A stretch of 64,000 nt of DNA, taken from Candidatus Kerfeldbacteria bacterium. Lineage in GTDB: Bacteria; Patescibacteriota; Patescibacteriia; SBBC01; CAIJZX01. Below are positions 1-64,000 of the stretch, one piece after another. The stretch covers positions 1,655 through 65,654 of the forward strand of contig CAIJZX010000014.1 of NCBI GenBank assembly GCA_903825245.1, read 5' to 3'. Under the pieces are notes generated by a model. It was not told where the DNA came from, did not search any database, and worked only from the letters and a program-made list of their open reading frames with translations. The number at the start of each line of letters is the position of its first letter. Positions within the stretch are counted from its first letter, which is position 1. Both the position numbers and the translations under genes were made by a program.

Positions 1-1799
1 CCTGCTCCCGGGCCAATGTCGATGAGATAATCAGCGGCCAGCATCGTGTATTCATCGTGTTCTACAACAATCACAGTATTCCCTAAATCGCGTAAGCGAA
101 TGAGTGTTTCGATCAGCTTATCGTTATCGCGTTGGTGGAGACCGATCGACGGTTCATCCAGAATGTAGACCACACCGACCAGTGACGAACCGATTTGCGT
201 CGCCAGGCGAATACGTTGCGCTTCACCCCCAGCCAAGGTCGAAGCAGCGCGATCAAGTGTCAGATAATCAAGTCCGACATCGCTCAAGAAGGTTAATCGA
301 GCGCGAATTTCTTTCAAAATTTGCTTGGCAATCGTCATGTCGCGCGTGGCTAACTGCTTGATACCGGCGATTTTTTTCTCCCCGGCTAAGGCATCAAAAT
401 ATTCACGCGATTGGGCGATGTTCATCGCCGAAACAACGGCAATACTTTTATCGCCAACGGTTACCGCCAACACTTCCGGACGCAAACGCTTTCCCAAACA
501 TATCGGACAAGCAAAGACACGCATGTAACGCTCAATCTCTGCGCGCATGTATTCCGAATCGGTTTCTTTATAGCGCCGCATCAAGTTCGGAATAACGCCT
601 TCGAATGTGGTCATGTATTGCTTAACCTTGCCTTCGCCGCCGGTATTGTTCACGTCGTACGTTTCATCGCCGGTACCGAAGAGAACAAGATTGAGATGTT
701 TTTCCGACATTTTTTCCACCGGTATGCGCGTGGAAAATCCATGCTCGCGGGCAACCGCTTCCAACACCCGGAAATACCACGTTTGATTAGCGCTGGTACG
801 CGACCACGGTCGGATTGCGCCCTCCGCCAAACTGAGGCGTTTATTTGGAATGACGAGATTTTGATCAATCTCCAGTTTTGTCCCGAGACCAGTACAGTCC
901 GGACAAGCACCGTGCGGATTATTGAAGGAAAAGCTCCGCGGTTCAATCGGCGGCATATTTATATTGTCGTAGGGACAGGAAAAATGTTCCGAGAAGAGCA
1001 TGTCCTCGTTCGTATCCTGGCGATTGATGATTACTAAACCGTTGCCTAAGTCGAGCGCGGTTTCAATCGAATCGTAGAGGCGCGTCTTCTTTTCCTTCGT
1101 TTGCTCTTGATCATCAACGCCGATCGTCATTCGATCAACCACAATTTCGACGTTGTGCTTCTTTTGCTTATCGACATTCAAATCTTCTACTTCTTCGAGT
1201 GGTAGAACGTCCTTATCAAATCGCAAACGAACGAAGCCAGCTTTTCGCGCAGAAGCAACTAAGTGTTTGTGCTCGCCACGTTGATCTCGAATGAGCGGCG
1301 CCAAGACCAACACTTTCGTATTTTTCGGCACCGCTAATACTTGGTTCACAATTTGTTCGATCGTTTGCTTCGTCACTGGCCGGCCGCAGATCGGGCAGTG
1401 CGGTATACCGACGCGAGCGTAGAGCAAACGCAGGTAATCATAAATTTCGGTCACCGTTCCGACTGTCGATCGCGGATTATGCGAGGTGGTCTTTTGGTCG
1501 ATGGAAATAGCCGGCGATAAACCGTCGATTTGATCGACGTCCGGTTTATCCATCAACCCCAAGAACTGCCGCGCATATGCCGATAGCGATTCAACGTATC
1601 GTCGTTGCCCTTCAGCGTAGATGGTATCAAAAGCGAGTGACGATTTTCCAGATCCGGATAGACCTGTCATCACCACTAAGGCGTTGCGCGGGATATCGAC
1701 ATCAACGTTTTTTAGGTTGTGCACGCGCGCCCCACGGACGCGAATGAACTCATGCTGTTGAGTTCCGTTTGTTGTCCGCTTTGCTTTTTCCGAGGCCAT
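1..1799 (-). CDS. uvrA: Excinuclease ABC subunit A, N-terminal ~600 aa; the 3' part lies beyond the window start
   Basis: Reverse-strand translation from the ATG at 1797-1799 reads [73 protein letters not shown]..., with the Walker A motif GLSGSGKSS and paired CxxC zinc-finger motifs. It is missing from the ORF track because there is no stop codon inside the window. Confidence 0.9.
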
Positions 1800-1986
1800 A
1801 CTGGTGAAGAAAAAATTGGAAACAAAAGACGCCGCCGAGTATACACCCGATGTCAAGACTGGTCAATGGGTAACCCTCGGCCGACACACGACACACAAAA
1901 TTCGCCAAGAAAACGGCAGATTGTGCTACACTTCACATATGGATCAGCATCGTAGCTATCAGCTCTGGATAAAGGAGCAAGAAACA

Positions 1987-3351
1987 ATGAAAGAGCTCAA
2001 AGCGGCGCGCCCCGAGCTCTTTGAATATGCCGGTGCTTTCACTCATCACGATATTCTCCAATTCATCGGCATTACAAGTATTCCGCCGAATCTGCCCGAC
2101 GGCTACATTCGTTTTCGTCCGGAAGATTTTATCGTTGAAGAAATTGATCCCCAACAGCACGTCCACACGATAGATCTATCGAGTACGACTCCTGTCCAGC
2201 AGGAAGACCAACGCACGCTGTTCTGTGACATGATAAAAATCGGTATTGCCACCCCAGCCGCCTTAGATCGAGTAGCGAATGCGTTTCATCTGGAACCACG
2301 ATTTATTGGTAGTGCTGGGTTAAAAGATGCCGGAGCGATCACCTGCCAACGCATCAGTATCCGCGGTGTCACCATCGAACAGGCGCAAGCAACGGCAATT
2401 GAAAGCATTGTTCTAAAAAATTTCTCCTATGGATCCGGCGCAATCGCTCCCGGCCAACTCGGCGGGAATAGATTTACTCTAACGATCCGAACCGCGTCAC
2501 CCTACAACCAACAACTCCTTGATGAGCAAGTTCGCGAGCTCTCGAAGGGTGTCATGAATTTCTACGGCACCCAACGATTCGGCCATCGTTTTCTCGCCCA
2601 TCATTTCGGTCGCCTACTTTTCCAGGGACATTATGAAACCGTCGTTTCTGATTTTCTCACCTCAACAAACGCTACCGAGCGACGATTTCGATCGGAGATT
2701 CGTGGCCGAGTAAAAGCCTGTTACGGCCAATGGGACGAGGCGGAAAAAATATTCGCCGAATTACCGTATACCTTTCAAAATGAGCTTCGTGCTGTGCGAT
2801 TTCTCAAAGACCATCCGACTGATTGGATCGGGGCAATGATGGCAATTCAAGATCAAACACGAATGTGGATTTATTCATATACGAGTTGGTTAACAAACAT
2901 GTTACTTTCCACATACGCCCTGAAGAAGCAACCGCCGCCAGCGACAATTCCAATTCCTATGAGTCCGGTGGCTACCGATATGGAACCATATCGTCAGTGG
3001 CTTGAACAAGATACTATCCCGAATGATTTTCTCCAGAAACTTCGTCCGTTCGCATTTCTCCGTCCAGGATCGCGCCAACTGCAAAGCGTTATCGTTCCAA
3101 ATTTCCATACGGCCATAGCACACGACCTCGGCGCTTTGTTATCGTTTGATTTACGTCCAGGCGCATATGCCACCACGGTATTAATCAATCTTTTTACGCT
3201 CCACTCAGGACAACCAGCGCCGTCGTGGGTAAAAGATTTACCGATTGACGCACCGAAAATCCTCGGTACTGGGTCGGTCGATGAACTTCGCACGACGTAC
3301 GAAAAGTTTTTTATGAAGAAAACTGTTTCTGAGGTTGAGCTAGAAGCATAA
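1987..3351 (+). CDS. truD: TruD/Pus7-family tRNA pseudouridine synthase (the longest ORF starts at 1804; the ATG at 1987 is preferred)
   Basis: Motifs GLKDAGAITCQ (the TruD catalytic-Asp motif G-x-K-D-x-x-A-x-T) and FYGTQRFG (the NYFGxQRFG signature). The start at 1804 would sit only 5 nt from the divergent uvrA start, whereas the ATG at 1987 is preceded by AAGGAG 9 nt upstream. Confidence 0.6.
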   Translation: MKELKAARPELFEYAGAFTHHDILQFIGITSIPPNLPDGYIRFRPEDFIVEEIDPQQHVHTIDLSSTTPVQQEDQRTLFCDMIKIGIATPAALDRVANAFHLEPRFIGSAGLKDAGAITCQRISIRGVTIEQAQATAIESIVLKNFSYGSGAIAPGQLGGNRFTLTIRTASPYNQQLLDEQVRELSKGVMNFYGTQRFGHRFLAHHFGRLLFQGHYETVVSDFLTSTNATERRFRSEIRGRVKACYGQWDEAEKIFAELPYTFQNELRAVRFLKDHPTDWIGAMMAIQDQTRMWIYSYTSWLTNMLLSTYALKKQPPPATIPIPMSPVATDMEPYRQWLEQDTIPNDFLQKLRPFAFLRPGSRQLQSVIVPNFHTAIAHDLGALLSFDLRPGAYATTVLINLFTLHSGQPAPSWVKDLPIDAPKILGTGSVDELRTTYEKFFMKKTVSEVELEA

Positions 3352-3408
3352 ATGAAAAAGAGCCAGGTGCTTGCGCAGAGCTGGCTCTCGGAAAAGGACG
3401 AACTGCTA

Positions 3409-3975
3409 CTAGGCGTTGGTCGAGACCGGGGTCTCGACGAACTCCATCTCCAGGGTCTCGGTGCCGTCGGGCACGAGCTTCATCCGGCCCGACAGGTTGA
3501 CCGTGACGTTCGGCACGTCTTCGGGACGACGGGTGCGCATGTTCTGCCACACGGTCACGCCACCGAAGCAGGCGTTGAAGAACTCGCGACCGAGCATGAT
3601 CGACTCGTCGGTCAGGAGCGGACGACGTTCGCCGCCCTTGACCATGATCATCTCGGTGACCATGCGCTGCTGCCCCGGCTTGCCGGGCTTGGCTTCGGAC
3701 CGCTTGTGGACCGCGACGATGACCCAGCCCTGCTGTTCGAGCTTCTCGACGAAGCCGACGAGCGACAGGCGCTCGTCCTCGACGACGGGCTTGCCCGTGT
3801 CCAGAACGCCGTAGCGGATGTCGCCGACCTTGACGCCGACGATCTCCGCCTGCTTGGCAATCTCCATCGGCGACGGCATCGAACGCGGGTCGAACTCGTG
3901 CAGACCTTCGGGGTTGTAACCGTATGCCTTGAGACGCATGACCTGCACGGCATCGAAAATCTTGACCGGGTTCAT
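3409..3975 (-). CDS. Hypothetical 188-aa protein in a GC-rich islet (~62 % GC against ~48-50 % in the flanks)
   Basis: A clean ORF whose ATG (3973-3975) is preceded by a perfect AAGGAGG 5 nt upstream, which is atypical for this genome. The overlapping + ORF 3352..4062 is a low-complexity antisense artefact. No family could be recognised. Confidence 0.6.
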   Translation of the reverse strand: MNPVKIFDAVQVMRLKAYGYNPEGLHEFDPRSMPSPMEIAKQAEIVGVKVGDIRYGVLDTGKPVVEDERLSLVGFVEKLEQQGWVIVAVHKRSEAKPGKPGQQRMVTEMIMVKGGERRPLLTDESIMLGREFFNACFGGVTVWQNMRTRRPEDVPNVTVNLSGRMKLVPDGTETLEMEFVETPVSTNA

Positions 3976-4147
3976 CGAAGCCTCCTTCGTAGAGGTGTGC
4001 TACGTGGCACCGACAATCAACTGTCGGCGTTGCTGCGGGAAAAAACCCTAGAAATGTTTTGATGAGCTACCAATTGCTCGACCGAGCAGAATATCACGGC
4101 CATGCCAAAAAGTCAAGACCCATGGCAGAGCATTCCGCTAATCTTAG

Positions 4148-4251
4148 CCCCGTTAGAGGTATTTTGATGTTGTTTTTCATCAATTTCCTGCTTTTTTCAT
4201 ACAAAATATTACTTTCGTCTTGCATCATAATTCTCGTCACCTCTAACGGGG
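4148..4251. repeat. 13-bp inverted repeat (CCCCGTTAGAGGT / ACCTCTAACGGGG) flanking a 78-bp AT-rich spacer that contains the nested hairpin TTGATG...CATCAA
   Basis: Read directly from the sequence at 4148-4160 and 4239-4251. It lies in the 325-bp divergent intergenic region between the islet gene and uvrC. Confidence 0.5.
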
Positions 4252-4299
4252 TTAGCCATCAAATTTTCGTAACCCCAGACATGTTATACTCTACAAATC

Positions 4300-6111
4300 A
4301 TGGCCGATAATCTCAAAATTGCGTTTAGCCTACCGAAAAAACCCGGCGTCTATCTCTACCACAACGACGAGGACGTTGTGATCTATGTCGGCAAAGCGAT
4401 CAACCTCCGATCGCGGGTTTCGTCATACTTCCGAAAATCGGCCAACCTCCCGCTGGCGAAGCAACTGATGGTCGAACAAATCACCCGCATCGAACACATT
4501 ATTGTTCGTTCGGAAACTGAGGCGCTCCTTCTCGAATCGACGTTAATAAAAAAATATCGTCCGAAATATAATGTTCTGCTCAAGGACGATAAGTTTTTTC
4601 AATACATCAAGATTCACCTCAAGGATCGTTTTCCACAAGTCGAAACCGTGCGCAAAGTCACGATCGACGGTAGTCGCTATTTCGGTCCGTATACCTCCGG
4701 ACTTGCCGTTCGACAAACGATGCGCTTACTGAAACGTTTGTTCCCCTATAAAAGTTGTAATAATGACATAAGCGTTCCCTGTTTTGATTACCAGCTCGGT
4801 CGCTGTCTCGGCCATGACGTTGATCCCAGCAACGAACAGCGGTACCGCGAGGTGATAAAAAAACTCATTACCTTTCTCGAGGGCAACACCGGCACCGTGC
4901 TGACGGAATTGAAAAAAGATATGAAGGTTGCGGCGGCGCGACGTGATTTTGAGAGCGCGGCGCTGTATCGCGATCGCCTCCACGCCTTGCGACACATTAT
5001 CGAACAGCAGACGGTGATCACGCCGCGCCGCGATTCGTTTGATGTTCTCGCCCTCGCCAGGCGCGACGACCTTGCGGCAGTGAATTTATTTCAGGTACGC
5101 CAAGGCAAACTCGTGCAACGCGACCAGTTTATGCTCCAGCACGTCCGCGAACAAAGTGACAGCGATGTTCTGGTGGCGTTCATCGAACAGTACTACAGTC
5201 AATCGACGGTTCATCCGCGGCTCATTATTACACCAGTAACGTTGCCAACCGACAGCGGCAACGGCTTGCAACTCAACATCGTTCGCGCTCAGCGCGGATT
5301 AAAGAAAAAATTAGTCAGCATGGGTACGGAAAACGCCGAAGATTATTTGCGGCGCGAACAGGAACGGTGGATGACGGAAGAATCGAAAGCAAAACTCGGA
5401 CTTGAGGAATTAGCGCGCGCGTTGCGATTAGATGAACCGCCGAAAAGGATTGAAATGTACGATATTTCGCATTTCCAGAGTACCAACGTCGTCGGTTCGA
5501 TGGTGGTGTTCGAAAACGGCCTACCAAAAAAATCTGATTACCGAAAATTCACTATTCGCGACACCACGATTCCTGACGATCAACACCGATTAGCCGAGGT
5601 GGTACGACGAAGATTTAGCCACCACACTCATAATGAAGATGAATCGGCCCCCTCCTCAGCGAGGAGGGGTGTAGGGGTGGTCAACGACGCATGGCCCACG
5701 CCCGACCTTCTCCTCCTCGACGGCGGCAAAGGCCAACTCTCTGTCGTCACGAAGAATGTGCCGGGATTACTGCAACATATTCGCGTCGCCGCATTAGCTA
5801 AGGAAAATGAAGAGCTCTTTGTGCCCGGAAAATCATCGCCGATTCGCCTACCGGAAGGATCACAGGAGCTTTTTCTCATCCAACGGATTCGCGATGAAGC
5901 CCATCGATTTGCTATCGGCTTCTATCGGAAAAAACATCGTCGCGAAACAACGAAATCAATTCTCGATGAAATCCCCGGCCTCGGTGCGAAGCAACGACAG
6001 GCTCTCCTCAAAACATTCGGTACGCTCGATGGTATTCGCACGGCTGATGAAGAGCAGATTGCAGAAATTGTCGGAGGTCGATTGGCCAAAACGATTCTAG
6101 CGAGAATATAA
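4300..6111 (+). CDS. uvrC: Excinuclease ABC subunit C
   Basis: N-terminal GIY-YIG motifs (VYLYHNDEDVVIYVGKAINLRSRV), the conserved WPTPDLLLLDGGKGQL motif and a C-terminal HhH region. An extended -10 (TGtTATACT, 4282-4290) ends 9 nt before the ATG, which suggests a leaderless mRNA. Confidence 0.92.
   Translation: MADNLKIAFSLPKKPGVYLYHNDEDVVIYVGKAINLRSRVSSYFRKSANLPLAKQLMVEQITRIEHIIVRSETEALLLESTLIKKYRPKYNVLLKDDKFFQYIKIHLKDRFPQVETVRKVTIDGSRYFGPYTSGLAVRQTMRLLKRLFPYKSCNNDISVPCFDYQLGRCLGHDVDPSNEQRYREVIKKLITFLEGNTGTVLTELKKDMKVAAARRDFESAALYRDRLHALRHIIEQQTVITPRRDSFDVLALARRDDLAAVNLFQVRQGKLVQRDQFMLQHVREQSDSDVLVAFIEQYYSQSTVHPRLIITPVTLPTDSGNGLQLNIVRAQRGLKKKLVSMGTENAEDYLRREQERWMTEESKAKLGLEELARALRLDEPPKRIEMYDISHFQSTNVVGSMVVFENGLPKKSDYRKFTIRDTTIPDDQHRLAEVVRRRFSHHTHNEDESAPSSARRGVGVVNDAWPTPDLLLLDGGKGQLSVVTKNVPGLLQHIRVAALAKENEELFVPGKSSPIRLPEGSQELFLIQRIRDEAHRFAIGFYRKKHRRETTKSILDEIPGLGAKQRQALLKTFGTLDGIRTADEEQIAEIVGGRLAKTILARI
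5646..5680. repeat. GA-rich palindromic element (GGCCCCCTCCTC-AGC-GAGGAGGGGT-GTAGGGG) inserted in-frame inside uvrC
   Basis: Perfect 9-bp stem CCCCTCCTC/GAGGAGGGG at 5649-5669. The same ~38-nt element recurs in intergenic DNA at 27294-27335 and, in extended form, at 32708-32803. Within uvrC it encodes ...ESAPSSARRGVGVV... just before the conserved WPTPDLLLLDGG motif. Confidence 0.7.
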
Positions 6112-6451
6112 AAAACTGCCCTATGTCATCTGGTACGGTGGGGCATCAGAAGAATATGACGGTGGGATCTGGTAGTCCGGATCAAGCGGTGGATACGGAG
6201 TCGCATCGACGGTGTGATGAACATGGAGGTGCACACCCAGCCAAAGAACAATGTAGAATAGCCAGAACACGCACCAGATATCGAGACGATCGCCATGGGT
6301 GCCACGCATGTGATGTCTCCTGTTGAAGGTACTGTCGTGGTGCATAGCGTCCCACAAGTAAAAACTTTCCACATCGTTACAGGGCTTAAGTAACTCGGGT
6401 TGACGGATAGTGATCGACATGGTACAGTAGCACAGCAATAATTTTTTCCAT

Positions 6452-6679
6452 ATGCCCACTTGGTTGAAACACATCCTGCCTGCCGTTCAAATCGGCTTGT
6501 CTGTCGTCGTCATTATTCTCATTCTCGTCCAAAGTAAAGGTTCTGGACTTTCCGGTGTTTTCGGCGGTGAGGGAAATGTCTACCAAACAAAGCGCGGCGC
6601 AGAAAAAGTTATCTTCATCGCCACCATTGTTTTCCTCATTCTCTTCTTCGGAGTGGCCTTTTTGAATGCCTACCGATAA
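6452..6679 (+). CDS. secG: Preprotein translocase subunit SecG
   Basis: The 75-aa product MPTWLKHILPAVQIGLSVVVIILILVQSKGSGLSGVFGGEGNVYQTKRGAEKVIFIATIVFLILFFGVAFL matches the SecG pattern of a TM helix, Q-x-GKG-x-GLS-x-FGG, a (T/S)xRG(A/S)E segment and a second TM helix. Confidence 0.75.
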   Translation: MPTWLKHILPAVQIGLSVVVIILILVQSKGSGLSGVFGGEGNVYQTKRGAEKVIFIATIVFLILFFGVAFLNAYR

Positions 6680-8480
6680 TCTACAACCCCCGCAGCAGCG
6701 GTGGTTCACGCGTCTCCTCAAACGACGGCAACCGAAGACCGCTTCGGCTACATTAGCGCACAATGATGACCGCGCCTTGGTATTAAGTTTGTCGCCAAAA
6801 CGTATTCCGTCACGAAAGCAGCTTCAGTATTTACCGCGGGTATTAACCACACGAGACCGTAACTGGATTCGTTCCTGCGTCATACTGATTATTGCTAGTA
6901 TCCTGACGCTAATCGGTCACACAATATACAAACACGTGGTTATTATTCCTGCCGATGGCGGAACGCTGAATGAAGGCATCGTCGGTACACCACAGTATAT
7001 CAATCCGGTTCTCGCCCGCCCATATACAGCTGATGCGGAATTAACACATCTCGTGTTTCGTGGATTGATGAAAGTGAATGACCAGCTAGCCGTCGTGCCA
7101 GACTTGGTTTCATCCTTAACGGTCAGCGCTGACGGCAAAGTTTACACCGCCATCCTCCGTTCAAATATGCAATGGTCAGACGGAACAGCGCTTACCGCTG
7201 ACGATGTGCAATATACCTACGAGACCATTGCCGATGCTTCCTACCAAAGTCCATTACTGAGTGTCTTTAAAAATGTAAAAGTCACCACGACCGACAAACA
7301 CACGGTCGTCTTCACGTTACCGGCTCCATTATCATCATTTCCGGCATCATTAACACTTGGCATTTTGCCGAAACAAGATTGGCAGGATCAAAGTGCCCAA
7401 GCCTTTCCCCTCGCCGAACTGAACGTTAAGCCGATTGGTAACGGCCCGTACAAATTCCAAAGCGTCACTAAGGACCGCAATGGCAATATTAAGGCCTATA
7501 CCTTCACACGTAACAAATATTACAACGGTGCAAAACCGCACATTGCCAAAATTACTGTTAAGGTTTATTCCGATGAAGCAAGCGCGGTCGATGCCTTAAA
7601 ATCAGATGCCGTTGATTCACTCGGTGGAATTGATTCAACATCGATAGCGGCAGTAAAAAAGTATCGCCAAATTTCCACCTTCGACCTCTCACAATTAACC
7701 GGCGTCTTCTTTAACCAAAAAACCAGCATCATCCTCAAAGCCGCAGAGGTGCGGCAAGCGTTAGCCATGACCGTCGACCGCGCGGCGCTCATCAAAACCT
7801 CCGACAACAATGTTGGCGCGCCGGCGAACGGGCCGCTTCTCTCGGGTCAACCTGGATTCAGTACGCTGGCGCGACATATCGACCTCAATGTGGCACAAGC
7901 CACAGCGCTTCTCGATCAAAATGGTTGGAAGGTCGGCACCACCGGCATTCGCCAAAAAGGCGGCCGTGATCTCGCGTTTACCTTAACCACCGTCAACGAC
8001 CCAAGTTACGTCGCCATGGCACAGGCGTTGGCCAAGTCGTGGCTCGCTATCGGTGCGAAAGTCGATGTTAAAACGGTCGATGTCGATCGCATCATGAAAG
8101 ACGCAATCCAACCCCGCCAATACGACGCCTTGCTGTACGGCGAACTAACCGACGCCGCGGCCGACATGTATCCGCTGTGGGATTCATCGCAGCAGCAAGA
8201 TCCAGGATTTGCTTTAGCGATCGCGACGCTGAAAAATGCTGATACCGATCTCGAAAAAGCCCGCGCCACCACCGACCCGAATGCCTATGCGGCCGACCTC
8301 CTCGATTTCCAAAATATTTTCGCCGACAGCGTCCCCGCTATTATCATCAGCCAAACGCAATACGTCTACGCCCACGAAAAAAATCTCCGCGGGTTCACCA
8401 CCGATCGGTTGGTAGCGCCGATGAACCGCTTTGACGATATTTCGAGTTGGTACACGAACACCACCTGGAGCTGGAAATAG
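6666..8480 (+). CDS. Extracellular solute-binding protein, family 5 (OppA/DppA-like), membrane-anchored
   Basis: An N-terminal TM anchor (WIRSCVILIIASILTLIG) followed by a ~520-aa domain with the characteristic SBP_bac_5 order (QYINPVLARPYTADAELTHLVFRGLMK...NGPYKFQS...). It overlaps the secG stop by 14 nt. Confidence 0.75.
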   Translation: MPTDNLQPPQQRWFTRLLKRRQPKTASATLAHNDDRALVLSLSPKRIPSRKQLQYLPRVLTTRDRNWIRSCVILIIASILTLIGHTIYKHVVIIPADGGTLNEGIVGTPQYINPVLARPYTADAELTHLVFRGLMKVNDQLAVVPDLVSSLTVSADGKVYTAILRSNMQWSDGTALTADDVQYTYETIADASYQSPLLSVFKNVKVTTTDKHTVVFTLPAPLSSFPASLTLGILPKQDWQDQSAQAFPLAELNVKPIGNGPYKFQSVTKDRNGNIKAYTFTRNKYYNGAKPHIAKITVKVYSDEASAVDALKSDAVDSLGGIDSTSIAAVKKYRQISTFDLSQLTGVFFNQKTSIILKAAEVRQALAMTVDRAALIKTSDNNVGAPANGPLLSGQPGFSTLARHIDLNVAQATALLDQNGWKVGTTGIRQKGGRDLAFTLTTVNDPSYVAMAQALAKSWLAIGAKVDVKTVDVDRIMKDAIQPRQYDALLYGELTDAAADMYPLWDSSQQQDPGFALAIATLKNADTDLEKARATTDPNAYAADLLDFQNIFADSVPAIIISQTQYVYAHEKNLRGFTTDRLVAPMNRFDDISSWYTNTTWSWK

Positions 8481-8530
8481 TTCCATCTTTGTAGTAAGAT
8501 ACGTTTCTCAAATAAATGTGACGAACTGAA

Positions 8531-8573
8531 GGACACGTGGCGCCTGCCTGCCGGCAGGGAATTGGCATACGCA
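8531..8573 (+). repeat. Partial duplicate of the tRNA-Leu 5' end (nt 1-12 and 13-25), split by a 17-nt palindromic insert CCTGCCTGCCGGCAGGG
   Basis: GGACACGTGGCG at 8531-8542 matches tRNA positions 1-12 (8906-8917) with one mismatch. After the insert, AATTGGCATACGC at 8560-8572 is identical to tRNA positions 14-26. The fragment ends 11 nt before the GIY-YIG ATG. Confidence 0.7.
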
Positions 8574-8583
8574 CACAACATCA

Positions 8584-8835
8584 ATGTTCTACGTATACGC
8601 AATAAGTAGCCAGAAAAGAAAATATATCTACGTCGGACTGACCATCGACCTGGTTCGTCGTCTCCACGAGCACAACCATGGTTTTGTACATACAACAAGA
8701 TCGTATGCACCCTTTGACATGCTACTTATTGAAACGCTTCCTAACAGAATTCTTGCCCGACAACGAGAAAAGTTTTGGAAAACTGGGCGTGGGAAGGAAA
8801 TCCTTCGAACCCGAAAAATTCTTAACATCAAATAA
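8584..8835 (+). CDS. Small GIY-YIG nuclease-domain protein (UPF0213/YhbQ-like), 83 aa
   Basis: The N-terminus MFYVYAISSQKRKYIYVGLTIDLVRRLHEHN has the canonical GIY..YIG spacing and the R...E..N motif. The gene lies between the partial tRNA-Leu duplicate and the intact tRNA-Leu. Confidence 0.7.
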   Translation: MFYVYAISSQKRKYIYVGLTIDLVRRLHEHNHGFVHTTRSYAPFDMLLIETLPNRILARQREKFWKTGRGKEILRTRKILNIK

Positions 8836-8905
8836 GGGTCAACTTCATCGCGGCTTGCATATTTAGTCGAAAAAACGTAGTATCTCGTAGTTGGTAAATC
8901 AATTT

Positions 8906-8992
8906 GGGCACGTGGCGGAATTGGCATACGCGCTAGCTTCAGGAGCTAGTGGTCGCAAGACCATGAGGGTTCAACTCCCTCCGTGCCCACCA
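8906..8992 (+). tRNA. tRNA-Leu (anticodon CAG), 87 nt including the encoded CCA
   Basis: Manual fold: acceptor GGGCACG/CGTGCCC, anticodon stem CTAGC/GCTAG with loop TTCAGGA (anticodon CAG), a long variable arm GGTCGCAAGACC, T arm GAGGG-TTCAACT-CCCTC, discriminator A and CCA. It is followed by the hairpin CCTGCCT-ACCAGC-AGGCAGG at 9010-9029. Confidence 0.85.
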
Positions 8993-9074
8993 AAAATAAG
9001 TGACTCCTCCCTGCCTACCAGCAGGCAGGTCTCGCCCACCATCTGTTCAGATTTTTCTTTCTACTGTGGTCGAC

Positions 9075-9677
9075 ATGCTCGGTAAGAATTTCAACACATC
9101 GGATATAACATCCCTCGTTTTTGATTTCGGCGGTGTGCTATTCCCCACTGAACCCTACAGCGGCGGTGAAACATCGCCCGACGATCGGAAGAAAATAACC
9201 GGCGCCGTCAAATCAATCTATAAAGATTTCGGCGCGGATATTAGCCGCAGCGCCTTTTCCGTTCCTCAATTTCGACAAGAATTTACGAATCGCGTGGCTG
9301 GACTATCGCCAACTCGAATCAATATCGTCCTGCAAAGTATTTGCGAACCTGATATTGATGTCATAGAATTTCTACAAACAGCGCACGCCAAATACTCACT
9401 CTATGGCCTCGTCAACGCGCCACTCGGCTGGACAGAAATACGGCGAGGATTGCACCATCTCGATGAGTTTTTTCAGCGCATTGTCGTCTCGCACGAAATC
9501 AATGTGAGAAAACCCGATCCAAAAATATTCGAGTATTTCGTGGAGTCAACAAAGTGCGCGCCATCAACAACAGTATTTATCGACGATAAAGAGCAAAATT
9601 GTGTCGTTGCACGACAGTTGGGTTTTCAAATCCTTCACTTCACAAAACCTGACAATCTTTTCGGGTTGCTAAAATAG
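9075..9677 (+). CDS. HAD-superfamily hydrolase (subfamily IA-like)
   Basis: Motif I VFDFGGVLF, a cap region, and motif IV VFIDDKEQN near the C-terminus. The ATG at 9075 is preferred over the longest start at 9000, which would begin inside the tRNA-adjacent hairpin. Confidence 0.65.
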   Translation: MLGKNFNTSDITSLVFDFGGVLFPTEPYSGGETSPDDRKKITGAVKSIYKDFGADISRSAFSVPQFRQEFTNRVAGLSPTRINIVLQSICEPDIDVIEFLQTAHAKYSLYGLVNAPLGWTEIRRGLHHLDEFFQRIVVSHEINVRKPDPKIFEYFVESTKCAPSTTVFIDDKEQNCVVARQLGFQILHFTKPDNLFGLLK

Positions 9678-9685
9678 CGTTTCTT

Positions 9686-9724
9686 TAGGAAAAATAAAAA
9701 CCGGAGTCGCTTAGGCTCCGGGGG
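9686..9724 (-). terminator. Rho-independent terminator for the 9743..10012 gene
   Basis: On the - strand, the hairpin CCGGAGCCTAAGCGACTCCGG is followed by TTTTTATTTTT and sits immediately after the stop codon. Confidence 0.55.
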
Positions 9725-9742
9725 TTGAAACGTGGTTGACGA

Positions 9743-10012
9743 TTATGCCGCTCTGACTTTTGCCGAAGCAGCTGCCTCTGCTCGCTCACGCACCCGTTGA
9801 CGGTGACCTTTGGCACCCTCATTCCTGGGATCACAGTAGAATTCCAGGGCTTCTTTCTGATCCGGTGAATGGCCGAGTACAAGCCCGGCAAAATACCGAT
9901 TGTCGTCGCCAAGCGCCTCTACAACTTGTTCGAGCAAATCGACCATCTGCTTGAGCTGCCTGTTCTCGCGCTGGAGAGCCTCCACATCAACCAATGGTTG
10001 AGCGGATTCCAC
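9743..10012 (-). CDS. Hypothetical small coiled-coil protein (89 aa, GTG start) in a GC-rich patch
   Basis: GTG start preceded by AAGGAGG at a 5-nt spacing. N-terminal heptad-like VEALQRENRQLKQMVDLLEQVVEAL. Local GC is about 58 %. The gene has its own promoter and terminator. Confidence 0.55.
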   Translation of the reverse strand: MESAQPLVDVEALQRENRQLKQMVDLLEQVVEALGDDNRYFAGLVLGHSPDQKEALEFYCDPRNEGAKGHRQRVRERAEAAASAKVRAA

Positions 10013-10056
10013 GGTGGCCTCCTTTTTTAAGGCTCAGGGGAAACACAACCTTTTAT

Positions 10057-10084
10057 ACTCTACTCGTCTCTCAAAAAAGGTCAA
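10057..10084 (-). promoter_or_regulatory. Candidate sigma-70-type promoter for the 9743..10012 gene (TTGACC-N16-TAGAGT on the - strand)
   Basis: Hexamers read on the reverse strand. The TAGAGT -10 matches the one in the rpsF promoter. The leader of ~45 nt carries the SD. Confidence 0.4.
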
Positions 10085-10370
10085 GTATTCCCATGTTACA
10101 GGCTCATGGCTTGACTAAAAGTCCCATTCATGATAGCCTGTCTGCGCTATCAAAACGTCGTGCTCAGCGATTAGCCAAGCGGTTAATCATTGCGCGTGAC
10201 TCCTCGAGTCGGCTCCGGCTGATCGACGAATCCGCATCCGAATCATCCGTTCTAGATTTCTAGAAATCTGATGATCGTTATCACTCATTACGGTTTTCCG
10301 CACGACCAGCAATAGTCGCTCTAGGCGAACCAGAACAACATCGCATCACCTTCGTGATGCACAAACAGCT

Positions 10371-12137
10371 ATGGCTAAACGACCAAAGGCGCGCATGCGC
10401 CGGCCTGACGGACCAAATTATACCCGTCGGCCACAACCGAAACCGAAAGACGGCGAACGCGCTCCCAGCGAGAACGGCAACGTCTTGAAAATTATTCCGC
10501 TCGGCGGCAACGAAGAAACCGGCGGACGAAACTGTTCCGTTATTCAATACGGACGAGAACTCCTGATCGTCGATATGGGCCTCCAATGGCCGGAAGACGA
10601 CATGCCCGGCGTCGATTACATCATTCCTGATGTCAGTTTTTTGCGCGGCAAAGAAAAAGATATCCGCGGCGTGATTATCACCCACGGCCACTACGACCAC
10701 ACCGGCGGCGTCCCGCACATTATTCCGACCCTCGGCAATCCGCCAATCTACGCTTCGGACCTAACCTGCGCGATGCTCCAGAAAAAAATGGAAGACATCG
10801 CGCCGGAAAAGAAATTACGATTGAATAAAGTAAAATCACGCGACCGCATTAAGCTTGGTGCTTTCCGCGTGGAATTCTTTGCGCTCTCGCACAACATTCC
10901 AGGTTCGCTCGGCATCGCCGTCGAAACACCGGCTGGCCGCGTCGTCCACACCGGCGACTTCAAACTCGACTTGCACGCCCACGTCTCGAATCGCACCGAC
11001 ATCGAAACGATCAAACAGATCGGCGACAAAGGCGTCATGTGTTTGATGTGCGACTCGACGAATTCCTACGCGCCAGGACATCAAGTATCCGAAGAAGAAG
11101 TCGAGAAAAACGTTGAACTCATGTTCAGCCAAACAAAAGGCCGCATGATTGTCGCTACCTTTGCTTCGTTACTGTCTCGCGTCCAACAAATTCTCGTGGC
11201 CGCTGAACGACACAATCGCAAAGTCTTGGTTGAAGGCTTCTCCATGAAGACCAACATCGAGATCGGAAAACAACTTGGCTACATTCGTTGTAAACCGAAT
11301 ACTATCATCACCTGGGAAGAAGCACAGAAGATGCCGCCGCACGGGTACCTGATTCTCTGCACCGGCGCACAAGGCGAAGACAACGCCGCCTTGATGCGCA
11401 TCGCCAATCGCGAACATAAATATTTACACATTGAACGTGGCGACCTCGTCGTCTTCTCATCGTCCGTTATTCCGGGCAATGATCGCGCAGTATCACGCCT
11501 CAAGGATGGTCTATTACGCGAAGGCGCCTCGATTATCGACTCGAAAATGCTCGATATTCACGCCGGCGGACATGCGAAGCAGGAAGACATCGCCGATTTG
11601 ATTAAACTCCTGCGACCGAAGTACTTCATGCCAATCGAAGGCAATTATGGCTCGCTCCTCGAGAACAAGCAAATCGCTATCCGCGCCGGCGTACCGGAAA
11701 ATAATAATCTCATCGCCGACAACGGCCAAGTTGTTGAATTCCATTCCGGACAAGGATATGTCACGAGCGTTCGCCATCCGATCGAGTACGTCTTCGTCGA
11801 CGGCCTCGGTATCGGTGACGTTAACGCGCTCGTCTTGCGCGACCGAAAACAACTCGCTGGCGACGGCATGATTGTGGTTATCGCCCAAATTAATACTCGC
11901 GGCGGTAAACCGGGAAAAATCGATGTCATCTCTCGCGGCCTGACGCACATGAAAGAGCAAGGACGATTCATTAGCGGCATGATTGCCGTCGTAAAAAAGT
12001 CCGTGGCCGATAAAGAACCGCGCATGAAACCACAAGAAAAAGATTTGCGCGATAAAATCCGCCGCGACTTGGAAAAGTTTGTCTTCCAGCGCACCCATCG
12101 CCAACCGATGATCGTACCGGTCATCATTGAGGCATAA
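10371..12137 (+). CDS. rnj: Ribonuclease J (metallo-beta-lactamase / beta-CASP)
   Basis: Motif ITHGHYDHTGG, the beta-CASP region and C-terminal domain typical of RNase J, 588 aa. No SD is present. Confidence 0.9.
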   Translation: MAKRPKARMRRPDGPNYTRRPQPKPKDGERAPSENGNVLKIIPLGGNEETGGRNCSVIQYGRELLIVDMGLQWPEDDMPGVDYIIPDVSFLRGKEKDIRGVIITHGHYDHTGGVPHIIPTLGNPPIYASDLTCAMLQKKMEDIAPEKKLRLNKVKSRDRIKLGAFRVEFFALSHNIPGSLGIAVETPAGRVVHTGDFKLDLHAHVSNRTDIETIKQIGDKGVMCLMCDSTNSYAPGHQVSEEEVEKNVELMFSQTKGRMIVATFASLLSRVQQILVAAERHNRKVLVEGFSMKTNIEIGKQLGYIRCKPNTIITWEEAQKMPPHGYLILCTGAQGEDNAALMRIANREHKYLHIERGDLVVFSSSVIPGNDRAVSRLKDGLLREGASIIDSKMLDIHAGGHAKQEDIADLIKLLRPKYFMPIEGNYGSLLENKQIAIRAGVPENNNLIADNGQVVEFHSGQGYVTSVRHPIEYVFVDGLGIGDVNALVLRDRKQLAGDGMIVVIAQINTRGGKPGKIDVISRGLTHMKEQGRFISGMIAVVKKSVADKEPRMKPQEKDLRDKIRRDLEKFVFQRTHRQPMIVPVIIEA

Positions 12138-12183
12138 TGCCGCCAGACTTGATATTTCCCCTATAAACTGATACCTTCAGCCC

Positions 12184-13230
12184 ATGTCACGCATCCTCTC
12201 CGGCATCCGCCCCACCGGCACCCTCCACCTCGGCAATTACCTGGGCGCGATTCAGCAATGGATTGAGCTCCAAACAAAGCACGATGTGTTCTACATGGTG
12301 GCCGATTTACACGCCATTACCACGCCGTACAAACCGGAGGAACTGCAAAACAATATCCGCAACACGGTTTTAGATTACCTGGCGGCGGGACTCGATCCGG
12401 AAAAAGCCACGATCTTTGTTCAGTCGCACGTTCCCGAGCACAGCGAACTCATGTGGTTACTTGGCACGATCACTCCGGTTGGCGAGCTCCAGCGCATGGT
12501 GCAATTCAAAGAGAAGAGTGAACAACACAAGGACTTCAATCAAGCCGGCATTTTGAATTACCCGATTCTGATGGCCGCTGACATCTTGCTCTACAAAGCA
12601 ATGTCGGTGCCGGTTGGTGACGATCAAAACCAGCACGTTGAACTCGCTCGCGACCTAGCCAAGAAATTCAACCGCGAGTATGGCCAAACCTTCCCCGAGC
12701 CGAAAGCAATCCTCACCTCCGGCAAGCGCATTATGGATCTCGCTGATCCGGAACAGAAGATGAGCAAGTCGCTCGGCGGCGGTATTGGTCTCAACGACTC
12801 GCCGGAAGAGATTGCTAAGAAACTAAAGAAAGCGGTGACTAGCTCGGAACCGAAGGTCATTCGCGACGCGATGCATGCGGCGCAAAACAGCCATCGTGCG
12901 ACGATTGATGCTTGGACCGGCGACCCGAATTTATTGAAGCAATTCCACGGCGTCCGTAATTTATTTACCATTCTCTTTGCGGTGGCCGATAGGGATACGG
13001 CGGTCAAATGGCAAACCGCGGCGGAAGACGGCACGCTGAAATTCTCGGAATTCAAACCAGCCCTAGCGAAGGCCATCGCCGATCACTTCGCGCTGTTCCG
13101 CGAACGCCGCGAAGTTTTGGCTAGCGATACTGCCCACCTCGATGAAATTATCGCCGACGGCGCAGTCAAAGCCTCGATTGCCGCCAAACAAACACTCACC
13201 GAAGTTCAACAGAAAATGGGCTTGCGGTAA
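12184..13230 (+). CDS. trpS: Tryptophan--tRNA ligase
   Basis: An N-terminal HIGH-like motif in GIRPTGTLHLGNYLGA and the KMSKS motif, which together define class I TrpRS. Confidence 0.92.
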   Translation: MSRILSGIRPTGTLHLGNYLGAIQQWIELQTKHDVFYMVADLHAITTPYKPEELQNNIRNTVLDYLAAGLDPEKATIFVQSHVPEHSELMWLLGTITPVGELQRMVQFKEKSEQHKDFNQAGILNYPILMAADILLYKAMSVPVGDDQNQHVELARDLAKKFNREYGQTFPEPKAILTSGKRIMDLADPEQKMSKSLGGGIGLNDSPEEIAKKLKKAVTSSEPKVIRDAMHAAQNSHRATIDAWTGDPNLLKQFHGVRNLFTILFAVADRDTAVKWQTAAEDGTLKFSEFKPALAKAIADHFALFRERREVLASDTAHLDEIIADGAVKASIAAKQTLTEVQQKMGLR

Positions 13231-14003
13231 TGGCTGCTGGGACACTACCATCAAATACCCGACGTACACGCTCGATTGTTTTGTTTATTGTTGGCATCTG
13301 CCTCTTCTACGCCGGAACGCTGGCTTACAACCTGTTTCACATTAGTGATGTTTTTGCCTTTGGGAAAAACACCTCCCTTACAACCCAGTCATATAAGCCG
13401 ATTGCCCTAACTTTCGATGATGGCCCGAATGGCCAAGCTACAAGAACTATTGTCGACATCCTCGTCAAGGAACATGTTCCGGCAGCCTTTTTTATGGTCG
13501 GTAAGAATGTCGCCGCTGATCCGGCAACAGTCCAATACGTGGCCAATCATGGGTTCACCATTGGTAACCACACCTGGGATCATTCGTGGCAAGTACCAAC
13601 CATGACTCACAAACAGGTGACCGAGGAATTACAAAAAACAAGTTCGGCTATTCAGGAGACAACCGGTACAGCACCAGTGTATATGCGCTGGCCGCACGGT
13701 ATGCACAATGCTACGGACGACGTAGTAGCAACAGCATTGCAACTCCAACCCGTAGATTGGCAAATTGATCCACAAGATTACGCCACCAACAACGCTGATT
13801 TGCTCGCCGAACGAGTCGTCAGCCAAATACACGGTGGTGACACTATTTTGTTTCATGACGGATTGCAGGACGGACAATTTTCCCAGCTTCTGCAACGACG
13901 TCAAGCGACTATTTCCGCATTGCCAATAATCATCGCCGCTGTACGTGCTCAAGGATACACATTTGTATCAATAGAACAGCTAGCAGCGTTTCATCATCAA
14001 TAA
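13230..14003 (+). CDS. Polysaccharide deacetylase (NodB-homology domain), membrane-anchored
   Basis: N-terminal TM segment, then IALTFDDGPNGQATRTIVDILVKEHVPAAFFMVGKNV...NHTWDHS, which carries the NodB motifs TFDDG and H-x-x-x-H-type metal ligands. Confidence 0.8.
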   Translation: MAAGTLPSNTRRTRSIVLFIVGICLFYAGTLAYNLFHISDVFAFGKNTSLTTQSYKPIALTFDDGPNGQATRTIVDILVKEHVPAAFFMVGKNVAADPATVQYVANHGFTIGNHTWDHSWQVPTMTHKQVTEELQKTSSAIQETTGTAPVYMRWPHGMHNATDDVVATALQLQPVDWQIDPQDYATNNADLLAERVVSQIHGGDTILFHDGLQDGQFSQLLQRRQATISALPIIIAAVRAQGYTFVSIEQLAAFHHQ

Positions 14004-14012
14004 GACTCATAC

Positions 14013-14852
14013 ATGGACAGCGAAACGGTTCGGGAATATTCCTCCTCAACCCTCGGTGACAAACAAGTAACCGTCCGTTATTGGACATACGGAAATCCGC
14101 AAGCACCGGCTATGGTTTTGCTCCACGGATTTCGTGGTAACCACCGCGGGTTAATTCTGCTCGCTCAACTTCTCCCCCAATATCACGTCATCATTCCCGA
14201 TTTACCGGGCTGGGGCAAATCCGACCCGCTGACTGTACGTCACGATTTTTCCAATTATAGTATCTGGCTACAAGAATTTATTTCCACCGTTGCCGGCGAC
14301 AACGTTGTACTTGCCGGCCATTCGTATGGCGCGGTTATGGCTATGCTCTACGCCACAAAACATAACGACGATCTTCAACAGCTCGTGCTGATTGAACCGG
14401 TACTTGGCGACCGGACAATATCAAATCGGCTCGGCCAGCTGTATTACCAAATTGCTGATCGCCTACCACGGCCGGTACAAAATTTTTGGATCAAGAATTC
14501 GGCGTTAAACCGCCTCACCACCGAAATCATGACCGTCACGAAAAATCGCGACATCAAACGCCGGATCGTCACCGATGAACAAGCAAACGTTCCACAGATT
14601 CGTGTCGCCGTTGAACTCGAAGCATTTCATTCTTTTTACGAAACAACGTTGGACGATGTGGCTCAGGCTATTCATATGCCGACACTCGTGATTGCTGGTG
14701 ACCGCGACCAAATGACACCGCTCAGTGCTACACGAAGATTCACCGAAAAACTTCCGCACGGCCGTCTTATTGTCCTTCCAGGCGCCGGGCATTTTGCGCC
14801 TATGGAAATACCGTCGGCTATCGCCCGCGCTATTGAGACGTCGTCAACCTAG
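14013..14852 (+). CDS. Alpha/beta-fold hydrolase
   Basis: Nucleophile elbow GHSYG, an upstream HGFRGN oxyanion-hole region, and Asp/His positions consistent with a catalytic triad near the C-terminus. Confidence 0.75.
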   Translation: MDSETVREYSSSTLGDKQVTVRYWTYGNPQAPAMVLLHGFRGNHRGLILLAQLLPQYHVIIPDLPGWGKSDPLTVRHDFSNYSIWLQEFISTVAGDNVVLAGHSYGAVMAMLYATKHNDDLQQLVLIEPVLGDRTISNRLGQLYYQIADRLPRPVQNFWIKNSALNRLTTEIMTVTKNRDIKRRIVTDEQANVPQIRVAVELEAFHSFYETTLDDVAQAIHMPTLVIAGDRDQMTPLSATRRFTEKLPHGRLIVLPGAGHFAPMEIPSAIARAIETSST

Positions 14853-14854
14853 GG

Positions 14855-14883
14855 TTGACGTTTCCAAAGTAAAGTGGTAGCAT
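14855..14883 (+). promoter_or_regulatory. Candidate promoter TTGACG-N17-TAGCAT with an extended -10 TG
   Basis: Hexamers at 14855-14860 and 14878-14883. The longest-ORF start (GTG at 14874) lies inside this promoter, which argues for the downstream ATG at 14916 as the real start. Confidence 0.45.
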
Positions 14884-14915
14884 CGGGCGCATACACGCCT
14901 ACTTCGCGTGACTCT

Positions 14916-16403
14916 ATGGTTCAAAAAATCACCGTTATCATCCCCGCTTTCAACGAGGAGGAGCTCCTGCCGCGTTGCTTAGCTGCGCTCGTGCCGCAAG
15001 CCGCTGCGCACAACGCAACAGTGCTTGTCGTGGACAACAATTCTACCGATCGAACGGCCGAGATTGCTAAAGCGGCCGGTGTTCGTGTCATCCATGAACC
15101 AAAACAAGGCGTCGTGTTTGCCTTGCAGCGCGGTTTTCAAGAAGCTACCACCGAGCTGGTGGCATTTTCTGATGCTGACACCATTATTGGACCCCACTGG
15201 TTAGCAACGATAGAAAAAACATTAGTCACGCCTGGCACCGTTGCCGTCACTGGTCCAGTACGCTTTGAAAGAATGCGATTCCTATCGTCGATCCGCTGGT
15301 TCTATCGTCATCAACTCCTTGGTAGTAATATGGCTCTCCGACGCGCCGACGGCGTTGCCGTTGGTGGTTTTAATATCAATTATAATCTCGCCAGCGACAT
15401 TGCTTTCGGCTGGGCGCTGAAAGAACGCGGACGCGTCGCCTACGCCAAAGACATGTCCGTCACCACCAGCAGTCGCCGCTTTCAAGCGCAGCCATTTCAA
15501 CAAGCATCGAGGTTTGTACTCAACCATATTTGGATGCTGTTGTTCCATGAACCGCTCTTTTGGCATTTTTCGAACATCCGTCGATCAGCCATAGAGCTCA
15601 ATCGCCAAGCCACGGTACGCTTCTGGTTGTGGACCATCGCCTTTGTCCTTATTGTCATTGGGTACTTAAGTTGGTGGCCGTCGTCATCGGCACTCGGCAC
15701 TATCACCGTTCGTGGCAACACCAAGAATCATGAAATCGCTCTCACGTTTGACGATGGGCCGAATGGTGAAGCTACACGCACAATTGTTGACACGCTCACA
15801 CAGAAACATGTCCCGGCGACGTTTTTTGTCATCGGCCAAAACGTCAAAGCCGATCCAGCCACTACCAAATACATCGCCGACCATGGGTTTGTGATTGGCA
15901 ATCATTCCTGGGACACGTCGTACGATCTGGCTTACGATACGCCGAACGCCATCGCCAGCTTTATTACCCAAACCAGCGACGCAATCACTTCCGCTACTGG
16001 TCAAACGGTAACATATTTCCGGCCGCCGCACGGCATACGTAGTCCACAACTTGTCTACGAAGCAAAAAAACAAAGTTTGCGCATTGTTGATTGGACGGTT
16101 GATGGTCACGACGCTATCAGTATCAGTTCTTCAACAATAATTAACCGTGTTGTTTCGCACGCCCGCTCCGGAAGTATTCTGATGCTTCGTGACGGAACGC
16201 CAGGTGCAACGACCACTGCGGATGTGAAAAGTCGTCAAGCCACAATTCAGGCCCTACCAACAATCATCGACCAGCTTCGCCAACGCGGGTATACTTTTGT
16301 CCCCCTCTCCGTATTACTACAAAAAACAGCACCAATCGACAAAGATGTTACTCTTTCGTTACTGCGGCGCTGGTTTTGGTCCAGGATTATGTCAAAAAGG
16401 TAA
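14916..16403 (+). CDS. Fusion protein: family-2 glycosyltransferase (N-terminal half) plus polysaccharide deacetylase (C-terminal half), with a central TM segment
   Basis: The N-terminal half carries GT2 motifs (TVIIPAFNEE, VVDNNSTDRT, DADT). After a TM helix (WLWTIAFVLIVIGYLSWW), the C-terminal half reads IALTFDDGPNGEATRTIVDTLTQKHVPATFFVIGQNV...NHSWD, a close paralogue of the protein at 13230..14003. Confidence 0.8.
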   Translation: MVQKITVIIPAFNEEELLPRCLAALVPQAAAHNATVLVVDNNSTDRTAEIAKAAGVRVIHEPKQGVVFALQRGFQEATTELVAFSDADTIIGPHWLATIEKTLVTPGTVAVTGPVRFERMRFLSSIRWFYRHQLLGSNMALRRADGVAVGGFNINYNLASDIAFGWALKERGRVAYAKDMSVTTSSRRFQAQPFQQASRFVLNHIWMLLFHEPLFWHFSNIRRSAIELNRQATVRFWLWTIAFVLIVIGYLSWWPSSSALGTITVRGNTKNHEIALTFDDGPNGEATRTIVDTLTQKHVPATFFVIGQNVKADPATTKYIADHGFVIGNHSWDTSYDLAYDTPNAIASFITQTSDAITSATGQTVTYFRPPHGIRSPQLVYEAKKQSLRIVDWTVDGHDAISISSSTIINRVVSHARSGSILMLRDGTPGATTTADVKSRQATIQALPTIIDQLRQRGYTFVPLSVLLQKTAPIDKDVTLSLLRRWFWSRIMSKR

Positions 16404-16419
16404 TACTCTGCATTCAATA

Positions 16420-16460
16420 ATCAACCCGGCCTAATATCGGTCGGGTTGATTCTTTTTCTT
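16420..16460 (+). terminator. Hairpin ATCAACCCG...CGGGTTGAT followed by TCTTTTTCTT, between two convergent genes
   Basis: A 9-bp stem with a 13-nt loop and a T-rich tail on the + strand. It likely terminates the GT2-deacetylase transcript. Confidence 0.45.
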
Positions 16461-16464
16461 GTAG

Positions 16465-18297
16465 TTATTTCAGCGTGATGCTTGCCTTTGTCCACGACAA
16501 ACGGCTCAGCGCATACGTTACATCTCGGTACCAACCTTTTTTACTGCCACCATAACGCCAAACGTACGGCGTCTTCGTGGTATTCTTTATTTTTGTCGCC
16601 AATCCGTATTCGTTGGTATACATTTTGAGGAAGGACATCACCAGCACGCCCTTGCCACCGGCTGCCGTAAAGGTACTGAGTTTTTTCACGGCACCCTTGG
16701 CGGCAATATTATAGACCGTTACTTTCATTGCCGATGCTGTTGTAGGTGCAAACGCCACATAAATTGAGGCCGTCACCGGATTTGCCGCCATCGCGACTTG
16801 CACACCAGTGATACTCACATCTTTCAGCGCTGTCCGCGAAAGGAGTTTACCGTTAACATTATAAACGATCATCTCCGGTTTCTTGGTGGCCGTGCTGATA
16901 AAGACATAGTACGGCGCAGTCACCGCGTCAATGATCGCTTTCTTGGCAATCACCGCCCCGCGATACCCAGGAAACGGATTGAGTACGACGTTCTTTTTAT
17001 TGACCTTGATCGTATACGTGTTGTTCTTGAGTGCGATCGAGGCCAGTGTCGGCGCCACATACACGGTACGTGTTGCCATAGTTTCATTCCCAGCGCGATC
17101 GGTGACCACGTAGGTGAGAACATACTTGCCAACCTTTGCCGTATCCACACTTCCGGATACTTGCATACCGGTTCCACCAACATTATCGGTAATCGTTAAA
17201 CCAGGATCAACAAATGGTTTACCGGGTTGAATGATCTCCGTCGAACCGCCAACCGGAGCAACAACAGGCGGAACTGAATCCGGTTTCGAAACATCAACCA
17301 ATTGCAAACCACCTGTGTCGGCGGCTACATACGCGACATCATTAGCAATAGAAACGTTATGAACTATGCCGGTGCCCGTATACGTTTCAACATAGACTGG
17401 TGATCCGGTCGAAGCAATATCGTAAATTGCTATGCCGCCACCATTTTGGCCTAGAAAAACATAGCCATTAGAAATCGCCACACCCATTCCATAATTCGTG
17501 TAAGGAAATATCGATCGACTCTCAAACGAGACCGCCGGGCTCGCGGGGTTTGAGACATTTATTGCATGTAGACCCGATCCTATATCATTGATGTAAGCGA
17601 CTGAGCCAAAAACTTGAATACTGCTGTAATACGCATACGATATTGGATCTGTGTACGTACTAACAACTGCTAAATTCGGATAGGCGCTGATAATATCGAG
17701 TGTTCGTCCACCAACAACATATACATAGTTTGAAGAAAAAACCACATCTTTTGTGCCGTGCACAGTAATGGAAGATTTTAATACCGGCAAAGCAGTATTT
17801 GATACATCAATAACCTCAAGCACCGGCTGCCCGCTCAACGTCCCGAGAACATAGGCATACGAACCATTGCTGATAACATCTTGTACCTCTAGACCAGATT
17901 GCGAATATGAGCCAAGAAGTGATGGGTTCGTACGATCTGCTAAACTAAAAAGTTCAACCACTGATTTATCGGCTACAAAAAGTATGCCATTATTAATATC
18001 TACTCGTGTTGGCGTATCTGGAAGATTTACTGACCGTATGATACTTGGAGCGGCAGGATTAGCCACGTTGACCACCGCAATGCCGTCATGTGCATTTGCT
18101 ACATATGCATAGTTGTCAGCCACAATAACATCGTATGCATACCCCGGAATATCAATCGTGGATATCGTTTTATTTGTATCGGCATGCGTTGCTAACGGCA
18201 ACACAAAGAACACCGCGGAGGCGAACGTAAAGAGGGGCGATCGGATGCGCATAGGATTGTTCGTTGAGTATGTATTTAACTGCTTGTAGTTTAGCAC
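16465..18297 (-). CDS. Secreted LVIVD-repeat beta-propeller protein with an Ig-like (DUF5011-type) domain
   Basis: Signal peptide (MRIRSPLFTFASAVFFVLPLATHA). Repeated units of the form YAYVAN..GIAVVNVANPAAP / LEVIDVSNTALP, an Ig-like stretch (PGKPFVDPGLTITDNVGG...VGKYVLTYVVTDRAGN) and a C-terminal beta-rich region. The start could be either 18297 or 18252. Confidence 0.7.
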   Translation of the reverse strand: MLNYKQLNTYSTNNPMRIRSPLFTFASAVFFVLPLATHADTNKTISTIDIPGYAYDVIVADNYAYVANAHDGIAVVNVANPAAPSIIRSVNLPDTPTRVDINNGILFVADKSVVELFSLADRTNPSLLGSYSQSGLEVQDVISNGSYAYVLGTLSGQPVLEVIDVSNTALPVLKSSITVHGTKDVVFSSNYVYVVGGRTLDIISAYPNLAVVSTYTDPISYAYYSSIQVFGSVAYINDIGSGLHAINVSNPASPAVSFESRSIFPYTNYGMGVAISNGYVFLGQNGGGIAIYDIASTGSPVYVETYTGTGIVHNVSIANDVAYVAADTGGLQLVDVSKPDSVPPVVAPVGGSTEIIQPGKPFVDPGLTITDNVGGTGMQVSGSVDTAKVGKYVLTYVVTDRAGNETMATRTVYVAPTLASIALKNNTYTIKVNKKNVVLNPFPGYRGAVIAKKAIIDAVTAPYYVFISTATKKPEMIVYNVNGKLLSRTALKDVSITGVQVAMAANPVTASIYVAFAPTTASAMKVTVYNIAAKGAVKKLSTFTAAGGKGVLVMSFLKMYTNEYGLATKIKNTTKTPYVWRYGGSKKGWYRDVTYALSRLSWTKASITLK

Positions 18298-18326
18298 AAA
18301 AAGATGTTATCGTCAATCACACACTG

Positions 18327-19094
18327 CTATTCTACAACACGTACTGTTTCTGTTTCAGCTAATACTTTTTTTAAAAAATGCCCCAGCTGACTACCGGAAC
18401 CGGTGGCCAGGTACTGACGCGTCACCGGTTCATCATTTCTTGCGTCACCATTCATGCGCTGGAGTTGCCGCGCAATCGCCTCGCCCGAATCCAGGACCGC
18501 CGCCGCATTACCGGCATAGTGTTGTATGAGTGATCGTAAAAATGGATAGTGCGTACAGCCTAAGATATACACATCGACACCCTGCCTCGCCAGCGGTTCG
18601 ATCACATCACGCACCGCGGCGTCTGCTTCGGCATCATTGATGTGCCCCTGTTCAACAAGCTCAACCCAACCCGAACACGCTTGATCGAGAACCGATACTC
18701 CGTCGGCAAACTCGTGTTTCAATTCGGCGTACGCCGGCGATGCTAATGTCCGCGCCGTGGCTAACACGGCGATTTTCTTGTTTTGTGATACGGCAACTGC
18801 CGGCTTTATCGCCGGCACAACGCCGATAAATTGGATGAATGGGAATTGTTCACGTAAAAACGTAAGCGCCGTGGTTGATGCCGTGTTACAAGCGACGACA
18901 ATTACCTGCGGTTTGTATGCCAGTAAATGCTGAATAGCGGTTAGAGCAAATTGTTGAACGTCGGCTTCGCTCTTCGTACCATACGGGAAATTTTTTGTAT
19001 CGGCAAGATAGACCGTCGAAACCAATGGCAAAATCCGTCGCACGTCAGCCTCGACACTTAACCCACCGACGCCGGAATCAAAGATGCCGATCAT
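18327..19094 (-). CDS. murI: Glutamate racemase
   Basis: MIGIFDSGVGGLSV at the N-terminus, the VACNTAS motif and GCTHYP, the two catalytic-Cys motifs of MurI. Confidence 0.9.
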   Translation of the reverse strand: MIGIFDSGVGGLSVEADVRRILPLVSTVYLADTKNFPYGTKSEADVQQFALTAIQHLLAYKPQVIVVACNTASTTALTFLREQFPFIQFIGVVPAIKPAVAVSQNKKIAVLATARTLASPAYAELKHEFADGVSVLDQACSGWVELVEQGHINDAEADAAVRDVIEPLARQGVDVYILGCTHYPFLRSLIQHYAGNAAAVLDSGEAIARQLQRMNGDARNDEPVTRQYLATGSGSQLGHFLKKVLAETETVRVVE

Positions 19095-19098
19095 GGTA

Positions 19099-20439
19099 TT
19101 ACCCGCGAATGAGCTTCAATAATTCTTCGCGCCGCTGTACCATTTCTTCTTTGGTCTTTGCTTCAACCGTCAAACGTAATAATGGTTCAGTATTCGACGG
19201 CCGAGCGTTAAACCACCAGGTTGGATATTCGACAGTGATGCCATCAATTTCATCGCGGATTGCGGCGCCGTAGACAGCTTTGATTTTCGCTAGCGTTGCT
19301 TGCACGTCGTCAACTTTTGAATTTACTTCTGCGTCATGGGCATAGACATCAATTTCCTTCACGAGTTCCGATAGCGGCTTTTCTTGGCTAGCCAAGAAAT
19401 CGAGACCGACAACCATCGCGTCTAATCCGGAATCGGCAAAGTAATGATCGCGGAAGAAGAAGTGGCCGGAAATTTCTCCGCCGAACGGCGCATTGTTCTC
19501 GCGCATCGCGGGCTTCATATGCGCATGACCGACAGCTGATCGAATCGGCCGACCACCCGCTTTGGTAATTTCTTCCGGCACCATGTGCGAGCAAATTAAG
19601 TTATAGACGATGGCCGAACCGGGATACAGTGTTAGAAATTGCTTAGCTAATAGCGTTAGCAATACGTCACCGAAAATACGCTCACCACGTTCATCAGTAA
19701 AAAACATGCGGTCGGCATCAGCATCAAATGCAACGCCAACGTCGGCCTTAGCCGCCAACACTGCCGCTTTCAAACCATCAAGTGCTCCCGGCGCTAACGG
19801 ATTTGGATTGCGACCGGGAAATGTACCATCCGGTACCGTGTTAATAGCTGACCACTCGAATGGCAATCGCGCCATGACATCGTTCAGAAATCGCGTTACC
19901 GTTCCGTTGCCCGGATCGACAACAACGCGTATCGGTCGTCCGGTAGAGGGCTGGTGAAAAGATAAAACTTGGTTCAGATAATCAGGTGTAATATCAAAGG
20001 TTTCAAGTTTTCCTTCTTGGTCGGCGACGTGCTCAAATTGCTCGCTACTTACTAATTCTCCTAGCGCGGTGTTTTCTTTCCCCACAATGGGAATGGCTCG
20101 GTCGCGAGTAAACTTAATGCCGTTCCATTCGGGCGGATTATGTGATGCGGTTACCATAGCGCCACCATCGTATCCGTATTTTCCTACGGCAAAATATAAC
20201 GCATCTGACGTGACGACGCCGATATCGGTGACATCAACACCCATACTCCGAATGCCGCGGATAACCGCTGCCTGGAATTCCGGTCCTGAAACGCGAACGT
20301 CACGACCTATAACGACACGCTTAGGCTTTAAAAACGTGACATAGGCTTTTCCAATCATTTCGGCGACTTCCGTGTTAAGGTTTTGCCCCCAAATACCGCG
20401 AATATCGTACGTTTTGAAGATGGATTTGTCGACTTGCAT
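19099..20439 (-). CDS. Alpha-D-phosphohexomutase (phosphoglucomutase/phosphomannomutase or GlmM-like)
   Basis: Phosphoserine loop TASHNPPEWNG, sugar-binding GGEISGH and metal-binding DADADR. Confidence 0.85.
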   Translation of the reverse strand: MQVDKSIFKTYDIRGIWGQNLNTEVAEMIGKAYVTFLKPKRVVIGRDVRVSGPEFQAAVIRGIRSMGVDVTDIGVVTSDALYFAVGKYGYDGGAMVTASHNPPEWNGIKFTRDRAIPIVGKENTALGELVSSEQFEHVADQEGKLETFDITPDYLNQVLSFHQPSTGRPIRVVVDPGNGTVTRFLNDVMARLPFEWSAINTVPDGTFPGRNPNPLAPGALDGLKAAVLAAKADVGVAFDADADRMFFTDERGERIFGDVLLTLLAKQFLTLYPGSAIVYNLICSHMVPEEITKAGGRPIRSAVGHAHMKPAMRENNAPFGGEISGHFFFRDHYFADSGLDAMVVGLDFLASQEKPLSELVKEIDVYAHDAEVNSKVDDVQATLAKIKAVYGAAIRDEIDGITVEYPTWWFNARPSNTEPLLRLTVEAKTKEEMVQRREELLKLIRG

Positions 20440-20608
20440 GGCGAATTCGGACAGTCAATAAGTAGAGGCAGTGTACCGTATTTCCGCCACATCGGAAAGT
20501 TGACCCAGCACCACAATGACTAAAGTTCTGCCCCAGTTCGATTCTATATTATCTCGTAGATAGATATAAAATTCAGGCAAAACAACAATCAATCATTGTG
20601 GTGCTAGG

Positions 20609-20637
20609 TTGAACGGTGAGGAATAAAATGGTATAAT
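20609..20637 (+). promoter_or_regulatory. Consensus promoter TTGAAC-N17-TATAAT (extended -10 TGgTATAAT) ending 6 nt before the lgt ATG, implying a leaderless mRNA
   Basis: Hexamers at 20609-20614 and 20632-20637, lgt ATG at 20644, and no SD. Confidence 0.5.
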
Positions 20638-20643
20638 TCGCAC

Positions 20644-21450
20644 ATGTTTCTTCATACCTGGCATCCACACCCGCTCGCCGCCACGATCGCCAATATCCAA
20701 CTCCACTGGTACGGTGTTCTCTTAGCCGTCGCTGCTTTGGCCGGGATTGGTATGATGGAATGGCTAGGGAAAAAATACCGACTTGATACCAATCGTTTAT
20801 TTGATTTGGCGCTTATCACCCTCGTGGTCGGGTTCATTGGGGCGCGACTGTATCACGTCTTAAACGAACTGACATACTATCAGACCCATTTATCCGATAT
20901 TTTCAAAGTCTGGAATGGTGGCTTAGCGCTTCATGGGGGCATTGTTGCTGGTGGCGCGGCTTTATTCTTTTTCGCGCGACGTTGGAAGTGGAATCCGTGG
21001 TTGATTGCTGATATTACAGTCCCGGCACTAGCGATCGGGCAAGCAATCGGCCGCTGGGGAAATTATTTCAATCAGGAGCTGTTCGGTAAACCAACCTCAC
21101 TGCCGTGGGGAATTCCGATTGATCTCATGAACCGCCAATCGCCATTCTTGACCGAACAGTTTTTCCATCCGACATTTTTGTACGAATCGCTTGGCCTATT
21201 AATCATCACCGTCGGATTGTTCTTGATGCATCGACGCCAGTGGACAACAAAAGGTGTGAAAGCGGGAACGATAACCCTCGCCTACATTATTTCATACTCA
21301 GCATTGCGAATGGCGACAGAATTTTTACGCATCGATCGCACGCCGATCATCGGCGGTATTCGTTTACCAATCCTCGTCAGCGGCCTCTTTATTCTCGCCG
21401 CAATTGTCATCCTTGTTATCCGCAATCGCCACCATGCAAAAACTGTTTGA
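20644..21450 (+). CDS. lgt: Prolipoprotein diacylglyceryl transferase
   Basis: LHWYG, GARLYHV and the GGLALHGG signature. Multi-TM, 268 aa. Confidence 0.9.
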   Translation: MFLHTWHPHPLAATIANIQLHWYGVLLAVAALAGIGMMEWLGKKYRLDTNRLFDLALITLVVGFIGARLYHVLNELTYYQTHLSDIFKVWNGGLALHGGIVAGGAALFFFARRWKWNPWLIADITVPALAIGQAIGRWGNYFNQELFGKPTSLPWGIPIDLMNRQSPFLTEQFFHPTFLYESLGLLIITVGLFLMHRRQWTTKGVKAGTITLAYIISYSALRMATEFLRIDRTPIIGGIRLPILVSGLFILAAIVILVIRNRHHAKTV

Positions 21451-22669
21451 TTCGGAGCTTCAACCGTTTATCGACGCCGAACTTCGCCGCCAGCGTGACG
21501 GTTTAGAAATGATCGCCTCGGAGAATTATGTTTCCGAAGCTGTTTTGGCCGCACTTGGCAGTATTACCACCAATAAATACGCCGAAGGCTATCCGGGAAA
21601 ACGGTACTACGGTGGTTGTGAAAATATCGATGGCATTGAACAGTTGGCGATTGATCGCGCCAAAAAACTTTTCGGCGCCGAACATGTTAACGTTCAACCG
21701 CTCTCCGGCGCGCCGGCAAACATCGCCGTTTATTCGGCGCTGTTGCAGCCTGGCGACACAGTACTTGGTATGGATCTTAGCCACGGTGGCCACCTAACGC
21801 ACGGTCATCCGATAACGTGGATGGCTAAACTGTACAATTTTATTCGATACAAAACAGATTTATCGACCGGACTCATCGATTTCGATCAGGTTCGACAACT
21901 TGCTCAAGAGCACAAACCAAAGCTCATCCTCGTCGGCTACTCCGCTTACTCGCGAGCTATTGATTTCCAAAAATTTAAAGATATTGCCGATGAAATTGGC
22001 GCGCTGACTATGGCCGATGTCGCCCACATTGCCGGATTAATCGCCGCGGGACAAATGGATAATCCGGTGCCGCTGTTTGACGTTGTCACGACCACCACCC
22101 ACAAAACACTCCGCGGTCCGCGCGGCGGCATGATTATGGCCAAACAACAACACGCCGCAGTCATCGATAAAGCAGTCTTCCCCGGCTTCCAGGGCGGTCC
22201 GCACGAAAATAATATTATGGCCAAGGCCGTGGCTTTTTATGAAGCGCTCCAGCCGGAGTTCAGGAACTACGCCATCACCATCATGAAGAATGCGAAGGTG
22301 TTGGAAAACATTTTTCGCGACGCCGGGATTCGCATCTGTTTCAACCAGACCGACAATCACCTACTGCTCTTAGATGTCACCTCGATCGGTCTCAGCGGCA
22401 AGCAAGCGCAAGAACTGCTCGATAGCGTTGGCATCACCGTCAATAAAAACATGATTCCCGACGATCCGCGAAAACCGATGGATCCGTCTGGCATTCGCCT
22501 CGGTACTCCGGCACTCACCACGCGCGGATTCACTCCGACCGACATGCAACGCGTCGGCGTGACCATGGTCTCCGTCCTGAAAGCACCCAGCGACACCAAA
22601 GTTGCGGATACCGCGCGAGCAACCATCCAGGAGCTGACCTCCGCTCATCCGCTCTATCCGCATCTGTAA
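21434..22669 (+). CDS. glyA: Serine hydroxymethyltransferase
   Basis: SENYVSEAVLAALGSITTNKYAEGYPGKRYYGG and the PLP-lysine motif TTTHKTLRGPRGG. The ATG at 21434 overlaps the lgt stop by 17 nt. Confidence 0.92.
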   Translation: MQKLFDSELQPFIDAELRRQRDGLEMIASENYVSEAVLAALGSITTNKYAEGYPGKRYYGGCENIDGIEQLAIDRAKKLFGAEHVNVQPLSGAPANIAVYSALLQPGDTVLGMDLSHGGHLTHGHPITWMAKLYNFIRYKTDLSTGLIDFDQVRQLAQEHKPKLILVGYSAYSRAIDFQKFKDIADEIGALTMADVAHIAGLIAAGQMDNPVPLFDVVTTTTHKTLRGPRGGMIMAKQQHAAVIDKAVFPGFQGGPHENNIMAKAVAFYEALQPEFRNYAITIMKNAKVLENIFRDAGIRICFNQTDNHLLLLDVTSIGLSGKQAQELLDSVGITVNKNMIPDDPRKPMDPSGIRLGTPALTTRGFTPTDMQRVGVTMVSVLKAPSDTKVADTARATIQELTSAHPLYPHL

Positions 22670-22672
22670 TCC

Positions 22673-23479
22673 ATGATCGCTCAACGTCTCGATGGCCGGC
22701 GTGAAGCTGACCGAATTCTTAAACAATTGACGGCTGCCGTGCGACGCGCGCGGCGGCCGATAACATTAGCCACAATTCTTGTCGGCAATCGTTTTGATTC
22801 CGCGTTGTACGTTAAATTAAAACGTCAGGCCGCCGCGCGCGTCGGCATCAATACGGAATACATTCACCTGCCGGAAACGACATCACAAGCGCGACTAGAA
22901 AAAATTATTACCGAACTCAATCGCCGAAAAACTATTCACGGCATTTTGTTGCAATTACCTCTACCGAAACACTTAGATGCTGATGCCGCGATTGCCGTCA
23001 TGGATCCGAAAAAAGATGCTGACGGTTTTCATCAGCGTAATACCTATATCGTGCCACCGCCGGTCGCGGCTGTTTTGCGGCTCATTGCTTTGGGAAAACC
23101 AAAACCGAACAGCTTGGCCACTATTATTGCCAAACCGTCCGTCTTCACCACGCGACTCGCCCATGAATTGGAACAATTACACTACAGCGCAATAATTTTA
23201 CCGCCACATCGATTAATGCGTACCATCACGGCTAAAAGCGATGTTCTCGTAACGGCGCTCGGCGAAGGCTCATTCGTTCTTCCGACAGATGTGAAATCGG
23301 GAGCGATCATTGTTGATGTTGGCATCCGGAAACATGACCTCAAAACTGTCGGCGACGTTACACCGTCGGTTTGGAAAAAGGCCAGCGCGATCAGTCCCGT
23401 TCCAGGCGGCGTCGGTCCGATGACGATTGCGTTTTTACTCTGGAACACGTATCAACTTGCTCGACGCAAAACCGCATAA
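22673..23479 (+). CDS. folD: Bifunctional methylenetetrahydrofolate dehydrogenase/cyclohydrolase
   Basis: GILLQLPLPKHLD and PVPGGVGPMTIAFLLWNT, the conserved FolD motifs. Confidence 0.9.
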   Translation: MIAQRLDGRREADRILKQLTAAVRRARRPITLATILVGNRFDSALYVKLKRQAAARVGINTEYIHLPETTSQARLEKIITELNRRKTIHGILLQLPLPKHLDADAAIAVMDPKKDADGFHQRNTYIVPPPVAAVLRLIALGKPKPNSLATIIAKPSVFTTRLAHELEQLHYSAIILPPHRLMRTITAKSDVLVTALGEGSFVLPTDVKSGAIIVDVGIRKHDLKTVGDVTPSVWKKASAISPVPGGVGPMTIAFLLWNTYQLARRKTA

Positions 23480-23583
23480 GTCCACACTCCTTAGGTGTTT
23501 CCGTACGTGTTCCTGTCTACATGACAAATCGTTAGTACCCGAAGTTATAATGAACAGCAAAACTACGGTTAGGATACATTCCA

Positions 23584-23612
23584 TTGACTCCCTAAAACAG
23601 AAAACCTATACT
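23584..23612 (+). promoter_or_regulatory. Candidate promoter TTGACT-N17-TATACT
   Basis: Hexamers at 23584-23589 and 23607-23612, about 32 nt upstream of the small ORF at 23645. Confidence 0.45.
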
Positions 23613-23644
23613 AGTAATAGATTGTATATACTCACATTACTATC

Positions 23645-23881
23645 ATGGGAATTGAAAATCCAGAAAGCGGATTAGAAGACAAGGGTTTGTGGTTTAATCC
23701 AGAACGCATATTTGAAATGTGGGAATTCAAAGGTTTGCCCGACCATCCTGAGATAACAGAGGCTGAAGCTAAGGACCATGTGACCAAATATATAACCGTC
23801 GGTGATAATGAATATGCCAGCGACGATGATTTGCGTAAGTTTGGGTTTGAGCGTAGAGAAACCCCGACAGAAACGGCATAA
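23645..23881 (+). CDS. Hypothetical acidic 78-aa protein
   Basis: An ORF with a promoter upstream and no SD, in the host style. No recognisable family. Confidence 0.4.
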   Translation: MGIENPESGLEDKGLWFNPERIFEMWEFKGLPDHPEITEAEAKDHVTKYITVGDNEYASDDDLRKFGFERRETPTETA

Positions 23882-23912
23882 GAAAAAAGTCGCGTCCAGC
23901 AGATACGCGACT
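23882..23912 (-). terminator. Terminator (hairpin AGTCGCGT...ACGCGACT followed by T6 on the - strand) for the 23915..24499 gene
   Basis: An 8-bp perfect stem immediately 3' of the - strand stop codon, with an A-run on the + strand equal to a T-run on the - strand. Confidence 0.5.
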
Positions 23913-23914
23913 AG

Positions 23915-24499
23915 TTAGGGTGCCGGACTTTTTGCCATCAGCAGGAAATTGTTGACGATCGTTTTATCGAACGGCACATCAACGATCACCAGGAGATTCC
24001 CCTGACTATCGGGAATTCCATGAATGACTACCTTGACATTGGTCGGCCAACGCTGTTCGCCGATTTGCGTGAGGGTTATCCGTACGCCGTTTTCCCTTTG
24101 AAAAGGGTGACCGTGACTATCAAGCACCTGGAACGCAATGGTCATCGCATGGTGGGTAATAAATCCAGGTATCCACGTCATCCGATGAACCGCAACGGAA
24201 TCAATCGGGAAGCGCGTCAGCAAAAAATGTTCTTCGTCTGACACATACTTGTCGTTCGACTCCGAATGGAGAACCATGGTGGCCCAATATTCCGGCAACC
24301 ACTCGTGTTTACCGAATTGCTTGAGCACCAACTCGACGGTACCGTCCGAAGATTGCAACGCTTTCCCCGACTGGTCGGTGATAATAACACCGATTGTGGT
24401 CGGCACCATTTTGATACGGTGCGCCTTGTGTGCCGAAACCGGTGATACGAAGATTATTAGGCCGCAGAACAACGCGGCCACGAACATCGTGCAACGCAT
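23915..24499 (-). CDS. Secreted hypothetical protein (start chosen at MRCTMFVAALFCGLIIFVSPVSA; the longest ORF reaches 24571)
   Basis: A signal-peptide-like N-terminus. The ATG at 24497-24499 is preceded by GGAGG at a 6-nt spacing. Confidence 0.5.
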   Translation of the reverse strand: MRCTMFVAALFCGLIIFVSPVSAHKAHRIKMVPTTIGVIITDQSGKALQSSDGTVELVLKQFGKHEWLPEYWATMVLHSESNDKYVSDEEHFLLTRFPIDSVAVHRMTWIPGFITHHAMTIAFQVLDSHGHPFQRENGVRITLTQIGEQRWPTNVKVVIHGIPDSQGNLLVIVDVPFDKTIVNNFLLMAKSPAP

Positions 24500-24587
24500 T
24501 GTCTGCCTCCGCTGGTGAAAGGAACAGTACTTCGATGGGCGCATCCTATCCGTCTCTGAGCAGAAAGTCAAATAAAAACGCGGGTCG

Positions 24588-24986
24588 TTAGGCGACTCGC
24601 GTGGTGGGTTCCGAAACGGTGATCAGTGCGGCCAGCGAACTGGCCAGAGTATAGTTGTCGGGGATCCCCAGGATGATGTACGCACTTCGTGCCAGATCAG
24701 CATACTGCCAAACAGCACTTTCGTCGCCGTTCAGAAGTGCCAAGTAGGCACGATCATTAGCGAGCAACAATTCGTAGCGATACCCGCTAATGGTTGCCAG
24801 ATGCCGTTCGTGGATCTCCCTCAAGAGCCTCATCATGATCAGCAGCCGATCCATGGTTCCTCCGTCGTGGAGGTTGAGGGTTGAAGAATACCGGTGAACC
24901 AAGGTGCGGAAATGACCTCCTTTGGTAGTGAAAATCACGACCAAAAACAATACTCCTACGCTACTCCCGAGTTGATTTCGCGTCAA
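24588..24986 (-). CDS. Hypothetical protein (a doubtful gene)
   Basis: The only ORF filling a 418-bp gap. It has no SD or recognisable motif, and its start would overlap the divergent promoter at 24972-25000. Confidence 0.25.
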   Translation of the reverse strand: MTRNQLGSSVGVLFLVVIFTTKGGHFRTLVHRYSSTLNLHDGGTMDRLLIMMRLLREIHERHLATISGYRYELLLANDRAYLALLNGDESAVWQYADLARSAYIILGIPDNYTLASSLAALITVSEPTTRVA

Positions 24987-25000
24987 GAGCGTGGTAGTAT
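24972..25000 (+). promoter_or_regulatory. Candidate promoter TTGATT-N17-TAGTAT (extended TG) giving a leaderless IMPase mRNA
   Basis: The -10 hexamer ends at 25000 and the ATG is at 25009. The longest-ORF start (GTG at 24991) lies inside the promoter. Confidence 0.45.
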
Positions 25001-25008
25001 CGTGGCCT

Positions 25009-25809
25009 ATGACGTTTGGTGAATTTATCGAGAAAAATCTGCTCGTTGTTGGAGAATTAAGCCGCGCAAAATTCGGAAAAGTTTCCTCAACGGTAAAAAC
25101 AGAAGATACTAATCAAGTGCTGACCGAGACTGATCTAGAGATTGGGACAGTATTATTGACTGCGATCTCCGCTTCCTATCCCAACCATAATACTATCGAT
25201 GAAGAGACTGGCAGCATCAATCGTGAGTCGGAATACACATGGGTGGTTGACCCGATTGATGGAACAAGTAATTTTGCGAATGGCATCCCGATGTACGGTA
25301 CGTTATTGGGCTTGTTGTATAAAGACGAGCCGGTGGCGGGCGGTATGATTCTTCCATTTTTCAACGACCTATATGTAGCTGAACGCGGCACAGGCACGTT
25401 GCATAATGGTACAAAAACCCACGTTACAGCAGAAAATAAATTGATAAACGTTTTAGTGGGGTACGGAATTGATAGCCACAAAAATGAAGCTGAAAAAACT
25501 CAGGAAGAAATGCAGACCCTTGGAAGGATTATTGATAAGATTCGGAATCTTCGCACTAGTAACAGCGTTTTTGATGCGGCCATGGTCATAGATGGGCGCT
25601 ATGGTGCGTTCCTTAATCGCAATAGTAAAATTTGGGATAACATTGCTCAGCATATTCTCATTGAAGAGGCCGGCGGTGTCTATACCGATTTTTTCGGGCA
25701 TCCAATGAATTATCAAAATGCATTGAATCGAATACCTGAAAACTTTACCTGGTGCGCTGGTGCCCCTGATATTCATAAACAGTTGCAACACATTATTCAT
25801 TCACAGTAA
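25009..25809 (+). CDS. Inositol monophosphatase family protein (SuhB/IMPase-like)
   Basis: WVVDPIDGTSNFANGIP, the IMPase metal-binding motif, and a downstream GG..TDF region. Confidence 0.8.
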   Translation: MTFGEFIEKNLLVVGELSRAKFGKVSSTVKTEDTNQVLTETDLEIGTVLLTAISASYPNHNTIDEETGSINRESEYTWVVDPIDGTSNFANGIPMYGTLLGLLYKDEPVAGGMILPFFNDLYVAERGTGTLHNGTKTHVTAENKLINVLVGYGIDSHKNEAEKTQEEMQTLGRIIDKIRNLRTSNSVFDAAMVIDGRYGAFLNRNSKIWDNIAQHILIEEAGGVYTDFFGHPMNYQNALNRIPENFTWCAGAPDIHKQLQHIIHSQ

Positions 25810-25811
25810 TT

Positions 25812-26891
25812 ATGTCCTTCCAAATCGGAATTGTCGGCCTCCCGAACGTCGGAAAATCTTCCCTCTTTCAAGTCCTGACGAAGAAACAAGTTGATACATC
25901 TAACTATCCGTTCGCGACAATCGATCCAAACGTGGGCGTCGTGGCCGTACCTGACGAACGACTTGATGTTCTGACGAAAATGGAACATTCGGCCAAGACC
26001 ATCGCCACCACCATTGAATTCGTCGACATTGCCGGATTGGTGAAAAACGCACACAAAGGAGAAGGACTCGGCAATAAGTTTCTCGCCAATATTCGTGAAG
26101 TGGACGCTATAGCTGAGGTTGTCCGTGCGTTTGAAGATGATAATGTCATCCACGTCGCCGGAAAGGTTGATCCGGCCTCGGACACGGCCACGATTGACAT
26201 CGAATTAGCTATGGCTGACTTGAGCACCGTTGAAAAACGCGTTGATGCCCTCTCGAAACAGAAGAAGGCCGGGTTGAATAAGCAACAAGAACTTGAACTC
26301 GGATTGATGGAAAAAATTCAGGCACATCTCGCCGACGGTAAACCAGTTCGAGATTTTGCCATGACTGACGACGATAAATTGCTCATCAAATCATACAATC
26401 TGCTGACCAGTAAACCCTTACTCTACATTCTCAACGTCAGTGAAGCGCAAGTTGCCACCGCTAACCCGGAAACCTACGGCTTACCGGTAGATCGTACGGT
26501 TGTCATCGCGGTGAAAGTTGAGCAGGAGCTGGCAGGATTAAGTGCCGAGGATACAACGGCGTATTTGAAAGAACTCGGACTCAGTGCCTCCGGTCTCGAC
26601 CGACTTATCCAAGCCGCCTACCGTGCCCTCGGGCTCATCACCTTCCTCACCACCGGCGCCGATGAAACGCGCGCTTGGACAACGACCATCGGTACACCGG
26701 CACCAAAGGCGGCGGCAGTTATTCACACCGATTTTGAAAAGCACTTTATCCGAGCAGAGATTGTATCCTACGCCGACCTTGTAGCCGCCGGATCATGGGA
26801 AGCGACAAAAGCTTCGGGGAAGCTCCGGATTGAAGGAAAAACCTATATTGTCCAAGACGGCGACGTCGTTTTCTTCCGAGTTAACGTATAG
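25812..26891 (+). CDS. ychF: Ribosome-binding ATPase YchF
   Basis: G1 motif GIVGLPNVGKSS, followed by NYPFATIDPNVGVV, a coiled-coil insert and a C-terminal TGS domain. Confidence 0.9.
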   Translation: MSFQIGIVGLPNVGKSSLFQVLTKKQVDTSNYPFATIDPNVGVVAVPDERLDVLTKMEHSAKTIATTIEFVDIAGLVKNAHKGEGLGNKFLANIREVDAIAEVVRAFEDDNVIHVAGKVDPASDTATIDIELAMADLSTVEKRVDALSKQKKAGLNKQQELELGLMEKIQAHLADGKPVRDFAMTDDDKLLIKSYNLLTSKPLLYILNVSEAQVATANPETYGLPVDRTVVIAVKVEQELAGLSAEDTTAYLKELGLSASGLDRLIQAAYRALGLITFLTTGADETRAWTTTIGTPAPKAAAVIHTDFEKHFIRAEIVSYADLVAAGSWEATKASGKLRIEGKTYIVQDGDVVFFRVNV

Positions 26892-26927
26892 AATTTTTCC
26901 GTCCACCGTCCAGGGCTTGACGCCGGA

Positions 26928-26956
26928 TTGTTGTTGGTGTCCCAGAGCGTTATACT
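26928..26956 (+). promoter_or_regulatory. Candidate promoter TTGTTG-N17-TATACT downstream of ychF
   Basis: Hexamers at 26928-26933 and 26951-26956. With the terminator at 27230-27254 it brackets a ~300-nt unit for which no convincing CDS was found. Confidence 0.35.
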
Positions 26957-27229
26957 GACAACAGATTTGCCCCTCACATGGGTTCTGCCAGCAGTCCCAC
27001 CCGATATGGAGGTTGTGTGGCTCGACGACGGCAACATCCACCCAGAACACAGCAGTCCAGGCATCACCAAACAACAGTTGACCAGCGCCGGAAAATCAAG
27101 GATTCGGCAAACACTCGTGCAAAACATTTGGGCACAGTGAACCGATGTTTAGTTAATACCAGTCGCGTTGCTCTAGCACTGTTGGCACTGACGCACCTTC
27201 AGTAGATCAACATGCGTCTTTCTTTCGTG

Positions 27230-27254
27230 CCAGTCTCGACGAGACTGGTTTTTA
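27230..27254 (+). terminator. Rho-independent terminator (CCAGTCT-CGACG-AGACTGG followed by TTTTT)
   Basis: A perfect 7-bp stem plus T5 on the + strand, 340 bp after the ychF stop. Nothing upstream of it was confidently annotated. Confidence 0.55.
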
Positions 27255-27293
27255 TTATACGTCATCTTTATCAGGCGAGAGAATCGTTAATTC

Positions 27294-27335
27294 GGCCCCC
27301 TCCTCAAGTGAGGAGGGGTAAGGGGAGGTGAAAAA
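27294..27335. repeat. GA-rich palindromic element GGCCCCCTCCTC-AAGT-GAGGAGGGGT-AAGGGGAGGTG
   Basis: Same family as the copy inside uvrC (5646-5680) and the extended copy at 32708-32803. This one is intergenic, between convergent genes. Confidence 0.7.
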
Positions 27336-27382
27336 TTTCTGTAACACAAAAAACTACTATCTTCGAGGAGAGACTCAACAGG

Positions 27383-28594
27383 TTACGCCACTCGCCACAT
27401 CCGAACCTGTCGACGAACACGAGCATCATCGCGAGCGTAGGTCAGGACGTTTGGGGTAGTAATATGCAGTTTTACCGCCGATGCTTCTGACAACATTGGA
27501 AGTTTTTCAAAACCAAGATTGAGGATTGCCTGTTCAATATCAATCGTCACCGATTCTTCACCGGCAAGAAACTCCGGCCAAATCATCACCACGCGCGCGC
27601 CCGGCTTAAGATGTTTTTTCCACTGCGTAAAACTTTGGAAATACAGCGTGCCGATTTCTTTCGCTTGCGACGCCAGCCAATCGTGCGGTTCATGGCCGCG
27701 CAATGGTTTCCCTAAATACGGCTCCGTCACGATAACGTCCGCTTTCGTCGTTACCTGCCGCGCATCACGCATGGTGATTTCGACATCGGTGCTCAATTCA
27801 GGAAATTCAGAAAATAACCACTTGATGTTTTCCTGGGTTTCTTTCACTGGTCTCGATTCAAGATCGCTGGCTACAATTTTCTTCACGCCCATCAACGCTG
27901 CTTCTTGTACAATCGTCCCCGAACCACAAAACGGATCGAGCAACAAGTCGTCCGGCTTCACTTGAGCGATATTCAACATCATCTGCGCCAACTTCGGCGG
28001 AATCATGCCGCTCTTCGCGTTCGCCGCCGGACGACCGAAATCCCGCAGACCATAGAGTTGGTAATCTTGTACTGCATGTGTCGCGCCGACGATGATTTCA
28101 CTGTCGTTCTTGAAAAAAACAAATTCTTTTCCTTTTTTTATTAGGCCGTTGCGTTGTACTGTCACTGCGGAAAGTTGCTGGTCTTGCGAGGTGACAAATC
28201 GAACCGGCCGATCGGCAGCCACGATTTCTTTTTTTAGGCGCAGAGCGATTTTTTGAATCAACGCGCGGTCGTTTGATGTCCCATTATAGAAACTAACGCC
28301 AAACTCAACGCGGCCGGTTTCGGGAAAATGGCGCTCAATCCACTCCTTCGTCAACTGTTCGTGCAAGGTTTTCGAAACTGATTCTGGCACCGGCCAGTGT
28401 TCAACAACCTGAACCTGCTTAATACTGCCACCTAACCGATTTAATATGCGCTCGGGAAGTGGTTGTTCATGGCGAACAACCGCACCAGCCTCTGACAACG
28501 CCATTACCTCGCCCGACCACAGCGGCGCACGAGCCTCGAGTTCGGCCACGGAAAACTCCGGTTCGCGACCGAGGATAAATAATGTCTCTTCCAT
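27383..28594 (-). CDS. SAM-dependent RNA methyltransferase with an N-terminal THUMP-like domain (Trm11/TrmN/RlmL-like, putative m2G methylase)
   Basis: SAM motif I LLDPFCGSGTIVQEA, a downstream D-L-E and a TEPPYG-like segment (TEPYLGKP), plus a ~150-aa N-terminal RNA-binding region. A TATACT hexamer lies 10 nt upstream of the ATG, which suggests a leaderless mRNA. Confidence 0.7.
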   Translation of the reverse strand: MEETLFILGREPEFSVAELEARAPLWSGEVMALSEAGAVVRHEQPLPERILNRLGGSIKQVQVVEHWPVPESVSKTLHEQLTKEWIERHFPETGRVEFGVSFYNGTSNDRALIQKIALRLKKEIVAADRPVRFVTSQDQQLSAVTVQRNGLIKKGKEFVFFKNDSEIIVGATHAVQDYQLYGLRDFGRPAANAKSGMIPPKLAQMMLNIAQVKPDDLLLDPFCGSGTIVQEAALMGVKKIVASDLESRPVKETQENIKWLFSEFPELSTDVEITMRDARQVTTKADVIVTEPYLGKPLRGHEPHDWLASQAKEIGTLYFQSFTQWKKHLKPGARVVMIWPEFLAGEESVTIDIEQAILNLGFEKLPMLSEASAVKLHITTPNVLTYARDDARVRRQVRMWRVA

Positions 28595-28629
28595 AGGTCA
28601 TCAGTATAGCGGAATAACGGTTTTCCGCC

Positions 28630-28662
28630 AGTCCCGCACCACAAATTTTGTGGTGCGGGACT
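28630..28662. promoter_or_regulatory. 33-bp perfect palindrome AGTCCCGCACCACAAA-T-TTTGTGGTGCGGGACT between divergent promoters
   Basis: The reverse complement of 28630-28645 equals 28647-28662 exactly. It is not followed by a T-tract on either strand. It sits at about -40 to -75 of the rpsF-operon promoter and overlaps the -35 region of the divergent methyltransferase promoter. Confidence 0.5.
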
Positions 28663-28666
28663 AGTC

Positions 28667-28695
28667 TTTACAGGATCTGAGGGGTATGGTAGAGT
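28667..28695 (+). promoter_or_regulatory. Candidate promoter TTTACA-N17-TAGAGT (extended TG) for the rpsF-ssb-rpsR-efp operon, giving a ~130-nt structured leader
   Basis: Hexamers at 28667-28672 and 28690-28695. The leader at 28700-28830 contains the hairpin GCGGGTT-CCAA-ACCCGC. An S6:S18-binding autoregulatory leader is known upstream of rpsF in many bacteria. Confidence 0.4.
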
Positions 28696-28830
28696 GCTCC
28701 CACAACGACGTGCACCCACAAACAGTGGGCGCTCCCAAATGGGACCCATGCGTCAAAACCTTTAGCCCCAAGTATTCGAGGGGCCTATGAGGCGGGTTCC
28801 AAACCCGCTTATTCATTATTGTCCAATCCC

Positions 28831-29337
28831 ATGCAACAGCATTACGACGTCCTCTATATCATCCCCGGCACAAAAGCCGAAGACGAGGTTCCAGCCTTGG
28901 TTGAAAAAGTACATGAACTCCTGAAGGCAAACGGCGCTACGATTGTCAAGCAAGATTTCTGGGGCAAGCGCAAACTGGCTTACGAAATCGATCATATCCG
29001 CTACGGTTACTACGATGCCGTCGAATTCGATATGGAATCGACCACGTTGAATATCCTCGAACAAGCGCTCCGACTCAGTCCAATCGTCCTCCGCTCGCAA
29101 ATCACTCGTCGTAAAGTTTTGACGCCGGAACAAATAGCGGCCAATGCTGAAATCCACGAACGTATCGCCGCTAAACGCGAAGTTGCGAAAGAAAAAGAAG
29201 CGGCTGCGATTATGACCAAGCCTGATGCTAAACCGATTGAGCCAGATGTCGCTCCGGCACCGCAAGCCCCGGTTGAGACGAAGCAACTCGACGAAAAGAT
29301 CGAGGAAATTCTCGGATCTGACAAGGTCGATTTCTAA
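28831..29337 (+). CDS. rpsF: 30S ribosomal protein S6 with an acidic/Lys-rich C-terminal extension
   Basis: MQQHYDVLYIIPG...WGKRKLAYEIDHIRYGYY is the S6 fold signature. The longest ORF starts 12 nt earlier, at 28819. Confidence 0.9.
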   Translation: MQQHYDVLYIIPGTKAEDEVPALVEKVHELLKANGATIVKQDFWGKRKLAYEIDHIRYGYYDAVEFDMESTTLNILEQALRLSPIVLRSQITRRKVLTPEQIAANAEIHERIAAKREVAKEKEAAAIMTKPDAKPIEPDVAPAPQAPVETKQLDEKIEEILGSDKVDF

Positions 29338-29369
29338 TCCTACATATTTTATCATCTTATTCCACGCCT

Positions 29370-29819
29370 ATGGGATTCAGCCTTAATCGCGCCACTATCC
29401 TCGGGAACGTCACTCGCGATCCTGAGACACGTACCACCACCAGCGGTCAGTCCGTCGTTTCCTTTAGTGTCGCCACGTCGCGACGTTGGAAGGATCAAAC
29501 CTCGGGGGAACTCAAGGAAGCCACTGAATTCCACAATTGCGTTGGCTGGGGCAAGCTCGCCCAAACCATCGGCACCTACGTCCACAAAGGAAGCAAGGTT
29601 TATCTTGAAGGACGCATTCAAACTCGTTCGTGGGATGATCCGACCGGCGCGAAGAAGTACCGCACGGAAATTGTGGCTGAAAGCTTGATCCTCCTCGATA
29701 AGAAAGGTGACAACCCAGTCGTTGGCGCGCCAGCAAGTGCTCCAGCCATCGCCACTGATACCGCTCAACCAGCGGCTCCAACCGAAGAAGAAATTAATAT
29801 TGAAGATATTCCGTTTTAA
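29370..29819 (+). CDS. ssb: Single-stranded DNA-binding protein
   Basis: An OB-fold N-terminus (LNRATILGNVTRDPETRTTTSGQSVVSFSVA), a Gly/Pro-rich linker and an acidic tail ending in DIPF. Confidence 0.9.
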   Translation: MGFSLNRATILGNVTRDPETRTTTSGQSVVSFSVATSRRWKDQTSGELKEATEFHNCVGWGKLAQTIGTYVHKGSKVYLEGRIQTRSWDDPTGAKKYRTEIVAESLILLDKKGDNPVVGAPASAPAIATDTAQPAAPTEEEINIEDIPF

Positions 29820-29833
29820 TCCCGACCACCCTT

Positions 29834-30067
29834 ATGCGTCAGAAACAACAACACGCGCCTCTTAAAGAGCGCACCTGCTATCTCTGTGCGAATGCGATCG
29901 ACGAACTCGATTACAAAGATGTTCGCAGTCTGCAACGTTTTACCTCCGCTTCCGGAAAGATTTCCCCGCGTCGGAAGAGCGGTGCCTGTATGAAGCACCA
30001 GCGCATCATCGGCGAAGCGATCAAGCGCGCCCGCATCATGGCCTTGATGCCGTTCACCAACAGCTAA
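29834..30067 (+). CDS. rpsR: 30S ribosomal protein S18
   Basis: CYLCANAIDELDYKDVRSLQRFTSASGKISPRRKSG is the S18 signature. Confidence 0.9.
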   Translation: MRQKQQHAPLKERTCYLCANAIDELDYKDVRSLQRFTSASGKISPRRKSGACMKHQRIIGEAIKRARIMALMPFTNS

Positions 30068-30080
30068 AGCAGATACAGCT

Positions 30081-30644
30081 ATGATGGACATGAACGATAT
30101 TCGAGTTGGAACACTCGTCAAAATTGATAACGCGCCGTACGTTTGTTTGTGGTCGGATTTCATGCGCACCGCACAGCGTAAACCGGTTCGACGAACGAAA
30201 CTGAAGAATCTCATTACCGGCGGCGTGCTCGAACAAACCTTCAAGCATGGCGATAAGATTGAAGAAGCTGATGTTGAGCGGACGAAAGCCAGCTTCCTCT
30301 ACGCCGATGATCAGGGCGCGCACTTCATGGACAACACGTCGTATGAACAAGTGACCGTGCCGAAAGAAATGGTTGAGGAACAACTCCACTTTATGAAAGA
30401 CGGCAACGAATACACCGTCGTCAATTTTGAAGGCAAGCCGATTACGATTGAACTGCCGAAGAAAGTAGAATTCAAAGTCACCGATACCTCCGACGTTGTC
30501 CGCGGTGACACCACCGGTGCCGTCCTCAAAGATGCTACGATCGAAACCGGTTACGTCATGAAAGTTCCGCAGTTCGTGAAGACGGGTGATGTCATTCGCA
30601 TCAACACGGAAACCGAAGAATATACGGAACGCGTAACGGAATAA
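30081..30644 (+). CDS. efp: Elongation factor P
   Basis: A KOW-like N-terminus (IRVGTLVKIDNAPYVCLW...KPVRRTKLKNLITG) and two OB domains, 187 aa. Confidence 0.9.
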   Translation: MMDMNDIRVGTLVKIDNAPYVCLWSDFMRTAQRKPVRRTKLKNLITGGVLEQTFKHGDKIEEADVERTKASFLYADDQGAHFMDNTSYEQVTVPKEMVEEQLHFMKDGNEYTVVNFEGKPITIELPKKVEFKVTDTSDVVRGDTTGAVLKDATIETGYVMKVPQFVKTGDVIRINTETEEYTERVTE

Positions 30645-30655
30645 ATTTTCACACA

Positions 30656-30700
30656 CCACCAAGGTACAGCGGTGGGCTTTCCAGCCCACCGCTTTCAGTA
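30656..30700 (+). terminator. Hairpin AGCGGTGGGC-TTTCC-AGCCCACCGCT after efp, with a weak U-tract
   Basis: A 10-bp perfect stem followed by TTCAGT rather than a full T-run. Confidence 0.4.
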
Positions 30701-30720
30701 ACGTTAAAATCAAAAAATCA

Positions 30721-30749
30721 TTGACAAAAACGTGTTTTTCTGATATACT
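30721..30749 (+). promoter_or_regulatory. Consensus promoter TTGACA-N17-TATACT
   Basis: Hexamers at 30721-30726 and 30744-30749. It drives the hypothetical gene at 30797. Confidence 0.5.
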
Positions 30750-30796
30750 AGTATTGTTCTTAAATTAATTTGAGGAATTCACTAACCGCAAACCAT

Positions 30797-31420
30797 ATGC
30801 CAGAAGGAGCCCCAAGTCACGAAGGAGAGGGTGTTGTTGTACACGATGAGACATACCGCGTAACTGATGTCGCCAAAGCTCGCACTATGGCCGCGGATGA
30901 ACGCACTCCAGAAGGTCGCGTAATACATGAGGGTTCGAATCGGGCTCGTAGCGATGCGGAGGTATTTAAGAAATCTGCCGAAGAACGCAAACGTTTATTT
31001 CCAGATACAGAATTTATTACCGATCATAGCGAAAAAGCAAACGAGCTCACAGCCCAAGCGGAAAACATCGAACACAGTAATGGTTTACATTACGAAGCCG
31101 ATAAAATTGTTGATGCGGTCGGTGAAAACGTTTCTTATGAAGCAATTTTTACGTACGAACAACGCGCCGCTGAAGCTCAACGGGATGTTGAGGCACTCCA
31201 ACGAGTATACGAAGGATTATTCGATAAGCCGGGACGTGAACGAGATGCACAGTCACTCAAGCGCTCTCTCAGCGAGACCCAAGACCAGGAACGTATTTAT
31301 CACTACGCCTTTTCTAAACTTCGCGGTAAAGGGATGGAGCAACTTGCGGGCGGGCATAAATTTTGGGATGAGTACAACGATTTTAAAGCAAAGAAGCTGG
31401 CAACGGTTGAAAAGAAATAA
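30797..31420 (+). CDS. Hypothetical acidic protein (ATG at 30797; the longest ORF begins at a TTG at 30770)
   Basis: A 207-aa ORF downstream of a consensus promoter. No conserved motif was recognised. After its stop the hairpin GCAGCGAGCCTAGACTCGCTGC is followed by TTTT, a likely bidirectional terminator shared with recA. Confidence 0.5.
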   Translation: MPEGAPSHEGEGVVVHDETYRVTDVAKARTMAADERTPEGRVIHEGSNRARSDAEVFKKSAEERKRLFPDTEFITDHSEKANELTAQAENIEHSNGLHYEADKIVDAVGENVSYEAIFTYEQRAAEAQRDVEALQRVYEGLFDKPGRERDAQSLKRSLSETQDQERIYHYAFSKLRGKGMEQLAGGHKFWDEYNDFKAKKLATVEKK

Positions 31421-31475
31421 TATCCTTTCATTCTAAAAAGCAGCGAGCCTAGACTCGCTGCTTTTGTAATTCATT

Positions 31476-32567
31476 TTATTCCGCCTTCTCTTCCGCCGGT
31501 TCGTCAGCAACCGCCGCCGGTTTTGTTCCAGCATCATCTTCCGCTTGGCGGTCTTTCGCTACTTCAAGAACCTTCTTCCGAAGCTCATCGATAATTTTTG
31601 GATTATCTTGCAAATATTGCTTCGAGGCTTCGCGGCCAACGCCGAATTTAATTTCACCGTAGGAAACGGTGTTACCGGATTTCGTCAGCACACCGTAGAG
31701 CAACGCCGTGTCGAGTACATCGGATACCAGTGAAATCCCTTGGTTGTACATGATGTCGAACTCAGCTACGCGGAACGGAGCGGCGACTTTGTTCTTCACA
31801 ATTTTCGCCTTGGTGCGGTTGCCGATAATCTTATCACCGAGTTTCAACTGACCAATGCGGCGAACTTCGATACGAACCGAGCAGTAGAATTTCAAGGCTG
31901 TCCCACCAGTCGTCGTTTCCGGATTACCGAAGAAGACGCCGATCTTCATGCGCGTCTGGTTGATGAAGATAACGATGGTTTTCGTCTTTGACACGATGGC
32001 CGTGAGCTTACGCAATGCTTGCGACATCAATCGCGCTTGCAAGCCCATATGTGAATCGCCCATCTCACCTTCAATTTCCGCTTTTGGCGTTAAGGCCGCG
32101 ACCGAGTCAATGACGACGACGTCAACCGCATTCGAGCGCACCAGTGTTTCCACGATTTCTAACGCTTGTTCACCTGAGTCCGGTTGTGAGATTAAGAGTT
32201 CATCAACATTCACGCCAATCTTTCGCGCGTAGCTTGGATCAAGAGCGTGTTCGGCATCAACGAAGGCGGCGGTTCCGCCGGCGCGCTGTACTTCCGCCAC
32301 AATGTGTTGTGCCAACGTGGTTTTTCCCGACGCTTCCGGTCCGAAGATTTCAATCACCCGACCGCGCGGCACGCCGCCCACGCCGAGCGCTAAATCTAAC
32401 GACAAACATCCCGTGGAGACGACATCGACGTCCATCGCCCGGGCTTCACTAAATTTCATAATCGATCCTTCACCGAAACGCTCTCGGATCTGATCGACCG
32501 CCGTTTGCGCGGCCGCATTTTTTATCTTACCGGCGTCAGCACCGGCGCTTTTTTGGCTCTTGGCCAT
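31476..32567 (-). CDS. recA: Recombinase A
   Basis: Walker [14 protein letters not shown], RecA loops L1 and L2, and an acidic C-terminus. 363 aa. Confidence 0.93.
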
Positions 32568-32707
32568 ATGGTTATTCCTTTCTTACCGCACGTCTTCCCA
32601 CAAATCGGGGACAGTCGGGGTTTAATGAATTAATGATACCCGAAGAATAACCGAATGTCAACAAAAGATATCCACAAGCTTTTTATGTCGTAATAATGCG
32701 GTATTTC

Positions 32708-32803
32708 GGCCCTCTCCTTGGATAAGGGGAGGTGAAGGAGGGGTCACAAAACCACCATTTTTTCACCACCTCCCCTTCACCCCTCCTCGGCTGAGGAGGG
32801 GGC
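32708..32803. repeat. Extended (~95-bp) composite GA-rich palindrome of the same family as 5646-5680 and 27294-27335
   Basis: GGCCCTCTCC..AAGGGGAGGTGAAGGAGGGGTCAC-AAAACCACCATTTTTT-CACCACCTCCCCTTCACCCCTCCTC-GGCT-GAGGAGGGGGCC. It contains the hairpin CCCCTCCTC/GAGGAGGGG and lies immediately upstream of the island promoter. Confidence 0.65.
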
Positions 32804-32814
32804 CGGATTGGGTC

Positions 32815-32843
32815 TTGACAAAATCCCCTACTTGTCCTATACT
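32815..32843 (+). promoter_or_regulatory. Consensus promoter TTGACA-N17-TATACT at the head of the small-gene island
   Basis: Hexamers at 32815-32820 and 32838-32843. It is the only consensus-quality + strand promoter found between here and the terminator at 37727-37750. Confidence 0.5.
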
Positions 32844-32907
32844 GTCCAGTTCTTTAAATCCATAAATTACTTCTACTTCGCCCACGTGAGCAGACGCGGC
32901 GCGAACG

Positions 32908-32965
32908 ACGGGTGCGTTGTCTTGATTACTCTGCTCATGTAGTCACTACGACGCACCCGTTTTTC
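32908..32965 (+). promoter_or_regulatory. Attenuator-like leader hairpin (ACGGGTGCG ...35-nt loop... CGCACCCGT followed by TTTTT), with a possible competing pairing TGAGCAGA/TCTGCTCA
   Basis: A 9-bp stem plus T5, lying between the promoter and the first island ORF. TGAGCAGA at 32887-32894 can pair with TCTGCTCA at 32930-32937, which sits inside the terminator loop. Confidence 0.4.
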
Positions 32966-32995
32966 GTTCAGACTTCATTTACCATAGGAGGATGT

Positions 32996-33205
32996 GTGAC
33001 TGCCCTAGAACGTGACACACGTGTGTCCATCATCATCGGAATCGCTGCCCTCTGTAGCATTACCTTGGTGGTTGGCGGAACTATGGCCAAATGTATCGGT
33101 ATGGCCACCAAGTGCGCAGGCGTGGTGATTGGTGGCGGCATCATCGCTGCCGTTTGTGTCGCCGCCTGGGGCTTGTACAGGTCTTATCAGACCACACGAA
33201 AGTAG
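32996..33205 (+). CDS. Island ORF A: small two-TM, Gly-rich membrane peptide (GTG start, 69 aa; longest ORF from 32912)
   Basis: AGGAGG 4 nt before the GTG. Product ...IIIGIAALCSITLVVGGTMAKCIGMATKCAGVVIGGGIIAAVCVAAWGLYRSYQTTRK, with glycine-zipper-like GxxxG motifs. Confidence 0.45.
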   Translation: MTALERDTRVSIIIGIAALCSITLVVGGTMAKCIGMATKCAGVVIGGGIIAAVCVAAWGLYRSYQTTRK

Positions 33206-33364
33206 CTCGTACCATCTACACAGATGTAAAACGTGAGGGAGGGAGAACAGCCACGTTTTCCTCCCACTCTCACATGAATTGATCACTACTGGTCACATCA
33301 TGCGAGAGGTCTGTACCTTGACTCTCAATAAAGAAAATACTGCGTTCCCGTTTTTCGTTCAACG
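33203..33364. repeat. Type-1 inter-ORF unit, copy 1 (~160 bp), starting at the ORF A stop codon
   Basis: TAGCTCGTACCATC...GTGAGGGAGGGAG..CCTCCCACTCTCAC-ATGAATTGATCACTACTGGTCACATCATGCGAGAGGTCTGTACCTTGACTCTCAATAAAGAAAATACTGCGTTCCCGTTTTTCGTTCAACG. The last ~100 nt are identical to copy 3. Confidence 0.75.
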
Positions 33365-33386
33365 TACTTCAACAAAGGGACACCCA

Positions 33387-33557
33387 ATGCTTCGTTCATT
33401 GGCACTGCTGGCTTGGATATGTCTCGCGTCATTAATCCATGACTGCGAAAGATACGTCTGGCGCTGCAAGGTGAAGAGACTTCGGAAGACACTCAATGGT
33501 CGAAATCATGAGTTGGATGTCTTCTTGAAGAATCTCGAGGAATACTACGCGATGTAG
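33387..33557 (+). CDS. Island ORF B: 56-aa protein with a hydrophobic N-terminus (MLRSLALLAWICLASLIHDCERYVWRCKVKRLRK...)
   Basis: The ATG is preceded by AAAGGGA. The longest ORF (33279) begins inside the repeat, and copy 2 of that repeat carries an in-frame stop, so the upstream part is not coding. Confidence 0.45.
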   Translation: MLRSLALLAWICLASLIHDCERYVWRCKVKRLRKTLNGRNHELDVFLKNLEEYYAM

Positions 33558-33714
33558 TTCGTACCGTCGCCACACGACGTAAACAAGTGAGGGAGGGAGA
33601 ACAGCCACGTTTTCCTCCCACTCTCACATGATTTGGTCACCGTTGGTCACATCATGCGAGAGGTCTGTACCTTGACTCTCAATGAAGAAAATAGCACTCC
33701 CGTTTTTCGTTCAA
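33555..33714. repeat. Type-1 inter-ORF unit, copy 2 (a diverged copy)
   Basis: It starts at the ORF B stop (TAGTTCGTACCGTC...) and shows ~85 % identity to copy 1, including the GTGAGGGAGGGAG hairpin and the CCCGTTTTTCGTTCAACG tail. Confidence 0.75.
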
Positions 33715-33748
33715 CGCTGTGAACCCATACAGCCCTTGGAGGATCATC

Positions 33749-33949
33749 ATGGTTCCTCATCCGCTCAAGCTCAAGCGTGATGAACAGTACCTGCAGAGCA
33801 GTATTGCTCTTCTGATCACGGTTGTCCCCATCGTCGTCATCGTGAGGTATGGCTGGCATGGTTATGCCGTATTATACCTGATCGCCCTCATCATCTTCGC
33901 GATCTACAAGTTCGTCAGGGGCATGATGATCAAGGTCCCGAAGAGCTAG
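33749..33949 (+). CDS. Island ORF C: 66-aa two-TM membrane peptide
   Basis: GGAGGA 5 nt before the ATG. MVPHPLKLKRDEQYLQSSIALLITVVPIVVIVRYGWHGYAVLYLIALIIFAIYKFVRGMMIKVPKS. Confidence 0.5.
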   Translation: MVPHPLKLKRDEQYLQSSIALLITVVPIVVIVRYGWHGYAVLYLIALIIFAIYKFVRGMMIKVPKS

Positions 33950-34120
33950 CCCGCACCATCGCCTCGCGATGAAATTTGTGAGGGAGGATTGAGGAGGGTT
34001 TACCTTTTCTCTTCTCCCTCACCCCTCACATGAATTGATCACTACTGGTCACATCATGCGAGAGGTCTGTACCTTGACTCTCAATAAAGAAAATACTGCG
34101 TTCCCGTTTTTCGTTCCACG
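33947..34120. repeat. Type-1 inter-ORF unit, copy 3
   Basis: It starts at the ORF C stop (TAGCCCGCACCATC...). Its 5' hairpin is the variant GTGAGGGAGGATTGAGGAGGG..CTCCCTCAC, and its 3' ~100 nt are identical to copy 1. Confidence 0.75.
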
Positions 34121-34137
34121 CCAATTCGGAGGTCATC

Positions 34138-34308
34138 ATGAGGATGGGCACGTTCAGCACGATCGAGCGAATTATGGAGGACAACGGACTACCGGTTCCA
34201 AGCGGGCGAGGAAATGAGAAGCTCAACGAAATCGCAAGAATCGTCGAGACTCACGAAATGCCTGAGGATGTCCGACAGCGTCTTCGTAACTTGCTCGCCC
34301 TTCGCTGA
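34138..34308 (+). CDS. Island ORF D: 56-aa hydrophilic protein (MRMGTFSTIERIMEDNGLPVPSGRGNEKLNEIARIVETHEMPEDVRQRLRNLLALR)
   Basis: GGAGG 5 nt before the ATG. It is absent from the ORF track only because it is under 60 aa. It ends just before a shortened leader (CAAGTTTTCGTTCAC). Confidence 0.4.
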   Translation: MRMGTFSTIERIMEDNGLPVPSGRGNEKLNEIARIVETHEMPEDVRQRLRNLLALR

Positions 34309-34366
34309 CTCAACGACAAGCAACGCACAAGTTTTCGTTCACACTTCTCGCTACGGAGGTTACACC

Positions 34367-34615
34367 ATGTCGTCCAATCCGATGACGTCGGAGCAGAAGG
34401 TTACGCAACTCCTGGTAGCGCTCGTGTTGACCATTCTTGGTCTGCCGATCGCCGCGCTTGGTGGTTACGGCATCTACTTTGCCTTCACCAATACCGGTGC
34501 CGATCCCGGCCTCGGATCAGCGGCCATTCTGGTCTTCTGCGTCGGCATCGGCGCTATCGGCATCGCCATCAAGCTGACCAACGATGCGCGTCGGGCGAAG
34601 ACGAGTCCGATCTAG
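34367..34615 (+). CDS. Island ORF E: 82-aa two-TM, Gly-rich membrane peptide
   Basis: GGAGG 7 nt before the ATG. MSSNPMTSEQKVTQLLVALVLTILGLPIAALGGYGIYFAFTNTGADPGLGSAAILVFCVGIGAIGIAIKLTNDARRAKTSPI. Confidence 0.5.
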   Translation: MSSNPMTSEQKVTQLLVALVLTILGLPIAALGGYGIYFAFTNTGADPGLGSAAILVFCVGIGAIGIAIKLTNDARRAKTSPI

Positions 34616-34649
34616 ATGCACCTTGAGATAAGGGGGACCCGCGAGTTCC

Positions 34650-34704
34650 CTTCTCACTCGACTTGAGAACTAATCCAATAGTTGTCCGGTCAAGTGAGAA
34701 AACC
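34650..34704 (+). repeat. Type-2 leader hairpin, copy 1 (TCTCACTCGAC ...loop... GTCAAGTGAGAAAACC)
   Basis: The stem CACTCGAC/GTCAAGTG contains one G-U pair and is followed by GAGAAAA. The motif family recurs upstream of ORFs at 35251, 36142 and 36738. Confidence 0.65.
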
Positions 34705-34745
34705 AAAGTAACATCGTTCCGTCACAATCAAATCTGGAGGATACA

Positions 34746-35105
34746 ATGACCAATCTGGCTTTGGCTGTCACTGTTATTGGCGCCGCCGCTGTCATCGTGG
34801 TTGTCTGGCGCTTCATGCGTCACAAGTTCCGCAACGACGAGATCGCTGTTCCGGACGAACCCACGCCGCCGCAACCGGTCTATAACGATAGGCCCGTGAT
34901 CGAGGCTGAAGAAATCGGTCACGGCGTTTACGAGATCGGGTTCTACGGACGCTTCGATGGGGTCCTGATGGACGTCTTTCCGGAATCCCTCGCCGCCTTC
35001 GTCAAGCAGCACCCCGAGTTGCGGATCATCAGCGTCTGCACCGGACGTGAATCCAGTTACAATGGCTTCACTTCCAGTATGGTTGTGTTGACCGAACTGC
35101 GTTAA
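34746..35105 (+). CDS. Island ORF F: 119-aa protein with an N-terminal TM anchor and a small soluble domain
   Basis: GGAGGA 4 nt before the ATG. MTNLALAVTVIGAAAVIVVVWRFMRHKF... followed by a ~85-aa domain. Confidence 0.55.
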   Translation: MTNLALAVTVIGAAAVIVVVWRFMRHKFRNDEIAVPDEPTPPQPVYNDRPVIEAEEIGHGVYEIGFYGRFDGVLMDVFPESLAAFVKQHPELRIISVCTGRESSYNGFTSSMVVLTELR

Positions 35106-35165
35106 GCACCTTCAACTCGAGCCACCCGGCTCATTGAGAGGATGGATAGCCACATCGTCCTCCTT

Positions 35166-35208
35166 TCACTCGAGTATTGCAAGCAATTGAAATATTCAAG
35201 CGAAACAC
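35166..35208 (+). repeat. Type-2 leader hairpin, copy 2 (a diverged copy: TCACTCGAG...TTCAAGCGAAACAC)
   Basis: It shares TCACTCGAG and the CAAG(T/C)GA(G/A)AAAC tail. A further partial CAACTCGAG...CTCATTGAG lies at 35111-35140. Confidence 0.5.
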
Positions 35209-35250
35209 AGAAAATAGAAACTGCTCTTCACAACACTAGGAGGTTCAAGG

Positions 35251-35484
35251 ATGGACATTCCTGCGTTTCACAGCGTTACGGCTCACAAAGAACATGAATG
35301 TTGTGAATGCCACGAGCGGATTCTTCCGAAGGAGAGGTGCTGGATTCAGTACTGGCCGGATGCTCGTCAGCGTCGGTGGAAGAATGTTTTTACCTGCTCT
35401 CACTGTCGTCCGCAACACGAAGTACCGGCACAGCCTACGCCGGCACCTCAGCCGATCAAGTCTCAGCAGTTGTTGCTTCTGTAG
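35251..35484 (+). CDS. Island ORF G: Cys-rich 77-aa protein (HECCECHERILPKERCW...CSHCRPQH), a zinc-ribbon-like product
   Basis: TAGGAGG 7 nt before the ATG. Two CxxC-like clusters lie about 30 residues apart, followed by a Pro/Gln-rich tail. Confidence 0.55.
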   Translation: MDIPAFHSVTAHKEHECCECHERILPKERCWIQYWPDARQRRWKNVFTCSHCRPQHEVPAQPTPAPQPIKSQQLLLL

Positions 35485-35508
35485 CCCACCTCAACAAGGA
35501 GCTCCAAA

Positions 35509-35967
35509 ATGGAATTCGTCGGGAAGAAGTTCGTGTTGTGGCCATACATGCCGGACATGCCCAGCGTGCAGTATCGCGACCAGCATGGCATTCTCCATTG
35601 GGGTCGACGCATCGAGAGAGAAATCGTCGTCACAATCGAAAATGAATCGACAAATGCGTCAGGACACGGCACCGACCTCGTCGCTCGTGACAAGGACGGC
35701 ATGCTGTATCAGTCGACCTGGGACGAGAGCAATTCCCGTCCCTACCGCGTCTGGTGGTACGTCGAGGGCGGCCGTGTGATCCTGCTCACGAATGCGATCA
35801 ATCTCTACAACGAACGTCCGACCGCATTCATCCGTCCCGATGGCACCCGCGCTGTCCCGGCAATCGCCACGGTCTGCGCCAAACATGACGAGGTATGCTT
35901 GTCGAATGGCGAATGCCCCATGTGCATGATGGAGAAGCATCGCGCCAAGCTGCAAGGTTCCGTCTAG
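35509..35967 (+). CDS. Island ORF H: hypothetical 152-aa protein with a C-terminal Cys cluster (CAKHDEVCLSNGECPMC)
   Basis: AAGGAG 7 nt before the ATG. It lies 24 nt after ORF G and is probably co-transcribed with it. The competing ORFs at 35294..35779 and 35307..35645 lack an RBS. Confidence 0.55.
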   Translation: MEFVGKKFVLWPYMPDMPSVQYRDQHGILHWGRRIEREIVVTIENESTNASGHGTDLVARDKDGMLYQSTWDESNSRPYRVWWYVEGGRVILLTNAINLYNERPTAFIRPDGTRAVPAIATVCAKHDEVCLSNGECPMCMMEKHRAKLQGSV

Positions 35968-36037
35968 ACCTCCTAGCTGTTCTCGCCTGCCGCGCAATTC
36001 TACGTTCACTTCGGTGGATATGGATTGCGCGGCGGGC

Positions 36038-36084
36038 TCTCACTCGAGCGTTTCACAACCGTGGAACGTTCAAGTGAGAAAACG
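36038..36084 (+). repeat. Type-2 leader hairpin, copy 3 (CTCTCACTCGAGCGTT...AACGTTCAAGTGAGAAAACG)
   Basis: A 14-nt stem with one mismatch and one G-U pair, followed by GTCACAAT as in copy 1. Confidence 0.65.
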
Positions 36085-36141
36085 AAAAGAAATACTGTTC
36101 TGTCACAATTCATCGCTTTACGCGAAGAGAGGAGCAGCATA

Positions 36142-36570
36142 ATGAGTTTGCTTGCGGCTTGTTTGTTGATCGCGGCCGTAGTGTTCCTGGTGGTAGCCAT
36201 TTTTCAGGATCGGGCGCGGTTTCGTGAGTTGGAAAAAAGGAGGAATCTGGAGCGGTGCGAATCACGGCACGCGCAAAACTTCCTCGAGCTGGAGATCAAG
36301 ATCCTCCGATATGTTCATGGCCACAAGCGCCTGCCCAAGAACATGGACCTTGTGCGCGGCATGAATATGAACCCGGATTATACCAACCCCTTCAGCGGAA
36401 ATCCGGCCAATGTCAATGACGTGACCGGGCTGGAGGAGATGCGAATCATCCTGCCCCATGATCTGACGTTCGAGATCTTGGCTCCGGAAGGTCCCGGATC
36501 GGAACGATGTGTCATCGCCCTGAATGATGCAAACGGCCAAGTGATGTGTCGGAGGACCATTTACGCGTAA
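36142..36570 (+). CDS. Island ORF: 142-aa protein with an N-terminal signal/anchor (MSLLAACLLIAAVVFLVVAIF) and a soluble domain
   Basis: GAGGAG 8 nt before the ATG. The longest ORF (36025) would begin inside the leader hairpin. Confidence 0.5.
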   Translation: MSLLAACLLIAAVVFLVVAIFQDRARFRELEKRRNLERCESRHAQNFLELEIKILRYVHGHKRLPKNMDLVRGMNMNPDYTNPFSGNPANVNDVTGLEEMRIILPHDLTFEILAPEGPGSERCVIALNDANGQVMCRRTIYA

Positions 36571-36636
36571 ACCGAGATCACAACCAACTGGTTTTCGAGA
36601 GATTTTCCCTGGCTCACGCCAAAAATAATCTCTCAG

Positions 36637-36697
36637 TTTCACTCGAGCGTTTCAGCGCCGCCTGCTCGCGGAACTGGAGCGCTCAAGTGAGAAAAGA
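36637..36697 (+). repeat. Type-2 leader hairpin, copy 4 (TTTCACTCGAGCG ...33-nt loop... CGCTCAAGTGAGAAAAG)
   Basis: The stem CACTCGAGCG/CGCTCAAGTG has one G-U pair, and the GAGAAAA tail is the same as in the other copies. Confidence 0.65.
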
Positions 36698-36737
36698 AAA
36701 TTGTAAAAACCGTTCATTCCAACTGAAGGAGAGTGCT

Positions 36738-37421
36738 ATGTCCACTTGTGCGCAGGAGGAATTCCTAGCCACACACGTCACATGTCGACCATATCGAGTG
36801 TCTGATCGGCGGGAAATTCGTCAGCTGATGTGTAATACCGCAATTATGGGCAATCCGATCGACCTGCAATGCACCGATCGCGAGCTCATTGCCGATTTGT
36901 TCACCCGGTACTACACCGACGTCACGCCGGGATGGATCTGGGTGCTCGAATTTCGCGGACGCCTCGTCGGTTACCTGATGGGTTGTCCGGACACGAAGCT
37001 GTTCCAGAAGTATATGGACGACGTCTACCCCAGTATCCTGCTCGGCGTCCTGCGTCGCGGATCGCTCTTCCGTTCCGGTTCAGCCGGCTTTCTGTGGCGG
37101 ACAATCGGAGACATTCTCGGAAAGGTACTTCGTCGCGAACCGCTCGAGTATTACAATCCGGCGTTTCCGGCTCACGCTCACCTGAATGTTTTGCCCGAAG
37201 GTCGTTCATCTACGTACCAGCTCGCTGCCCGATTTCTGAAGCAGCTCAGACAGCATAATGTGCCTGGGATCATGGTTGAAATCTGGGCCGAGAATGCCCA
37301 CATGGCCACCCTGCTGGAACACCATCGTTTTCAGAAGGTCCATTCCACCACCATGCCCGGCATGCGTCAGTCGAACGGTTATCCGTACCATGTCGCCACC
37401 TACGTCCGATCGCTGTTGTAG
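36738..37421 (+). CDS. Island ORF: GNAT-family N-acetyltransferase-like protein (227 aa)
   Basis: AAGGAG 7 nt before the ATG. A GNAT-like central and C-terminal region (GRLVGYLMG...NVLPEGRSSTYQLAARFLKQLRQHNVPGIMVEIWAENAHMATLLEHHRFQKV). The assignment is by motif resemblance only. Confidence 0.45.
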   Translation: MSTCAQEEFLATHVTCRPYRVSDRREIRQLMCNTAIMGNPIDLQCTDRELIADLFTRYYTDVTPGWIWVLEFRGRLVGYLMGCPDTKLFQKYMDDVYPSILLGVLRRGSLFRSGSAGFLWRTIGDILGKVLRREPLEYYNPAFPAHAHLNVLPEGRSSTYQLAARFLKQLRQHNVPGIMVEIWAENAHMATLLEHHRFQKVHSTTMPGMRQSNGYPYHVATYVRSLL

Positions 37422-37448
37422 CCTCACCCCTCACACAAGGAGCCGCAC

Positions 37449-37730
37449 GTGATCCAGTGGATGCTGTTGCTGGTAATTCTGGCTATGTTCTTCTCGCTCA
37501 TCAACAGCCGCGACAAAGGGTTGGACCAGATCATTTCCGGCTGGGTCATCTGGACTGGCTGGCTGTGGATTCTCATTCCCGGCGCCATGTTCGGCAACGA
37601 GATTCTCCGTTCGATCGGTGCACCGAATATCCGGATCTTCCAGTCCGGGTCGTGGCAGCCGCTCGGTCCGATGGTTCTCGGCGCGATCCTGCTCTTTTCC
37701 TGGCATCGCCGCCAGGCCAAACACAACTAA
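37449..37730 (+). CDS. Island ORF: 93-aa multi-TM membrane protein (GTG start)
   Basis: AAGGAG 6 nt before the GTG. Three hydrophobic helices (MIQWMLLLVILAMFFSLI..., WVIWTGWLWILIPGAMF, LGPMVLGAILLFSW). It is followed immediately by a strong terminator. Confidence 0.55.
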   Translation: MIQWMLLLVILAMFFSLINSRDKGLDQIISGWVIWTGWLWILIPGAMFGNEILRSIGAPNIRIFQSGSWQPLGPMVLGAILLFSWHRRQAKHN

Positions 37731-37750
37731 CCTTCGGGTTAGTTTTTTTT
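37727..37750 (+). terminator. Rho-independent terminator CTAACC-TTCG-GGTTAG followed by T8 at the end of the island; it overlaps the stop of the convergent RodZ-like gene
   Basis: A 6-bp stem with a TTCG tetraloop and eight T residues on the + strand. Confidence 0.6.
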
Positions 37751-38411
37751 ATTCCACGAGCACTTGCCGTATCACAACTCGAGCTGAACTGTGTTTCTTT
37801 ATTGCAGAAATTTTCAATGTATTAAGTCCGGTGTGTAGGTCAATCGTCAAAGTAAATGAACCAGCTGTCGTTTGCACTGCTTCGTCGTTTATTGTAACGG
37901 TCGCATTAGGGTCGGTTTTTCCGGTAATAGTCATTGTTGTTTGCTTCGTAGCAATATCGCGACTTGGTTGTGTGATGAGCAATTGTGGTGGAAGAAAGTT
38001 TTGTATTACTTGCAAGCCGATATAGGCGAACACCGCAACCAGTATTATTCCAGCCGCAATAAAACGAATGTATTTCCGTCCCCAAGAAAAATCGGTATTC
38101 GCACGAGGTGTGAGTAGTGGCCGTGAGGCTGGTCCAGTTTTTGTGACCACGGCATATTCTTGCTCAAAAATGCCGATCGCCATCGCCACATCGGTTTCTA
38201 ATAATTCAGCATAACGACGAACGAATTGTTTGGCATATACCTGGCCAGGCAAATCACGATACCGCGAGGATTCAATCGCCACTAAATACTTCGGCGAGAT
38301 GTGTAATCGCGAAGCAACATCCTCAATCGTCAATCGGCTTTCGTTTCGAAGTGTTTGGAGGCGATCACCGAGCGTCGCCCCATCAACTAGCGGCCGCTTC
38401 GAGAAGGTCAT
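37749..38411 (-). CDS. RodZ-like XRE-family helix-turn-helix membrane protein
   Basis: An N-terminal HTH (LGDRLQTLRNESRLTIEDVASRLHISPKYLVAIE), a single TM helix (IRFIAAGIILVAVFAYIGL) and a C-terminal beta-rich domain. It overlaps the ftsK stop by 4 nt. Confidence 0.7.
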   Translation of the reverse strand: MTFSKRPLVDGATLGDRLQTLRNESRLTIEDVASRLHISPKYLVAIESSRYRDLPGQVYAKQFVRRYAELLETDVAMAIGIFEQEYAVVTKTGPASRPLLTPRANTDFSWGRKYIRFIAAGIILVAVFAYIGLQVIQNFLPPQLLITQPSRDIATKQTTMTITGKTDPNATVTINDEAVQTTAGSFTLTIDLHTGLNTLKISAIKKHSSARVVIRQVLVE

Positions 38412-40768
38412 CCCGTTACGTCGTTGTTATCTTCACTCGGCTCCTCAATAACTTCTTCCGGTTGCGTAGGCGGCACATCATCATCGATTGGCAAATCACG
38501 CGGATCAACCGGCACCCCGGCAGCTGCAGACGTAGAATTAGAACCTGCGTCACGCTCAGTTGAACCTGCGATGGAATCTGTTGAGCCATAAATTTCTCGC
38601 GGTTTTGCGCCCATGCCCGGACCGATAAATCCTTGCTGCTCGAGAAGATCCATAATACGCGCAGCACGCGCATACCCAAGACGTAAATGGCGTTGCAAGA
38701 GCGTCGTCGAGGCTTTTCCGGTTTGCAGAATAATATCTCGCGCCTGACCAAGAAGCTCATCATCACCTAGGTCTTCCAGGCTACCGCCGATTTGTGGCGC
38801 TGGCTTATCGACAATGTCGGTCATGTAATCCGGCTTACCGCGTTGCTTGAGGTATTGCGTGACGCGTTCGACTTCTTTTTCCGAAACGTAGGCACCCTGA
38901 AGTCGCTTTGGTTTTGAGAGTTCAGCTGACATGTAGAGCATGTCACCCTTACCAAGGAGTTTTTCCGCACCCGAGGTATCAAGAATAGTGCGCGAATCAA
39001 TTTGCGAAGCCACACTGAAAGCTGCACGAGCCGTCACGTTAGCTTTTATTAAACCAGTGATGACGTCAACTGATGGTCGTTGGGTCGCTAAGACCAAGTG
39101 AATGCCGACCGCGCGAGCCATTTGCGCTAAACGAACAATCGCCGCTTCAACTTCCTTCGCCGCCACGGTCATTAAATCAGCTAACTCATCAATAATAACC
39201 ACGATGTATGGCATATCGTCGCTCACTTCTTTGCGGTACGAAGAAATATTCCGCTTCCCAGCATTCTGTAATACTTGATAGCGTCGATCCATTTCCGATA
39301 CGACCCAGCGCAAGGCGTTAATGGTCTTCGTGGTGTCGGTAATAACTGGCGTTAGCAAGTGCGGAATATCGTTGTACAGCGATAATTCGACACGCTTCGG
39401 GTCGACAAGAATCAGCTTTAAATCATCCGGCGAATTACTAAAGAGCAAGCTTAAAATTAAACTATTAATTTGCACCGATTTTCCTGAACCGGTTGCACCG
39501 GCGATCAATAAGTGCGGCAACGGTTCGAGATTGGCGACCCATGGTGCACCGGACACATCTTTACCAAGACTGAAGCTCAAATCCGATTTGCGCATGCGGA
39601 ACGCATCGGATGACAAAATCTCGCGGAGATTGACAATAGCCACGCTCTGGTTCGGCACTTCAATACCGACCAGTGACTTGCCCGGAATTGGCGCCTCAAT
39701 ACGAATTGGGTGCGCTGCTAGCGCCAAGGCTAAGTCGTTACTCAGTGAAGCAATTTGTGCTAGACGCACGCCCTCAGCTGGTTTCAGTGTGAACTGCGTA
39801 ACCGTTGGACCAACGTTGACGTCGCCCATTTCAACCGAGATACCAAAAGTTTCTAGCGCCCGTCTGATTTTTTCTTTATTGGCCTCGATGTTACCGCTCG
39901 TTGGTTTGCCGCCCGAAAGATCAAGTAAATCAAATGGGATAACGATGTGCCGTTTCTCCCTCTTCGGTTTCGGCGGTAATGGAACCATTTCTTCTTCGAC
40001 GTGTTCACCGCTAGCGCTTTCCGTTTTTACATCGGAAATTTCCTGTTTGGTAAATTCTGGATCTTGTGCGCCGTTAGCGTCATCAATCACGTCTTGGTCG
40101 TTCGCGTCATGAGCGAGTTTTCGCTGCCACCATCGATTGCGCATCCAAGCCATAAACCACGCCGGGAGATTTGCTTGTTGGCCAAGCCCCTTGAGCGATG
40201 TATTAAACATGATGAGTAAGCCGATCAAGAACAAACCAACCATAATCACGCCGGCGGCAGCCGCGCCAAGGCCCTGGCGCAATGGGTAATCCATCAACAC
40301 GCCGAGATACCCGCCGCCATCGCCGTTGATTGCTCGCGCGACTGAATCGCCGATCGGTAAGAATAACTGCATAATCCCGGCGAGGCTGAATACCGAAATA
40401 CCAAAGCCGATCCACTGCGCGATGGTGATGTGGAATTTTTCCGGAAACAGCAGGTAAATACCGATGACGGCGAGGTAAACCCACAGCACATACCGCTGCC
40501 AGCCGACTAAGGTGCCGAGTCCCCGACCGAGCGCGCCGCCGCCGGTACTAGCGTGGTTAAAGACGCTCAATCCGATAACCGCCGCGGCCAAAAAAAGAAT
40601 GACGATCGTAATCGCCCGACGTGTTTCTGGGGTAAGTTTCGGCATCGGCAATTCAGCTGGTGCGCGCCGTTCCGATTTCTCGTTGCCCCTGGCGCGTGAA
40701 CGCCTGCTGGATCGTGTCGACTGAGCCATAGAAGTGCTAACTATAGCATAAATGCGAAGGTTCGACAA
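38408..40768 (-). CDS. ftsK: DNA translocase FtsK/SpoIIIE
   Basis: N-terminal TM helices, a Pro/charged linker, a motor domain with Walker A GATGSGKSV, and a C-terminal gamma (winged-helix) domain. Confidence 0.9.
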   Translation of the reverse strand: MSNLRIYAIVSTSMAQSTRSSRRSRARGNEKSERRAPAELPMPKLTPETRRAITIVILFLAAAVIGLSVFNHASTGGGALGRGLGTLVGWQRYVLWVYLAVIGIYLLFPEKFHITIAQWIGFGISVFSLAGIMQLFLPIGDSVARAINGDGGGYLGVLMDYPLRQGLGAAAAGVIMVGLFLIGLLIMFNTSLKGLGQQANLPAWFMAWMRNRWWQRKLAHDANDQDVIDDANGAQDPEFTKQEISDVKTESASGEHVEEEMVPLPPKPKREKRHIVIPFDLLDLSGGKPTSGNIEANKEKIRRALETFGISVEMGDVNVGPTVTQFTLKPAEGVRLAQIASLSNDLALALAAHPIRIEAPIPGKSLVGIEVPNQSVAIVNLREILSSDAFRMRKSDLSFSLGKDVSGAPWVANLEPLPHLLIAGATGSGKSVQINSLILSLLFSNSPDDLKLILVDPKRVELSLYNDIPHLLTPVITDTTKTINALRWVVSEMDRRYQVLQNAGKRNISSYRKEVSDDMPYIVVIIDELADLMTVAAKEVEAAIVRLAQMARAVGIHLVLATQRPSVDVITGLIKANVTARAAFSVASQIDSRTILDTSGAEKLLGKGDMLYMSAELSKPKRLQGAYVSEKEVERVTQYLKQRGKPDYMTDIVDKPAPQIGGSLEDLGDDELLGQARDIILQTGKASTTLLQRHLRLGYARAARIMDLLEQQGFIGPGMGAKPREIYGSTDSIAGSTERDAGSNSTSAAAGVPVDPRDLPIDDDVPPTQPEEVIEEPSEDNNDVTG

Positions 40769-40804
40769 CTTCCCGTTAACATACGAACTCTAACCTTATT
40801 TTCC

Positions 40805-43800
40805 TTAATTCACCCAGAAATGCACCACTGGACTCAGCGTCGTATTTCCCGCATAGTCGTATGCTTCTACTTGTAGCGTATGCGATGAGCCCGGGGCAAA
40901 GGCGTTCGTATAAGTTAACTGTAATGTATAAGGTGCGCCAACGTATGTGAAGGGACAGTAGTGAATACTTGGTAACGTACAATCGAAGTAGAACCGCGAA
41001 CTCGCAACACCAACGTTATCTGTGATATTTGCCTTGAATACCGATGGATACGCCGTCGGATTCCCATCCTTGGGAGAGATAATGCTCACTACGGGTGGCG
41101 TTGTGTCTGTTCCACCAAACACCGTAAATGAAACTGAGGCCGAACTTGTTTTTAATCCAGAATTACTTACCGCCACGGCATATCCGGATAGATTAGTCGG
41201 GGTAAGGTAATGTGATACATCAAAAGCCGCAGCATATGGCGCTGTCGTATCGGTTGCGAACGGCGTTGTTTGTCCTTGAAGGTAGAATTCAACTTGCTTA
41301 ATGCCGTCGGGTACACTCGCTGAAGCGGAGAAGTTAAGTACGCCAGCGTAGGGTTGTCCAGCCAGGGGCGATGTAAGGGCAACGGTAGGTGGCGGAAGTG
41401 GGGCCGCGGTGATGTTAACAGTAAGCGACTGACTTTGTTGTCCTCCATCAGTAGCCCAAATCGTTGCGGACTTTGTCTTCCCAAGATCTGCGGCGGTCGG
41501 CGTCCACGTCAAGGTAGCGCTCGTCGAATTAAAGGTTACCCCGGATGGTAAAGCGGTTGCCACATATGTCACGGCAGTTCCATCCGGATCTGTTGCGTGG
41601 ACTTGAACAGAAAAAGGTATGCCGACGTATGCCGTCTGACTTGGTGTTGTATCGAAAACCGGTGGCGGGTTTGCCGATGGCGTGGTGAAGTTCATCACTT
41701 TCATATTTTGACACCAGTAGTTTGCTGTGCCATTACCGTAGCCTGTCCATATAGTCCCGTACATATTATACGTATATGTCGTGTTGGGAGCGACGAGAAA
41801 TGTCACCACCGGCGTCATACCAGAAAACGTTATGGCTGGATTGAGAAGTTGATCGCTGGAAGTTGTACATTTGCCATCGCTTGTACAAGAGCGGACACGA
41901 AAATGTTTTAATTTACCATTAACCGCCGAGTTGTTAATTTCAACTTGATGACCCTTCTCTTGATAAGATGCATGCTGTGTATAGCCATAATTTGTATCTA
42001 GACCATATTCAACTGTTGTATCTGAATTGATGTCGGTCGACCAATTCACCCGACCTTCATAACTAAGACCTGGCGCGGCAGGCATCCATGAAATACCCGA
42101 TATTACTGGAGCACCGAGAGTTGAGGATTCTGACTGAGAGTACCAAGGCAGTAAAACTGCATATCCCGTCGTTTGTTTCGCATCGCAAGACCATGCAACC
42201 GTCGCTTTGTCCCCTGTGAAGAATACTCGTGGAGCTGGCGGGCTTTGCATGCCGGGTGTAGTAATTTCCAAAATTGTACTTTGTGTGCACAATTGATTCT
42301 GAGCAGGTATTGTTGTGTTACAGGACATTATTCTAGTCAAATAGGTTGTACTCGGACTTACGGGAAGTATCATGGAATGGTGTGTTACCGCTCCGGCAGG
42401 ATCTGGGTAAGTATAAGTGCCCATCCCCGGAACCGTTAAATAACTAGTACCAACAGACGGAATATCTGTATCCCAACTCACTTGCACCGCATATGGCCAT
42501 TGGTCCAAAATAAGTTTTACGGCATAATTTGATAGTGCTGGAGGCGGAGGAAGCGCTGGGGTGGTTATTATTTGGTCACTCGTTGAGGAACAGGTTTTCG
42601 GACTACCAGTCGTACATGAGGTTAATTTATAGTGGTACGTGGTGCCGGGTTCTGTCGCGAAGTCCCACCTATGCGACGTCAGCGACTCACTAACATAATA
42701 CGTTGTGCCATACTCGGTTGTGGTTCCGAGGTCAATTTGTTTGTCGGCTGGCCTACTCGTTGTCCAAGTGACCCCTGAATAAGTAAGTGTTGTGTATGAG
42801 GTAATTGCAGAAATTGCCAAGGCTGACTGATTATTAAATGCGATTGGGATTGCCTTGGTGCTAGTGAGACCACCGGGGTCTACAACCATAAACTCCGGAG
42901 CATAAATACCGCTTGCTTGTGTCGCATCTGGCGTCCAGGAAAATGTTTTGTTCGTTGCATTATAGGTCGAGCCAACAGGTTTACTGCTTTCCACAACACT
43001 AATGGTTAAGTCCGAGGCAGCAGTGTTTGCGTCTGAAGCGGTAACGGTAAACGTCGCGGTACTGCCATAGTTTATTCGTGGCGGATCGACATGATTAATA
43101 TATGGCACGCCAAATTGGAGAACCGTAATAATCGGACTTGTGTTATCGGTTTCAAACGGTTCCGAATAACGGTTATCAGGGTCCATCACAATTTTTACAT
43201 GAGTTGGCATGGTTATTCCGGAAGGAACGGTAACAGTATCGACGAGTGAACCACCAGAACCGCCATTCAAGTAATACACAAATCCGTTGTACACCGTGGT
43301 GTTGGTATCTGTGTTGATAATACGATATGGCACATTCTTCGCGCTCGTCCAACCAGCATTATCGACCCACAAATCCAAACCGAGTTTATTGCTCCCTTTA
43401 TCCACCACGGGCTGGCTTCCCGCCATCGCAGCAAATGATGTAAACGAGAAATCTGGTCGACGGTCGAAGGCTTGTTTCACTGCTGCTTGGGCATTGACTA
43501 GGCCGTAGCCGGAATATTGGTTCCACGTTCCGGGGAAGTTTTGCAGCACACCGCTCTCGTCAGTCACATCATGCATTGTTGTGGCGGTTGTTTCCAAAAT
43601 TTGCTTTATATCGTATAGACTTAACGCCGGGTTGACGGATTTTATGAGACCAACGATACCGCTGACAATTGGCGCTGCAAAGCTTGTTCCTTCATCATAG
43701 AAAAAGTATTGATTGCTCCCAGTACCACTCAAGTTTTGCACCGCTCCGCAAGTATCATGATAATAGATTGGCTCAATACACTTTGTTACATCGTCAAGAA

Positions 43801-45451
43801 GTGGTCGTTGATCGTATGATAAAGTTGATGAATAACTTCGCGCAGCAACTCCTAAGATGTCTGCACTCGGTGCCATAATGTCAATTTGTGACCCATAATT
43901 TGAACCTTTCTTTTGCCCCAAAAAATTTGTATACAACCAACGCCCTTTGTCCGGCTGCACACCACCAACAAGAATAACGTTTTCATTCGTTTGTGGCTGT
44001 AGACCTGAACCATCTAGCTGAATATCGTCATTACCAGTCGCTGTGACAAGTGCCGTACCCGCCGCAGCACTATCTTCGAGAGCTACGCTGATGAGGTAGT
44101 TGTCCGATTGTTGACTATACCAGCTCATGTTTATCACATCTGCGCCATTGTTGGTTGCATATCGAATAGCGGCTGCAAGTGTTGTCGACGTATTCACCAC
44201 ACCGTCACTATTCTGTGCCACAACTGGCATCAACGTACAATTTGGACATATACCAGCCATTCCATATGGCTGCACGGTGTCGGTGTTTGCAACAGCAACA
44301 CTCGCCACAATACTTCCGTGGTGAGTCGTATCAGTGGGACCCTGAGTTGGATTATTTTGTAGACTGTTCGTGGCGGTGGCGTAGTCGAAATTCATGCCAT
44401 TGATATCATCAATGTACCCATTGCCATCGTTATCTTTTCCATCGACATCGCCGCCAATGTTAACTGATTTTCCATAGCAATCTAGGTGCGTTGAAAAATC
44501 GGTGCTCGGCCAATAATCCGCACAACCATTATGGTTGATATCTTCTAGGCTATTGAGCCAGATTCTATTCTGAAATTCAGGATGAGAATAGTCTATCCCC
44601 GAATCAACAATGGCAATGATTGTTGCTGGACTACCTTTGGTAATCGCCCAAGCCGACTGAACATTTACAGCACTAAGGTCCCACTGGTTGGGCACGGCGC
44701 TATTTTCGCCCGTACTATCATCAAGGTACCCAATAGTACACGAATACGGATCATTCGGATTGGTACAACCGGTGGCTGTTGCACCGCTTTCGCCACCGCC
44801 AGTTTCCCCTCCGGCTACCGGAGCTGTCGTTTTTACAGAGTCAAGCGTAGAAAAGCCATTGGCGCTCGCCGATTCCACATTTCCCTTATCAGACTTCAAT
44901 TGTTGCACCATCTGCGCCACATCCGCATCCACTTCGGTTGTTGTTAAGACGTACCACTGTCCCATCCCGAGCTTGTCGTAAGTCACGTTCGGATCCTTAG
45001 CATCTTTCCTGGCAAGGATCTTATTCTTGACGTCATCAGCAATTATTACCTTTGGAAAGACTTGTTGGATGTTCTTTTGGTGTAGAGTGAGAGTTTGTTG
45101 GGTGAAGCTCTTGGGGATAGCTTTGACTGACGTATCCGAACTCGGTACCAGTTTTCCGGTTTTTGTATTTTTATAAACCGTTTGCTTTTTTGTTAGCAGT
45201 TTTGAAACAACTTCCGTCGGATTTTTTCCCGCCTTTATCTTAAAAACAACCTGCGCAGGAGCGTAGGTACCAGCGGTAAGGGGTTGAAGTGGTGGAAGTA
45301 CCTGTTGGTTCATAGCGCTCGGCAAAAGAATCGCAGCAAACGCTAAAACAGCGGCACCAGCCGTTAGGCTGATGATACTAAGCGCTCGACGTGTGCCGAG
45401 ACGTTCGGATATTTTTTCACGCAGGGTTGCCACTTGTTCGGTTGCTTTCAT
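40805..45451 (-). CDS. Giant (1548 aa) membrane-anchored/secreted subtilisin-like S8 serine peptidase with multiple Ig/FN3-like beta-domains
   Basis: N-terminal TM anchor. The catalytic triad sits in IVDSGIDYSHPEF (Asp), HGSIVASVAVAN (His) and GTSFAAPIVSGIVG (Ser), and is followed by ~800 aa of Thr/Ser/Gly-rich beta-repeat domains. Confidence 0.85.
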   Translation of the reverse strand: MKATEQVATLREKISERLGTRRALSIISLTAGAAVLAFAAILLPSAMNQQVLPPLQPLTAGTYAPAQVVFKIKAGKNPTEVVSKLLTKKQTVYKNTKTGKLVPSSDTSVKAIPKSFTQQTLTLHQKNIQQVFPKVIIADDVKNKILARKDAKDPNVTYDKLGMGQWYVLTTTEVDADVAQMVQQLKSDKGNVESASANGFSTLDSVKTTAPVAGGETGGGESGATATGCTNPNDPYSCTIGYLDDSTGENSAVPNQWDLSAVNVQSAWAITKGSPATIIAIVDSGIDYSHPEFQNRIWLNSLEDINHNGCADYWPSTDFSTHLDCYGKSVNIGGDVDGKDNDGNGYIDDINGMNFDYATATNSLQNNPTQGPTDTTHHGSIVASVAVANTDTVQPYGMAGICPNCTLMPVVAQNSDGVVNTSTTLAAAIRYATNNGADVINMSWYSQQSDNYLISVALEDSAAAGTALVTATGNDDIQLDGSGLQPQTNENVILVGGVQPDKGRWLYTNFLGQKKGSNYGSQIDIMAPSADILGVAARSYSSTLSYDQRPLLDDVTKCIEPIYYHDTCGAVQNLSGTGSNQYFFYDEGTSFAAPIVSGIVGLIKSVNPALSLYDIKQILETTATTMHDVTDESGVLQNFPGTWNQYSGYGLVNAQAAVKQAFDRRPDFSFTSFAAMAGSQPVVDKGSNKLGLDLWVDNAGWTSAKNVPYRIINTDTNTTVYNGFVYYLNGGSGGSLVDTVTVPSGITMPTHVKIVMDPDNRYSEPFETDNTSPIITVLQFGVPYINHVDPPRINYGSTATFTVTASDANTAASDLTISVVESSKPVGSTYNATNKTFSWTPDATQASGIYAPEFMVVDPGGLTSTKAIPIAFNNQSALAISAITSYTTLTYSGVTWTTSRPADKQIDLGTTTEYGTTYYVSESLTSHRWDFATEPGTTYHYKLTSCTTGSPKTCSSTSDQIITTPALPPPPALSNYAVKLILDQWPYAVQVSWDTDIPSVGTSYLTVPGMGTYTYPDPAGAVTHHSMILPVSPSTTYLTRIMSCNTTIPAQNQLCTQSTILEITTPGMQSPPAPRVFFTGDKATVAWSCDAKQTTGYAVLLPWYSQSESSTLGAPVISGISWMPAAPGLSYEGRVNWSTDINSDTTVEYGLDTNYGYTQHASYQEKGHQVEINNSAVNGKLKHFRVRSCTSDGKCTTSSDQLLNPAITFSGMTPVVTFLVAPNTTYTYNMYGTIWTGYGNGTANYWCQNMKVMNFTTPSANPPPVFDTTPSQTAYVGIPFSVQVHATDPDGTAVTYVATALPSGVTFNSTSATLTWTPTAADLGKTKSATIWATDGGQQSQSLTVNITAAPLPPPTVALTSPLAGQPYAGVLNFSASASVPDGIKQVEFYLQGQTTPFATDTTAPYAAAFDVSHYLTPTNLSGYAVAVSNSGLKTSSASVSFTVFGGTDTTPPVVSIISPKDGNPTAYPSVFKANITDNVGVASSRFYFDCTLPSIHYCPFTYVGAPYTLQLTYTNAFAPGSSHTLQVEAYDYAGNTTLSPVVHFWVN

Positions 45452-45494
45452 CCTTGTTGTGGGTTTCGACGAAAATACTTTTATTTCTCAGAGT

Positions 45495-45523
45495 ATTATA
45501 TCAAAAAAAGTTGTGTTTGTCAA
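45495..45523 (-). promoter_or_regulatory. Perfect-consensus promoter TTGACA-N17-TATAAT (- strand) for the S8 peptidase gene
   Basis: Read on the reverse strand: TTGACAaacacaactttttttgaTATAAT, about 37 nt upstream of the ATG at 45451. Confidence 0.5.
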
Positions 45524-45596
45524 TGTTTTATATATACAAATACTCCCATGGAAGTTCCATGGGAATACATGTTTCTTCAGTCTGAGCGTCGTGTCC

Positions 45597-45650
45597 TCAC
45601 CAGGGCACCTGCTCCTCCTCTGGTTAGGAGGAGCCCGGAGCTATGCTCCG
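45597..45650 (-). terminator. Tandem hairpins after the rpoC stop (CCGGAGC-ATA-GCTCCGG and GCTCCTCCT-AACCA-GAGGAGGAGC)
   Basis: Two perfect stems on the - strand within 60 nt of the rpoC stop, with weak T-tracts. The second is a CT/GA-rich palindrome related to the dispersed family. Confidence 0.4.
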
Positions 45651-45662
45651 GAAAAGGTGGTC

Positions 45663-48600
45663 TTACGCCGCCGCTTCAGCGAGAAGTTCTTCTGCTTCCA
45701 TTCGTCGTTGATGTGATTCGAATCCGGTACCGGCTGGGATGAGTTTTCCGATAATCACGTTTTCTTTCAACCCGCGGAGCGGGTCTATCTTCCCCGAGAC
45801 CGCGGCGTCAATCAGCACGCGCGCAGTTTCTTGGAACGACGCAGCTGAGAGCCAGCTTTCCGTCGAGAGCGATGACTTCGTGACGCCGAGCAGGAGCGAT
45901 TCGATTTCCGGCGGAGCTTTCTTCGCTTTCTTCATCTTGACCATAATGTCCTCAGCCACTGCGCGGTCAACGATTTCACCGACCACCAGGTTGCTGTCGC
46001 CGGCCGACTTGATGTAGGCGCGGGAGAACATTTGGCGAACAATGATTTCGATGTGTTTATCGTTCAGGTATTGGCCTTGCGAGGAGTAGATGAATTGGAT
46101 TTCCTTGATGATATACTTCTGCACCGCTTGTCGGCTCTGCAGGGCGTACAGTTCATGCAAGTTGATCGAACCGTCGGTCAATATTGCGCCTTCATCGACC
46201 AGATCGCCTTGCTTCACGCGGAGCGACGAGTTGCCGATCAGTTCCAAATCGGTCGATGTTTCGTGTTCGAATTCGACGTAGAGTGCCGTCGGCGCCATTT
46301 TCACTTTGCCGTCGCGTTCAGCGGTAATATTCTTCTCGCCGATCGTCATCAGGAGATCGCCAGCTTTGACCGCTTCGCCGTCCTTGACCTTGATATCCGC
46401 TTTAGCCTTGGCCCGTGCTTTCGGCAGATCATAACGGTCACTGCCAGTGGCTTGGTGCATAATCTTGATCAGCTTCTGTTCACCGGTTGTATCAATGCTG
46501 ATGCGGCCAGCAACGGTCGCTAAAAGCGCCGGAGATTTCACAGGACGCGCTTCGAAGAGTTCTTCGACTCGTGGTAAACCTTGGGTGATATCGTCGCCGC
46601 CAGCCACACCGCCAGTGTGGAAGGTTCGCATCGTCAGTTGAGTACCAGGTTCGCCGATGGACTGAGCGGCGATTATACCGACCGCTGTTCCGATCGCCAC
46701 CATATCATTACGCGCCAAGTCGTAGCCATAACACGACCGACAGACGCCGCGCGCGGCTTTACAAGAGAGCACCGAACGAATCGTGGCTTCGGTAATCGTC
46801 GACTTCTTCAGTTTTTCCGTCATCTTCGCCGTTACAATTTCACCGCTCTTTACGAGCACCTTACCCTTCGTGTCGACAAGATCAGCCGCCATTACTCGGC
46901 CGGTGATTCGGGCTAACAGTTCATAGCCCATGTCTTCGCTTTCCTGTTGAGTAATAGTGTGTCCGATGGTGTCGCCACAATTTTCGTGGTTGATAACCAC
47001 GTCTTGCGAGACATCGACTAATCGACGCGTGAGGTAACCAGCATTCGCTGTTTTCAACGCCGTGTCAGTCAACCCTTTACGAGCACCGTGGGTCGAGATG
47101 AAATATTCAAGAACATCGAAGCCTTCTTTGAAGCTTGCTTTGACTGGCAACTCCATGGTTCGGCCTGACGGGCTGGCCACTAAACCTTTCATACCCATCA
47201 TCTGTGTCGTTTGGGCCCACGAGCCTCGAGCTTTCGAGTTAATCATCATGTAGACTGAGCCCAGTTTATTCAGTGCCGCCTTCGATGCGGCTTGAACTTC
47301 TTCTTTGGCCGCCGTCCAGGTAGTGATAACACGAACGTAACGCTCAGCTTCGGTCAATAAACCAGCATCAAACGCTTCTTGAATTTCTTCGATGTGTTTA
47401 TTCGCGGTGGCGATGATTTGCGGCTTCTCTTTCGGTACTTCCAAGTCGCTCATGCCCCAGGAAATTCCTGATTGGGTCACGTACTTGAAACCGAAATTTT
47501 TCACAGCATCGAGAAGCTCAACGGTACGATCTTGTCCTAATTCAACAAACGATCGGGAGACAAGCGATGACAACGCACCTTTGTCCATACTTTCGTTCAT
47601 GTAACCGAATTCTTTCGGCACTAACCGATTGAAAAGGACACGGCCGACGGTGGTTTCGATAAGTTCGTGATCGATGCGAATTTTGACCTTGGTTTGAACA
47701 CCAATATATCCAGATTCATAAGCGAGCGTCGCTTCGTCGGTGCTAGCAAAAACATAGTCCTTGCTGTCAGCAACTTGCGTCATGTAGTAGCAGCCCAACA
47801 CAATGTCCATGTTCGGCGTGACGACTGGCGTACCCGTCGCTGGTTTCAGTAAGTTCTTCGTTGACATCATCAGGTTTTCCGCTTCCCACTTTGCTTGCTC
47901 CGTTAACGGTACGTGGACGGCCATCTGGTCGCCGTCGAAGTCAGCGTTGAATGCCGAACAAACCAATGGGTGAACCTGAATAGCTTTACCTTCAATCAAG
48001 ATTGGGTGGAAAGCCTGAATACCGAGGCGGTGCAACGTAGGGGCGCGGTTGAGGAATACGGTTGCGCCTTTGGTCACTTCTTCAAGAATATCCCACACCT
48101 CGGCATGACCGGCCTCGATATACCGACCAGCAGAGCGAACATTGTGAACGTACTCGCGCTTGATGAGTTGAGAAATAACGAATGGTCGGAATAATTCTAA
48201 TGCCATGCGCTTCGGCAAACCGCACTGGTCAAGTTTCAAGTACGAACCGATAACAATAACTGAGCGGCCAGAGTAGTCGACGCGCTTACCGAGCAAGTTC
48301 TGACGGAAACGACCTTGTTTCCCTTTCAACATGTCGGCAATCGAACGAAGCATACGCTTCTGCCCGGTTGAAGCGGTCACGGTTTTTCCATGACGAGCAC
48401 CATTGTCGATCAAGGCATCAACCGCTTCCTGCAACATGCGCTTTTCATTGCGGACGATGACCTCTGGCGCGTTCAATTCGAGTAAGCGCTTCAAACGATT
48501 ATTACGGTTGATGACGCGGCGATAAAGGTCGTTCAAATCGGAGGTGGCGAATCGTCCACCGTCGAGTTGCACCATCGGACGTAGATCCGGCGGAATAATC

Positions 48601-49538
48601 GGAAGCACGGTCATCACCATCCACTCCGGTCGAATGTTGTTGGCTTTCAAATTCTTGGCTAAACGTAAGCGACGAACAACGCGACGCTGTTTTGATTCAG
48701 TGACATCAATAACTTCCGCTTCCAAGCGCTGAATGAGAACGTCGAGATCCATTTTCGCCAGCAGACCGTGAATTCCTTCAGCACCAATGGACGCTTCAAA
48801 AACATGTCCGTACTTCAGTGACAGATCTTGATACGCCTGCTCGGTTAAAATTTGTAGTGGCGCCAGACTCTTCAATTCCTTGCGGGCGGTATCAACAGCC
48901 TCATCAAGGAGTTCGAGTTTTTCAATTTTCGCTAAGCCAAGATTCTGGATATCAACTTCCAATTTGGCTTTCGATTTTTCATCCGTCGCGGCCAATTGCT
49001 GTTGCTTCAGTTGGTTTGATTGCTGCTGAGCTTCGGCGTCAATCTGTTTCTTCTTGGAGGTAAATTCCCCATCCAATTGATTGAGTGTTTCGGCGCGCAA
49101 CGTATCATTAACCGAGGTAATGATAAAGTTGGCAAAATAAATAACTTTTTCTAAGTCTTGGACGCCCATGTCGAGCATTAAGCCGATTTTCGACGGTACA
49201 CCGCGGAGGAACCAGATGTGCGAGACCGGCGTAGCCAGGTTGATATGACCCATGCGTTCGCGGCGAACCACGGAACGCGTGACTTCAACACCGCACTTGT
49301 CGCAAACAATGCCTTTATAGCGGATGCGCTTGTACTTCCCGCAGAAACATTCCCAATCTTTGGATGGTCCGAAAATTTCTTCGGCAAACAATCCAGACTT
49401 TTCCGGTTTTTGCGTGCGGTAATTAATCGTTTCCGGCTTGGTGACTTCGCCGAATGACCAGCGATGAATATCTTCAGGTGACGCCACCTTCAATCGGATG
49501 GCTTTGAAATCGACGGCGTGAGCTTCTTCGTATGGCAT
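45663..49538 (-). CDS. rpoC: DNA-directed RNA polymerase subunit beta'
   Basis: Zinc-finger CxxC pairs near the N-terminus, the active-site NADFDGDQM motif, and trigger-loop and bridge-helix regions. 1291 aa. Confidence 0.96.
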
Positions 49539-49550
49539 AGGAGTGGTGGG

Positions 49551-52500
49551 TTAGGCTTCGACTTCTGGCGTCACCGGTTCGACGATCTCCGGTGTTTCTT
49601 CTTTCGGCGGCTCTTCAGCGATGAGCACATCCGGTGGAATTTCGTAAATGCGTTTCGGACGCTCCTCCTCTTCCGGGGCAATTTGCGCACCAATCAGATC
49701 AACCTCAAGACCAAGACCTTTCAATTCGCGCACCAAGACGTTGAATGACTCCGGCACATTGAGACGCTTGATTGGCTCGCCCTTGATCACCGATTCATAG
49801 GCCTTCGATCGTCCCGGGACATCGTCCGATTTGATGGTCAGAATTTCTTGCAGTGTTGAGGCCGCTCCGTACGCTTCTAATGCCCAGACTTCCATTTCGC
49901 CGAAACGTTGGCCGCCGAATTGGGCTTTTCCGCCGAGCGGCTGCTGCGTCACGAGTGAGTACGGACCGATCGAGCGTTGGTGGATCTTGTCTTCGACAAG
50001 GTGGTTCAGTTTCAAGACGTACATCACACCGACAGTCACCAGAAGATCGAACGGTTGTCCGGTGCGTCCATTGTACACCGTCATTTTACCGTCGCGCGGC
50101 AATCCGGCTTCAACCAAGAGATCTTTAATCTTCTCTTCCGGTACACCGTCGAGCACAGGCGAAGCGACGCGGAAACCGAGTCGTTTTGCCGCAATACCGA
50201 GGTGTGTTTCCAGAATCTGCCCCAGGTTCATACGGGAAGCCACGCCGAGCGGATTGAGAATAATATCAACCGGCGTTCCATCGGCGAGATACGGCATGTC
50301 TTCAACAGCCACAATACGGGAAATGACGCCTTTATTGCCGTGGCGACCGGCCATCTTGTCGCCGACTTGGATTTTCCGGAGCTGGGCGACGGAGATTTGG
50401 ATTTGCTTGATCACGCCGGCCGGCAACTTATCGCCCTTCTCTCGGGAGAAGACTTTGATGTCGACGACCTTGCCGTGCTCGCCGTGCTCTAAGTACAATG
50501 AGGAATCTTTAACGTCCTTCGCTTTATCGCCGAAAATCGCGCGGAGCAATTTTTCTTCGGCTGATAATTCCGTTTCACCTTTCGGTGTAATTTTTCCGAC
50601 CAAGATATCGCCAGAAGCGACTTGGGCGCCGATGCGCACCACGCCTTCTTCATCGAGATCTTTCAATTTCTCTTCGGAAATATTCGGAATATCGCGGGTC
50701 ACAACCTCCGGTCCAAGCTTCGTGTCGCGGACGTCGATTGTGTAATCTTCAATGTGGATCGAGGTGTAGCGATCTTGGTGGACGACGCGCTCAGAGATCA
50801 GAATAGCGTCTTCGTAGTTGCCGCCTTCCCAGGGGATAAAAGCCACCACCAAGTTTTGACCAAGAGCTAATTCACCGTTATCCGTCGCGGCGCCGTCAGC
50901 GAGTAGCGCTCCCCGCTCGATTTTCTGTCCCGGCATGACAACCGCTTTCTGGTTGATCGACGTTGAAGCATTTGAGCGGAAGAAGTTGCGGAGATGGTAA
51001 ATGCGGATATTGCCGTCTTCTTCTTGCACCTGTATTTCATTGGCCTGAACCTTGATCACCGTACCGGCCTTCTGCGACAGAATAACTTGGCCCGAATCAG
51101 CGGCCGCGCGTCCTTCAACGCCCGTACCGACGATTGGCGCATCCGGTTTGATGCAAGAAACCGCCTGTCGTTGCATGTTCGTTCCCATTAAAGCGCGAAC
51201 AGCATCATCGTGTTCGAGGAACGGGATCAACGAGGTAGCGATAGAAACAATTTGCTTTGGCGATACATCCATATAATCAATGGTCTCGACGCCGGCGATC
51301 GTTGGCTCACCGTGCAATCGGACTTCAGCCGTCGGTTTGAGGAAGTGGCCGTTATCATCAAGTTCTGTCGTAGCTGCCGTCGTGACAAAACGTTCTTCTG
51401 TAAAAGCGTCGAGATAAATAACATCTTTCGTCGATCGCGGCTTAACGGCAATCTTCGGGCGGTCAGTCGATTTCAAGAGTTTCGCTTGTGCGGCGGTAAT
51501 TTTTTCACCGGCCTTCACAATTGCGTCCATATCTTCACGTGCGATTTCTCCGACGGCCGCCTCACCATTGTTCGGCACATCGTGAACCACTTTTCGGAAC
51601 GGCGTTTCGATAAAACCGTAGTCATTAACCCGTGCGTAGCTGGACAAGTGTCCAACGAGACCGATATTCGGTCCTTCCGGCGTAGCGATCGGACAGATGC
51701 GGCCGTAGTGCGTGCGGTGCACGTCGCGAACATCGAATCCGGCGCGTTCGCGTGATAAACCGCCTGGACCCATGGCCGAGAGGCGGCGTTTGTGTTCGAG
51801 TTCGGCTAACGGATTCGTCTGGTCCATGAACTGCGACAATTGCGAGCTCATGAAAAATTCCTTGATCGAACCGATGACCGGTCGAGCATTGATCAGCTGG
51901 TTCGGTGTTAAGGTGTTGATGTCCAAGGTGGACATGCGATCCTTAATGATGCGCTCCATACGCGCTAAACCGACGCGGAATTTATTCTGAACGAGTTCGC
52001 CGATCGCACGGACGCGACGATTGCCGAGGTGGTCGATATCGTCCGGTTCGTGTTGCGAATTGTTCAGTCGGATAATTTCTTTGATGATTTCGATGAGGTC
52101 GCTCTTTTGCAAGACGCGATATTCCGGTGTATTCGGGAAATCAAAATTGAATCGGGTGTTCAACTTGTAGCGACCGACGCGACCGAAATCGTAACGATCG
52201 AAAGAGAAGAACATTTTGTGAATGAGATCACGAGCATTGTCGACCGTAGCGAGATCGCCCGGACGAATACGCTTGTAGACTTCTTTCAAACCTTCGGCTT
52301 CATCGTGCGAGGTGTCCTTGGCAATCGTCGCTTCGAAATACTTCATCTTCGGATTAATATCGACATCTTTGAAGAGGTCGAAAATTTCCGCATCTGTCGC
52401 GTACCCGAATGCCCGGAGGAAAGCAGAGATGGCGACTTTGCGTTTGCGGTCAATCTTCACTGAAATCACGCCGTTGACGTCTGTTTCTAATTCCAGCCAA

Positions 52501-52991
52501 GCGCCGCGGTTCGGAATAATCTTCGCCCCGTAGTAACGGCGACCGCGAACTGCTTCCGCGGTAAAAAACACGCCCGCGGAGCGGATGAGCTGTGAAACAA
52601 CGACGCGTTCGATGCCGTTGACGATAAACGTCCCGCGATCCGTCATCAACGGAAAATCGCCGAGGTAGATTTCTTGTTCTTTAATTTCTCCGGTTTTCTT
52701 GTTGACCAAGCGGACTTGTACCCGCAGCGCCGCTTCGTAGGTCACATTTTTCGCCTTGGCTGCCACTTCGTCGAACTTCGGTTCGTCGAGGTAGTAGTCG
52801 AGGAACGATAACTCCAGGTCGCGTCCGATAAAATCCCGCACTGGCGAGATTTCTTCGAACAACTCCTTTAAACCATCGCGGAAAAACCAGTCGTAGCTTC
52901 GTTGTTGAATCTCAATGAGATTCGGCAACGGCGTTGCCTCATGCAACTTCGTAAAGTACTTCCGCTCGGCCTGTAACATTTGGTCAGACAT
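49551..52991 (-). CDS. rpoB: DNA-directed RNA polymerase subunit beta
   Basis: Conserved beta-subunit blocks (rifampicin-cluster region ...FFGSSQLSQFMDQTNPL..., GEMEVWALEAYGA). 1146 aa. Confidence 0.96.
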   Translation of the reverse strand: MSDQMLQAERKYFTKLHEATPLPNLIEIQQRSYDWFFRDGLKELFEEISPVRDFIGRDLELSFLDYYLDEPKFDEVAAKAKNVTYEAALRVQVRLVNKKTGEIKEQEIYLGDFPLMTDRGTFIVNGIERVVVSQLIRSAGVFFTAEAVRGRRYYGAKIIPNRGAWLELETDVNGVISVKIDRKRKVAISAFLRAFGYATDAEIFDLFKDVDINPKMKYFEATIAKDTSHDEAEGLKEVYKRIRPGDLATVDNARDLIHKMFFSFDRYDFGRVGRYKLNTRFNFDFPNTPEYRVLQKSDLIEIIKEIIRLNNSQHEPDDIDHLGNRRVRAIGELVQNKFRVGLARMERIIKDRMSTLDINTLTPNQLINARPVIGSIKEFFMSSQLSQFMDQTNPLAELEHKRRLSAMGPGGLSRERAGFDVRDVHRTHYGRICPIATPEGPNIGLVGHLSSYARVNDYGFIETPFRKVVHDVPNNGEAAVGEIAREDMDAIVKAGEKITAAQAKLLKSTDRPKIAVKPRSTKDVIYLDAFTEERFVTTAATTELDDNGHFLKPTAEVRLHGEPTIAGVETIDYMDVSPKQIVSIATSLIPFLEHDDAVRALMGTNMQRQAVSCIKPDAPIVGTGVEGRAAADSGQVILSQKAGTVIKVQANEIQVQEEDGNIRIYHLRNFFRSNASTSINQKAVVMPGQKIERGALLADGAATDNGELALGQNLVVAFIPWEGGNYEDAILISERVVHQDRYTSIHIEDYTIDVRDTKLGPEVVTRDIPNISEEKLKDLDEEGVVRIGAQVASGDILVGKITPKGETELSAEEKLLRAIFGDKAKDVKDSSLYLEHGEHGKVVDIKVFSREKGDKLPAGVIKQIQISVAQLRKIQVGDKMAGRHGNKGVISRIVAVEDMPYLADGTPVDIILNPLGVASRMNLGQILETHLGIAAKRLGFRVASPVLDGVPEEKIKDLLVEAGLPRDGKMTVYNGRTGQPFDLLVTVGVMYVLKLNHLVEDKIHQRSIGPYSLVTQQPLGGKAQFGGQRFGEMEVWALEAYGAASTLQEILTIKSDDVPGRSKAYESVIKGEPIKRLNVPESFNVLVRELKGLGLEVDLIGAQIAPEEEERPKRIYEIPPDVLIAEEPPKEETPEIVEPVTPEVEA

Positions 52992-53272
52992 GAAAATACC
53001 CCCATCCTCTCTCGGGCAAGAGAGGGGTTAATGTTGTTGAGATCTCGCCCCGCACCAGAGGCGTGTAGCGCTCAAAGGCGCTGAATATATGCTCAAAATA
53101 TAACTCAAAATACGCTTGATGAGGATACCAACATTTGACGTCTCTGTCAAGGATATTTGGGTTTTTCTGTCAAGTGCCTATTTTTTGGCTAACCTTAGCC
53201 ACGAAAACGTCTTTTCCCTAATCTTAGCCAAAAAATATCCCCATACTCTTCCCGAAGTTATCCACAGTTCAC

Positions 53273-53803
53273 CTACTTCTGACGGCTAATATAATTCTGT
53301 CGATCGAGGATTGCAGTTGTTACCCTTACCCGATCAAGAAACACCTTCCCCTGCAGATGGTCAAATTCATGTTGAATCACCCGTGCCAGCAAGCCCTTCG
53401 CCTCGAGAATAAATACCTCCCCATATTCATTGAGAGCCTCAATAGTTACCATGTTAGGCCGTTGTACAGGTGCAAACAACTGAGCATCTGCTACGCTTCC
53501 GCAACCCTCGTAATCGGTTTCCTGTTTTTTTGAGACATGAATAATGCGAGGATTAATGAAAACGCGTAGATGATCAAGTTGTTTTGGATTCTTGCGGGTT
53601 TCGGTTTTTCGAATTTCCGTTACAAAAATCTGCGCGCTAATGCCAATTTGCGGTGCGGCCATGCCCACAAGTTGATGATAACGCATTGAATCAATCAAAT
53701 CACGGACCATCTTTTTTGTTTTTACTGATTGCACATCTTTCACACGCAAAGCTTTTTTGCGAATTACCGGTTCACCGATTTGTGATGTATGGCGGATGAT
53801 CAT
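53273..53803 (-). CDS. def: Peptide deformylase
   Basis: GMAAPQIG, EGCGSV and QHEFDHLQG, the three PDF motifs. Confidence 0.88.
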   Translation of the reverse strand: MIIRHTSQIGEPVIRKKALRVKDVQSVKTKKMVRDLIDSMRYHQLVGMAAPQIGISAQIFVTEIRKTETRKNPKQLDHLRVFINPRIIHVSKKQETDYEGCGSVADAQLFAPVQRPNMVTIEALNEYGEVFILEAKGLLARVIQHEFDHLQGKVFLDRVRVTTAILDRQNYISRQK

Positions 53804-54345
53804 TTAGTTTTCTTTACTTTCAGTATGCCGAGTTTCAGTAATCCCCGATATACCGTTCTTGAATCCACTACTGCACCCTGCTGAATCATCTGCAAGAATT
53901 TCTTCATCGGTACCACCACAACTTCAATTAATTCAAACCGATCGTGTTTCGGTGGTTGCACAAATATTGCATCAGTCACAAGGTGGTGATACCACCACCC
54001 TTCAGACCAGGCATCGCTGTGACCTTTCCCCAACGGTTGCACGCGGCCGCGATAGCCGGTTTCTTCGAGAACCTCGCGCGCAACAGCTGATCGCGGTTTT
54101 TCACCTGATTCAATTGCTCCGCCGGGAACTTCTAACAGCATCCGCTCAATACCCGGACGGAATTGCTTCACCAGCACCACCCGCTTGTCTGTTGTTACCA
54201 CCAAGGCGCTAACAATATCGGGCGTATTATTGGTGTAAAAATCGCCAACCACGCCGGTCGGCAAACGAAACCGTTTCTTTCTGAGCGAACGGTAACGATT
54301 GATCGTGATTCTTTTATCACTCAGTTTTTTCCAAGCGAGGGTCAT
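53800..54345 (-). CDS. NUDIX hydrolase
   Basis: Nudix box GGAIESGEKPRSAVAREVLEETGY. It overlaps def by 4 nt. Confidence 0.8.
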   Translation of the reverse strand: MTLAWKKLSDKRITINRYRSLRKKRFRLPTGVVGDFYTNNTPDIVSALVVTTDKRVVLVKQFRPGIERMLLEVPGGAIESGEKPRSAVAREVLEETGYRGRVQPLGKGHSDAWSEGWWYHHLVTDAIFVQPPKHDRFELIEVVVVPMKKFLQMIQQGAVVDSRTVYRGLLKLGILKVKKTK

Positions 54346-55085
54346 GTTTTTCGAACAAATACATCCTCCGTAATTCCTAGCTTCTTTACTAACATCCGAG
54401 CCTTCTTCTCCCCGCCGACATACTCAAACACTTTTTGTACATTGCGATCAAACCGCCAATGTTCTAATGTTGATAATCGTTTCACGAGTAACGGGATGTC
54501 TTTCTTATTCGGCGGTTGAAAACCGATCGACATAAAGCGCAAACAGGCAAACAACGTGGCCGGGTGGCCTAAGTAGCCAACCTTTGTTAACCGTAGCTGC
54601 CGTTTTTTCAGATCCTGCTGTGCACCGGGCAAAGCAATAACGTACGGCGAAACGCGCTTCGCAAGATAGTTTTCCAGCGGGATAGCAAAACCGTTGATCG
54701 TGAACGCGGCGTTCTTCAGCAGATTGCGTTGCACGCTTTTATCTGTGCTAGCGTGGATATCCAACACGAAATAATCACGAATCGATTGTGGGTCCGTGAT
54801 GCGCTTCTTTTTTAAGACCAATTGGTTTTTTCTCCGAATTTTTCCAAACACAAATCCGCTTTTTCGTAAGGCGGCAACATACGTCTTGAAATCACCTATT
54901 ACCAGCAAATCGTAATCTCGTTGCGGCAACGCCTTATGAAATAATTCAAAATATAATGCATTGCGTATTGCTCCGCCAATAACATACACGCTTGTTCCTT
55001 TTGGAATAGCCGAAATAATCTCCTGTAAAAAATCAGTGGTCTTGCCCGACCTGGTAAATTTTCTAGCGTTACTACTTTTGTTCAT
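54342..55085 (-). CDS. Pol-beta-superfamily nucleotidyltransferase, CCA-adding/poly(A)-polymerase head-domain-like (minimal, ~247 aa)
   Basis: VYVIGGAIRNALY plus RDYDLLVIGD matches the GGxVRD...DxD head motif of tRNA nucleotidyltransferases. The ATG at 55083-55085 forms an ATGA overlap with the Mur ligase stop. The longest ORF start is 55127. Confidence 0.55.
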   Translation of the reverse strand: MNKSSNARKFTRSGKTTDFLQEIISAIPKGTSVYVIGGAIRNALYFELFHKALPQRDYDLLVIGDFKTYVAALRKSGFVFGKIRRKNQLVLKKKRITDPQSIRDYFVLDIHASTDKSVQRNLLKNAAFTINGFAIPLENYLAKRVSPYVIALPGAQQDLKKRQLRLTKVGYLGHPATLFACLRFMSIGFQPPNKKDIPLLVKRLSTLEHWRFDRNVQKVFEYVGGEKKARMLVKKLGITEDVFVRKT

Positions 55086-56404
55086 GAACCGCGTAAGAAG
55101 TTTGTTACCGTCTGTGCATCGTTCCACTCCACCTGTTTCCCCTTGACCATCATCGATGTTTCCGAGCCCATGCCCGTTACCGCCACGACGTCGCCGGATT
55201 GAGCAATGTTCGTGGCTTTCTTAATTGCTTCGCCGCGATCGAGGATGATTTCGACTTTGTGCTTATCGGCATCCGGCACGCCAGCCGCGATTGCCGCGGC
55301 AATCGCGGCTGGATCCTCATCATACGGATCGTCGGCGGTCAGGATTATTTTGTCGCAGTACTGCGCAGCAATCCTACCAAGTTCCGGTCGTTTCCAGAGG
55401 TCGCGTCCGCCGCCAGCCGCACCGAAGACGCCGATAATTCTTTTTACGCCTTGCTGTTGCAATGATCGATACAGGTGCTCTAACGCGTTTGGTGTTAAAG
55501 CATAATCAACAACCGCCTTCCATCCTTTGCCGGAATCAATTACTTCACCACGACCAGGAATCGGTTGCGCTTTCGCTAATCCGGAAATAATCACCGGCCA
55601 TTCGAGTCCAAGTACTAATCCGACGGCAATGGCTTGCAGGGCATTTTGCACGTTGTACTCGCCGGCCATCGGCAAACTGATGTTGTGGCCGTTGACGACG
55701 AACAGCGATCCAGTAGCGCCACTATCTATCGATGTCGGCGCAATCACCACGGCTTTTTCCTGGCGAACGGCGACCGGCGGATGCGGTTGAAGACTCGTAC
55801 CATAATGCGCTTCCGCCCAAAATTTCAAGAAATATTCGTGCGCCGGGTCATCAAGATTCACAACCGTTGCCTTCGGAATTGCTTTACCGTTCACATTTTT
55901 ATCACCGCCGCGAATTATCGCCTGAAACAGTTGACCTTTCGCTTTTTTGTACACTTCGAATGATCCGTGCGATTCAATGTGCTCCGGCGTCAGATTGGTA
56001 ATGACGGCCACATCAATATCAATACCGGCGTGGCGGTACTGCGCTAACCCTTCTGACGACATTTCGATCACCGCGTACTGACAGCCGGCGGTTACCATCC
56101 GGCGCAGCAGTATCTGCAACGCAAAGCGCCCCGGCATCGTCAGGTGCGTTTCATTGAGCCAGCGCTCCTGGGCAACTTGAAAAACCGCCGATGTTGAAAG
56201 GCCGACCTTAGCGCCGCTGGCGCCCAGTACGTCGGCAATCAACGAAGCCGTAGTTGTTTTTCCGTCCGTACCAGTCACACCAATAACGACCAAATGGCGT
56301 GATGGTCGCCCAAACCACAGGTTAGCGATGATGCTGACTAGGTGATGGTAGTGTTGCCGCGCCGCAGTCGGAGCGAAGCGTTTCAAACGACCAAAAAGCG
56401 TCAT
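55082..56404 (-). CDS. Mur ligase family protein, probably MurE (UDP-MurNAc-tripeptide synthetase)
   Basis: ATP-binding loop VIGVTGTDGKTTTASL and a C-terminal TADDPYDEDP, which resembles the MurE DNPR-type motif. 440 aa. Confidence 0.75.
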   Translation of the reverse strand: MTLFGRLKRFAPTAARQHYHHLVSIIANLWFGRPSRHLVVIGVTGTDGKTTTASLIADVLGASGAKVGLSTSAVFQVAQERWLNETHLTMPGRFALQILLRRMVTAGCQYAVIEMSSEGLAQYRHAGIDIDVAVITNLTPEHIESHGSFEVYKKAKGQLFQAIIRGGDKNVNGKAIPKATVVNLDDPAHEYFLKFWAEAHYGTSLQPHPPVAVRQEKAVVIAPTSIDSGATGSLFVVNGHNISLPMAGEYNVQNALQAIAVGLVLGLEWPVIISGLAKAQPIPGRGEVIDSGKGWKAVVDYALTPNALEHLYRSLQQQGVKRIIGVFGAAGGGRDLWKRPELGRIAAQYCDKIILTADDPYDEDPAAIAAAIAAGVPDADKHKVEIILDRGEAIKKATNIAQSGDVVAVTGMGSETSMMVKGKQVEWNDAQTVTNFLRGS

Positions 56405-56408
56405 AATA

Positions 56409-56663
56409 TTAAGCCAGCGACTCCGGCGTTACCTCCTGAACCTCGCTTAGTTCGATGGTAAACGAAAAATCTTTATTGCGGGTGATATGGTATTGCTGTT
56501 CCTGAAAGACAAACGTGGCGAGTCCGAACCGTTTGGCATTATAAAATAATCCCTCAACCACATCGTGATCCGAGTTCTTTAAATAATTAATGACATCCTT
56601 ATCACCAATGACCTGATGAACGTTGATAAGCTCGTGCCGTCTTTTGTCCCGTTCGAGTGCCAT
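56409..56663 (-). CDS. Hypothetical small protein (a weak call)
   Basis: An ORF with an internal ATG start (MALERDKRRHELINVHQ...) and no recognisable motif. Confidence 0.3.
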   Translation of the reverse strand: MALERDKRRHELINVHQVIGDKDVINYLKNSDHDVVEGLFYNAKRFGLATFVFQEQQYHITRNKDFSFTIELSEVQEVTPESLA

Positions 56664-56719
56664 AATACTCGTATGGTACCAAAAAATGCCCGCGCTGGCC
56701 AGCCGCACCAGGCAGCGGA

Positions 56720-56953
56720 TTATAGCGCTGAACGATGCTCGTCGCTATAGCGAACAAGTGTTAGCGTATGATCTGATTGCCGATGTAACATATACATCTT
56801 GCCGTCCAATGTGACTAACGACTGTCCGTTGTTCTGTGCCTCAGTCGCGTGGCGGCGAATTTCTTCCGGCGGCATTCGGCGAAGCATTTTCGCCTGATCA
56901 GGATGCGCCACGACGACAAATCCGTAAATGATGTGGCGTTTAGAGCCAGCCAT
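56720..56953 (-). CDS. Hypothetical small protein, translationally coupled to the upstream ORF
   Basis: MAGSKRHIIYGFVVVAHPDQAKM... The ATG overlaps the upstream stop (ATGGCTGGCTCTAA). Confidence 0.35.
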   Translation of the reverse strand: MAGSKRHIIYGFVVVAHPDQAKMLRRMPPEEIRRHATEAQNNGQSLVTLDGKMYMLHRQSDHTLTLVRYSDEHRSAL

Positions 56954-57185
56954 GGGAAGCATTAGTGGCCACGACGACGAAGGCGCCATTCTCGCCGTCG
57001 GTTAAAGTAAACTTCCGGTGATCTTTGTCTTCAAATTCAACTTCCTTTTCTGATTCCGCCTGTTTGAATAATTCCAACACCTCGTCTTCGCTCATTTCAT
57101 AGGCTAAGTGCTTCACGCCATGAAAAGCGCGATCGTCATCGCAGGTGACGCGATGGCCATGAATCGTAAGGATGTGGTTGCCCAT
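56940..57185 (-). CDS. Hypothetical acidic small protein
   Basis: MGNHILTIHGHRVTCDDDRAFHGVKHLAYEMSEDEVLELFKQAESEKEVEFEDKDHRKF... Confidence 0.35.
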   Translation of the reverse strand: MGNHILTIHGHRVTCDDDRAFHGVKHLAYEMSEDEVLELFKQAESEKEVEFEDKDHRKFTLTDGENGAFVVVATNASHGWL

Positions 57186-57531
57186 AGTTTTCGTAGGTTA
57201 ATACCTACTGGCAGTGTACCACCATTAGCAATAAAACGCACAAAAATAAGAGCCGTTGATGTGATCGCGGGCAAGGGGGTGTAAGTAGTGGTGGAGAGGG
57301 AGCGGTGAGGCAAAGGGTTGAAATCGGGTTGATTTCGGAACTCACTTTGCTTTACGCATCGACCTGTCCTTACTTACATCAGAAGTATAAACCCATGATC
57401 GTGTTCTGTCAAGGAGTGTTTTTAAAGGGAAAAATATATCTTTTATCAGATACATATATTCCCTGAAATAGTTATCCCCACAACCAAATTTCCCTACAGG
57501 GTCAGGCTATCGTTCGACGTTGCAAGGGGTT

Positions 57532-58077
57532 TTATTTACTCATAGCCAATAACCGCCGGTACACCTCGACCTCGTACCGAGCCCCGACAATCCCCCGATG
57601 CGGTTTCGGTTCTTCTTCGAGACCAAGATGTTTTCCGACGCTCGACAACGACAATTTCGTAATTGCGCCCTTTCGAAAATCTTCCAATAGCACATGGCGC
57701 GCCATAGTCATTAAATCAAACCAATGATAGTCGCCTGACCACGTCAATGCGTGCGCTTGGTAATAGTCGGACAACCATTTGAATTCAAATGCGACGTTGT
57801 ACGCCCACGGACTACACCCGGCACAAAACGTATTGAGTTTTGTAAGTGCCTCCTGAACGGGCACGGCGTCACGCCATTCATTAAACGTAAATCCGGTGTA
57901 CCGATGATACGATAGTTCTTCTTCCGATCGTTGCTTCGGATTACTCACAAAAAATTTCTGATTGAGTTCGTCGATAATACTGCCGTCGATCGGGTTTATT
58001 TTCACTACTCCAGTTTCGCAAATTTCTCCGCCTTCGGCCAGACTGTCGCCGGTTGTTTCAATGTCGATAAACACCAT
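57532..58077 (-). CDS. DEDDh 3'-5' exonuclease (DnaQ/epsilon-like)
   Basis: Exo I motif MVFIDIETTG with Exo II and III regions downstream. The longest ORF start is 58131. Confidence 0.7.
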   Translation of the reverse strand: MVFIDIETTGDSLAEGGEICETGVVKINPIDGSIIDELNQKFFVSNPKQRSEEELSYHRYTGFTFNEWRDAVPVQEALTKLNTFCAGCSPWAYNVAFEFKWLSDYYQAHALTWSGDYHWFDLMTMARHVLLEDFRKGAITKLSLSSVGKHLGLEEEPKPHRGIVGARYEVEVYRRLLAMSK

Positions 58078-58136
58078 CGGCAACGAAAAGAATCCTTCTG
58101 TGCCATTACTGCGATTCGGCGACATGCCCATAATCG

Positions 58137-58844
58137 TTATTTCTGTACCGTCGAGAGCGCTGCCTCAATCTTCGGAATGTCGGTTGGTGCAGTCAGGTCG
58201 AGCCATCGATCTTGAAGGTCAACCACGTCTAATTGTTCTCGTGCGGCCACAATATTTATAGCGTCAGTGATTTCAAATTCTCCGCGTGGTGAAGGCTGAA
58301 GTTTTTCGATGATCGGAAAAATGGCCGGCGTGAATTGGTAAAGGCTGGCATTAATGTGATCACCGACAAACTCCGCCGGCTTTTCGATAATCCGATCCAA
58401 CGTGCCATCGGGTTTCTGTTTGAGAATGCCCATTCCCTGCCATTGCGGCGTTCGGTAACCGCCGATTTTCATGTGGCCGGTATATTGCGCCATATTCTTC
58501 AGATCATTCGCGCTATACAAATTATCACCAGCGATAACCACAAACGGTTTGTCGTTGACCGCGATTTTTACATTCTCCACCGCCGCCGCCGTACCATAGC
58601 GTTCATGGTATCGTTGTTGAATAACCAAACGAATGTCCGGAACCGTGTTATAGCATTCAAAGGCTTCACTGTGGTGGCCGATCAGAATGATGATATCGGT
58701 AAACCCGGCCGTGCGGAGACGCTCAATCGTATAATCTAAAAATGGCCGACCAAGCACCGGCAATAAATGCTTGGGCTTATCTTTCGTTAAATCTTTCATT
58801 CTTGAGCCGCGCCCGGCGGCCATGATAACAACGGTAGTAACCAT
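58137..58844 (-). CDS. Sugar-phosphate nucleotidyltransferase (NTP_transferase family)
   Basis: N-terminal MAAGRGSRM (G-x-G-x-R-x signature) and a VIAGDNLY region. The longest start (58877) would overlap tRNA-Arg, so the ATG at 58844 was chosen. Confidence 0.75.
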   Translation of the reverse strand: MVTTVVIMAAGRGSRMKDLTKDKPKHLLPVLGRPFLDYTIERLRTAGFTDIIILIGHHSEAFECYNTVPDIRLVIQQRYHERYGTAAAVENVKIAVNDKPFVVIAGDNLYSANDLKNMAQYTGHMKIGGYRTPQWQGMGILKQKPDGTLDRIIEKPAEFVGDHINASLYQFTPAIFPIIEKLQPSPRGEFEITDAINIVAAREQLDVVDLQDRWLDLTAPTDIPKIEAALSTVQK

Positions 58845-58868
58845 TGGTGAGGAAATAGTGATAGTGTT

Positions 58869-58943
58869 CCGTAACAAGTGGTGCCCCCCAGAGGAATCGA
58901 ACCTCTATTGCGAGATCCGGAATCTCGTGTCCTATCCGTTGAA
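58869..58943 (-). tRNA. tRNA-Arg (anticodon CCG), 75 nt including the encoded CCA
   Basis: Reverse-strand fold: acceptor GCCTCCC/GGGGGGC (one G-U pair), D arm GTTC-AACGGATA-GGAC, anticodon stem CGAGA/TCTCG with loop TTCCGGA, T arm AGAGG-TTCGATT-CCTCT, then ACCA. Confidence 0.85.
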
Positions 58944-58994
58944 CGAGGGAGGCCTCATCTGCTGTGGAACGGTAGTAGCCTAGCAGGTGTGACC

Positions 58995-60002
58995 TTAAGC
59001 ATCAACCCCGCCGCGAAAACGCTTAGCTAGGCGATAGGTGTGATACCACTGCGGTTGGAGAACGGCGTTCAGAGCTGGCGGAAAAACAACCTCACGCCCA
59101 TTAAACCCGCGCTTAAATCGTGTCACGCCCGCCCACTTGTGTTCCGATGCATTATCTGGAGCAATCCCCCAGAGATCATAATCGTGAACGCCTTTCTCGT
59201 GAGCGCGTTGAATCGTCCGCCATTGCACCAGGTATGGAATCATCATTTCTTTACGGGCATCATCTGAACCGCCGTGCAGGTACGTTGCGGTCTGTCCATG
59301 CCAAAACACCATGTGCGCCACGTGTGCTTGCCCGTCAACTTCGCCAATAGCAAATTCGGCCATCCCTGCACGATGCATGAAGGAAAAAAGTTTTTGATAA
59401 TACTGATCCGAGTGTAGTCGAATGCTTTGGCGCTTGGCGGTGATATGCATCAATCGTAAAAATTCCTGGACATCCTTGTCCGATGAACCCCAGCGCACCA
59501 CTACATTCTTTTTTTCCGCTAACCGAATATTATATCGCGTTTTTTGGTGGACACCGGCTAATATCTCGTCAGATGTTCGCGACGTATCAATGACTAATGT
59601 TTGCCGCGGTTGGAGTGTTGTGCCCTGAATATACCCTTCAACAAAACCATCGACATCAAAAGAAAAAGTATACAAACCGAGATCCGCCTTGACGTACATC
59701 GCATTCGATGTCCGACCAAGTTTCTTTATTTCTTCAAGCAGCATCGTCAACGCTTCCGGCGTCGCCGCCAACGGTCCGCGCGGACAGTACAGGTATGTTT
59801 TTCCCAACATCAGTTCGTGTTCAACCACGAGCGCGCAACCAACAAGCGCGTCGCCCTCAAATACCCCCAGTCGCCAAATTGGCCGGCCAATGGATTCTTG
59901 AAAATCTCCCCACGCCCACGACTGTAAAAATGGTTGGAGTGGTTGGCGATTAATAAACTCCGCCAGTTGTTGTTGATTATCCAGTGGCCGTATGATCATC
60001 AT
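58995..60002 (-). CDS. FemAB-family peptidoglycan interpeptide-bridge aminoacyltransferase (FemX-like)
   Basis: Architecture and motifs resemble FemX/FemA: WAWGDF, YCPRGP, YLHGGS and YDLWGI. The ATG at 60002 abuts the ruvA stop. Confidence 0.7.
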   Translation of the reverse strand: MMIIRPLDNQQQLAEFINRQPLQPFLQSWAWGDFQESIGRPIWRLGVFEGDALVGCALVVEHELMLGKTYLYCPRGPLAATPEALTMLLEEIKKLGRTSNAMYVKADLGLYTFSFDVDGFVEGYIQGTTLQPRQTLVIDTSRTSDEILAGVHQKTRYNIRLAEKKNVVVRWGSSDKDVQEFLRLMHITAKRQSIRLHSDQYYQKLFSFMHRAGMAEFAIGEVDGQAHVAHMVFWHGQTATYLHGGSDDARKEMMIPYLVQWRTIQRAHEKGVHDYDLWGIAPDNASEHKWAGVTRFKRGFNGREVVFPPALNAVLQPQWYHTYRLAKRFRGGVDA

Positions 60003-60003
60003 G

Positions 60004-60561
60004 TTACGAACTAACGTGCTTGAGTGCTTGTTTGACGCGTTGTGGTATCGGCAACTCCGGCGAAGTGGCGTTCGCCGCTTCACGGGCTTCCTTGGCGGTA
60101 TACCCGAGATTTTCTAAGGCGCCGATGACCGTAGCCATAGCACTATCGGTAATTTCAACCTCGCGTACCAGCTTACCCTTGAGATCAACAATAATCCGTT
60201 GTGCTGTTTTTGTGCCGACGCCGGATACCTTCGTTAATACACTGGCTTGACCTTGCTCTATCGCTGCTTCAATATCAGCCACCGATGCCGCCGACAACAC
60301 ACCAAGCGCAACACGAGGACCAACCCCTGAGACGGTCAGGAGTTTTTCAAACATCCGTTGCTCTTGCGCTTCAGCAAAGCCGTAAAGTTCCAGCGCGTCT
60401 TCGCGGACATGCAAGTGTGTCATCAGTGTAGCATCACTACCGAGCGGAAATCGATCAAAAATCCGCGGCAAAACAAACACCCGAAATCCGATACCATGGA
60501 CATCAATCGTTATGGATCGCTCATCTCGCGCCGTAACTCGACCGGCAAGCGATGCTAACAC
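60004..60561 (-). CDS. ruvA: Holliday junction branch-migration protein RuvA
   Basis: An OB-fold N-terminus, a central HhH pair (LLTVSGVGPRVALGVL...LTKVSGVGTKTAQRIIV) and a C-terminal RuvB-binding domain. 185 aa. Confidence 0.88.
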   Translation of the reverse strand: MLASLAGRVTARDERSITIDVHGIGFRVFVLPRIFDRFPLGSDATLMTHLHVREDALELYGFAEAQEQRMFEKLLTVSGVGPRVALGVLSAASVADIEAAIEQGQASVLTKVSGVGTKTAQRIIVDLKGKLVREVEITDSAMATVIGALENLGYTAKEAREAANATSPELPIPQRVKQALKHVSS

Positions 60562-60563
60562 AG

Positions 60564-62201
60564 TTATGTGCTCCCCAACCGCAGACCGTTTGTTACCGTC
60601 AACGGGTAGACACTATAATTTTGAATTCGTACAAACGCCTTTTTCAATGCATTGTACCGGAATACGAAGAGATTCGGCGCACCTTTTTGGTACGTACCGG
60701 TAATAATTTCGACTAGGCCATCGCGATTCAGGTCAAGCGCTGTCAGTGACACCCCATTACGGTAGGCGGTTGATGTTGGCAGGAAGTGCGCCTGCTGTTT
60801 ACCGTTGATGTCGAAGATTTTTATATCCGAGTAGTAGTTCGGGCCACCGACGACCACAATCGAAGCTCGACCCGTGCCGAAAATATCACCAACTGTAAGT
60901 GTCATGCCGCTGGTAAATTGAATCGGGTATGGAGTAAACCGGCGCAAGACGCTAAGTTTATTGTCTGTACCAAATTTCACAATACTGACTGATCGGGCAT
61001 TGGCACGCGCCGTTACAACCATCTCCGCTCGACCGTCACTATCTAAATCACCAGCCGCCACCGTGAAACCTTGGCGGGATGTACGATCATAGACAAAGAG
61101 TTGTGCAAGTTGAGTGAACTTCTTCGTCGTAGTGGAGTACTTCCAAACCCGAAGTTGGGCTGAGGATTTTGCCGGTATTGTCAACAACTCATCGATTCCG
61201 TCTCCGTCCACGTCACCAGTCGCTACCGCTACACCCGTTTTTGACTCCGTTGGATATGGATTGAAGCTCGCCACTAATTTTCCACCCGTGGTAAACACTT
61301 TTACTAGTGGATTCGTACCGGCGCCAGTCCCAGCAATCACATCAGCCACATGATCACCTGTTATATCACCAGACGCAACATTTACCCCATTTCGGTCTTT
61401 CTTATCAAAGGCGAGAATTTCCTTCGTCACTTTCTTTTTTGTCGGATCTATAACGCGAACCAATGGTAAGTTTCCTGGCGCCAGTCCAGCGACAATGACA
61501 TTATTGATAACCTGCACCGGTTCCCCGCCAATTCCTGCCGTGCCACCTGTTACTGGCGTCCCGGGATCTGGTGCCGGTACGACCGGCATGGTACACGACT
61601 GTGTCGTTACCGGCTGATCAAGACCGGATGGGCAGCCATTCGTTGAACTACAGGTTCGATTGGTTTGGCCATCCGTACAAACCGTCCACGCTGAACAGGT
61701 ATAGACTGGCAGACAAGCGGCTACTACCGTGGTTGTTGTTTTCGTGGCTACATTGGATAGCGCTGAAACATTCCCCGCCGCATCACTTGTTTTCAAGGCA
61801 AAGAAGTAAGTCGTTGCCGGTTGCAAACCGGTAATGTCAAACGACTCGGTCGTTCCGGCCATCGACGGCGTTGGTGCCCCAGCGGCCGGTGTCGCTGATG
61901 CAAAATTCACATCGGTTATCGGTGTTGTAGAATACCGAATATCATAACTCGCTGCTTGTCCAACATTCCCATCATCTCCCGGGGCTGTCCAGGTCAACGT
62001 TACTGCGGTAGCTGTTGACGCGACCGAGGCTTCATGAACCGTCCCCGGCACGAATAAAAAGCTTGCTCCTGGGCTCACAAACAGGGCCGTTCCAAGCGCC
62101 AGTGAGGTTAAGCCTAAAGAAACCGCCAGCAAACCAATAGAGACACGATAGACGGTGCTTGTTTGCTGTTCAGTGCTAATGTCGGTGCGACGAGGTTTCA
62201 T
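60564..62201 (-). CDS. Cell-surface protein with an FN3 domain and FG-GAP/VCBS-like repeats (beta-propeller)
   Basis: Signal/anchor, an FN3-like segment (YDIRYSTTPIT), and repeated calcium-binding-like loops GDVDGDGIDEL, GDLDSDGRAEMVV and LDLNRDGLVEI. Confidence 0.65.
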   Translation of the reverse strand: MKPRRTDISTEQQTSTVYRVSIGLLAVSLGLTSLALGTALFVSPGASFLFVPGTVHEASVASTATAVTLTWTAPGDDGNVGQAASYDIRYSTTPITDVNFASATPAAGAPTPSMAGTTESFDITGLQPATTYFFALKTSDAAGNVSALSNVATKTTTTVVAACLPVYTCSAWTVCTDGQTNRTCSSTNGCPSGLDQPVTTQSCTMPVVPAPDPGTPVTGGTAGIGGEPVQVINNVIVAGLAPGNLPLVRVIDPTKKKVTKEILAFDKKDRNGVNVASGDITGDHVADVIAGTGAGTNPLVKVFTTGGKLVASFNPYPTESKTGVAVATGDVDGDGIDELLTIPAKSSAQLRVWKYSTTTKKFTQLAQLFVYDRTSRQGFTVAAGDLDSDGRAEMVVTARANARSVSIVKFGTDNKLSVLRRFTPYPIQFTSGMTLTVGDIFGTGRASIVVVGGPNYYSDIKIFDINGKQQAHFLPTSTAYRNGVSLTALDLNRDGLVEIITGTYQKGAPNLFVFRYNALKKAFVRIQNYSVYPLTVTNGLRLGST

Positions 62202-62295
62202 GGAAATTTACATCTTCAGCATACTGAATTTTACTAGAAAAGGGAAGGGGTTGTCCATAGTCGCAATTGAGACGGTATGATAGGCTGTTATCACT

Positions 62296-64000
62296 ATGCC
62301 CAGCACCACGTTTCAACTTGTTTCGCCATTCTCACCCACCGGTGACCAGCCCCAAGCTATTGAACAATTGCTCTCCGGCATCGCCAAAAAACAGGAGGCG
62401 CAAACCATTTTAGGTGTCACCGGTTCGGGAAAAACGTTTACCATGGCTAACGTCATCGCGAAGTTGAATCGGCCAACGCTGATCATTTCACATAATAAAA
62501 CGTTGGCGGCGCAATTGGCTAGCGAGTTTAAAGACTTCTTCCCGCATAACGCCGTGAATTACTTTGTTTCGTATTACGATTACTACCAGCCAGAGGCCTA
62601 CATGCCACAAAAAGATCTGTATATTGAAAAAGAGTCACAAATCAACGAAGAAATTGATCGCTTACGCAATGCCGCTACACGCGACCTACTCACTCGCCGC
62701 GATGTCATTATTGTCGCTTCAGTTTCGTGCATCTACGGATTAGGAAACCCGACCACCTACCAACAAGCTGCCATCGCTCTGCAACACGGCCAAAAAATTT
62801 CCCGAACAGCGCTCTTACGCCAACTGAATCTCGCCTTGTACCAACGGAATGATTACGACTTCGTACGCGGCACCTATCGCGTTCGCGGTGATAACATCGA
62901 TGTGTCCCCAGCGTACACACAGGATATTTTACGCATTGAACTGGATGATGACGTCATCAGCGGACTTTCCACGGTAGACCCGCTGACCGGACGAGTAACA
63001 GAAAAAATGGATCAGGCCACGGTATTCCCTGGCCGACAGTTTGTTACCCAACAAGATCAGCTACCACAAATAGCCGAAGCGATCCGTGCGGAACTTAAAA
63101 CGCGTGTGGCCGAATTTGAAAAACTTCACAAACCGCTCGAAGCCGAACGAATCGCCCAGCGAACGAATTTCGACTTGGAAATGCTCCTCGCCACTGGTGT
63201 CACCAGTGGTATTGAAAATTACTCACGTTTCTTTGATTTTCGACAGGCCGGTCAGCCGCCGTCAACGCTCCTCGATTACTTCCCGAAGGATTTCTTGCTC
63301 TTCATTGATGAGTCGCATATGACCCTACCGCAGCTGCGGGCGATGTACGAAGGTGACAAGGCTCGAAAAACAACATTAGTAGATTACGGGTTTCGTTTGC
63401 CATCAGCCATGGACAACCGACCACTGAAATTTGAAGAATTTCTCGGTCGTATTAGTCAACGTATTTTTGTGTCCGCTACGCCGTCCGTATACGAAATTGA
63501 ACATTCGCAGCAAGTTGTCGAACAACTCATTCGTCCCACCGGCCTCCTTGATCCACAAATTGACGTCCGACCGACCAAACATCAAATCGACGACGTCCTG
63601 AAGGAAATTCAATCCGTCACCGGCCGCGGACAGCGTGTGCTCATCACCACGCTGACCAAGCGTATGTCCGAAGATCTAACCGAGTACTTACAGGAGCTGA
63701 AAATAAAGGTCCAGTATTTGCATTCCGACGTCGAAACGTTTGAACGTCTAGAAATACTCCGCGATTTGCGCCTTGGTGTCTACGATGTTCTTATTGGTAT
63801 CAATTTACTCCGTGAAGGATTAGATTTGCCAGAGGTTTCGTTAGTGATTATACTCGACGCTGATAAAGAAGGATTCTTACGTTCAGAAACAGCTTTAATG
63901 CAAACCATGGGGCGCGCCGCGCGTCACGTTGAAGGACGGGTCGTTATGTATGCCGACCGTATGACTGGTTCCATGCAACGCGCCATTGATGAAACCATTC
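62296..64000 (+). CDS. uvrB: Excinuclease ABC subunit B (N-terminal ~568 aa; continues beyond the window end)
   Basis: [17 protein letters not shown] (Walker A), DESHMTLPQ (DExH) and helicase motifs through ...[17 protein letters not shown]. No stop codon falls inside the window. Confidence 0.92.

Follow-up and report, generated by a model that had tools for sequence, protein, structure and literature searches.

What is a gene for a stand-alone GIY-YIG nuclease doing between a fragment and an intact copy of the same tRNA gene? This arrangement occurs in a 64,000-nt stretch of DNA from Candidatus Kerfeldbacteria bacterium (GCA_903825245.1, CAIJZX010000014.1, positions 1,655 to 65,654, forward strand), hereafter the window, in which the neighbouring ORFs encode TruD, UvrC, SBP, HAD, RNase J, a class I tRNA synthetase and other proteins. 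The features discussed below are, in window coordinates:

8481..8530, + strand: native 5' flank of the ancestral tRNA-Leu, from the SBP stop codon to the tRNA start
8531..8542, + strand: fossil of tRNA-Leu(CAG) nt 1-12, GGACACGTGGCG, with A3 instead of G3 (repeat family D4, 11/12 against 8906-8917)
8543..8558, no strand: palindrome H1, CCTGCCTGCCGGCAGG, in the D loop of the 5' fossil (16 of the 20 nt of the family palindrome, truncated)
8559..8572, + strand: fossil of tRNA-Leu(CAG) nt 13-26, GAATTGGCATACGC (repeat family D1, 15/15 including a shared G)
8584..8835, + strand: single-domain GIY-YIG nuclease gene, 83 aa, intact (Pfam PF01541, E 2e-14)
8836..8905, + strand: 70-nt spacer from the ORF stop to the intact tRNA, not native tRNA flank
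8906..8992, + strand: intact tRNA-Leu(CAG) (ARAGORN; Rfam tRNA, 56.8 bits)
9002..9009, + strand: 3' fossil of another tRNA-Leu allele, T-arm 3' strand, GACTCCTC (aligned to the 3'-terminal part of the tRNA that is intact in L008)
9010..9029, no strand: palindrome H2, CCTGCCTACCAGCAGGCAGG (19/20 against the family variant CCTGCCTACCGGCAGGCAGG), cleanly inserted in the 3' fossil
9030..9041, + strand: fossil acceptor 3' strand plus CCA, TCTCGCCCACCA, of an L008-type tRNA-Leu allele (12/12 against the L008 3' end and the L007 fossil)

The tRNA-Leu locus and its empty counterparts

Nucleotides 1-26 of tRNA-Leu(CAG) are repeated at 8531-8572, 375 nt upstream of the intact gene, with 25/26 identities and a single mismatch (A3 for G3), and this 5' copy is split after tRNA nt 12 by CCTGCCTGCCGGCAGG. 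A repeat search matched 8558-8572 (GGAATTGGCATACGC) to 8917-8931 at 15/15 positions; such a 15-mer match in 64 kb has a BLAST E of 0.004 by itself and is colinear with the other fossil segment. An earlier note, made from the sequence alone, had described this duplicate, its one mismatch and its distance correctly, whereas the 17-nt perfect palindrome that it placed within the copy proved to be 16 nt long and imperfect, with a perfect 12-nt core. Its further suggestion that the fragment forms an RNase P-processed, tRNA-like cap is unsupported, as the tRNA 3' half (T arm and acceptor 3' strand) is missing and no Rfam tRNA match is obtained for the fragment even at E<=10. Segment 8531-8573 folds no better than shuffled sequence (z -0.31), and Rfam reports nothing over the window beyond two tRNAs.

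The comparison with empty sites that the earlier note had proposed was run on related Patescibacteria, and three relatives (L005, L007 and L008) were found to carry the same SBP-tRNA-Leu-RNase J locus without the GIY-YIG gene: the SBP stop is followed after 39-53 nt by an intact tRNA, with neither ORF nor 5' copy. Exact look-ups of the 83-aa protein and of P0015, the closest relative's SBP homologue (89% identical), returned no match, and the nearest comparable loci therefore share only 55-59% SBP identity. The native flank at 8481..8530 is colinear with the stretch that precedes the intact tRNA of L005 and L007 (50 nt in the window versus 53 and 51 nt, respectively), a CGAACT motif being common to all, while no alignment of the 8836..8905 spacer with the flanks of L005, L007 or L008 was found. 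The 5' fossil thus begins 50 nt past the SBP stop, behind the native flank, which is the ancestral tRNA position, and the intact tRNA of the window is 87/87 identical to that of L005. These comparisons show that the original tRNA nt 1-26 were left as a fossil at the ancestral position and that a second copy keeps the downstream tRNA intact. They also show that the ORF is polymorphic for presence and absence at a conserved tRNA target, the empty sites carrying the same or a related tRNA. A chance match, which the earlier note had named as a possible refutation, is opposed by the 25/26 in-register identity at the ancestral position and refuted by the recurrence statistics given below. The interval from tRNA-Leu to RNase J is variable, with an HAD gene in the window only.

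Downstream of the intact tRNA, GACTCCTC and TCTCGCCCACCA, when joined, reconstitute the 3' end of the tRNA-Leu allele that is intact in L008, and H2 lies between them with zero bases lost or gained. L007 shares this 3' fossil with the window and carries, at a position identical to that of H2, a 30-nt CCTGCCCGCC...GGCGGG insert, yet it has no GIY-YIG gene. Hairpin-interrupted tRNA fossils without a GIY-YIG gene were found in L001, L002, L003, L005 and L007. From sequence alone, we infer that an earlier, distinct event at this hotspot left the 3' fossil with H2. The second palindrome that the earlier note had placed at 9010-9029 is thus real, and its position directly after the tRNA was partly right, the note having overlooked the 3' fossil around it; its role as a simple partner of the upstream palindrome is unsupported, as it sits in an older fossil common to the ORF-less L007. 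The idea that the 5' and 3' fossils are halves of one old tRNA was considered and rejected, because GGACACG and CTCGCCC, their acceptor strands, fail to pair and L007, which has no ORF, carries the 3' fossil as well.

The GIY-YIG gene and its recurrence beside tRNA genes

The presence of an 83-aa GIY-YIG gene between the two tRNA copies, as first noted, was confirmed by Pfam (E 2e-14). The domain spans residues 1-67 of 83, leaving no second domain and no C-terminal DNA-binding domain, and in an alignment all family-invariant residues are present (Y3, Y5, Y16, G18, R26, H30 and E62). The AF2 model (pLDDT 93.4) has the element order E-E-H-E-H-H, and motifs, conserved residues and fold all meet the criteria for the GIY-YIG nuclease superfamily. 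Foldseek matched the model to SLX1 (TM 0.68, rmsd 1.7 A), BH0048, I-TevI and UvrC. BH0048 (PDB, UPF0213) came first in the Foldseek ranking, yet with a TM of 0.53 and an rmsd of 7.8 A on an NMR model and a phmmer E of only 0.19, versus a sequence match to SLX1 at E 5e-4. SLX1 is thus closer to the 83-aa protein than BH0048, and the UPF0213-type label initially given to the gene is only loosely right. NCBIfam returned no family match for the protein, PADLOC no match, and PHROGs only a marginal one to a family of unknown function.

The ORF is foreign in composition: its GC and GC3 (41.7%) compare with a window GC of 50% and a GC3 of 55-61% in neighbouring genes, which places it in the lowest 2.9% of 252-nt windows. 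It is the sole GIY-YIG copy of this kind in the window and the sole ORF of the element, in which no HUH/Y1 transposase was found; likewise, no tyrosine or serine recombinase was found within ~8 kb. A promoter and terminator scan around the element gave nothing useful. The 70-nt spacer contains a candidate TTGCAT-17-TAGTAT that falls under the promoter tool's threshold.

The family is strongly conserved and comprises at least 6217 protein clusters. A same-strand tRNA adjoins 46/80 metagenomic homologues, bearing out the earlier remark that small GIY-YIG genes lie beside tRNA genes. In 32 of the 80 this tRNA starts between -38 and +112 nt from the ORF stop on the same strand (20 of them at 0-9 nt), and in another 14 a tRNA ends <120 nt upstream of the ORF start. 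An exact match of >=12 nt to the tRNA 5' part was detected upstream of the ATG at 23 of the 32 loci, against ~0.001 expected per locus. Typically, the far side of the ORF bears a partial copy of the adjoining tRNA, split by the palindrome CCTGCCTGCCGGCAGGCAGG; the truncated H1 and the 70-nt gap between ORF and tRNA make the window atypical of the family. Mirror forms also exist, with a 3' tRNA copy downstream of the ORF and the palindrome within or bordering the T loop. Many tRNA genes of Bacteroidota, Ignavibacteria and CPR bacteria show the layout of partial tRNA copy, ORF and intact tRNA, or the mirror image of this layout (for example L010 from a flavobacterium, and L100, Cand. Pacebacteria, and L049 among CPR bacteria), and the same arrangement was found at >40 independent loci. 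Homologues also occur in tandem arrays and as insertions in many different tRNAs, in 23S rRNA genes and in gene starts, and one (L012) lies beside a tyrosine integrase. At four loci (L025, L027, L028 and L034) the partial copy is unlike the adjacent tRNA, so plain local duplication cannot always be the origin. No homologue was found among PLSDB plasmids, and phage records gave only weak partial matches in Rhizobium phages; in these collections, therefore, neither plasmids nor phages carry the element. Because of the empty sites, the copy at the ancestral position, the foreign ORF and the recurrence in other phyla, the notion of a small mobile or homing-type element targeting the tRNA gene, as put forward in the earlier note, is supported.

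Palindromes and nuclease subclades

H1 contains a perfect 12-nt palindrome, or alternatively a 6-bp stem with a 4-nt loop, and its DNA fold has an energy of -5.8 kcal/mol (z -2.8). Relatives have a perfect palindrome of 20 nt, of which H1 is a copy truncated at the 3' end; the 16 nt of H1 are the commonest core of the palindromes beside homologous ORFs (13 occurrences). H1 and H2 are the only palindrome matches in 64 kb, versus 0.01 expected, and together they flank the gene on both sides, H1 ending 25 nt before the ATG and H2 beginning 174 nt past the stop.

Across the family, a CCTGCC-type palindrome lies beside 31/42 homologues that are >=47% identical to the window protein, compared with 2/38 more distant homologues and 4/4000 shuffled flanks. 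For the three hairpin classes with the best sampling, proteins of one class share an identity of 0.56-0.58, versus 0.40-0.51 between classes, showing that palindrome type co-varies with protein subclade. Insertions of the palindrome are clean, with target bases neither lost nor gained, and fall either in the D loop, mostly at its junction with the D-stem 3' strand, or within or bordering the T loop. The possibility that the palindrome is confined to tRNA copies was rejected by a scan of IMG/VR contigs, in which the exact 20-nt palindrome occurs at 40 sites and a GIY-YIG gene lies near only one of them, implying that the palindrome can be independent or have another partner. Direct repeats around such solo palindromes are enriched (6/40 versus 1.8% in controls), but since they concern a minority of sites we do not take them as evidence.

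The closest described system is formed by the Ssn nucleases, single-domain GIY-YIG proteins of ~90-100 aa that bind flanking hairpin repeats (NTS/SRM hairpins) and cut ssDNA (Chenal et al. 2025, Nat Commun, PMC11893778), and whose authors point out the IS-like architecture NTS-ssnA-NTS (PMC11893778). As in that system, the domain here stands alone in <100 aa (83 aa) without a DNA-binding domain, GC-rich hairpins bracket the gene, and hairpin sequence co-varies with the protein. The hairpins studied here differ in departing from the SRM consensus and in sitting inside partial copies of the neighbouring tRNA gene: the expression HGTCWYN(0-2)YYVSBRHN(0-5)WNVSBRGN(0-2)RNCYNB, which finds NTS in a control, has 0 matches in the window and matches at 0/77 homologous loci. 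Moreover, our gene adjoins a tRNA, whereas PMC11893778 makes no mention of tRNA. The SLX1/Ssn-like nature of the protein is inferred, and there are no data on ssDNA activity or on membership in cd10448.

A proposed selfish element and its rivals

On balance, we favour the interpretation that the locus holds a selfish mini-element with one SLX1/Ssn-like GIY-YIG gene, inserted in the 5' part of tRNA-Leu(CAG), and we hold this view with moderate confidence. That the element is mobile is well supported; the mechanism is inferred by analogy, and neither movement nor cleavage nor an excision product has been seen. In this view, the palindrome would be the cognate hairpin of the nuclease, by analogy with Ssn and in the absence of binding or cleavage data, and the element would spread by nuclease-stimulated recombination, either in a homing-like manner or through an excised copy that integrates ends-in. 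Homology would come from the conserved tRNA sequence, resulting in the duplication, and insertion just past the tRNA promoter would permit expression of the ORF. Simple dsDNA homing fails to explain immunity, because the restored tRNA retains any sequence that a classical homing enzyme would cut.

The leading rival, which we consider possible but unlikely, is a domesticated host function, in which an Ssn-like nuclease acts on palindrome-bearing incoming ssDNA, tRNA genes or tRNA, with tRNA adjacency serving expression and the partial copies arising as by-products of nicking. SsnA has such a host-level role in Neisseria (PMC11893778), the palindrome is present without the gene in viral or proviral contigs, and the ORF is intact and strongly conserved across its clusters. 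Against this stand the absence of the window's gene from the same locus in relatives, its foreign composition, the tandem arrays, the insertions in many tRNAs, 23S rRNA genes and gene starts, and the lack of a PADLOC match. A decayed integrase island, with the tRNA copies as attL/attR, the GIY-YIG gene as leftover cargo and the palindromes as recombinase core sites, appears unlikely. In its favour, L012 has a homologue next to a tyrosine integrase, the tRNA-Leu to RNase J interval is variable, and tRNA genes are classical integration sites at which partial duplicates are left (Williams 2002, cited in PMC9897764). However, no recombinase lies within ~8 kb, the repeats enclose only the ORF, ~260 nt of non-tRNA DNA, with the same minimal content at dozens of independent loci, the 5' end is the part duplicated, and the palindromes lie within the copy, not on its border, and track the GIY-YIG subclade.

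We give very little credence to an RNA-level device, in which the tRNA fragment and hairpin would have been selected as an mRNA leader acting as RNase P substrate, stabiliser or attenuator. The ORF and tRNA do lie on one strand, often 0-9 nt apart or overlapping, which makes it likely that they are co-transcribed and that RNase P cleaves at the tRNA 5' end; yet the fragment lacks the T arm and acceptor 3' strand, has no Rfam match at E<=10 and folds no better than expected (z -0.31), and mirror forms put the hairpin-bearing copy downstream of the ORF, so there is no constant mRNA position. Chance similarity, or a plain tandem tRNA duplication with decay unlinked to the ORF, is all but eliminated: tRNA duplications do occur, but nothing else speaks for this reading, and it is contradicted by the 25/26 in-register match at the ancestral position, the >40 independent loci and palindromes far above shuffled expectation.

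Returning to the selfish-element reading, it shares traits with several known systems and differs from each. I-TevI and T4 SegB have the GIY-YIG catalytic fold and a selfish presence/absence pattern at conserved RNA genes, and SegB, in the tRNA gene cluster of phage T4, promotes inheritance of the tRNA gene region (PMC2330249). These are, however, two-domain dsDNA cutters of >200 aa that do not duplicate their target, in contrast to an 83-aa protein with a duplicated target and a cognate palindrome. Tyrosine-integrase islands and prophages (Williams 2002) likewise keep the tRNA target intact through a duplicated segment and pile up fossils at a hotspot, and the direct tRNA repeat at both ends is also seen here (nt 1-26, enclosing only ~0.3 kb), but our element has no integrase, can duplicate the 5' end and carries its palindromes inside the fossil. 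REP/BIME-RAYT and IS200/IS605 systems also combine short palindromes with one small nuclease gene and clean insertions without target duplication, and single-stranded hairpin recognition is proposed as a further shared trait; they differ in relying on HUH/Y1 transposases, which form a covalent intermediate, whereas a GIY-YIG enzyme works by hydrolysis and is unable to rejoin DNA alone. SLX1, which cuts branched and stem-loop DNA, is the best sequence and structure match for the catalytic domain, but it is an SLX4-dependent eukaryotic repair enzyme with a RING domain and not a mobile gene. In the literature searched, we found no account of a GIY-YIG gene lodged within a tRNA gene whose partial copy is interrupted by a palindrome.

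A bolder reading, which we advance tentatively and think more apt to be wrong than right, is that an 83-aa nuclease and a 20-nt palindrome make up an undescribed class of bacterial mobile element. A hydrolytic enzyme guided by hairpins or structure would insert at stem-loop junctions of tRNA genes, and sister clades would do so at 23S rRNA genes and at exact starts of protein genes. The interrupted 5' or 3' part would be duplicated, sparing the host gene and placing the nuclease under its promoter, and repeated rounds would replace tRNA alleles, leaving nested, hairpin-riddled fossils across CPR relatives.

If the element is what it appears to be, it would be very compact (~0.3 kb, with a single 80-aa protein and a single 20-nt palindrome) and, with thousands of protein clusters, abundant both in Bacteroidota and in CPR bacteria with their reduced genomes. 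It would account for the small 'GIY-YIG nuclease family proteins' next to tRNA genes, would be a source of many bacterial tRNA gene fragments and a reason why assemblies often break at such sites, and would point to a driver of tRNA allele replacement. Each pair of protein and palindrome is a candidate for a minimal-sized nuclease with sequence or structure specificity, and the Ssn work showed such nucleases to be useful ssDNA reagents. Because the cultured hosts Leeuwenhoekiella polynyae, Ekhidna lutea and Flavobacterium azooxidireducens carry it, the system can be tested directly.

A GIY-YIG gene inserted within tRNA-Leu(CAG)

In the window, the intact tRNA-Leu(CAG) is accompanied by two partial tRNA copies (fossils), each split by a palindrome (H1 in the 5' fossil, H2 in the 3' fossil), and by an ORF for a GIY-YIG protein.

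Features of the element (window positions)
8531-8542: 5' fossil, first piece, GGACACGTGGCG; tRNA nt 1-12 with one mismatch
8543-8558: H1 insert, CCTGCCTGCCGGCAGG; 16 nt, splitting the two 5' fossil pieces
8559-8572: 5' fossil, second piece, GAATTGGCATACGC; tRNA nt 13-26, exact
8584-8835: GIY-YIG ORF, 83 aa (Pfam GIY-YIG, E 2e-14)
8906-8992: intact tRNA-Leu(CAG) (ARAGORN; Rfam 56.8 bits)
9002-9009: 3' fossil, first piece, GACTCCTC
9010-9029: H2, the second palindrome of the window, CCTGCCTACCAGCAGGCAGG
9030-9041: 3' fossil, second piece, TCTCGCCCACCA

The earlier note had described a partial tRNA copy, a GIY-YIG ORF and two palindromes, and this description held with small corrections. Its claim of a perfect palindrome in the upstream insert failed, although H1 does fold into a 6-bp stem with a 4-nt loop; the second palindrome after the tRNA was confirmed, but the surrounding 3' fragment of another tRNA-Leu allele had been overlooked. 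When joined, the 3' fossil pieces match the 3' end of an intact tRNA-Leu, that of the relative L008, at 20/20 positions, and H2 splits them cleanly, with zero bases gained or lost. Another relative (L007) shares this 3' fossil, but there a different hairpin, 30 nt long, occupies the identical insertion point. Within the 64 kb, palindromes of the H1/H2 type are confined to these two places (expected number <=0.01). We found no second copy of the GIY-YIG gene elsewhere in the window and no recombinase within about 8 kb of the element.

Alignment with homologues showed that the 83-aa protein retains all family-invariant residues, and its confident structure model (pLDDT 93.4) is closest to SLX1 (TM 0.68, rmsd 1.7 A), BH0048 and the I-TevI catalytic domain. 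In base composition the ORF is foreign, its GC (41.7%) lying within the lowest 2.9% of 252-nt windows and its GC3 being 41.7% compared to 55-61% in neighbouring genes. Most of the nearest homologues, whose identity reaches 64% at best, come from Bacteroidota; the profile search saturates at >6200 clusters, annotated only as 'GIY-YIG nuclease family protein'.

The flanking SBP_bac_5 protein (SBP) has Patescibacteria (CPR) relatives at 55-59% identity, among which the order UvrC-SecG-SBP-tRNA-Leu(CAG)-RNase J is kept. The earlier note had proposed a comparison with empty sites, and the relatives L005, L007 and L008 provide them: at this locus they have tRNA-Leu without the GIY-YIG gene and without the 5' copy, the intact tRNA starting 53, 51 and 39 nt, respectively, past the SBP stop, and the L005 tRNA is identical to that of the window (87/87). 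In the window, it is the 5' fossil that starts 50 nt past the SBP stop, and the flank on its upstream side can be aligned with the relatives' native tRNA flanks, with a CGAACT motif common to them; the sequence before the intact tRNA does not align with native flanks. From its position and native upstream flank, the 5' fossil therefore marks where the ancestral tRNA began, and the whole stretch running from this fossil through nt 26 of the intact tRNA represents an insertion with duplication. Thus, the insertion occurred within the tRNA gene, nt 1-26 were duplicated, and orthologous sites are empty in relatives. The mobile-element reading of the earlier note is supported.

An older event left the L008-type 3' fossil and hairpin downstream of a GGGCACG-type tRNA, a state common to L007 and present in another form in L005, and a later event, in the window only, inserted the GIY-YIG unit. 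Since then, the 5' fossil has acquired a truncated palindrome and one substitution (G3 -> A), which disrupts the G3-C70 pair.

Hairpin-interrupted fossils of other tRNA-Leu(CAG) alleles, with GC-rich hairpins and no GIY-YIG gene, are nested around the intact gene at the SBP-RNase J locus of five relatives (L001:4268-4600, L002:12020-12345, L003:6860-6995, L005:5975-6100 and L007:5965-6470). In L001 and L002 the intact tRNA lies between a 5' fossil and a 3' fossil whose acceptor strands are complementary, the L001 insert being bounded by CTGCCCGCC...GGCGGGC. L003 carries a pseudo-tRNA of nearly full length, its T loop enlarged by about 52 nt of inserted sequence. Because the acceptor stems of the intact alleles vary between relatives, repeated allele replacement is suggested. 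A lone CCTGCCGGCAG palindrome lies ~50 nt downstream of the intact tRNA-Leu at the 'empty' L008/L009 locus (L008:5985-5997).

Recurrence at many tRNA genes and the associated palindrome

The arrangement recurs at many tRNAs, including those for Leu (five anticodons), Arg, Asn, Ser, Pro and Gly. A metagenome scan for homologues yielded 80 loci. At 32 of them, a tRNA on the same strand begins between -38 and +112 nt relative to the ORF stop (at 0-9 nt in 20, overlapping the ORF in five), and at 14 of the 80 a tRNA ends <120 nt before the ATG. At 27 of the 32 loci, the upstream 220 nt share exact seeds of >=8 nt with the tRNA 5' part, and at 23 they share seeds of >=12 nt (about 0.001 expected per locus); at least four further loci of the scan show the same structure truncated by a contig end. 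The ORF of Leeuwenhoekiella (L010) ends 1 nt ahead of tRNA-Leu(CAA); upstream of this ORF lies a partial copy of the tRNA, reaching from nt 1 to about nt 46 and broken by two hairpins (one being CCTGCCTCTGCCGGCAGGCAGG). At another locus (L016), an exact copy of tRNA-Gly nt 1-26 has this upstream position. The window-type layout was also detected in CPR (L100, Candidatus Pacebacteria; L049), and a mirror form, in which the intact tRNA is followed by the ORF and then by a 3' copy whose T loop, or the edge of that loop, bears a hairpin, in L021, L035, L050, L053, L086, L094, L097 and L098.

Tandem arrays of the unit (hairpin-bearing partial tRNA copy plus ORF) appear at some of L022, L033, L046, L078, L094 and L097. 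Many contigs stop at the ORF or just past it, suggesting that the repeats break metagenome assemblies. Among more distant GIY-YIG relatives (about 40-44% identity), some (L065, L066, L068, L070) have ORFs bracketed by 12-20-nt inverted repeats and sit exactly at host-gene start codons, with the start duplicated (e.g. ATGATTAA in L070); still others are located within 23S rRNA genes (L069, L096), and the one in L073 disrupts a tyrosine recombinase ORF.

The palindrome consensus is a perfect 20-mer, CCTGCCTGCCGGCAGGCAGG, of which H1 is a 3'-truncated copy, and H2 matches a common variant at 19/20 positions. Its insertions are clean, without target duplication, and fall after tRNA nt 14 or nt 21-23 (D loop; most commonly at the junction of the loop with the 3' strand of the D stem), or in the T loop or at its edge. 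The palindrome adjoins 31 of the 42 homologues >=47% identical to the window protein and 2 of the 38 more distant ones (shuffled flanks, 4/4000); more distant subclades have other hairpins (GTCGCC..GGCGAC, CCCGCC..GGCGGG) or 12-20-nt inverted repeats around the ORF. Proteins sharing a hairpin class show identities of 0.56-0.58 in the three best-sampled classes, as compared with 0.40-0.51 between classes. From this co-variation of hairpin class and protein subclade, we infer, by sequence evidence alone, that each protein has its hairpin as cognate site.

In IMG/VR viral/proviral contigs (L101-L135), exact copies of the 20-mer are present at 40 distinct sites, only one with a GIY-YIG gene and tRNA copy; the palindrome is therefore a dispersed repeat as well. 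Two sites lie inside tRNA-Met, between anticodon arm and T arm (L102, L125). Most surroundings are GC-rich and often repetitive, without a GIY-YIG gene or tRNA nearby, and direct repeats of 6-14 nt flank 6 of the 40 (controls, 1.8%).

Known systems and a putative mechanism

The Ssn nucleases (CDD cd10448), which consist of a single GIY-YIG domain and are about 94 aa long, bind hairpin repeats flanking their own genes and cut single-stranded DNA beside the bound hairpins, and an IS-like NTS-ssnA-NTS layout has been pointed out (Chenal et al. 2025, PMC11893778). tRNA goes unmentioned in that paper, and the hairpins of the present element do not match the published SRM consensus. Another GIY-YIG protein, the homing enzyme T4 SegB, is encoded in a tRNA cluster, but differs in being a two-domain, dsDNA enzyme. 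No description of a tRNA-nested architecture was found in the full-text literature searched. The feature is real and non-random, and we take the window element to belong to a widespread variant of the hairpin-associated single-domain GIY-YIG elements, one that is nested in tRNA genes and has apparently not been described before. We hold this overall explanation with moderate confidence; the exact mechanism is less certain.

In the mechanism we infer, the nuclease would recognise its own hairpin, probably in single-stranded DNA, and the breaks it makes would stimulate recombination, with conserved tRNA sequence as the homology. This could proceed by homing-like copying or by ends-in integration of an excised copy, either of which would duplicate the target and leave the hairpin at just one of the junctions. 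An insertion point a short way past the tRNA promoter would also provide ORF expression, which fits ORFs that end at or inside the tRNA. Against this model, the restored tRNA would remain a target of a simple dsDNA homing enzyme, the partial copies at L025, L027, L028 and L034 differ from the adjacent tRNA, and the interrupted fossils of L001, L002, L003, L005 and L007 come without the gene.

The interval between tRNA-Leu and RNase J

Downstream of tRNA-Leu, the window carries a HAD-family hydrolase gene (9075-9677) and an 89-aa ORF without a Pfam match (9743-10012, minus strand). As both are present only in the window, the tRNA region leading directly to RNase J in L007-L009, this interval is a variable region. 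About 175 nt ahead of the start of RNase J is a 35-nt motif, TGCTCAGCGATTAGCCAAGCGGTTAATCATTGCGC (10161-10195), which matches no Rfam family and is possibly an RNase J leader element. L007 and L008 have kept the motif although protein divergence is about 55%.

Follow-up and report, generated by a model that had tools for sequence, protein, structure and literature searches.

The stretch of DNA analysed here (64,000 nucleotides of a Candidatus Kerfeldbacteria bacterium, below referred to as the window) contains the operon rpsF-ssb-rpsR-efp, whose leading gene encodes the ribosomal protein S6 (rpsF, plus strand, 28831-29337, 168 aa), and a divergently oriented methyltransferase gene on the minus strand (27383-28594). 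Upstream of rpsF, a promoter scan identified the -35 hexamer TTTACA at 28667-28672 and an extended -10 element, TGGTAGAGT (pattern TGRTANNNT), at 28687-28695, both on the plus strand. The -10 hexamer itself (TAGAGT, 28690-28695) carries a TG just 5′ of it and is separated from the -35 hexamer by a 17-nt spacer, which is the promoter TTTACA-N17-TAGAGT that had been proposed in the first-pass annotation of this DNA. The combination of TTTACA, 17 nt and TGGTAGAGT was the sole promoter-like site found by the scan within 28400-29000. This Sigma-70-type arrangement is kept in relatives, where the -35 hexamer reads TTTACA, TTGCCA, TTGCTA or TTGCCT, the 17-nt spacing is retained and all 13 distinct leaders compared have exactly one match to TGRTANNNT upstream of rpsF. 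As the seventh base after the -10 hexamer is an A in 11 of these 13 leaders, the spacing suggests that the rpsF transcript starts at A28702 on the plus strand.

The methyltransferase gene has a -10 box, TATACT (minus strand, 28603-28608), 8 nt ahead of its ATG (28594-28592), and a -10-like hexamer was found by pattern at the same gene in nine relatives. Its mRNA thus appears to be leaderless or nearly so, as had been supposed. The same layout occurs elsewhere in the window, with TATACT or TATAAT 7-9 nt upstream of the ATG in several ORFs (e.g., 4300, 20644 and the methyltransferase gene), and a Shine-Dalgarno (SD)-like motif precedes just six of the 44 long ORFs. By this sequence evidence the genome is nearly SD-less and a leaderless layout is common in the window, in agreement with the previous statement that this genome uses short or no leaders. 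The hexamer UUAUUC was considered as a genome-wide ribosome-binding motif and rejected, being present 50 times per strand vs. about 32 expected and showing no clear positioning. The gene order ychF, methyltransferase gene (minus strand) and rpsF-ssb-rpsR-efp is kept, together with the promoter and the leader of rpsF, in those relatives whose flanking sequences were obtained.

Between the divergent promoters, upstream of both inferred starts, lies a perfect palindrome of 33 bp (28630-28662). Its two 16-nt arms (28630-28645 and 28647-28662) are 100% complementary and separated by 1 nt. Four perfect inverted repeats with arms of at least 12 nt were found in the window, vs. two in total in 20 shuffles, and a palindrome of such length is far beyond chance. 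Both its position just upstream of the -35 hexamer and the lack of a U-tract had been described correctly, as no T-run follows on either strand (the plus strand continues with AGTCTTTACAGG, the minus strand with GGCGGAAAACC). Since the palindrome is not transcribed from either inferred start, any role would have to be exerted at the level of the DNA. This, the perfect dyad symmetry and the placement between two promoters, with the left end where the -35 element of the methyltransferase gene would be expected and the right end 4 bp from the -35 hexamer of rpsF, are features that would suit an operator gained recently by this strain, at which a dimeric DNA-binding protein would control one or both promoters. 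The comparison with relatives, however, does not support the suggested operator shared with the methyltransferase gene. The methyltransferase -10 box was located in nine relatives, and the palindrome is missing from each of them, that is, from every relative where the promoter pair is comparable. The distance between the methyltransferase -10 box and the rpsF -35 hexamer is 58 nt here (25 + 33), vs. 25-26 nt in the closest relatives (L081, L082, L086 and L084). The palindrome recurs only in L103, another assembly with a 100% identical intergenic region, and no second copy of its arm was found in the 64-kb window and none in viral contigs. It is thus neither conserved at the orthologous promoter of the relatives compared nor repeated in the window, as an operator should be. 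Moreover, the spacer is a hotspot of indels, with unrelated insertions of 15 nt in L089, 143 nt in L085 and 352 nt in L087, and AGTC flanks the palindrome on both sides, as would be the case for an insertion. With operator palindromes and REP-like insertions it shares the perfect dyad symmetry and the intergenic, promoter-proximal location; unlike these, it is present as a single copy in the window, is not conserved and has no identified cognate regulator. Being 33 bp long and perfect, it is also longer and cleaner than typical operators, while it is shorter than most miniature transposable elements (MITEs). Taken together, the alignment with relatives presents the palindrome as a precise, lineage-specific insertion of 33 nt between the promoters, with no sign of a conserved role. 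An operator function appears unlikely, and a neutral insertion (a foldback duplication or a REP-like element) is the more probable origin, to which we give somewhat better than even chances. The palindrome therefore serves as a caution that symmetry at a promoter, even if perfect, is not evidence of an operator unless it is conserved.

From the inferred start at A28702 to the rpsF ATG at 28831 the leader comprises 129 nt (28702-28830). Folding of 28695-28840 yielded -46 kcal/mol (z = -2.8), a stability reached by none of 200 shuffles, which confirms the structured leader of about 130 nt (28700-28830) that had been noticed before. The fold consists of a three-way junction formed by the helices P1, P2 and P3, followed by a variable hairpin P4 and a terminator-like hairpin P5 with a U/A-rich tail; all elements lie on the plus strand. 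The transcript would start a few bases ahead of P1, which closes the junction according to both fold and alignment (5′ strand GACGU, 28707-28711; 3′ strand GCGUC, 28750-28754). P2 (28712-28732) pairs GCACCCAC with GUGGGCGC around the loop AAACA, and eight of its nine pairs are doubly changed among relatives. P3 (28733-28744) reads UCCC-AAAU-GGGA; its base, UCC/GGA, is invariant at all three pairs in 13 sequences, while its distal part varies in length and bears a long extension in L092. P3 is connected to the 3′ strand of P1 by J3/1 (CCCAU, 28745-28749), the sole unpaired segment of the three-way junction. In the alignment it follows the consensus Y-C-C-R-Y in 13 of 13 leaders, with the CC-purine invariant. 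P4 (GCCCC-AAGUAUUCGA-GGGGC, 28765-28784 in the fold) has a counterpart at the same position in the minimum-energy folds of all 13 leaders, with unrelated sequences. P5 was called by the terminator scan at 28790-28810, with the core GCGGGU-UCCAA-ACCCGC at 28792-28808, of which four of six pairs are doubly changed. Downstream of it, the U/A-rich, SD-less tail and spacer UUAUUCAUUAUUGUCCAAUCCC (28809-28830) end at the rpsF ATG; the U-richness of this tail is kept among relatives, its exact sequence is not.

The relatives were collected by 12 exact-protein look-ups, and the resulting alignment comprises 13 distinct sequences, all from one clade. The leader is kept in the 12 further distinct relatives, down to an S6 identity of about 50%, and is followed by rpsF-ssb-rpsR-efp both in the window and wherever the sequence of a relative extends far enough downstream. 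Each of the 13 sequences forms all four helices. The proposed partners pair in 92.1% of the alignment cells, vs. 35-48% if the partners are slid, and 14 of 26 pairs change on both sides, a number reached by none of 500 shuffles; P1 and P2 are among the helices that covary. Model R1 found one leader match per genome (66-105 bits) and had none among about 80 rpsF loci from other lineages. Searching genome contigs with a profile from the S6 alignment mostly returned distant phyla, as this pattern is too universal, and only L001 from the clade, while a metagenome search with the clade-specific C-terminus of S6 had one distant locus, L091, among the matches listed. The strong covariation across 13 distinct sequences supports the idea that a structured cis element is conserved ahead of rpsF-ssb-rpsR-efp, and we regard the leader as a clade-specific cis-regulatory RNA of a Kerfeldbacteria-like lineage of Patescibacteria.

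With its conserved promoter and a terminator-like end, the RNA of about 110 nt might alternatively be an independent small RNA gene, with rpsF being expressed from elsewhere or by incidental read-through. We consider this very improbable. The RNA is always located directly upstream of rpsF and in the same orientation, R1 finds no other copy of it in the window, and no -10-like box is present at leaderless distance from the rpsF ATG. In addition, L081 carries a GC-rich insertion of 190 nt without any promoter-like sequence between leader and rpsF, so that rpsF must there be read through from the leader promoter. For the same two reasons, the missing -10 box and the promoterless insertion, a proximal leaderless rpsF promoter was rejected. 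Two further candidates were also dismissed: a leader peptide, as a single ORF begins within the leader (ATG at 28787) and this ORF is not conserved, and a tRNA or tmRNA, as ARAGORN reported none at the leader and the P5 loop UUCCAAA, although T-loop-like, lacks conservation.

Upstream of rpsF, many bacteria carry an RNA motif which binds the S6:S18 heterodimer, S6S18CBM (Rfam RF02893, RpsF_leader; PMC3854524; PMC3895269; PMC4647458), and the leader had been proposed as a candidate for it. RF02893, which scores 110 bits on E. coli, gave no match in 28500-28950 even at E ≤ 10; the Rfam hits obtained there were noise only (miRNA-like matches to the palindrome, and AS-pc01 with 18 bits). On the whole window, Rfam returned two tRNAs only at the gathering threshold, and 20 rpsF loci searched with Rfam yielded no match. 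RF02893 is narrow, and a covariance model of the classical motif, R2, was built from 39 classical rpsF leaders. R2 recovers held-out examples, that of E. coli included, and finds the motif of four other phyla as well. Neither the window nor any of 12 relatives yielded a match, and with filters off the score in 28600-28860 did not exceed 4 bits. As far as these models tell, the leader does not belong to the canonical S6:S18 type. What remains of the proposal is the position before an operon starting with rpsF and containing rpsR, and the CC-purine; membership of the known family is not supported.

The similarity to S6S18CBM goes nevertheless beyond position. In both, a closing helix surrounds a hairpin of variable length with a conserved base, and the segment leading from this hairpin back to the closing helix, on the 3′ side, contains an invariant unpaired CC-purine. 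In the classical motif, mutation of the CC abolishes binding of S6:S18 (PMC3854524; PMC3895269; PMC4647458). The functional bulge of E. coli reads AAUCCGUAAGGAG (PMC3854524), and J3/1 of L087 and L100 is UCCGU. S18 of E. coli contacts the CCR with K60 and R63 (PMC3854524), and S18 retains the equivalent residues here, within AIKRAR. The differences are equally clear. The leader is a three-way junction with an additional covarying hairpin, P2, and this junction is followed by P4 and the terminator-like P5. In S6S18CBM, the outer helix has a 3′ strand that includes the SD and abuts the start codon, whereas P1 contains no SD and its 3′ strand is located 76 nt (roughly 80) from the ATG. SD masking was rejected, as there is no SD before the rpsF ATG here or in relatives; in a genome almost free of SDs the classical mode of sequestration is unavailable. 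SD-less Chlorobi were also reported to lack the classical motif (Matelska et al.; PMC3854524). A classical-looking motif, with inner hairpin, GAAUACCG bulge and GGGAGG, is apparent in a second CPR clade, L002 and L003, where the outer helix seems to have been turned into the terminator stem.

The S6:S18 site of the ribosome itself offers a further comparison. In the junction of helices 22, 23 and 23a of 16S rRNA, three helices are joined with one short unpaired CC-purine linker, as in the leader. In E. coli this is C719-C720-G721, which comes after the 3′ strand of helix 23, GGAGGAAUA (5′ partner AAUUCC), while Y-C-C-R of the leader comes after GGGA (partner UCCC). The spacing differs (GGA-AUA-CCG in 16S rRNA vs. 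GGA-Y-CCR), as does the strand connectivity, so the leader would correspond to a circular permutation of the rRNA junction, a resemblance by eye only. By-eye likeness to three-way-junction mimics of rRNA in other ribosomal protein leaders, e.g., the S15 leaders of Thermus and Geobacillus, was also noted.

Many riboswitches, on the other hand, consist of a sensor domain with a terminator-like hairpin downstream of it, a layout which the leader would share, and neither a known RNA family nor the classical S6:S18 model matches the leader. The same terminator/antiterminator platform could thus serve to sense another factor, such as a metabolite, ppGpp, Mg2+, a tRNA or a different protein, for instance SSB or EF-P, which the operon also encodes. 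This appears improbable to us, since none of the genes of the operon serves metabolism or transport, and the CCR signature and the place before rpsF and rpsR suggest S6:S18. The loops of the leader are variable and its conserved unpaired bases are few, about five in the junction, which, judged against known riboswitch classes, would be more in keeping with a protein site than with a metabolite pocket.

As for the output, the hairpin GCGGGTT-CCAA-ACCCGC pointed out in the first-pass annotation is indeed present at 28792-28808; it is part of P5, and thereby of a terminator-like end element rather than a candidate protein site. The scan called P5 with nine pairs and the tail ATTCATTATT (five T in eight), among the best-ranked terminator-like sites in 20000-39999. 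A G + C-rich hairpin is directly followed by a U/A-rich tail, as in an intrinsic terminator, although this tail is broken by A and C, in contrast to other terminators in the window, which have clean T-runs. Among the leaders, P5 lies 16-34 nt before the SD-less start codon, with the exception of L081 and its insertion. In two other CPR lineages (L002/L003 and L091), a terminator was likewise seen directly before an SD-less rpsF.

P5a is also able to pair with J3/1 and P3b, which it does in 85.8% of the cells, vs. 25-60% if slid. With the 3′ arm of P5 withheld, P5a prefers J3/1 and P3b as its partner in about 9-10 of the 13 leaders. The cost of this putative antiterminator, 1-10 kcal/mol, makes it energetically compatible, while its covariation is not significant, with one doubly changed pair among 13 sequences, which shuffles equal. 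For most sequences, the fold of lowest energy is already the one with both junction and terminator, so that the default could be "off". Together with the conserved U/A-rich character of the tail, this ligand-free preference and the lack of covariation support for the antiterminator would also be in line with a constitutive structure without any sensing, in which a stable 5′ structure and a partial terminator or processing site set the level of the operon or the half-life of its mRNA and the tail acts as a ribosome landing site. The probability of such a purely passive leader seems low to us. An unpaired Y-C-C-R-Y and a P3 base that both remain invariant at about 50% protein divergence imply sequence-specific recognition, and the conserved complementarity between J3/1 and P5a is unexpected for a passive stabilizer. 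The invariance of the CC in J3/1 could, however, come entirely from its pairing with GGG of P5a, with no protein needed.

The reading which we tentatively favor, at slightly less than even chances for the full scheme, is that of a clade-specific autoregulatory attenuator, probably sensing S6:S18 via the CCR junction. As suggested by the gene context and the three conserved bases, the S6:S18 heterodimer, a product of the operon itself, would bind the three-way junction, with S18 reading the unpaired CC-purine of J3/1 as it reads C719-C720-G721 and the classical CCR bulge. The output would be transcription attenuation and not SD masking. During synthesis of P5, its 5′ arm GCGGGU could pair with its own 3′ arm, thereby forming the terminator, or alternatively with GGGA-YCC of P3 and J3/1, thereby forming an antiterminator whose nucleus is the unpaired CCC. 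Binding of S6:S18 would fix the junction and hide this CCC toehold, so that an excess of the proteins would lead to formation of the terminator and to reduced expression of the operon. Ribosomal protein leaders acting by transcription attenuation are exemplified by the L20 leader of B. subtilis (infC-rpmI-rplT) and the S10 leader of E. coli with L4. The leader resembles these in having a (candidate) protein-binding structure upstream of an intrinsic terminator and an alternative pairing that competes with it; protein, fold and lineage are different, and here both effector and termination are predicted. From S6S18CBM, which represses translation, it would accordingly differ in output.

Autoregulatory leaders of ribosomal protein operons are textbook cases of RNA-protein feedback, and to our knowledge the S6:S18 leader is among the few that are thought to be nearly universal. 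It is thus of interest that a lineage largely without SD-dependent initiation and 5′ leaders keeps a long, covarying leader before rpsF, one that differs in architecture from the classical motif and has a predicted terminator-type output. The leader is not represented in Rfam, and R1 could seed a new family. More speculatively, and in our view somewhat less likely than not, SD-less Patescibacteria may have rebuilt the S6:S18 feedback as attenuation, with the junction linker of a new three-way-junction sensor being S18 contact and antiterminator toehold at once, so that a single protein contact would settle whether the terminator forms, and with L002 and L003 apparently reaching the same end differently. 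If S6:S18 is the effector, the rRNA-mimicking CC-purine contact would have been kept while the regulatory mechanism surrounding it was replaced, and the leader would provide a defined regulatory RNA for the ultra-small organisms of the Patescibacteria, in which gene regulation is almost uncharacterized.

Within the window, which derives from a genome of the Patescibacteria (CPR), the genes ychF (25812-26891, plus strand), a UPF0020-type methyltransferase (27383-28594, minus strand) and rpsF (28831-29337, plus strand) are followed by ssb, rpsR and efp (plus strand) and, after efp, by recA (minus strand). The divergent gap of 236 nt between the methyltransferase gene and rpsF contains a promoter, a palindrome, a leader and the hairpin noted in the first-pass annotation. 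For comparison, the DNA around twelve S6 proteins (99-51% identity) was fetched by exact look-up and a further locus, L001, was added from a genome scan; relatives of the S6 protein that carry a name are MAGs labelled 'Candidatus Kerfeldbacteria' or 'Patescibacteria group'. This gave 13 distinct leaders (window, L081, L082, L084, L085, L086, L087, L089, L001, L092, L095, L097 and L100), with the leader of L101 differing from that of L100 in one base. Wherever the fetched sequence reaches far enough, a divergent methyltransferase call precedes rpsF, and ssb-rpsR-efp follows it. The S6 proteins of this clade carry a conserved C-terminal extension of ~70 aa (RERIAAKRE...KQLDEKLEEILESDKV; window 29120-29337, residues ~97-168) which typical S6 proteins lack. 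In L101, a Kerfeldbacteria MAG, a 94-aa GIY-YIG ORF (1336-1620) lies between ssb and rpsR; at that position L100, whose S6 protein is the same, has a gap of 312 nt with no gene call.

The rpsF promoter proposed earlier (TTTACA-17-TAGAGT with an upstream TG, 28667-28695) was the sole promoter-like site in a scan of 28400-29000. Each of the 13 leaders has exactly one extended -10 element (TGRTANNNT) upstream of rpsF and a -35 element of the TTTACA/TTGCCA type at a spacing of 17 nt, and the seventh base 3' of the -10 is an A in 11 of them. Transcription of rpsF would thus start at A28702, giving a leader of 129 nt (28702-28830). The -10 of the methyltransferase gene is TATACT (28603-28608), with a matching -10-like hexamer in nine relatives. 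The window genome is nearly devoid of Shine-Dalgarno (SD) sequences: of 44 long ORFs, only 6 are preceded by an SD-like motif. Several genes with TATACT or TATAAT 7-9 nt before the ATG (e.g., at 4300, at 20644 and the methyltransferase gene) appear to be leaderless. The gap between the stops of ychF and the methyltransferase gene (26892-27382, ~490 nt), retained at 460-540 nt in L081, L082 and L084, contains a conserved CTTGACG (26916-26922), a TTG at ~26929 and a TATACT (26951-26956), then poorly conserved sequence, and a strong terminator at 27229-27259. It yielded no Rfam match at E<=5; a small gene or RNA that evolves rapidly and is missing from the annotation may lie here.

That the rpsF leader is structured, as the first-pass annotation had claimed, is borne out by the fold of 28695-28840, which is better than those of 200/200 shuffled sequences (z = -2.8). 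Both a hand segmentation, verified on the sequences, and strand-against-strand pairing yielded the same helix plan in all 13 leaders. A long-range helix P1 (5-9 bp, often with one bulge) is followed directly by hairpin P2 and this directly by hairpin P3, from which an unpaired linker of 5-6 nt, J3/1, leads back to the 3' strand of P1. Then come hairpin P4, whose sequence is unrelated between lineages, the G+C-rich hairpin P5, and a U/A-rich tail with 16-34 nt to the ATG and no SD sequence. Single-sequence minimum-energy folds recovered the junction, P4 and P5 in most leaders. After realignment of the leaders to R1, a covariance model of the clade leader, standard pairs occupied 92.1% of cells, as compared to 35-48% with partners slid by 1-3 columns, and both-side changes were counted in 14 of 26 pairs, a number reached by 0/500 shuffles; fitting the alignment to R1 inflates pairing somewhat, but the hand analysis is independent of R1. 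These changes fall in P2 (8/9 pairs), P5 (4/6) and P1 (2/8, plus further one-sided changes). Three base pairs of P3 (U-A, C-G, C-G) are invariant, and its distal part ranges between a 3-bp stem capped by a 5-nt loop in L097 and, in L092, a helix of 10 pairs interrupted by a single internal mismatch. J3/1 follows the consensus Y-C-C-R-Y in all 13 leaders: CCCAU in the window, L081, L082, L085, L001, L095 and L097, CCCGC in L084, CCCGU in L086, UCCGU in L087 and L100, and UCCGC(A) in L089 and L092. The heptamer UAGUCGA occurs in terminal loops of different hairpins in three lineages (P2 of L084, P2 of L086 and P3 of L100; GAGCUAGUCGA, AAGCAUAGUCGA, CCGCCAUAGUCGA) and could represent a module for tertiary or protein contacts which moved between helices.

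R1 found one match per clade member (66-105 bits) and, in ~80 rpsF loci of other lineages (including the CPR loci L002, L003, L013, L071 and L091), none at E<=10 save one chance match of 13.7 bits. The leader is very probably a conserved structured cis element. L081 shows a GC-rich, hairpin-containing insertion of ~190 nt (2300-2500) between the terminator-like hairpin and the rpsF ATG, which is unique to this locus. An independent small RNA is a decidedly unlikely interpretation: the element always lies directly upstream of rpsF, no own promoter was seen for rpsF, and the insertion in L081 separates element and gene. A riboswitch for a metabolite or another factor appears improbable as well, given the scarcity of conserved unpaired bases in the junction and the absence of metabolic genes from the operon.

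The first-pass annotation had considered the region a candidate for the known S6:S18-binding leader. This classical motif consists of an outer helix, whose 3' strand bears the SD sequence beside the start codon, a length-variable inner hairpin with conservation towards the bulge, and the bulge itself, which lies on the 3' side, contains an invariant CC(R) and mimics C719-C720-G721 of 16S rRNA, which is contacted by S18 (PMC3854524, PMC3895269). In E. coli it represses translation (PMC4647458), and Matelska et al. noted that SD-less Chlorobi are without it (PMC3854524). The assignment was not supported. The Rfam family RF02893 gave nothing at the window locus at E<=10; on the leader of E. coli it reaches 110 bits, and at its gathering threshold it matched 0/20 other rpsF loci. 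As this model is narrow, a second one, R2, was built from 39 of ~65 rpsF upstream regions in which the classical motif is plain (UCCYU-GC...GC-C-NNAGUCCRNR-AGGGAGG), after the sequence outside the outer helix had been cut away. R2 recovered untrained sequences from Krumholzibacteriota, Rubrobacter, Thermoanaerobaculia and Gemmatimonadetes and found the E. coli leader at the correct place (L104:352-410, E = 0.006). Its search of the window and 12 relatives gave no match, and on 28600-28860 with filters off its best score, 4 bits, fell on the palindrome. The leader shares with the classical motif its place before rpsF/rpsR and a CC-purine left unpaired between a hairpin and the closing helix's 3' strand; it lacks an outer helix carrying an SD at the start codon, and the model does not recognise it. 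With these two defining features failing, it was not filed as a member of the classical motif, but may rely on the protein contact that this motif uses. The S18 of the window keeps AIKRAR, aligned with the CCR-reading residues K60 and R63 of E. coli, which is a compatibility check only, as this retention is expected in any functional S18.

The GCGGGU/ACCCGC hairpin, listed in the first-pass annotation as part of the leader, is indeed present; with its tail (UUAUUCAUUAUU) it is scored terminator-like. It corresponds to the covarying P5 with its U/A-rich tail and ranks with the best terminator-like sites of the stretch 20000-39999. Masking of an SD sequence by the leader was ruled out, as such a mechanism is inapplicable in an almost SD-free genome. 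The 5' arm of P5 (P5a; GCGGGU, often continuing CC) is complementary to GGGA-YCC, formed by the 3' strand of P3 (P3b) and J3/1. In the window this duplex reaches -19.3 kcal/mol, against -8.1 +/- 2.8 for shuffled sequence; the value for L087 is -22.0, and the duplex is weak in L086, L089 and L100. In about 9-10 of 13 leaders, J3/1 and P3b become the partners of P5a once the 3' arm of P5 is left out of the fold, which mimics transcription in progress; compared with the terminator fold, the cost is 1-10 kcal/mol. The alternative helix is paired in 85.8% of cells (25-60% when slid), and its covariation is no better than that of shuffles because both strands are nearly invariant. A merely passive structural leader, a rather doubtful reading, would leave the invariant unpaired pentamer and its complementarity to the terminator arm unexplained.

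We somewhat favor the view that the leader acts through the terminator-like hairpin, and attenuation is its probable output. Nascent P5a would use the unpaired CCC of J3/1 as a toehold and invade P3 and P1 to form an antiterminator. Binding of S6:S18 at the junction would block this toehold and keep P1 and P3 in place, leaving the terminator to form, and excess S6:S18 would thereby reduce transcription of rpsF-ssb-rpsR-efp. The chances that S6:S18 is the effector seem about even, and the full model of conserved leader, terminator-like hairpin and S6:S18 effector, taken together, is tentative. Against it speaks that the invariant CC of J3/1 may be kept for pairing alone, that most sequences already have the terminator fold as their energy minimum and that the tail of P5 is no clean U-run. 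Two other CPR lineages with a terminator just before an SD-less rpsF were counted as supporting context. L091, a distant AT-rich relative, has a different promoter-proximal structured leader (~1190-1383) and a canonical intrinsic terminator (AUCCUAAGG...CUUUAGGAU UUUGUUUUUU) ~35 nt before the ATG. In L002 (~2186-2245) and L003 (~2895-2960), from another clade with 32-34% identical S6, the rpsF leader ends in a terminator; contained within its stem (AACCCUCC...GGGAGGUU plus U-run) are an inner hairpin and a GAAUACCG bulge. The topology is that of the classical motif, fused here to a terminator, although R2 support is weak (3.8 bits); the bulge 8-mer is identical to E. coli 16S 714-721.

The palindrome upstream of the rpsF promoter is perfect as claimed, with fully complementary arms (28630-28645 and 28647-28662; 100% in an inverted-repeat search), and far from chance expectation. 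As it lies upstream of both inferred transcription starts, any function would be at the DNA level. Judged by the refutation criterion given in the first-pass annotation itself, the proposal of an operator shared by both promoters found no support, as the palindrome is missing in every relative with a comparable promoter pair. The distance between the methyltransferase -10 and the rpsF -35 is 25 nt in L081, L082 and L086, 26 nt in L084 and 58 nt (25 + 33) in the window, where AGTC borders the insert on both sides. Unrelated insertions occur at the same spot in L089 (+15 nt), L085 (+143 nt, with own inverted repeats) and L087 (+352 nt), which marks the spacer as an indel hotspot. No second copy was found in the window or in viral contigs. 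An independent assembly with 99% identical S6 has the identical intergenic region including the palindrome, which is therefore not an assembly artefact; this is uninformative on conservation. A neutral foldback or REP-like insertion is the likelier explanation, and a strain-specific operator seems improbable. Another perfect palindrome (55281-55312, 16+16, CCAGCCGCGATTGCCG/CGGCAATCGCGGCTGG) lies inside a 440-aa minus-strand ORF (55082-56404); two perfect palindromes of 32-33 nt per 64 kb are far above chance.

No description of a Patescibacterial rpsF leader was found in a literature search, and the leader has no match among Rfam families. S6:S18 is a candidate for its effector, and a probable one; structurally, the leader is a new variant among the well-known cis-regulatory leaders of ribosomal-protein operons.

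Follow-up and report, generated by a model that had tools for sequence, protein, structure and literature searches.

A small-gene island of about 5 kb was found at 32.7-37.75 kb of the window, which is the whole 64,000-nt stretch analysed here, from a contig of an uncultured, ultra-small member of the Patescibacteria (Candidatus Kerfeldbacteria), and this island separated rodZ from recA. It contained one consensus promoter, a terminator-containing leader, 11 co-oriented ORFs (56-227 aa) and one strong terminator. The rodZ gene was convergent with the island and the recA promoter pointed away from it. The features were as follows.

32661-32633, minus strand: recA promoter, divergent from the island promoter
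32706-32806, no strand: GA/CT-rich palindrome of 100 nt between the divergent recA promoter and the island promoter
32815-32843, plus strand: island promoter TTGACA-17-TATACT, then an invariant GTTCTTT start region
32877-32905, plus strand: leader hairpin P1, UUCGCCCACGU-GAGCAG-ACGCGGCGCGAA, nearly invariant across five genomes
32907-32969, plus strand: leader hairpin P2, about 24-bp stem showing compensatory changes, CUGCUCA apical loop, U-run following
32996-33205, plus strand: O1, 69 aa, GTG start, RBS AGGAGG, Gly-rich, two TM segments
33206-33386, plus strand: type-1 module copy a, hairpin A at 33237-33265 (GA-rich, loop AGCCAC), hairpin B' at 33267-33308
33387-33557, plus strand: O2, 56 aa, weak RBS, the least certain ORF
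33558-33748, plus strand: type-1 module copy b, 93% identical to copy a
33749-33949, plus strand: O3, 66 aa, RBS GGAGG, two TM segments
33950-34137, plus strand: type-1 module copy c, variant hairpin A at 33978-34022
34138-34308, plus strand: O4, 56 aa, soluble, RBS GGAGGT
34367-34615, plus strand: O5, 82 aa, RBS GGAGGT, Gly-rich, two TM segments
34616-34745, plus strand: type-2 module after O5, hairpin A at 34630-34652, hairpin B at 34653-34698 (GAC/GTC subtype)
34746-35105, plus strand: O6, 119 aa, N-terminal anchor
35106-35250, plus strand: type-2 module after O6, hairpin A at 35135-35168, hairpin B at 35164-35203
35251-35484, plus strand: O7, 77 aa, two CxxC pairs (zinc-ribbon-like), RBS AGGAGGT
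35509-35967, plus strand: O8, 152 aa, ORFan, starting 24 nt after O7
35968-36141, plus strand: type-2 module after O8, hairpin A at 35985-36036, hairpin B at 36038-36079
36142-36570, plus strand: O9, 142 aa, N-terminal anchor
36571-36737, plus strand: type-2 module after O9, hairpin A at 36597-36634, hairpin B at 36637-36692
36738-37421, plus strand: O10, 227 aa, GNAT-family acetyltransferase by transitive homology
37449-37730, plus strand: O11, 93 aa, GTG start, multi-TM
37725-37752, plus strand: intrinsic terminator, 8-bp stem, UUCG loop, T8

The first-pass annotation had described a single locus with a TTGACA-N17-TATACT promoter at 32815-32843, an attenuator-like leader, at least 11 short plus-strand ORFs of 56-227 aa and a strong terminator at 37727-37750. 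The promoter was recovered with the same spacing and coordinates as the sole 11/12 match on the plus strand of the block, the same number and size range of ORFs was counted, and the terminator was located with its stem at 37725-37744 followed by T8, overlapping the stop codon of the convergent rodZ (37749). With one promoter and one terminator on its sense strand, the island is predicted to act as one transcription unit, in which modules delimited eight units, three of them bicistronic (O4-O5, O7-O8 and O10-O11). The leader was likewise as described, and its terminator-type hairpin P2 with the U-run is the predicted intrinsic terminator (attenuator) 5' of the first ORF. Its consensus fold contained 35 pairs, 10 of which carried compensatory changes, with the U-run in all five island genomes and 27 G.U cells on the sense strand versus 1 on the antisense strand. 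The leader was single-copy and always headed the island.

The same-clade genomes were compared at this site. In about 14 more distant Patescibacteria ftsK, rodZ and recA were contiguous, with rodZ-recA gaps of 48-660 nt, so the block, which had been proposed as horizontally acquired, was supported as an insertion relative to other Patescibacteria. Within the clade, five of the seven genomes (this one, L097, L106, L112 and L114) carried an island at exactly this site, and the other two had an empty site (382 nt in L109, 155 nt in L115). Each of the other four islands was headed by a homologous promoter, and all five had the promoter/leader in common, as well as a single family of two-hairpin elements between cistrons. 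The leader and modules flanked different ORFs in the other islands, and the ORFs were largely different and reordered, which agreed with the cassette-like logic suggested earlier. DNA similarity between islands lay mostly in the non-coding modules (87-100%), with the common ORFs 72-74% identical. Only O6, O10 and O11 of the window had homologues in other islands, and the cargo overlap was mosaic: O6 matched one ORF of the L112 island at 53% identity, O10 matched a copy in the L097 island that carries a frameshift at 71%, and O11 matched the final gene of the L114 island at 66%, a gene that likewise adjoins rodZ.

Of the 11 window ORFs, 7 had a hydrophobic segment, as did 18 of 22 examined ORFs from L106, L112 and L114; neither of the two examined in L097 had one. 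Three Gly-rich two-TM peptides had been reported; two TM segments were present in O1, O3 and O5, but only O1 and O5 were Gly-rich. The remaining product descriptions matched ours, namely the Cys-rich zinc-ribbon-like peptide (O7), the signal-anchored small protein (an N-terminal anchor in both O6 and O9), the GNAT-like acetyltransferase (O10) and the multi-TM peptide (O11). The cargo products, for which bacteriocin, holin, toxin or immunity roles had been put forward as candidates, had no matches in Pfam, PHROGs, NCBIfam or PADLOC, most cargo had no homologue anywhere, and for O8 nothing besides O8 itself was found among 5.8 billion proteins. Judged from sequence, most of the cargo appears to be small ORFan proteins that are anchored in the membrane or secreted, alongside a GNAT acetyltransferase. 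That these act at the envelope, in interaction with a host, competitor or phage, is our guess.

The island ORFs were set apart by their translation signals and codon usage. A AAGGAGGT match of at least 5 nt, located 4-8 nt 5' of the start, was present in 10/11 island ORFs compared with 2/39 housekeeping ORFs of the window, and 18 of the 39 GGAGG pentamers in the window fell in the island, which is 8% of the sequence. The near absence of such sites from housekeeping genes was thus as first described, and a strong site on every island ORF held for all but O2, whose RBS was a weak AAAGGGA and which was left uncalled by the gene caller of one independent assembly. SD sites were present in island ORFs and absent from the flanks in 5/5 island genomes. 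The visibly higher GC that had been reported was barely apparent in bulk (0.53-0.54 versus a window mean of 0.50, with other 1-kb bins up to 0.57), but GC3 was raised, at 0.68 in island ORFs versus 0.52 ± 0.065. The RSCU distance of island ORFs was 1.30 versus a null of 0.52 ± 0.10, and 0/500 resamples were as high. The contrast in GC3 and codon usage with the flanks was strong in all five genomes, with GC3 raised in each.

Two families of leader elements between the ORFs had been proposed. Both exist, but they proved to be variants of one tandem-hairpin layout, in which the A+B fold is common to type-1 and type-2 spacers. Hairpin A was variable and had no U-run. In hairpin B, which is not in Rfam, the basal 5 bp were conserved, the internal loop was UC/AA and the upper stem covaried. 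Pairing in hairpin B was found in 94.4% of cells versus 27-46% with partners slid, double changes occurred in 14/20 pairs, and the observed values were reached by 0/500 shuffles; hairpin B is thus a covariation-supported structure. In a search of 409 kb with the CM R1, every match at E <1e-3 lay inside islands and the strong ones were on the sense strand. The best CM score (72.7 bits) belonged to the hairpin at 36637-36692, of the long subtype, whose apical stem covaries and whose hexaloop is CUGCUC. The whole spacer at 35968-36141 folded at -85 kcal/mol (z -8.9). Similarity to other islands was high, with 100% identity of 35135-35174 (40 nt, covering hairpin A) to two L112 sites and 89% identity to L106 over 57 nt across hairpin B of the module at 34616-34745, whose tail reads GAAAACCAAA...CGTCACAA. 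Type-1 modules were found in this genome only and may reflect recent local duplication; a 96-nt stretch of copy c was 99% identical to copy a, and the tail of copy a terminated in CCCGTTTTTCGTTCA, the same as in the leader. The O4-O5 spacer (58 nt) contained TTTTCGTTCACACTTC. Modules had constant orientation, between stop codon and SD, and the A-rich tail and SD belonged to the conserved unit, which points to a role in the mRNA. Three ORF junctions had no module and modules were not tied to particular genes, so they appear dispensable for some cistrons.

Taken together, the locus looks like an undescribed gene-cassette array, in which conserved spacers of folded RNA link small genes that are unrelated to one another and mostly encode membrane proteins. 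With moderate confidence, we read the island as a regulated, hypervariable locus that expresses small envelope proteins, is specific to this clade and entered one Patescibacteria lineage between the terminator of rodZ and the promoter of recA. Its RNA modules probably serve as processing/stability signals and translation adaptors and also provide homology for cassette turnover. A strong single sigma-70-type promoter would fire into the conserved leader of about 110 nt, and because P1 is followed by the long terminator hairpin P2 and a U-run, expression of the array would be conditional on read-through. Read-through would yield one polycistronic mRNA ending at 37725-37752, with a tandem-hairpin module, an A-rich tail and a strong Shine-Dalgarno site before each of the eight units. 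The modules may be intercistronic processing/stability signals that leave hairpin A at the end of the upstream RNA and hairpin B at the start of the downstream one, much as RNase III sites do in the early mRNA of phage T7; neither an RNase III gene nor the 16S 3' end lies within the window. Since the genome's own genes have no SD at their starts, the modules and the SD together may also serve as adaptors for translation. They are dispersed repeats far better conserved than the cargo, and thus probably supply homology for gain, loss and shuffling of units.

A less likely possibility, still worth weighing, is that the modules are regulatory and not processing elements, either bound by an antiterminator or a regulator of translation, or acting as partners of the leader that coordinate read-through of internal hairpins, for which processive antitermination by HK022 put and Bacillus EAR RNA is a model. 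The P1 loop UGAGCAG is complementary to the P2 loop CUGCUCA and could form a kissing interaction with the CUGCUC loops in P2 and in the long hairpin-B subtype. These complementary loops of 6-7 nt were invariant in the leader (5/5 genomes) and occurred in 5-6 of the 17 hairpin-B copies, on covarying stems; moreover, a terminator lies inside the leader, stable A hairpins follow each unit, and the leader was more conserved than the flanking proteins. However, invariant loops offer no covariation in support of kissing, most hairpin-B copies lack the CUGCUC loop, A hairpins without a U-run need not be terminators, and the islands contained no candidate regulator gene.

Integron-like cassettes, in which hairpin B (or A+B) is a folded-DNA site analogous to attC and an unlinked tyrosine or serine recombinase captures and excises units, are unlikely. 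The unrelated, co-oriented, promoterless ORFs behind one promoter and the cargo mosaic between genomes would fit such cassettes, and the modules, imperfect palindromes whose base is conserved, whose central spacer (UC/AA) is unpaired and whose tip varies, resemble attC in geometry. Integrase-less clusters of attC (CALINs) are also known. In L093, O2 and O3 were missing, a possible deletion variant and the sole direct hint of cassette loss; the junction falls within the 96-nt repeat, so it may be an assembly collapse. Against this, the elements suspected to be recombination-like have cores reading ACTCGAG...TCAAGTG, not RYYYAAC...GTTRRRY, in line with the earlier failure to find canonical attC cores or an integrase in the window. 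No recombinase domain was found in window ORFs of at least 150 aa, and no integrase in the 64-kb window or the four other islands. Modules were not one per ORF and did not move with a given gene, as the homologues of O6, O10 and O11 in other islands had different modules or none, and the conserved A-rich tail and SD favour an mRNA role. Integrons recombine via the bottom strand, whereas hairpin B paired better on the coding-sense strand (94% versus 84% on the opposite strand), with 29 G.U cells on the sense strand versus 7 on the antisense. The MFE of isolated hairpin B was more stable on the sense strand in only 6/16 copies (mean difference -1.2 kcal/mol), and this lack of a consistent advantage means that a DNA-level role may also exist.

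It is more doubtful still that the island is what remains of a mobile element such as a phage or plasmid, or that it was recently transferred from a donor of higher GC, for instance the symbiont's host, and kept its own RBS and codon style. The strong SD and GC3 contrast with host genes, the several small two-TM, holin-like peptides and the closest non-island relative of O10 (50% identity), which was in non-CPR-like contigs of GC 0.58-0.63, are consistent with such an origin. The high-GC donor suggested initially was not supported, since bulk island GC followed each host genome and the locus is old enough to occur at one chromosomal site, with a common leader, in genomes whose RodZ proteins share only 55-71% identity. 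Proteins, block, leader and modules had no PHROG, PADLOC, phage, plasmid or IMG/VR matches, and the island contained no integrase, replication or structural genes. As most cargo lacks homologues, no donor is visible; the contrast in GC3 and SD is nevertheless genuine and was seen in each island, so the genes may come from a distinct gene pool.

An ordinary conserved lineage operon or an assembly chimera is highly improbable and already contradicted: strand, promoter and terminator are uniform and contigs of other assemblies over the region are short and broken at repeats, but gene content differs almost completely between related genomes, the locus is missing from two relatives, and independent ENA assemblies contain both housekeeping junctions, recA-O1 and O11-rodZ, with 99-100% identity, which rules out an assembly artefact as the origin of the island.

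The extended GA-rich palindrome described upstream of the promoter was also recovered, with 100 nt at 32706-32806 and a dG of -61 kcal/mol (z -3.9), and probably serves as an insulator or bidirectional hairpin. Its inner core CCCCTCCTCGGCTGAGGAGGGG is part of a hairpin repeat that was found also at 5651 and 27299.

The first-pass annotation had read the region between recA and rodZ as a block of at least 11 small ORFs (56-227 aa) between one promoter and one terminator, and taken as a whole that observation was confirmed with minor corrections. In the window (G+C 50%) the genes were arranged in the order efp, a 216-aa ORF, recA, the block, rodZ and ftsK. Eleven co-oriented ORFs (O1-O11, coordinates with RBS-based starts) were located behind one consensus promoter, the sole 11/12 match on the + strand of the block, and no excess of promoter-like sites was seen across the region. 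Their in-frame composition (GC1 0.56, GC2 0.41, GC3 0.68) supported genuine coding. The features of the locus, including the two hairpins of the leader (P1 and P2) and the elements between the ORFs (type-1 and type-2), were as follows.

Features of the recA-rodZ region of the window
31476-32567, - strand, recA
32661-32633, - strand, recA promoter, consensus TTGACA-17-TATCAT, beyond the palindrome
32706-32806, palindrome of 100 nt, -61 kcal/mol, z -3.9, upstream of the island promoter
32815-32843, + strand, island promoter, TTGACA-17-TATACT
~150 nt between island promoter and O1, + strand, leader
32877-32905, leader hairpin P1, loop (U)GAGCAG
32907-32960, leader hairpin P2, long, apical loop CUGCUCA, followed by GUUUUUCGUU in five genomes
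32996-33205, + strand, O1, 69 aa
33206-33386, type-1 element
33387-33557, + strand, O2, 56 aa
33558-33748, type-1 element
33749-33949, + strand, O3, 66 aa
33950-34137, type-1 element
34138-34308, + strand, O4, 56 aa
34367-34615, + strand, O5, 82 aa
34616-34745, type-2 element
34746-35105, + strand, O6, 119 aa
35106-35250, type-2 element
35251-35484, + strand, O7, 77 aa, two CxxC pairs
35509-35967, + strand, O8, 152 aa
35968-36141, type-2 element
36142-36570, + strand, O9, 142 aa
36571-36737, type-2 element
36738-37421, + strand, O10, 227 aa
37449-37730, + strand, O11, 93 aa
37725-37744, + strand, stem of the intrinsic terminator, then T8, the T-run overlapping the rodZ stop codon
37749-38411, - strand, rodZ
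38408-40768, - strand, ftsK

The block was reproduced at 99-100% identity in contigs of independent ENA assemblies from other samples, which covered the recA-O1 junction (L090, L091 and L094), the interior (L081-L085 and L089) and the O11-rodZ junction (L086, L095 and L096). The window RecA shared no more than 73-76% identity with the RecA of GTDB species representatives, and its closest named records were nearly all Patescibacteria (CPR) MAGs; an exact look-up of recA found nothing on record. Since some 14 loci of more distant Patescibacteria had ftsK, rodZ and recA contiguous on one strand, and 48-660 nt between rodZ and recA, the 5.1 kb from the rodZ stop to the recA start in the window represents an opposite-strand insertion. 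The locus was recovered from six other members of the clade, which was defined by RodZ homologues 55-71% identical; RecA identity inside the clade was 83-91%, compared with 32% (RodZ) and 73% (RecA) for the outgroup L001. Islands occupied the same site in the same orientation in L097 (3.4 kb), L112 (5.9 kb), L114 (6.2 kb) and L106 (more than 4.8 kb, the contig ending in the promoter region), and the rodZ-recA site was empty in L109 (382 nt) and L115 (155 nt). All five islands were headed by a homologous promoter and leader.

The cargo of these islands overlapped only as a mosaic. Protein identity was 53% between O6 and an L112 ORF, 71% between O10 and a frameshifted L097 ORF, 66% between O11 and the last L114 ORF, 45% between an L106 and an L114 ORF, 46% between an L112 and an L114 ORF, and 72% between the malic-enzyme genes of L106 and L112. 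At the DNA level the similarity between islands was mostly non-coding and comprised the recA 5' region, the leader and module pieces of 40-60 nt (87-100% identical); the shared ORFs were 72-74% identical. The architecture is thus very probably that of an inserted, cassette-like variable array, and this comparative pattern across the clade is the firm evidence for cassette-like turnover.

Variants among the contigs hinted weakly at ongoing change at the locus. In L093, O1 was joined directly to O4-O5 without O2 and O3 (window 33364 to 34025), and the junction fell within the 96 nt over which two type-1 copies are identical; this represents a deletion mediated by the repeat or else a collapse during assembly. 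At the right end, L087 and L088 left the window sequence at 37661 (codon 71 of O11) and ran on in frame into an mreB-like ORF (…NIGGGTSEIAVISLGG…; L087 1824-1941, L088 1826-1906; contigs from three assemblies); the break adjoined a 16-nt inverted repeat of window 37564-37579, and the junction reflects a second context or else a chimera. L081 departed from the window at 32764, at the left end. As the breaks of L081 and L087/L088 touched short repeats, mis-joins were possible, and these alternative contexts, being indistinguishable from them, were discarded as evidence of mobility. A strain comparison of L090 and L092 for selection was likewise discarded, the differences lying only in a mosaic recA stretch, probably a chimeric contig end.

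Two families of conserved elements had been described between the ORFs. Both were present, but they proved to be variants of one module, because type-1 and type-2 elements share a fold of hairpin A followed by hairpin B; the array consists of eight module-delimited units behind the single promoter, three of which carry two ORFs (O4-O5, O7-O8 and O10-O11). In type-2 elements, hairpin A, stable and variable in sequence, directly followed the stop codon and was succeeded by hairpin B, an A-rich tail (GAAAAC.AAA ... CUGUCACAA) and the SD. Hairpin B, lying between the stop codon and the next SD, had 16-20 pairs with a 5-bp base (CUCAC/GUGAG, CUCUC/GAGAG or UUCAU/AUGAA), a conserved 2x2 UC/AA internal loop, an upper stem of consensus GAGCGUUUCA...UGGAGCGCUC and a variable tip, which in a long subtype formed a stem of 4-5 bp that covaries and is capped by the hexaloop CUGCUC. 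The tail of type-1 elements was a repeat of the 3' end of the leader terminator. Over 12 copies of hairpin B, 94.4% of cells were paired versus 27-46% with slid partners, double changes were found in 14 of 20 pairs, and 0 of 500 shuffles reached the observed values. A covariance model of hairpin B, run over 409 kb that comprised the window in full, the flanks and 14 recA loci from other Patescibacteria, gave strong matches solely inside islands and on the sense strand, in agreement with a stricter regular-expression scan. When the elements were sought in related genomes, as the first-pass annotation had proposed, type-2 counterparts were found in all four other islands (1 in L097, 2-3 in L106, 5 in L112, 4-5 in L114), but type-1 elements were confined to the window genome. 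Homologous ORFs in other islands carried different modules or none. A 40-nt stretch at 35135-35174 (hairpin A, loop AUAGCCACA) was 100% identical at two sites of the L112 island, the RodZ proteins of the two genomes sharing 60%, and its AGCCAC loop recurred in hairpin A of type-1 modules.

The strand preference of the hairpins was judged by pair counts in place of sense-versus-antisense MFE, which was ambiguous. Pairing of hairpin B reached 94.4% on the sense strand versus 84.3% on the antisense strand, with 29 versus 7 G.U cells. The constant orientation, the position from stop codon to SD, the inclusion of tail and SD in the conserved unit and the sense excess of G.U pairs argued for a function in mRNA, and the modules likely act at the RNA level; as the MFE of isolated hairpins was not consistently lower on the sense strand, a role at the DNA level is possible.

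The leader upstream of O1 contained a second conserved structure. The sequence TTCGCCCAYGTGAGCAGRCGCGG was single-copy per locus in the five islands, and the alignment of the five leaders folded into P1 and P2, with compensatory changes in 10 of 35 pairs and 94.7% pairing in sense versus 79.5% in antisense. P2, a G+C-rich hairpin with a U-run, constitutes an intrinsic terminator ahead of the first ORF and is conserved with covariation in five genomes, so the attenuator-like leader proposed earlier holds. The P1 and P2 loops were complementary over 7 nt, which suggests a kissing interaction or a common binding factor; their invariance places kissing beyond a test by covariation. This complementarity was the sole finding when a mutually exclusive antiterminator or a sensor domain was sought in the leader. 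ANTAR-responsive RNA was rejected, because the dual-hexaloop motif has the loop pattern A..G.., which GAGCAG and CUGCUC do not fit. Rfam returned no family for leader or modules, either for the block and two other islands at relaxed thresholds or for the whole window at gathering thresholds, the only matches being chance miRNA-like ones on the palindrome and two tRNAs.

The island ORFs also differed from the housekeeping genes in their translation signals. Ten of the 11 ORFs had, 4-8 nt ahead of the start, a stretch matching AAGGAGGT over at least 5 nt; the claim of a GGAGG-type RBS on every ORF thus stood except for O2, which had AAAGGGA only. The near-absence of such sites from housekeeping genes was borne out: 2 of 39 ORFs (recA and one other) reached a 5-nt SD match, and alternative starts made no change. 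The window contained 39 GGAGG pentamers, and 18 were in the block. AGGAGG-type SDs preceded island ORFs in all five genomes, whereas the flanking rpoB, rpoC, ftsK, rodZ, efp, S6, SSB and S18 genes lacked them, recA with its conserved AAGGA being the exception.

The raised GC noted earlier was slight in bulk (block 0.53-0.54 against 50% for the window) but strong in codon usage, with GC3 of 0.68 in block ORFs against 0.52 +/- 0.065 in housekeeping genes and an RSCU distance of 1.30 against 0.52 +/- 0.10 for resampled housekeeping codons. Island and flank GC3 were 0.68 and 0.52 in the window, 0.84 and 0.57 in L112, 0.68 and 0.50 in L106, 0.79 and 0.71 in L114, and 0.67 and 0.64 in L097. A high-GC donor, as had been supposed, was not demonstrable and was rejected as a deduction from bulk island GC, which followed each host genome; the GC3 contrast stands. 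The GC3 and SD contrast may stem from transfer out of a separate gene pool, from a recombination hot spot with GC-biased gene conversion or from a distinct translation regime, each of which is possible. An anti-SD was undetectable in about half of Parcubacteria in a published survey (PMC9297842); the 16S gene of this genome lies outside the window, as does rnc.

At least one hydrophobic segment was found in 7 of the 11 products. No significant match was obtained for O1-O11 in Pfam, PHROGs, NCBIfam or PADLOC, and O6 and O8, searched in 5.8 billion proteins, each matched only itself. Single-sequence AlphaFold models of O8 (pLDDT 51) and O9 (pLDDT 55) were too poor for a fold search. The GNAT-like product claimed earlier may be O10, by transitive homology: its own match to Pfam GNAT (Acetyltransf_1/7) was E 0.13 only, but 5 of the 8 scanned among its 816 homologues passed the GNAT thresholds. 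The nearest non-island relative of O10 was on non-CPR-like contigs of GC 0.58-0.63. In L097 (9681-10364) a frameshift, due either to decay of the cargo or to a sequencing error, splits the O10 homologue into pieces of 163 aa and 49 aa. The malic-enzyme gene of L106 (10680-11888) and L112 (10679-11833), the sole metabolically annotated cargo, lies between the small-ORF array and rodZ and has its own TATACT promoter without an SD. No phage or plasmid hallmark gene or similarity was detected with PHROGs or by comparing the block with phage and plasmid collections, and the leader and hairpin-B patterns had no match in IMG/VR. Two matches of the leader pattern in JGI metagenomes were dismissed as chance, since both fell within a coding gene belonging to a high-GC organism.

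Membership among integrons failed, since there was no integrase, there were no attC cores and the preferred strand was the wrong one. No recombinase Pfam domain was found in window ORFs of at least 150 aa, and the called genes of the L097, L106, L112 and L114 islands had no Pfam match other than the malic enzyme (L106 and L112), hence no recombinase. The RYYYAAC and GTTRRRY cores were absent from 17 copies of hairpin B, whose ends read (C)ACTCGAG ... (C/T/G)TCAAG(T/C/A)GAG. The earlier statement that the window lacks canonical attC cores and an integrase was therefore upheld; of the cassette-array reading, the inserted, cassette-like variable array survived but not an integron. The island resembled integrons and CALINs (clusters of attC sites without an integrase) in its one head promoter, its co-oriented, mostly unrelated small and often ORFan genes, the imperfect palindromes between units and a content that differs between related genomes. 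Unlike them, it had no IntI or attC cores, its elements paired better on the mRNA-sense strand, included the A-rich tail and SD and were not strictly one per ORF, and the array began with a terminator-containing leader at a fixed housekeeping site between rodZ and recA.

With integrons and CALINs, the closest organisational analogues appear to be the rAID-1 arrays of Bacteroidales, recombinase-associated orphan-immunity arrays described as integron-like (Ross et al. 2019, bioRxiv 10.1101/471110), for which the criterion is a XerD-like recombinase at the 5' end that shares at least 44% identity with BF9343_RS08045 (10.1101/471110). Long runs of co-directional small genes, repetitive intergenic sequences and a GC departing from the host were common to both, but no XerD-like recombinase was found in the window or islands, O1-O11 had no significant match in Pfam, NCBIfam, PADLOC or PHROGs in contrast to the recognisable immunity-gene homologues of rAID-1, and rAID-1 genes are low-GC whereas GC3 is raised here. 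Flexible (additive) genomic islands share a fixed chromosomal position, fast content turnover and envelope-biased cargo, but usually lie beside tRNA genes with integrases and have neither a promoter and leader in common nor an RNA adaptor that recurs. In attenuators and in processive-antitermination RNAs such as HK022 put and Bacillus EAR, too, a conserved structured RNA directly follows the promoter of a long operon with internal hairpins, and the hairpin and U-run of the island leader are attenuator-like; the leader here matched no Rfam family. RNase III processing hairpins are reported, in work ascribed to Dunn and Studier and to Robertson, to lie between cistrons in both the early and the late mRNAs of phage T7. 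These appear to be the closest known mechanistic analogue, with related ~20-bp stems, an internal loop, an intercistronic position and a strong RBS following, although there is no sequence similarity, two hairpins stand in tandem here, the setting is a bacterial chromosome and the cargo is variable; cleavage here is conjectural.

The island is most likely a regulated polycistronic expression locus with conserved tandem-hairpin RNA modules. These modules would serve to process the transcript or make it more stable, to offer each captured gene to the ribosome and to supply homology for exchange; processing specifically, suggested by the T7 analogy, is put forward tentatively and with some doubt. 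A further reading, which we consider improbable, is that the island is a clade-peculiar platform for gene capture and expression, in which the module would be both exchange joint and RNA adaptor and the leader would gate the array, possibly by GAGCAG/CUGCUC loop-loop contacts. Units might then be exchanged by homologous recombination guided by the modules, or by a recombinase that is unlinked and has escaped recognition, and the adaptor would provide an SD, along with processing and stability, in a genome that otherwise does without SDs. If true, this would be a functional analogue of integrons made from different parts.

The possibility that the system is undescribed, raised earlier, agreed with literature and Rfam searches, in which no description of such a locus or such RNA elements was found. 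The leader attenuator and the intercistronic tandem hairpin are two new covariation-supported RNA elements, neither in Rfam, and the locus indicates that genes can turn over in cassette fashion without the machinery of an integron. Patescibacteria form a large share of bacterial diversity, and to our knowledge almost nothing is known of their gene regulation and surface variation. The small putative envelope proteins of the array, which is compact, hypervariable and fixed in site, are natural candidates for interaction with hosts, phages or competitors in episymbionts. The two styles of translation initiation in one genome, SD-led in the island and SD-less in housekeeping genes, bear on reports of many Parcubacteria without an anti-SD (PMC9297842).

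Several minor features were observed around the locus. The palindrome holds one copy (32782-32803) of a short hairpin repeat, GGCCCCCTCCTC-NNNN-GAGGAGGGG, also found at 5651-5672 and 27299-27321, with SD-like and anti-SD-like arms; related GC hairpins are present in L097 and L109. The recA 5' UTR (window 32568-32661, - sense; L097 8142-8260; the L109 spacer) is conserved (…CCCCGACTGTCCCCGATTTGTGGG…), and every clade member, even where the site is empty, retains recA's own promoter, its 5' UTR and its AAGGA SD. In the window, efp and recA are separated by a 216-aa ORF (30770-31420, + strand) that starts with TTG and matched nothing in Pfam; efp directly adjoins recA in L097, L109, L112, L114 and L115. 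Between rpoC and ftsK lies a 1548-aa ORF (40805-45451, - strand) with many repeat domains and subtilisin-type motifs (VDSGID..., HGS..., GTSFAAP...), and since the corresponding interval in L109 and L112 is just a short spacer, the ORF represents a second lineage-specific insertion into this conserved run of genes. In L097 (8339-8998), just upstream of the island promoter, a DUF559/Vsr-like endonuclease ORF (8456-8869, - strand) missed by the gene caller is flanked by two near-identical GC-rich hairpins and may be a small selfish insert.
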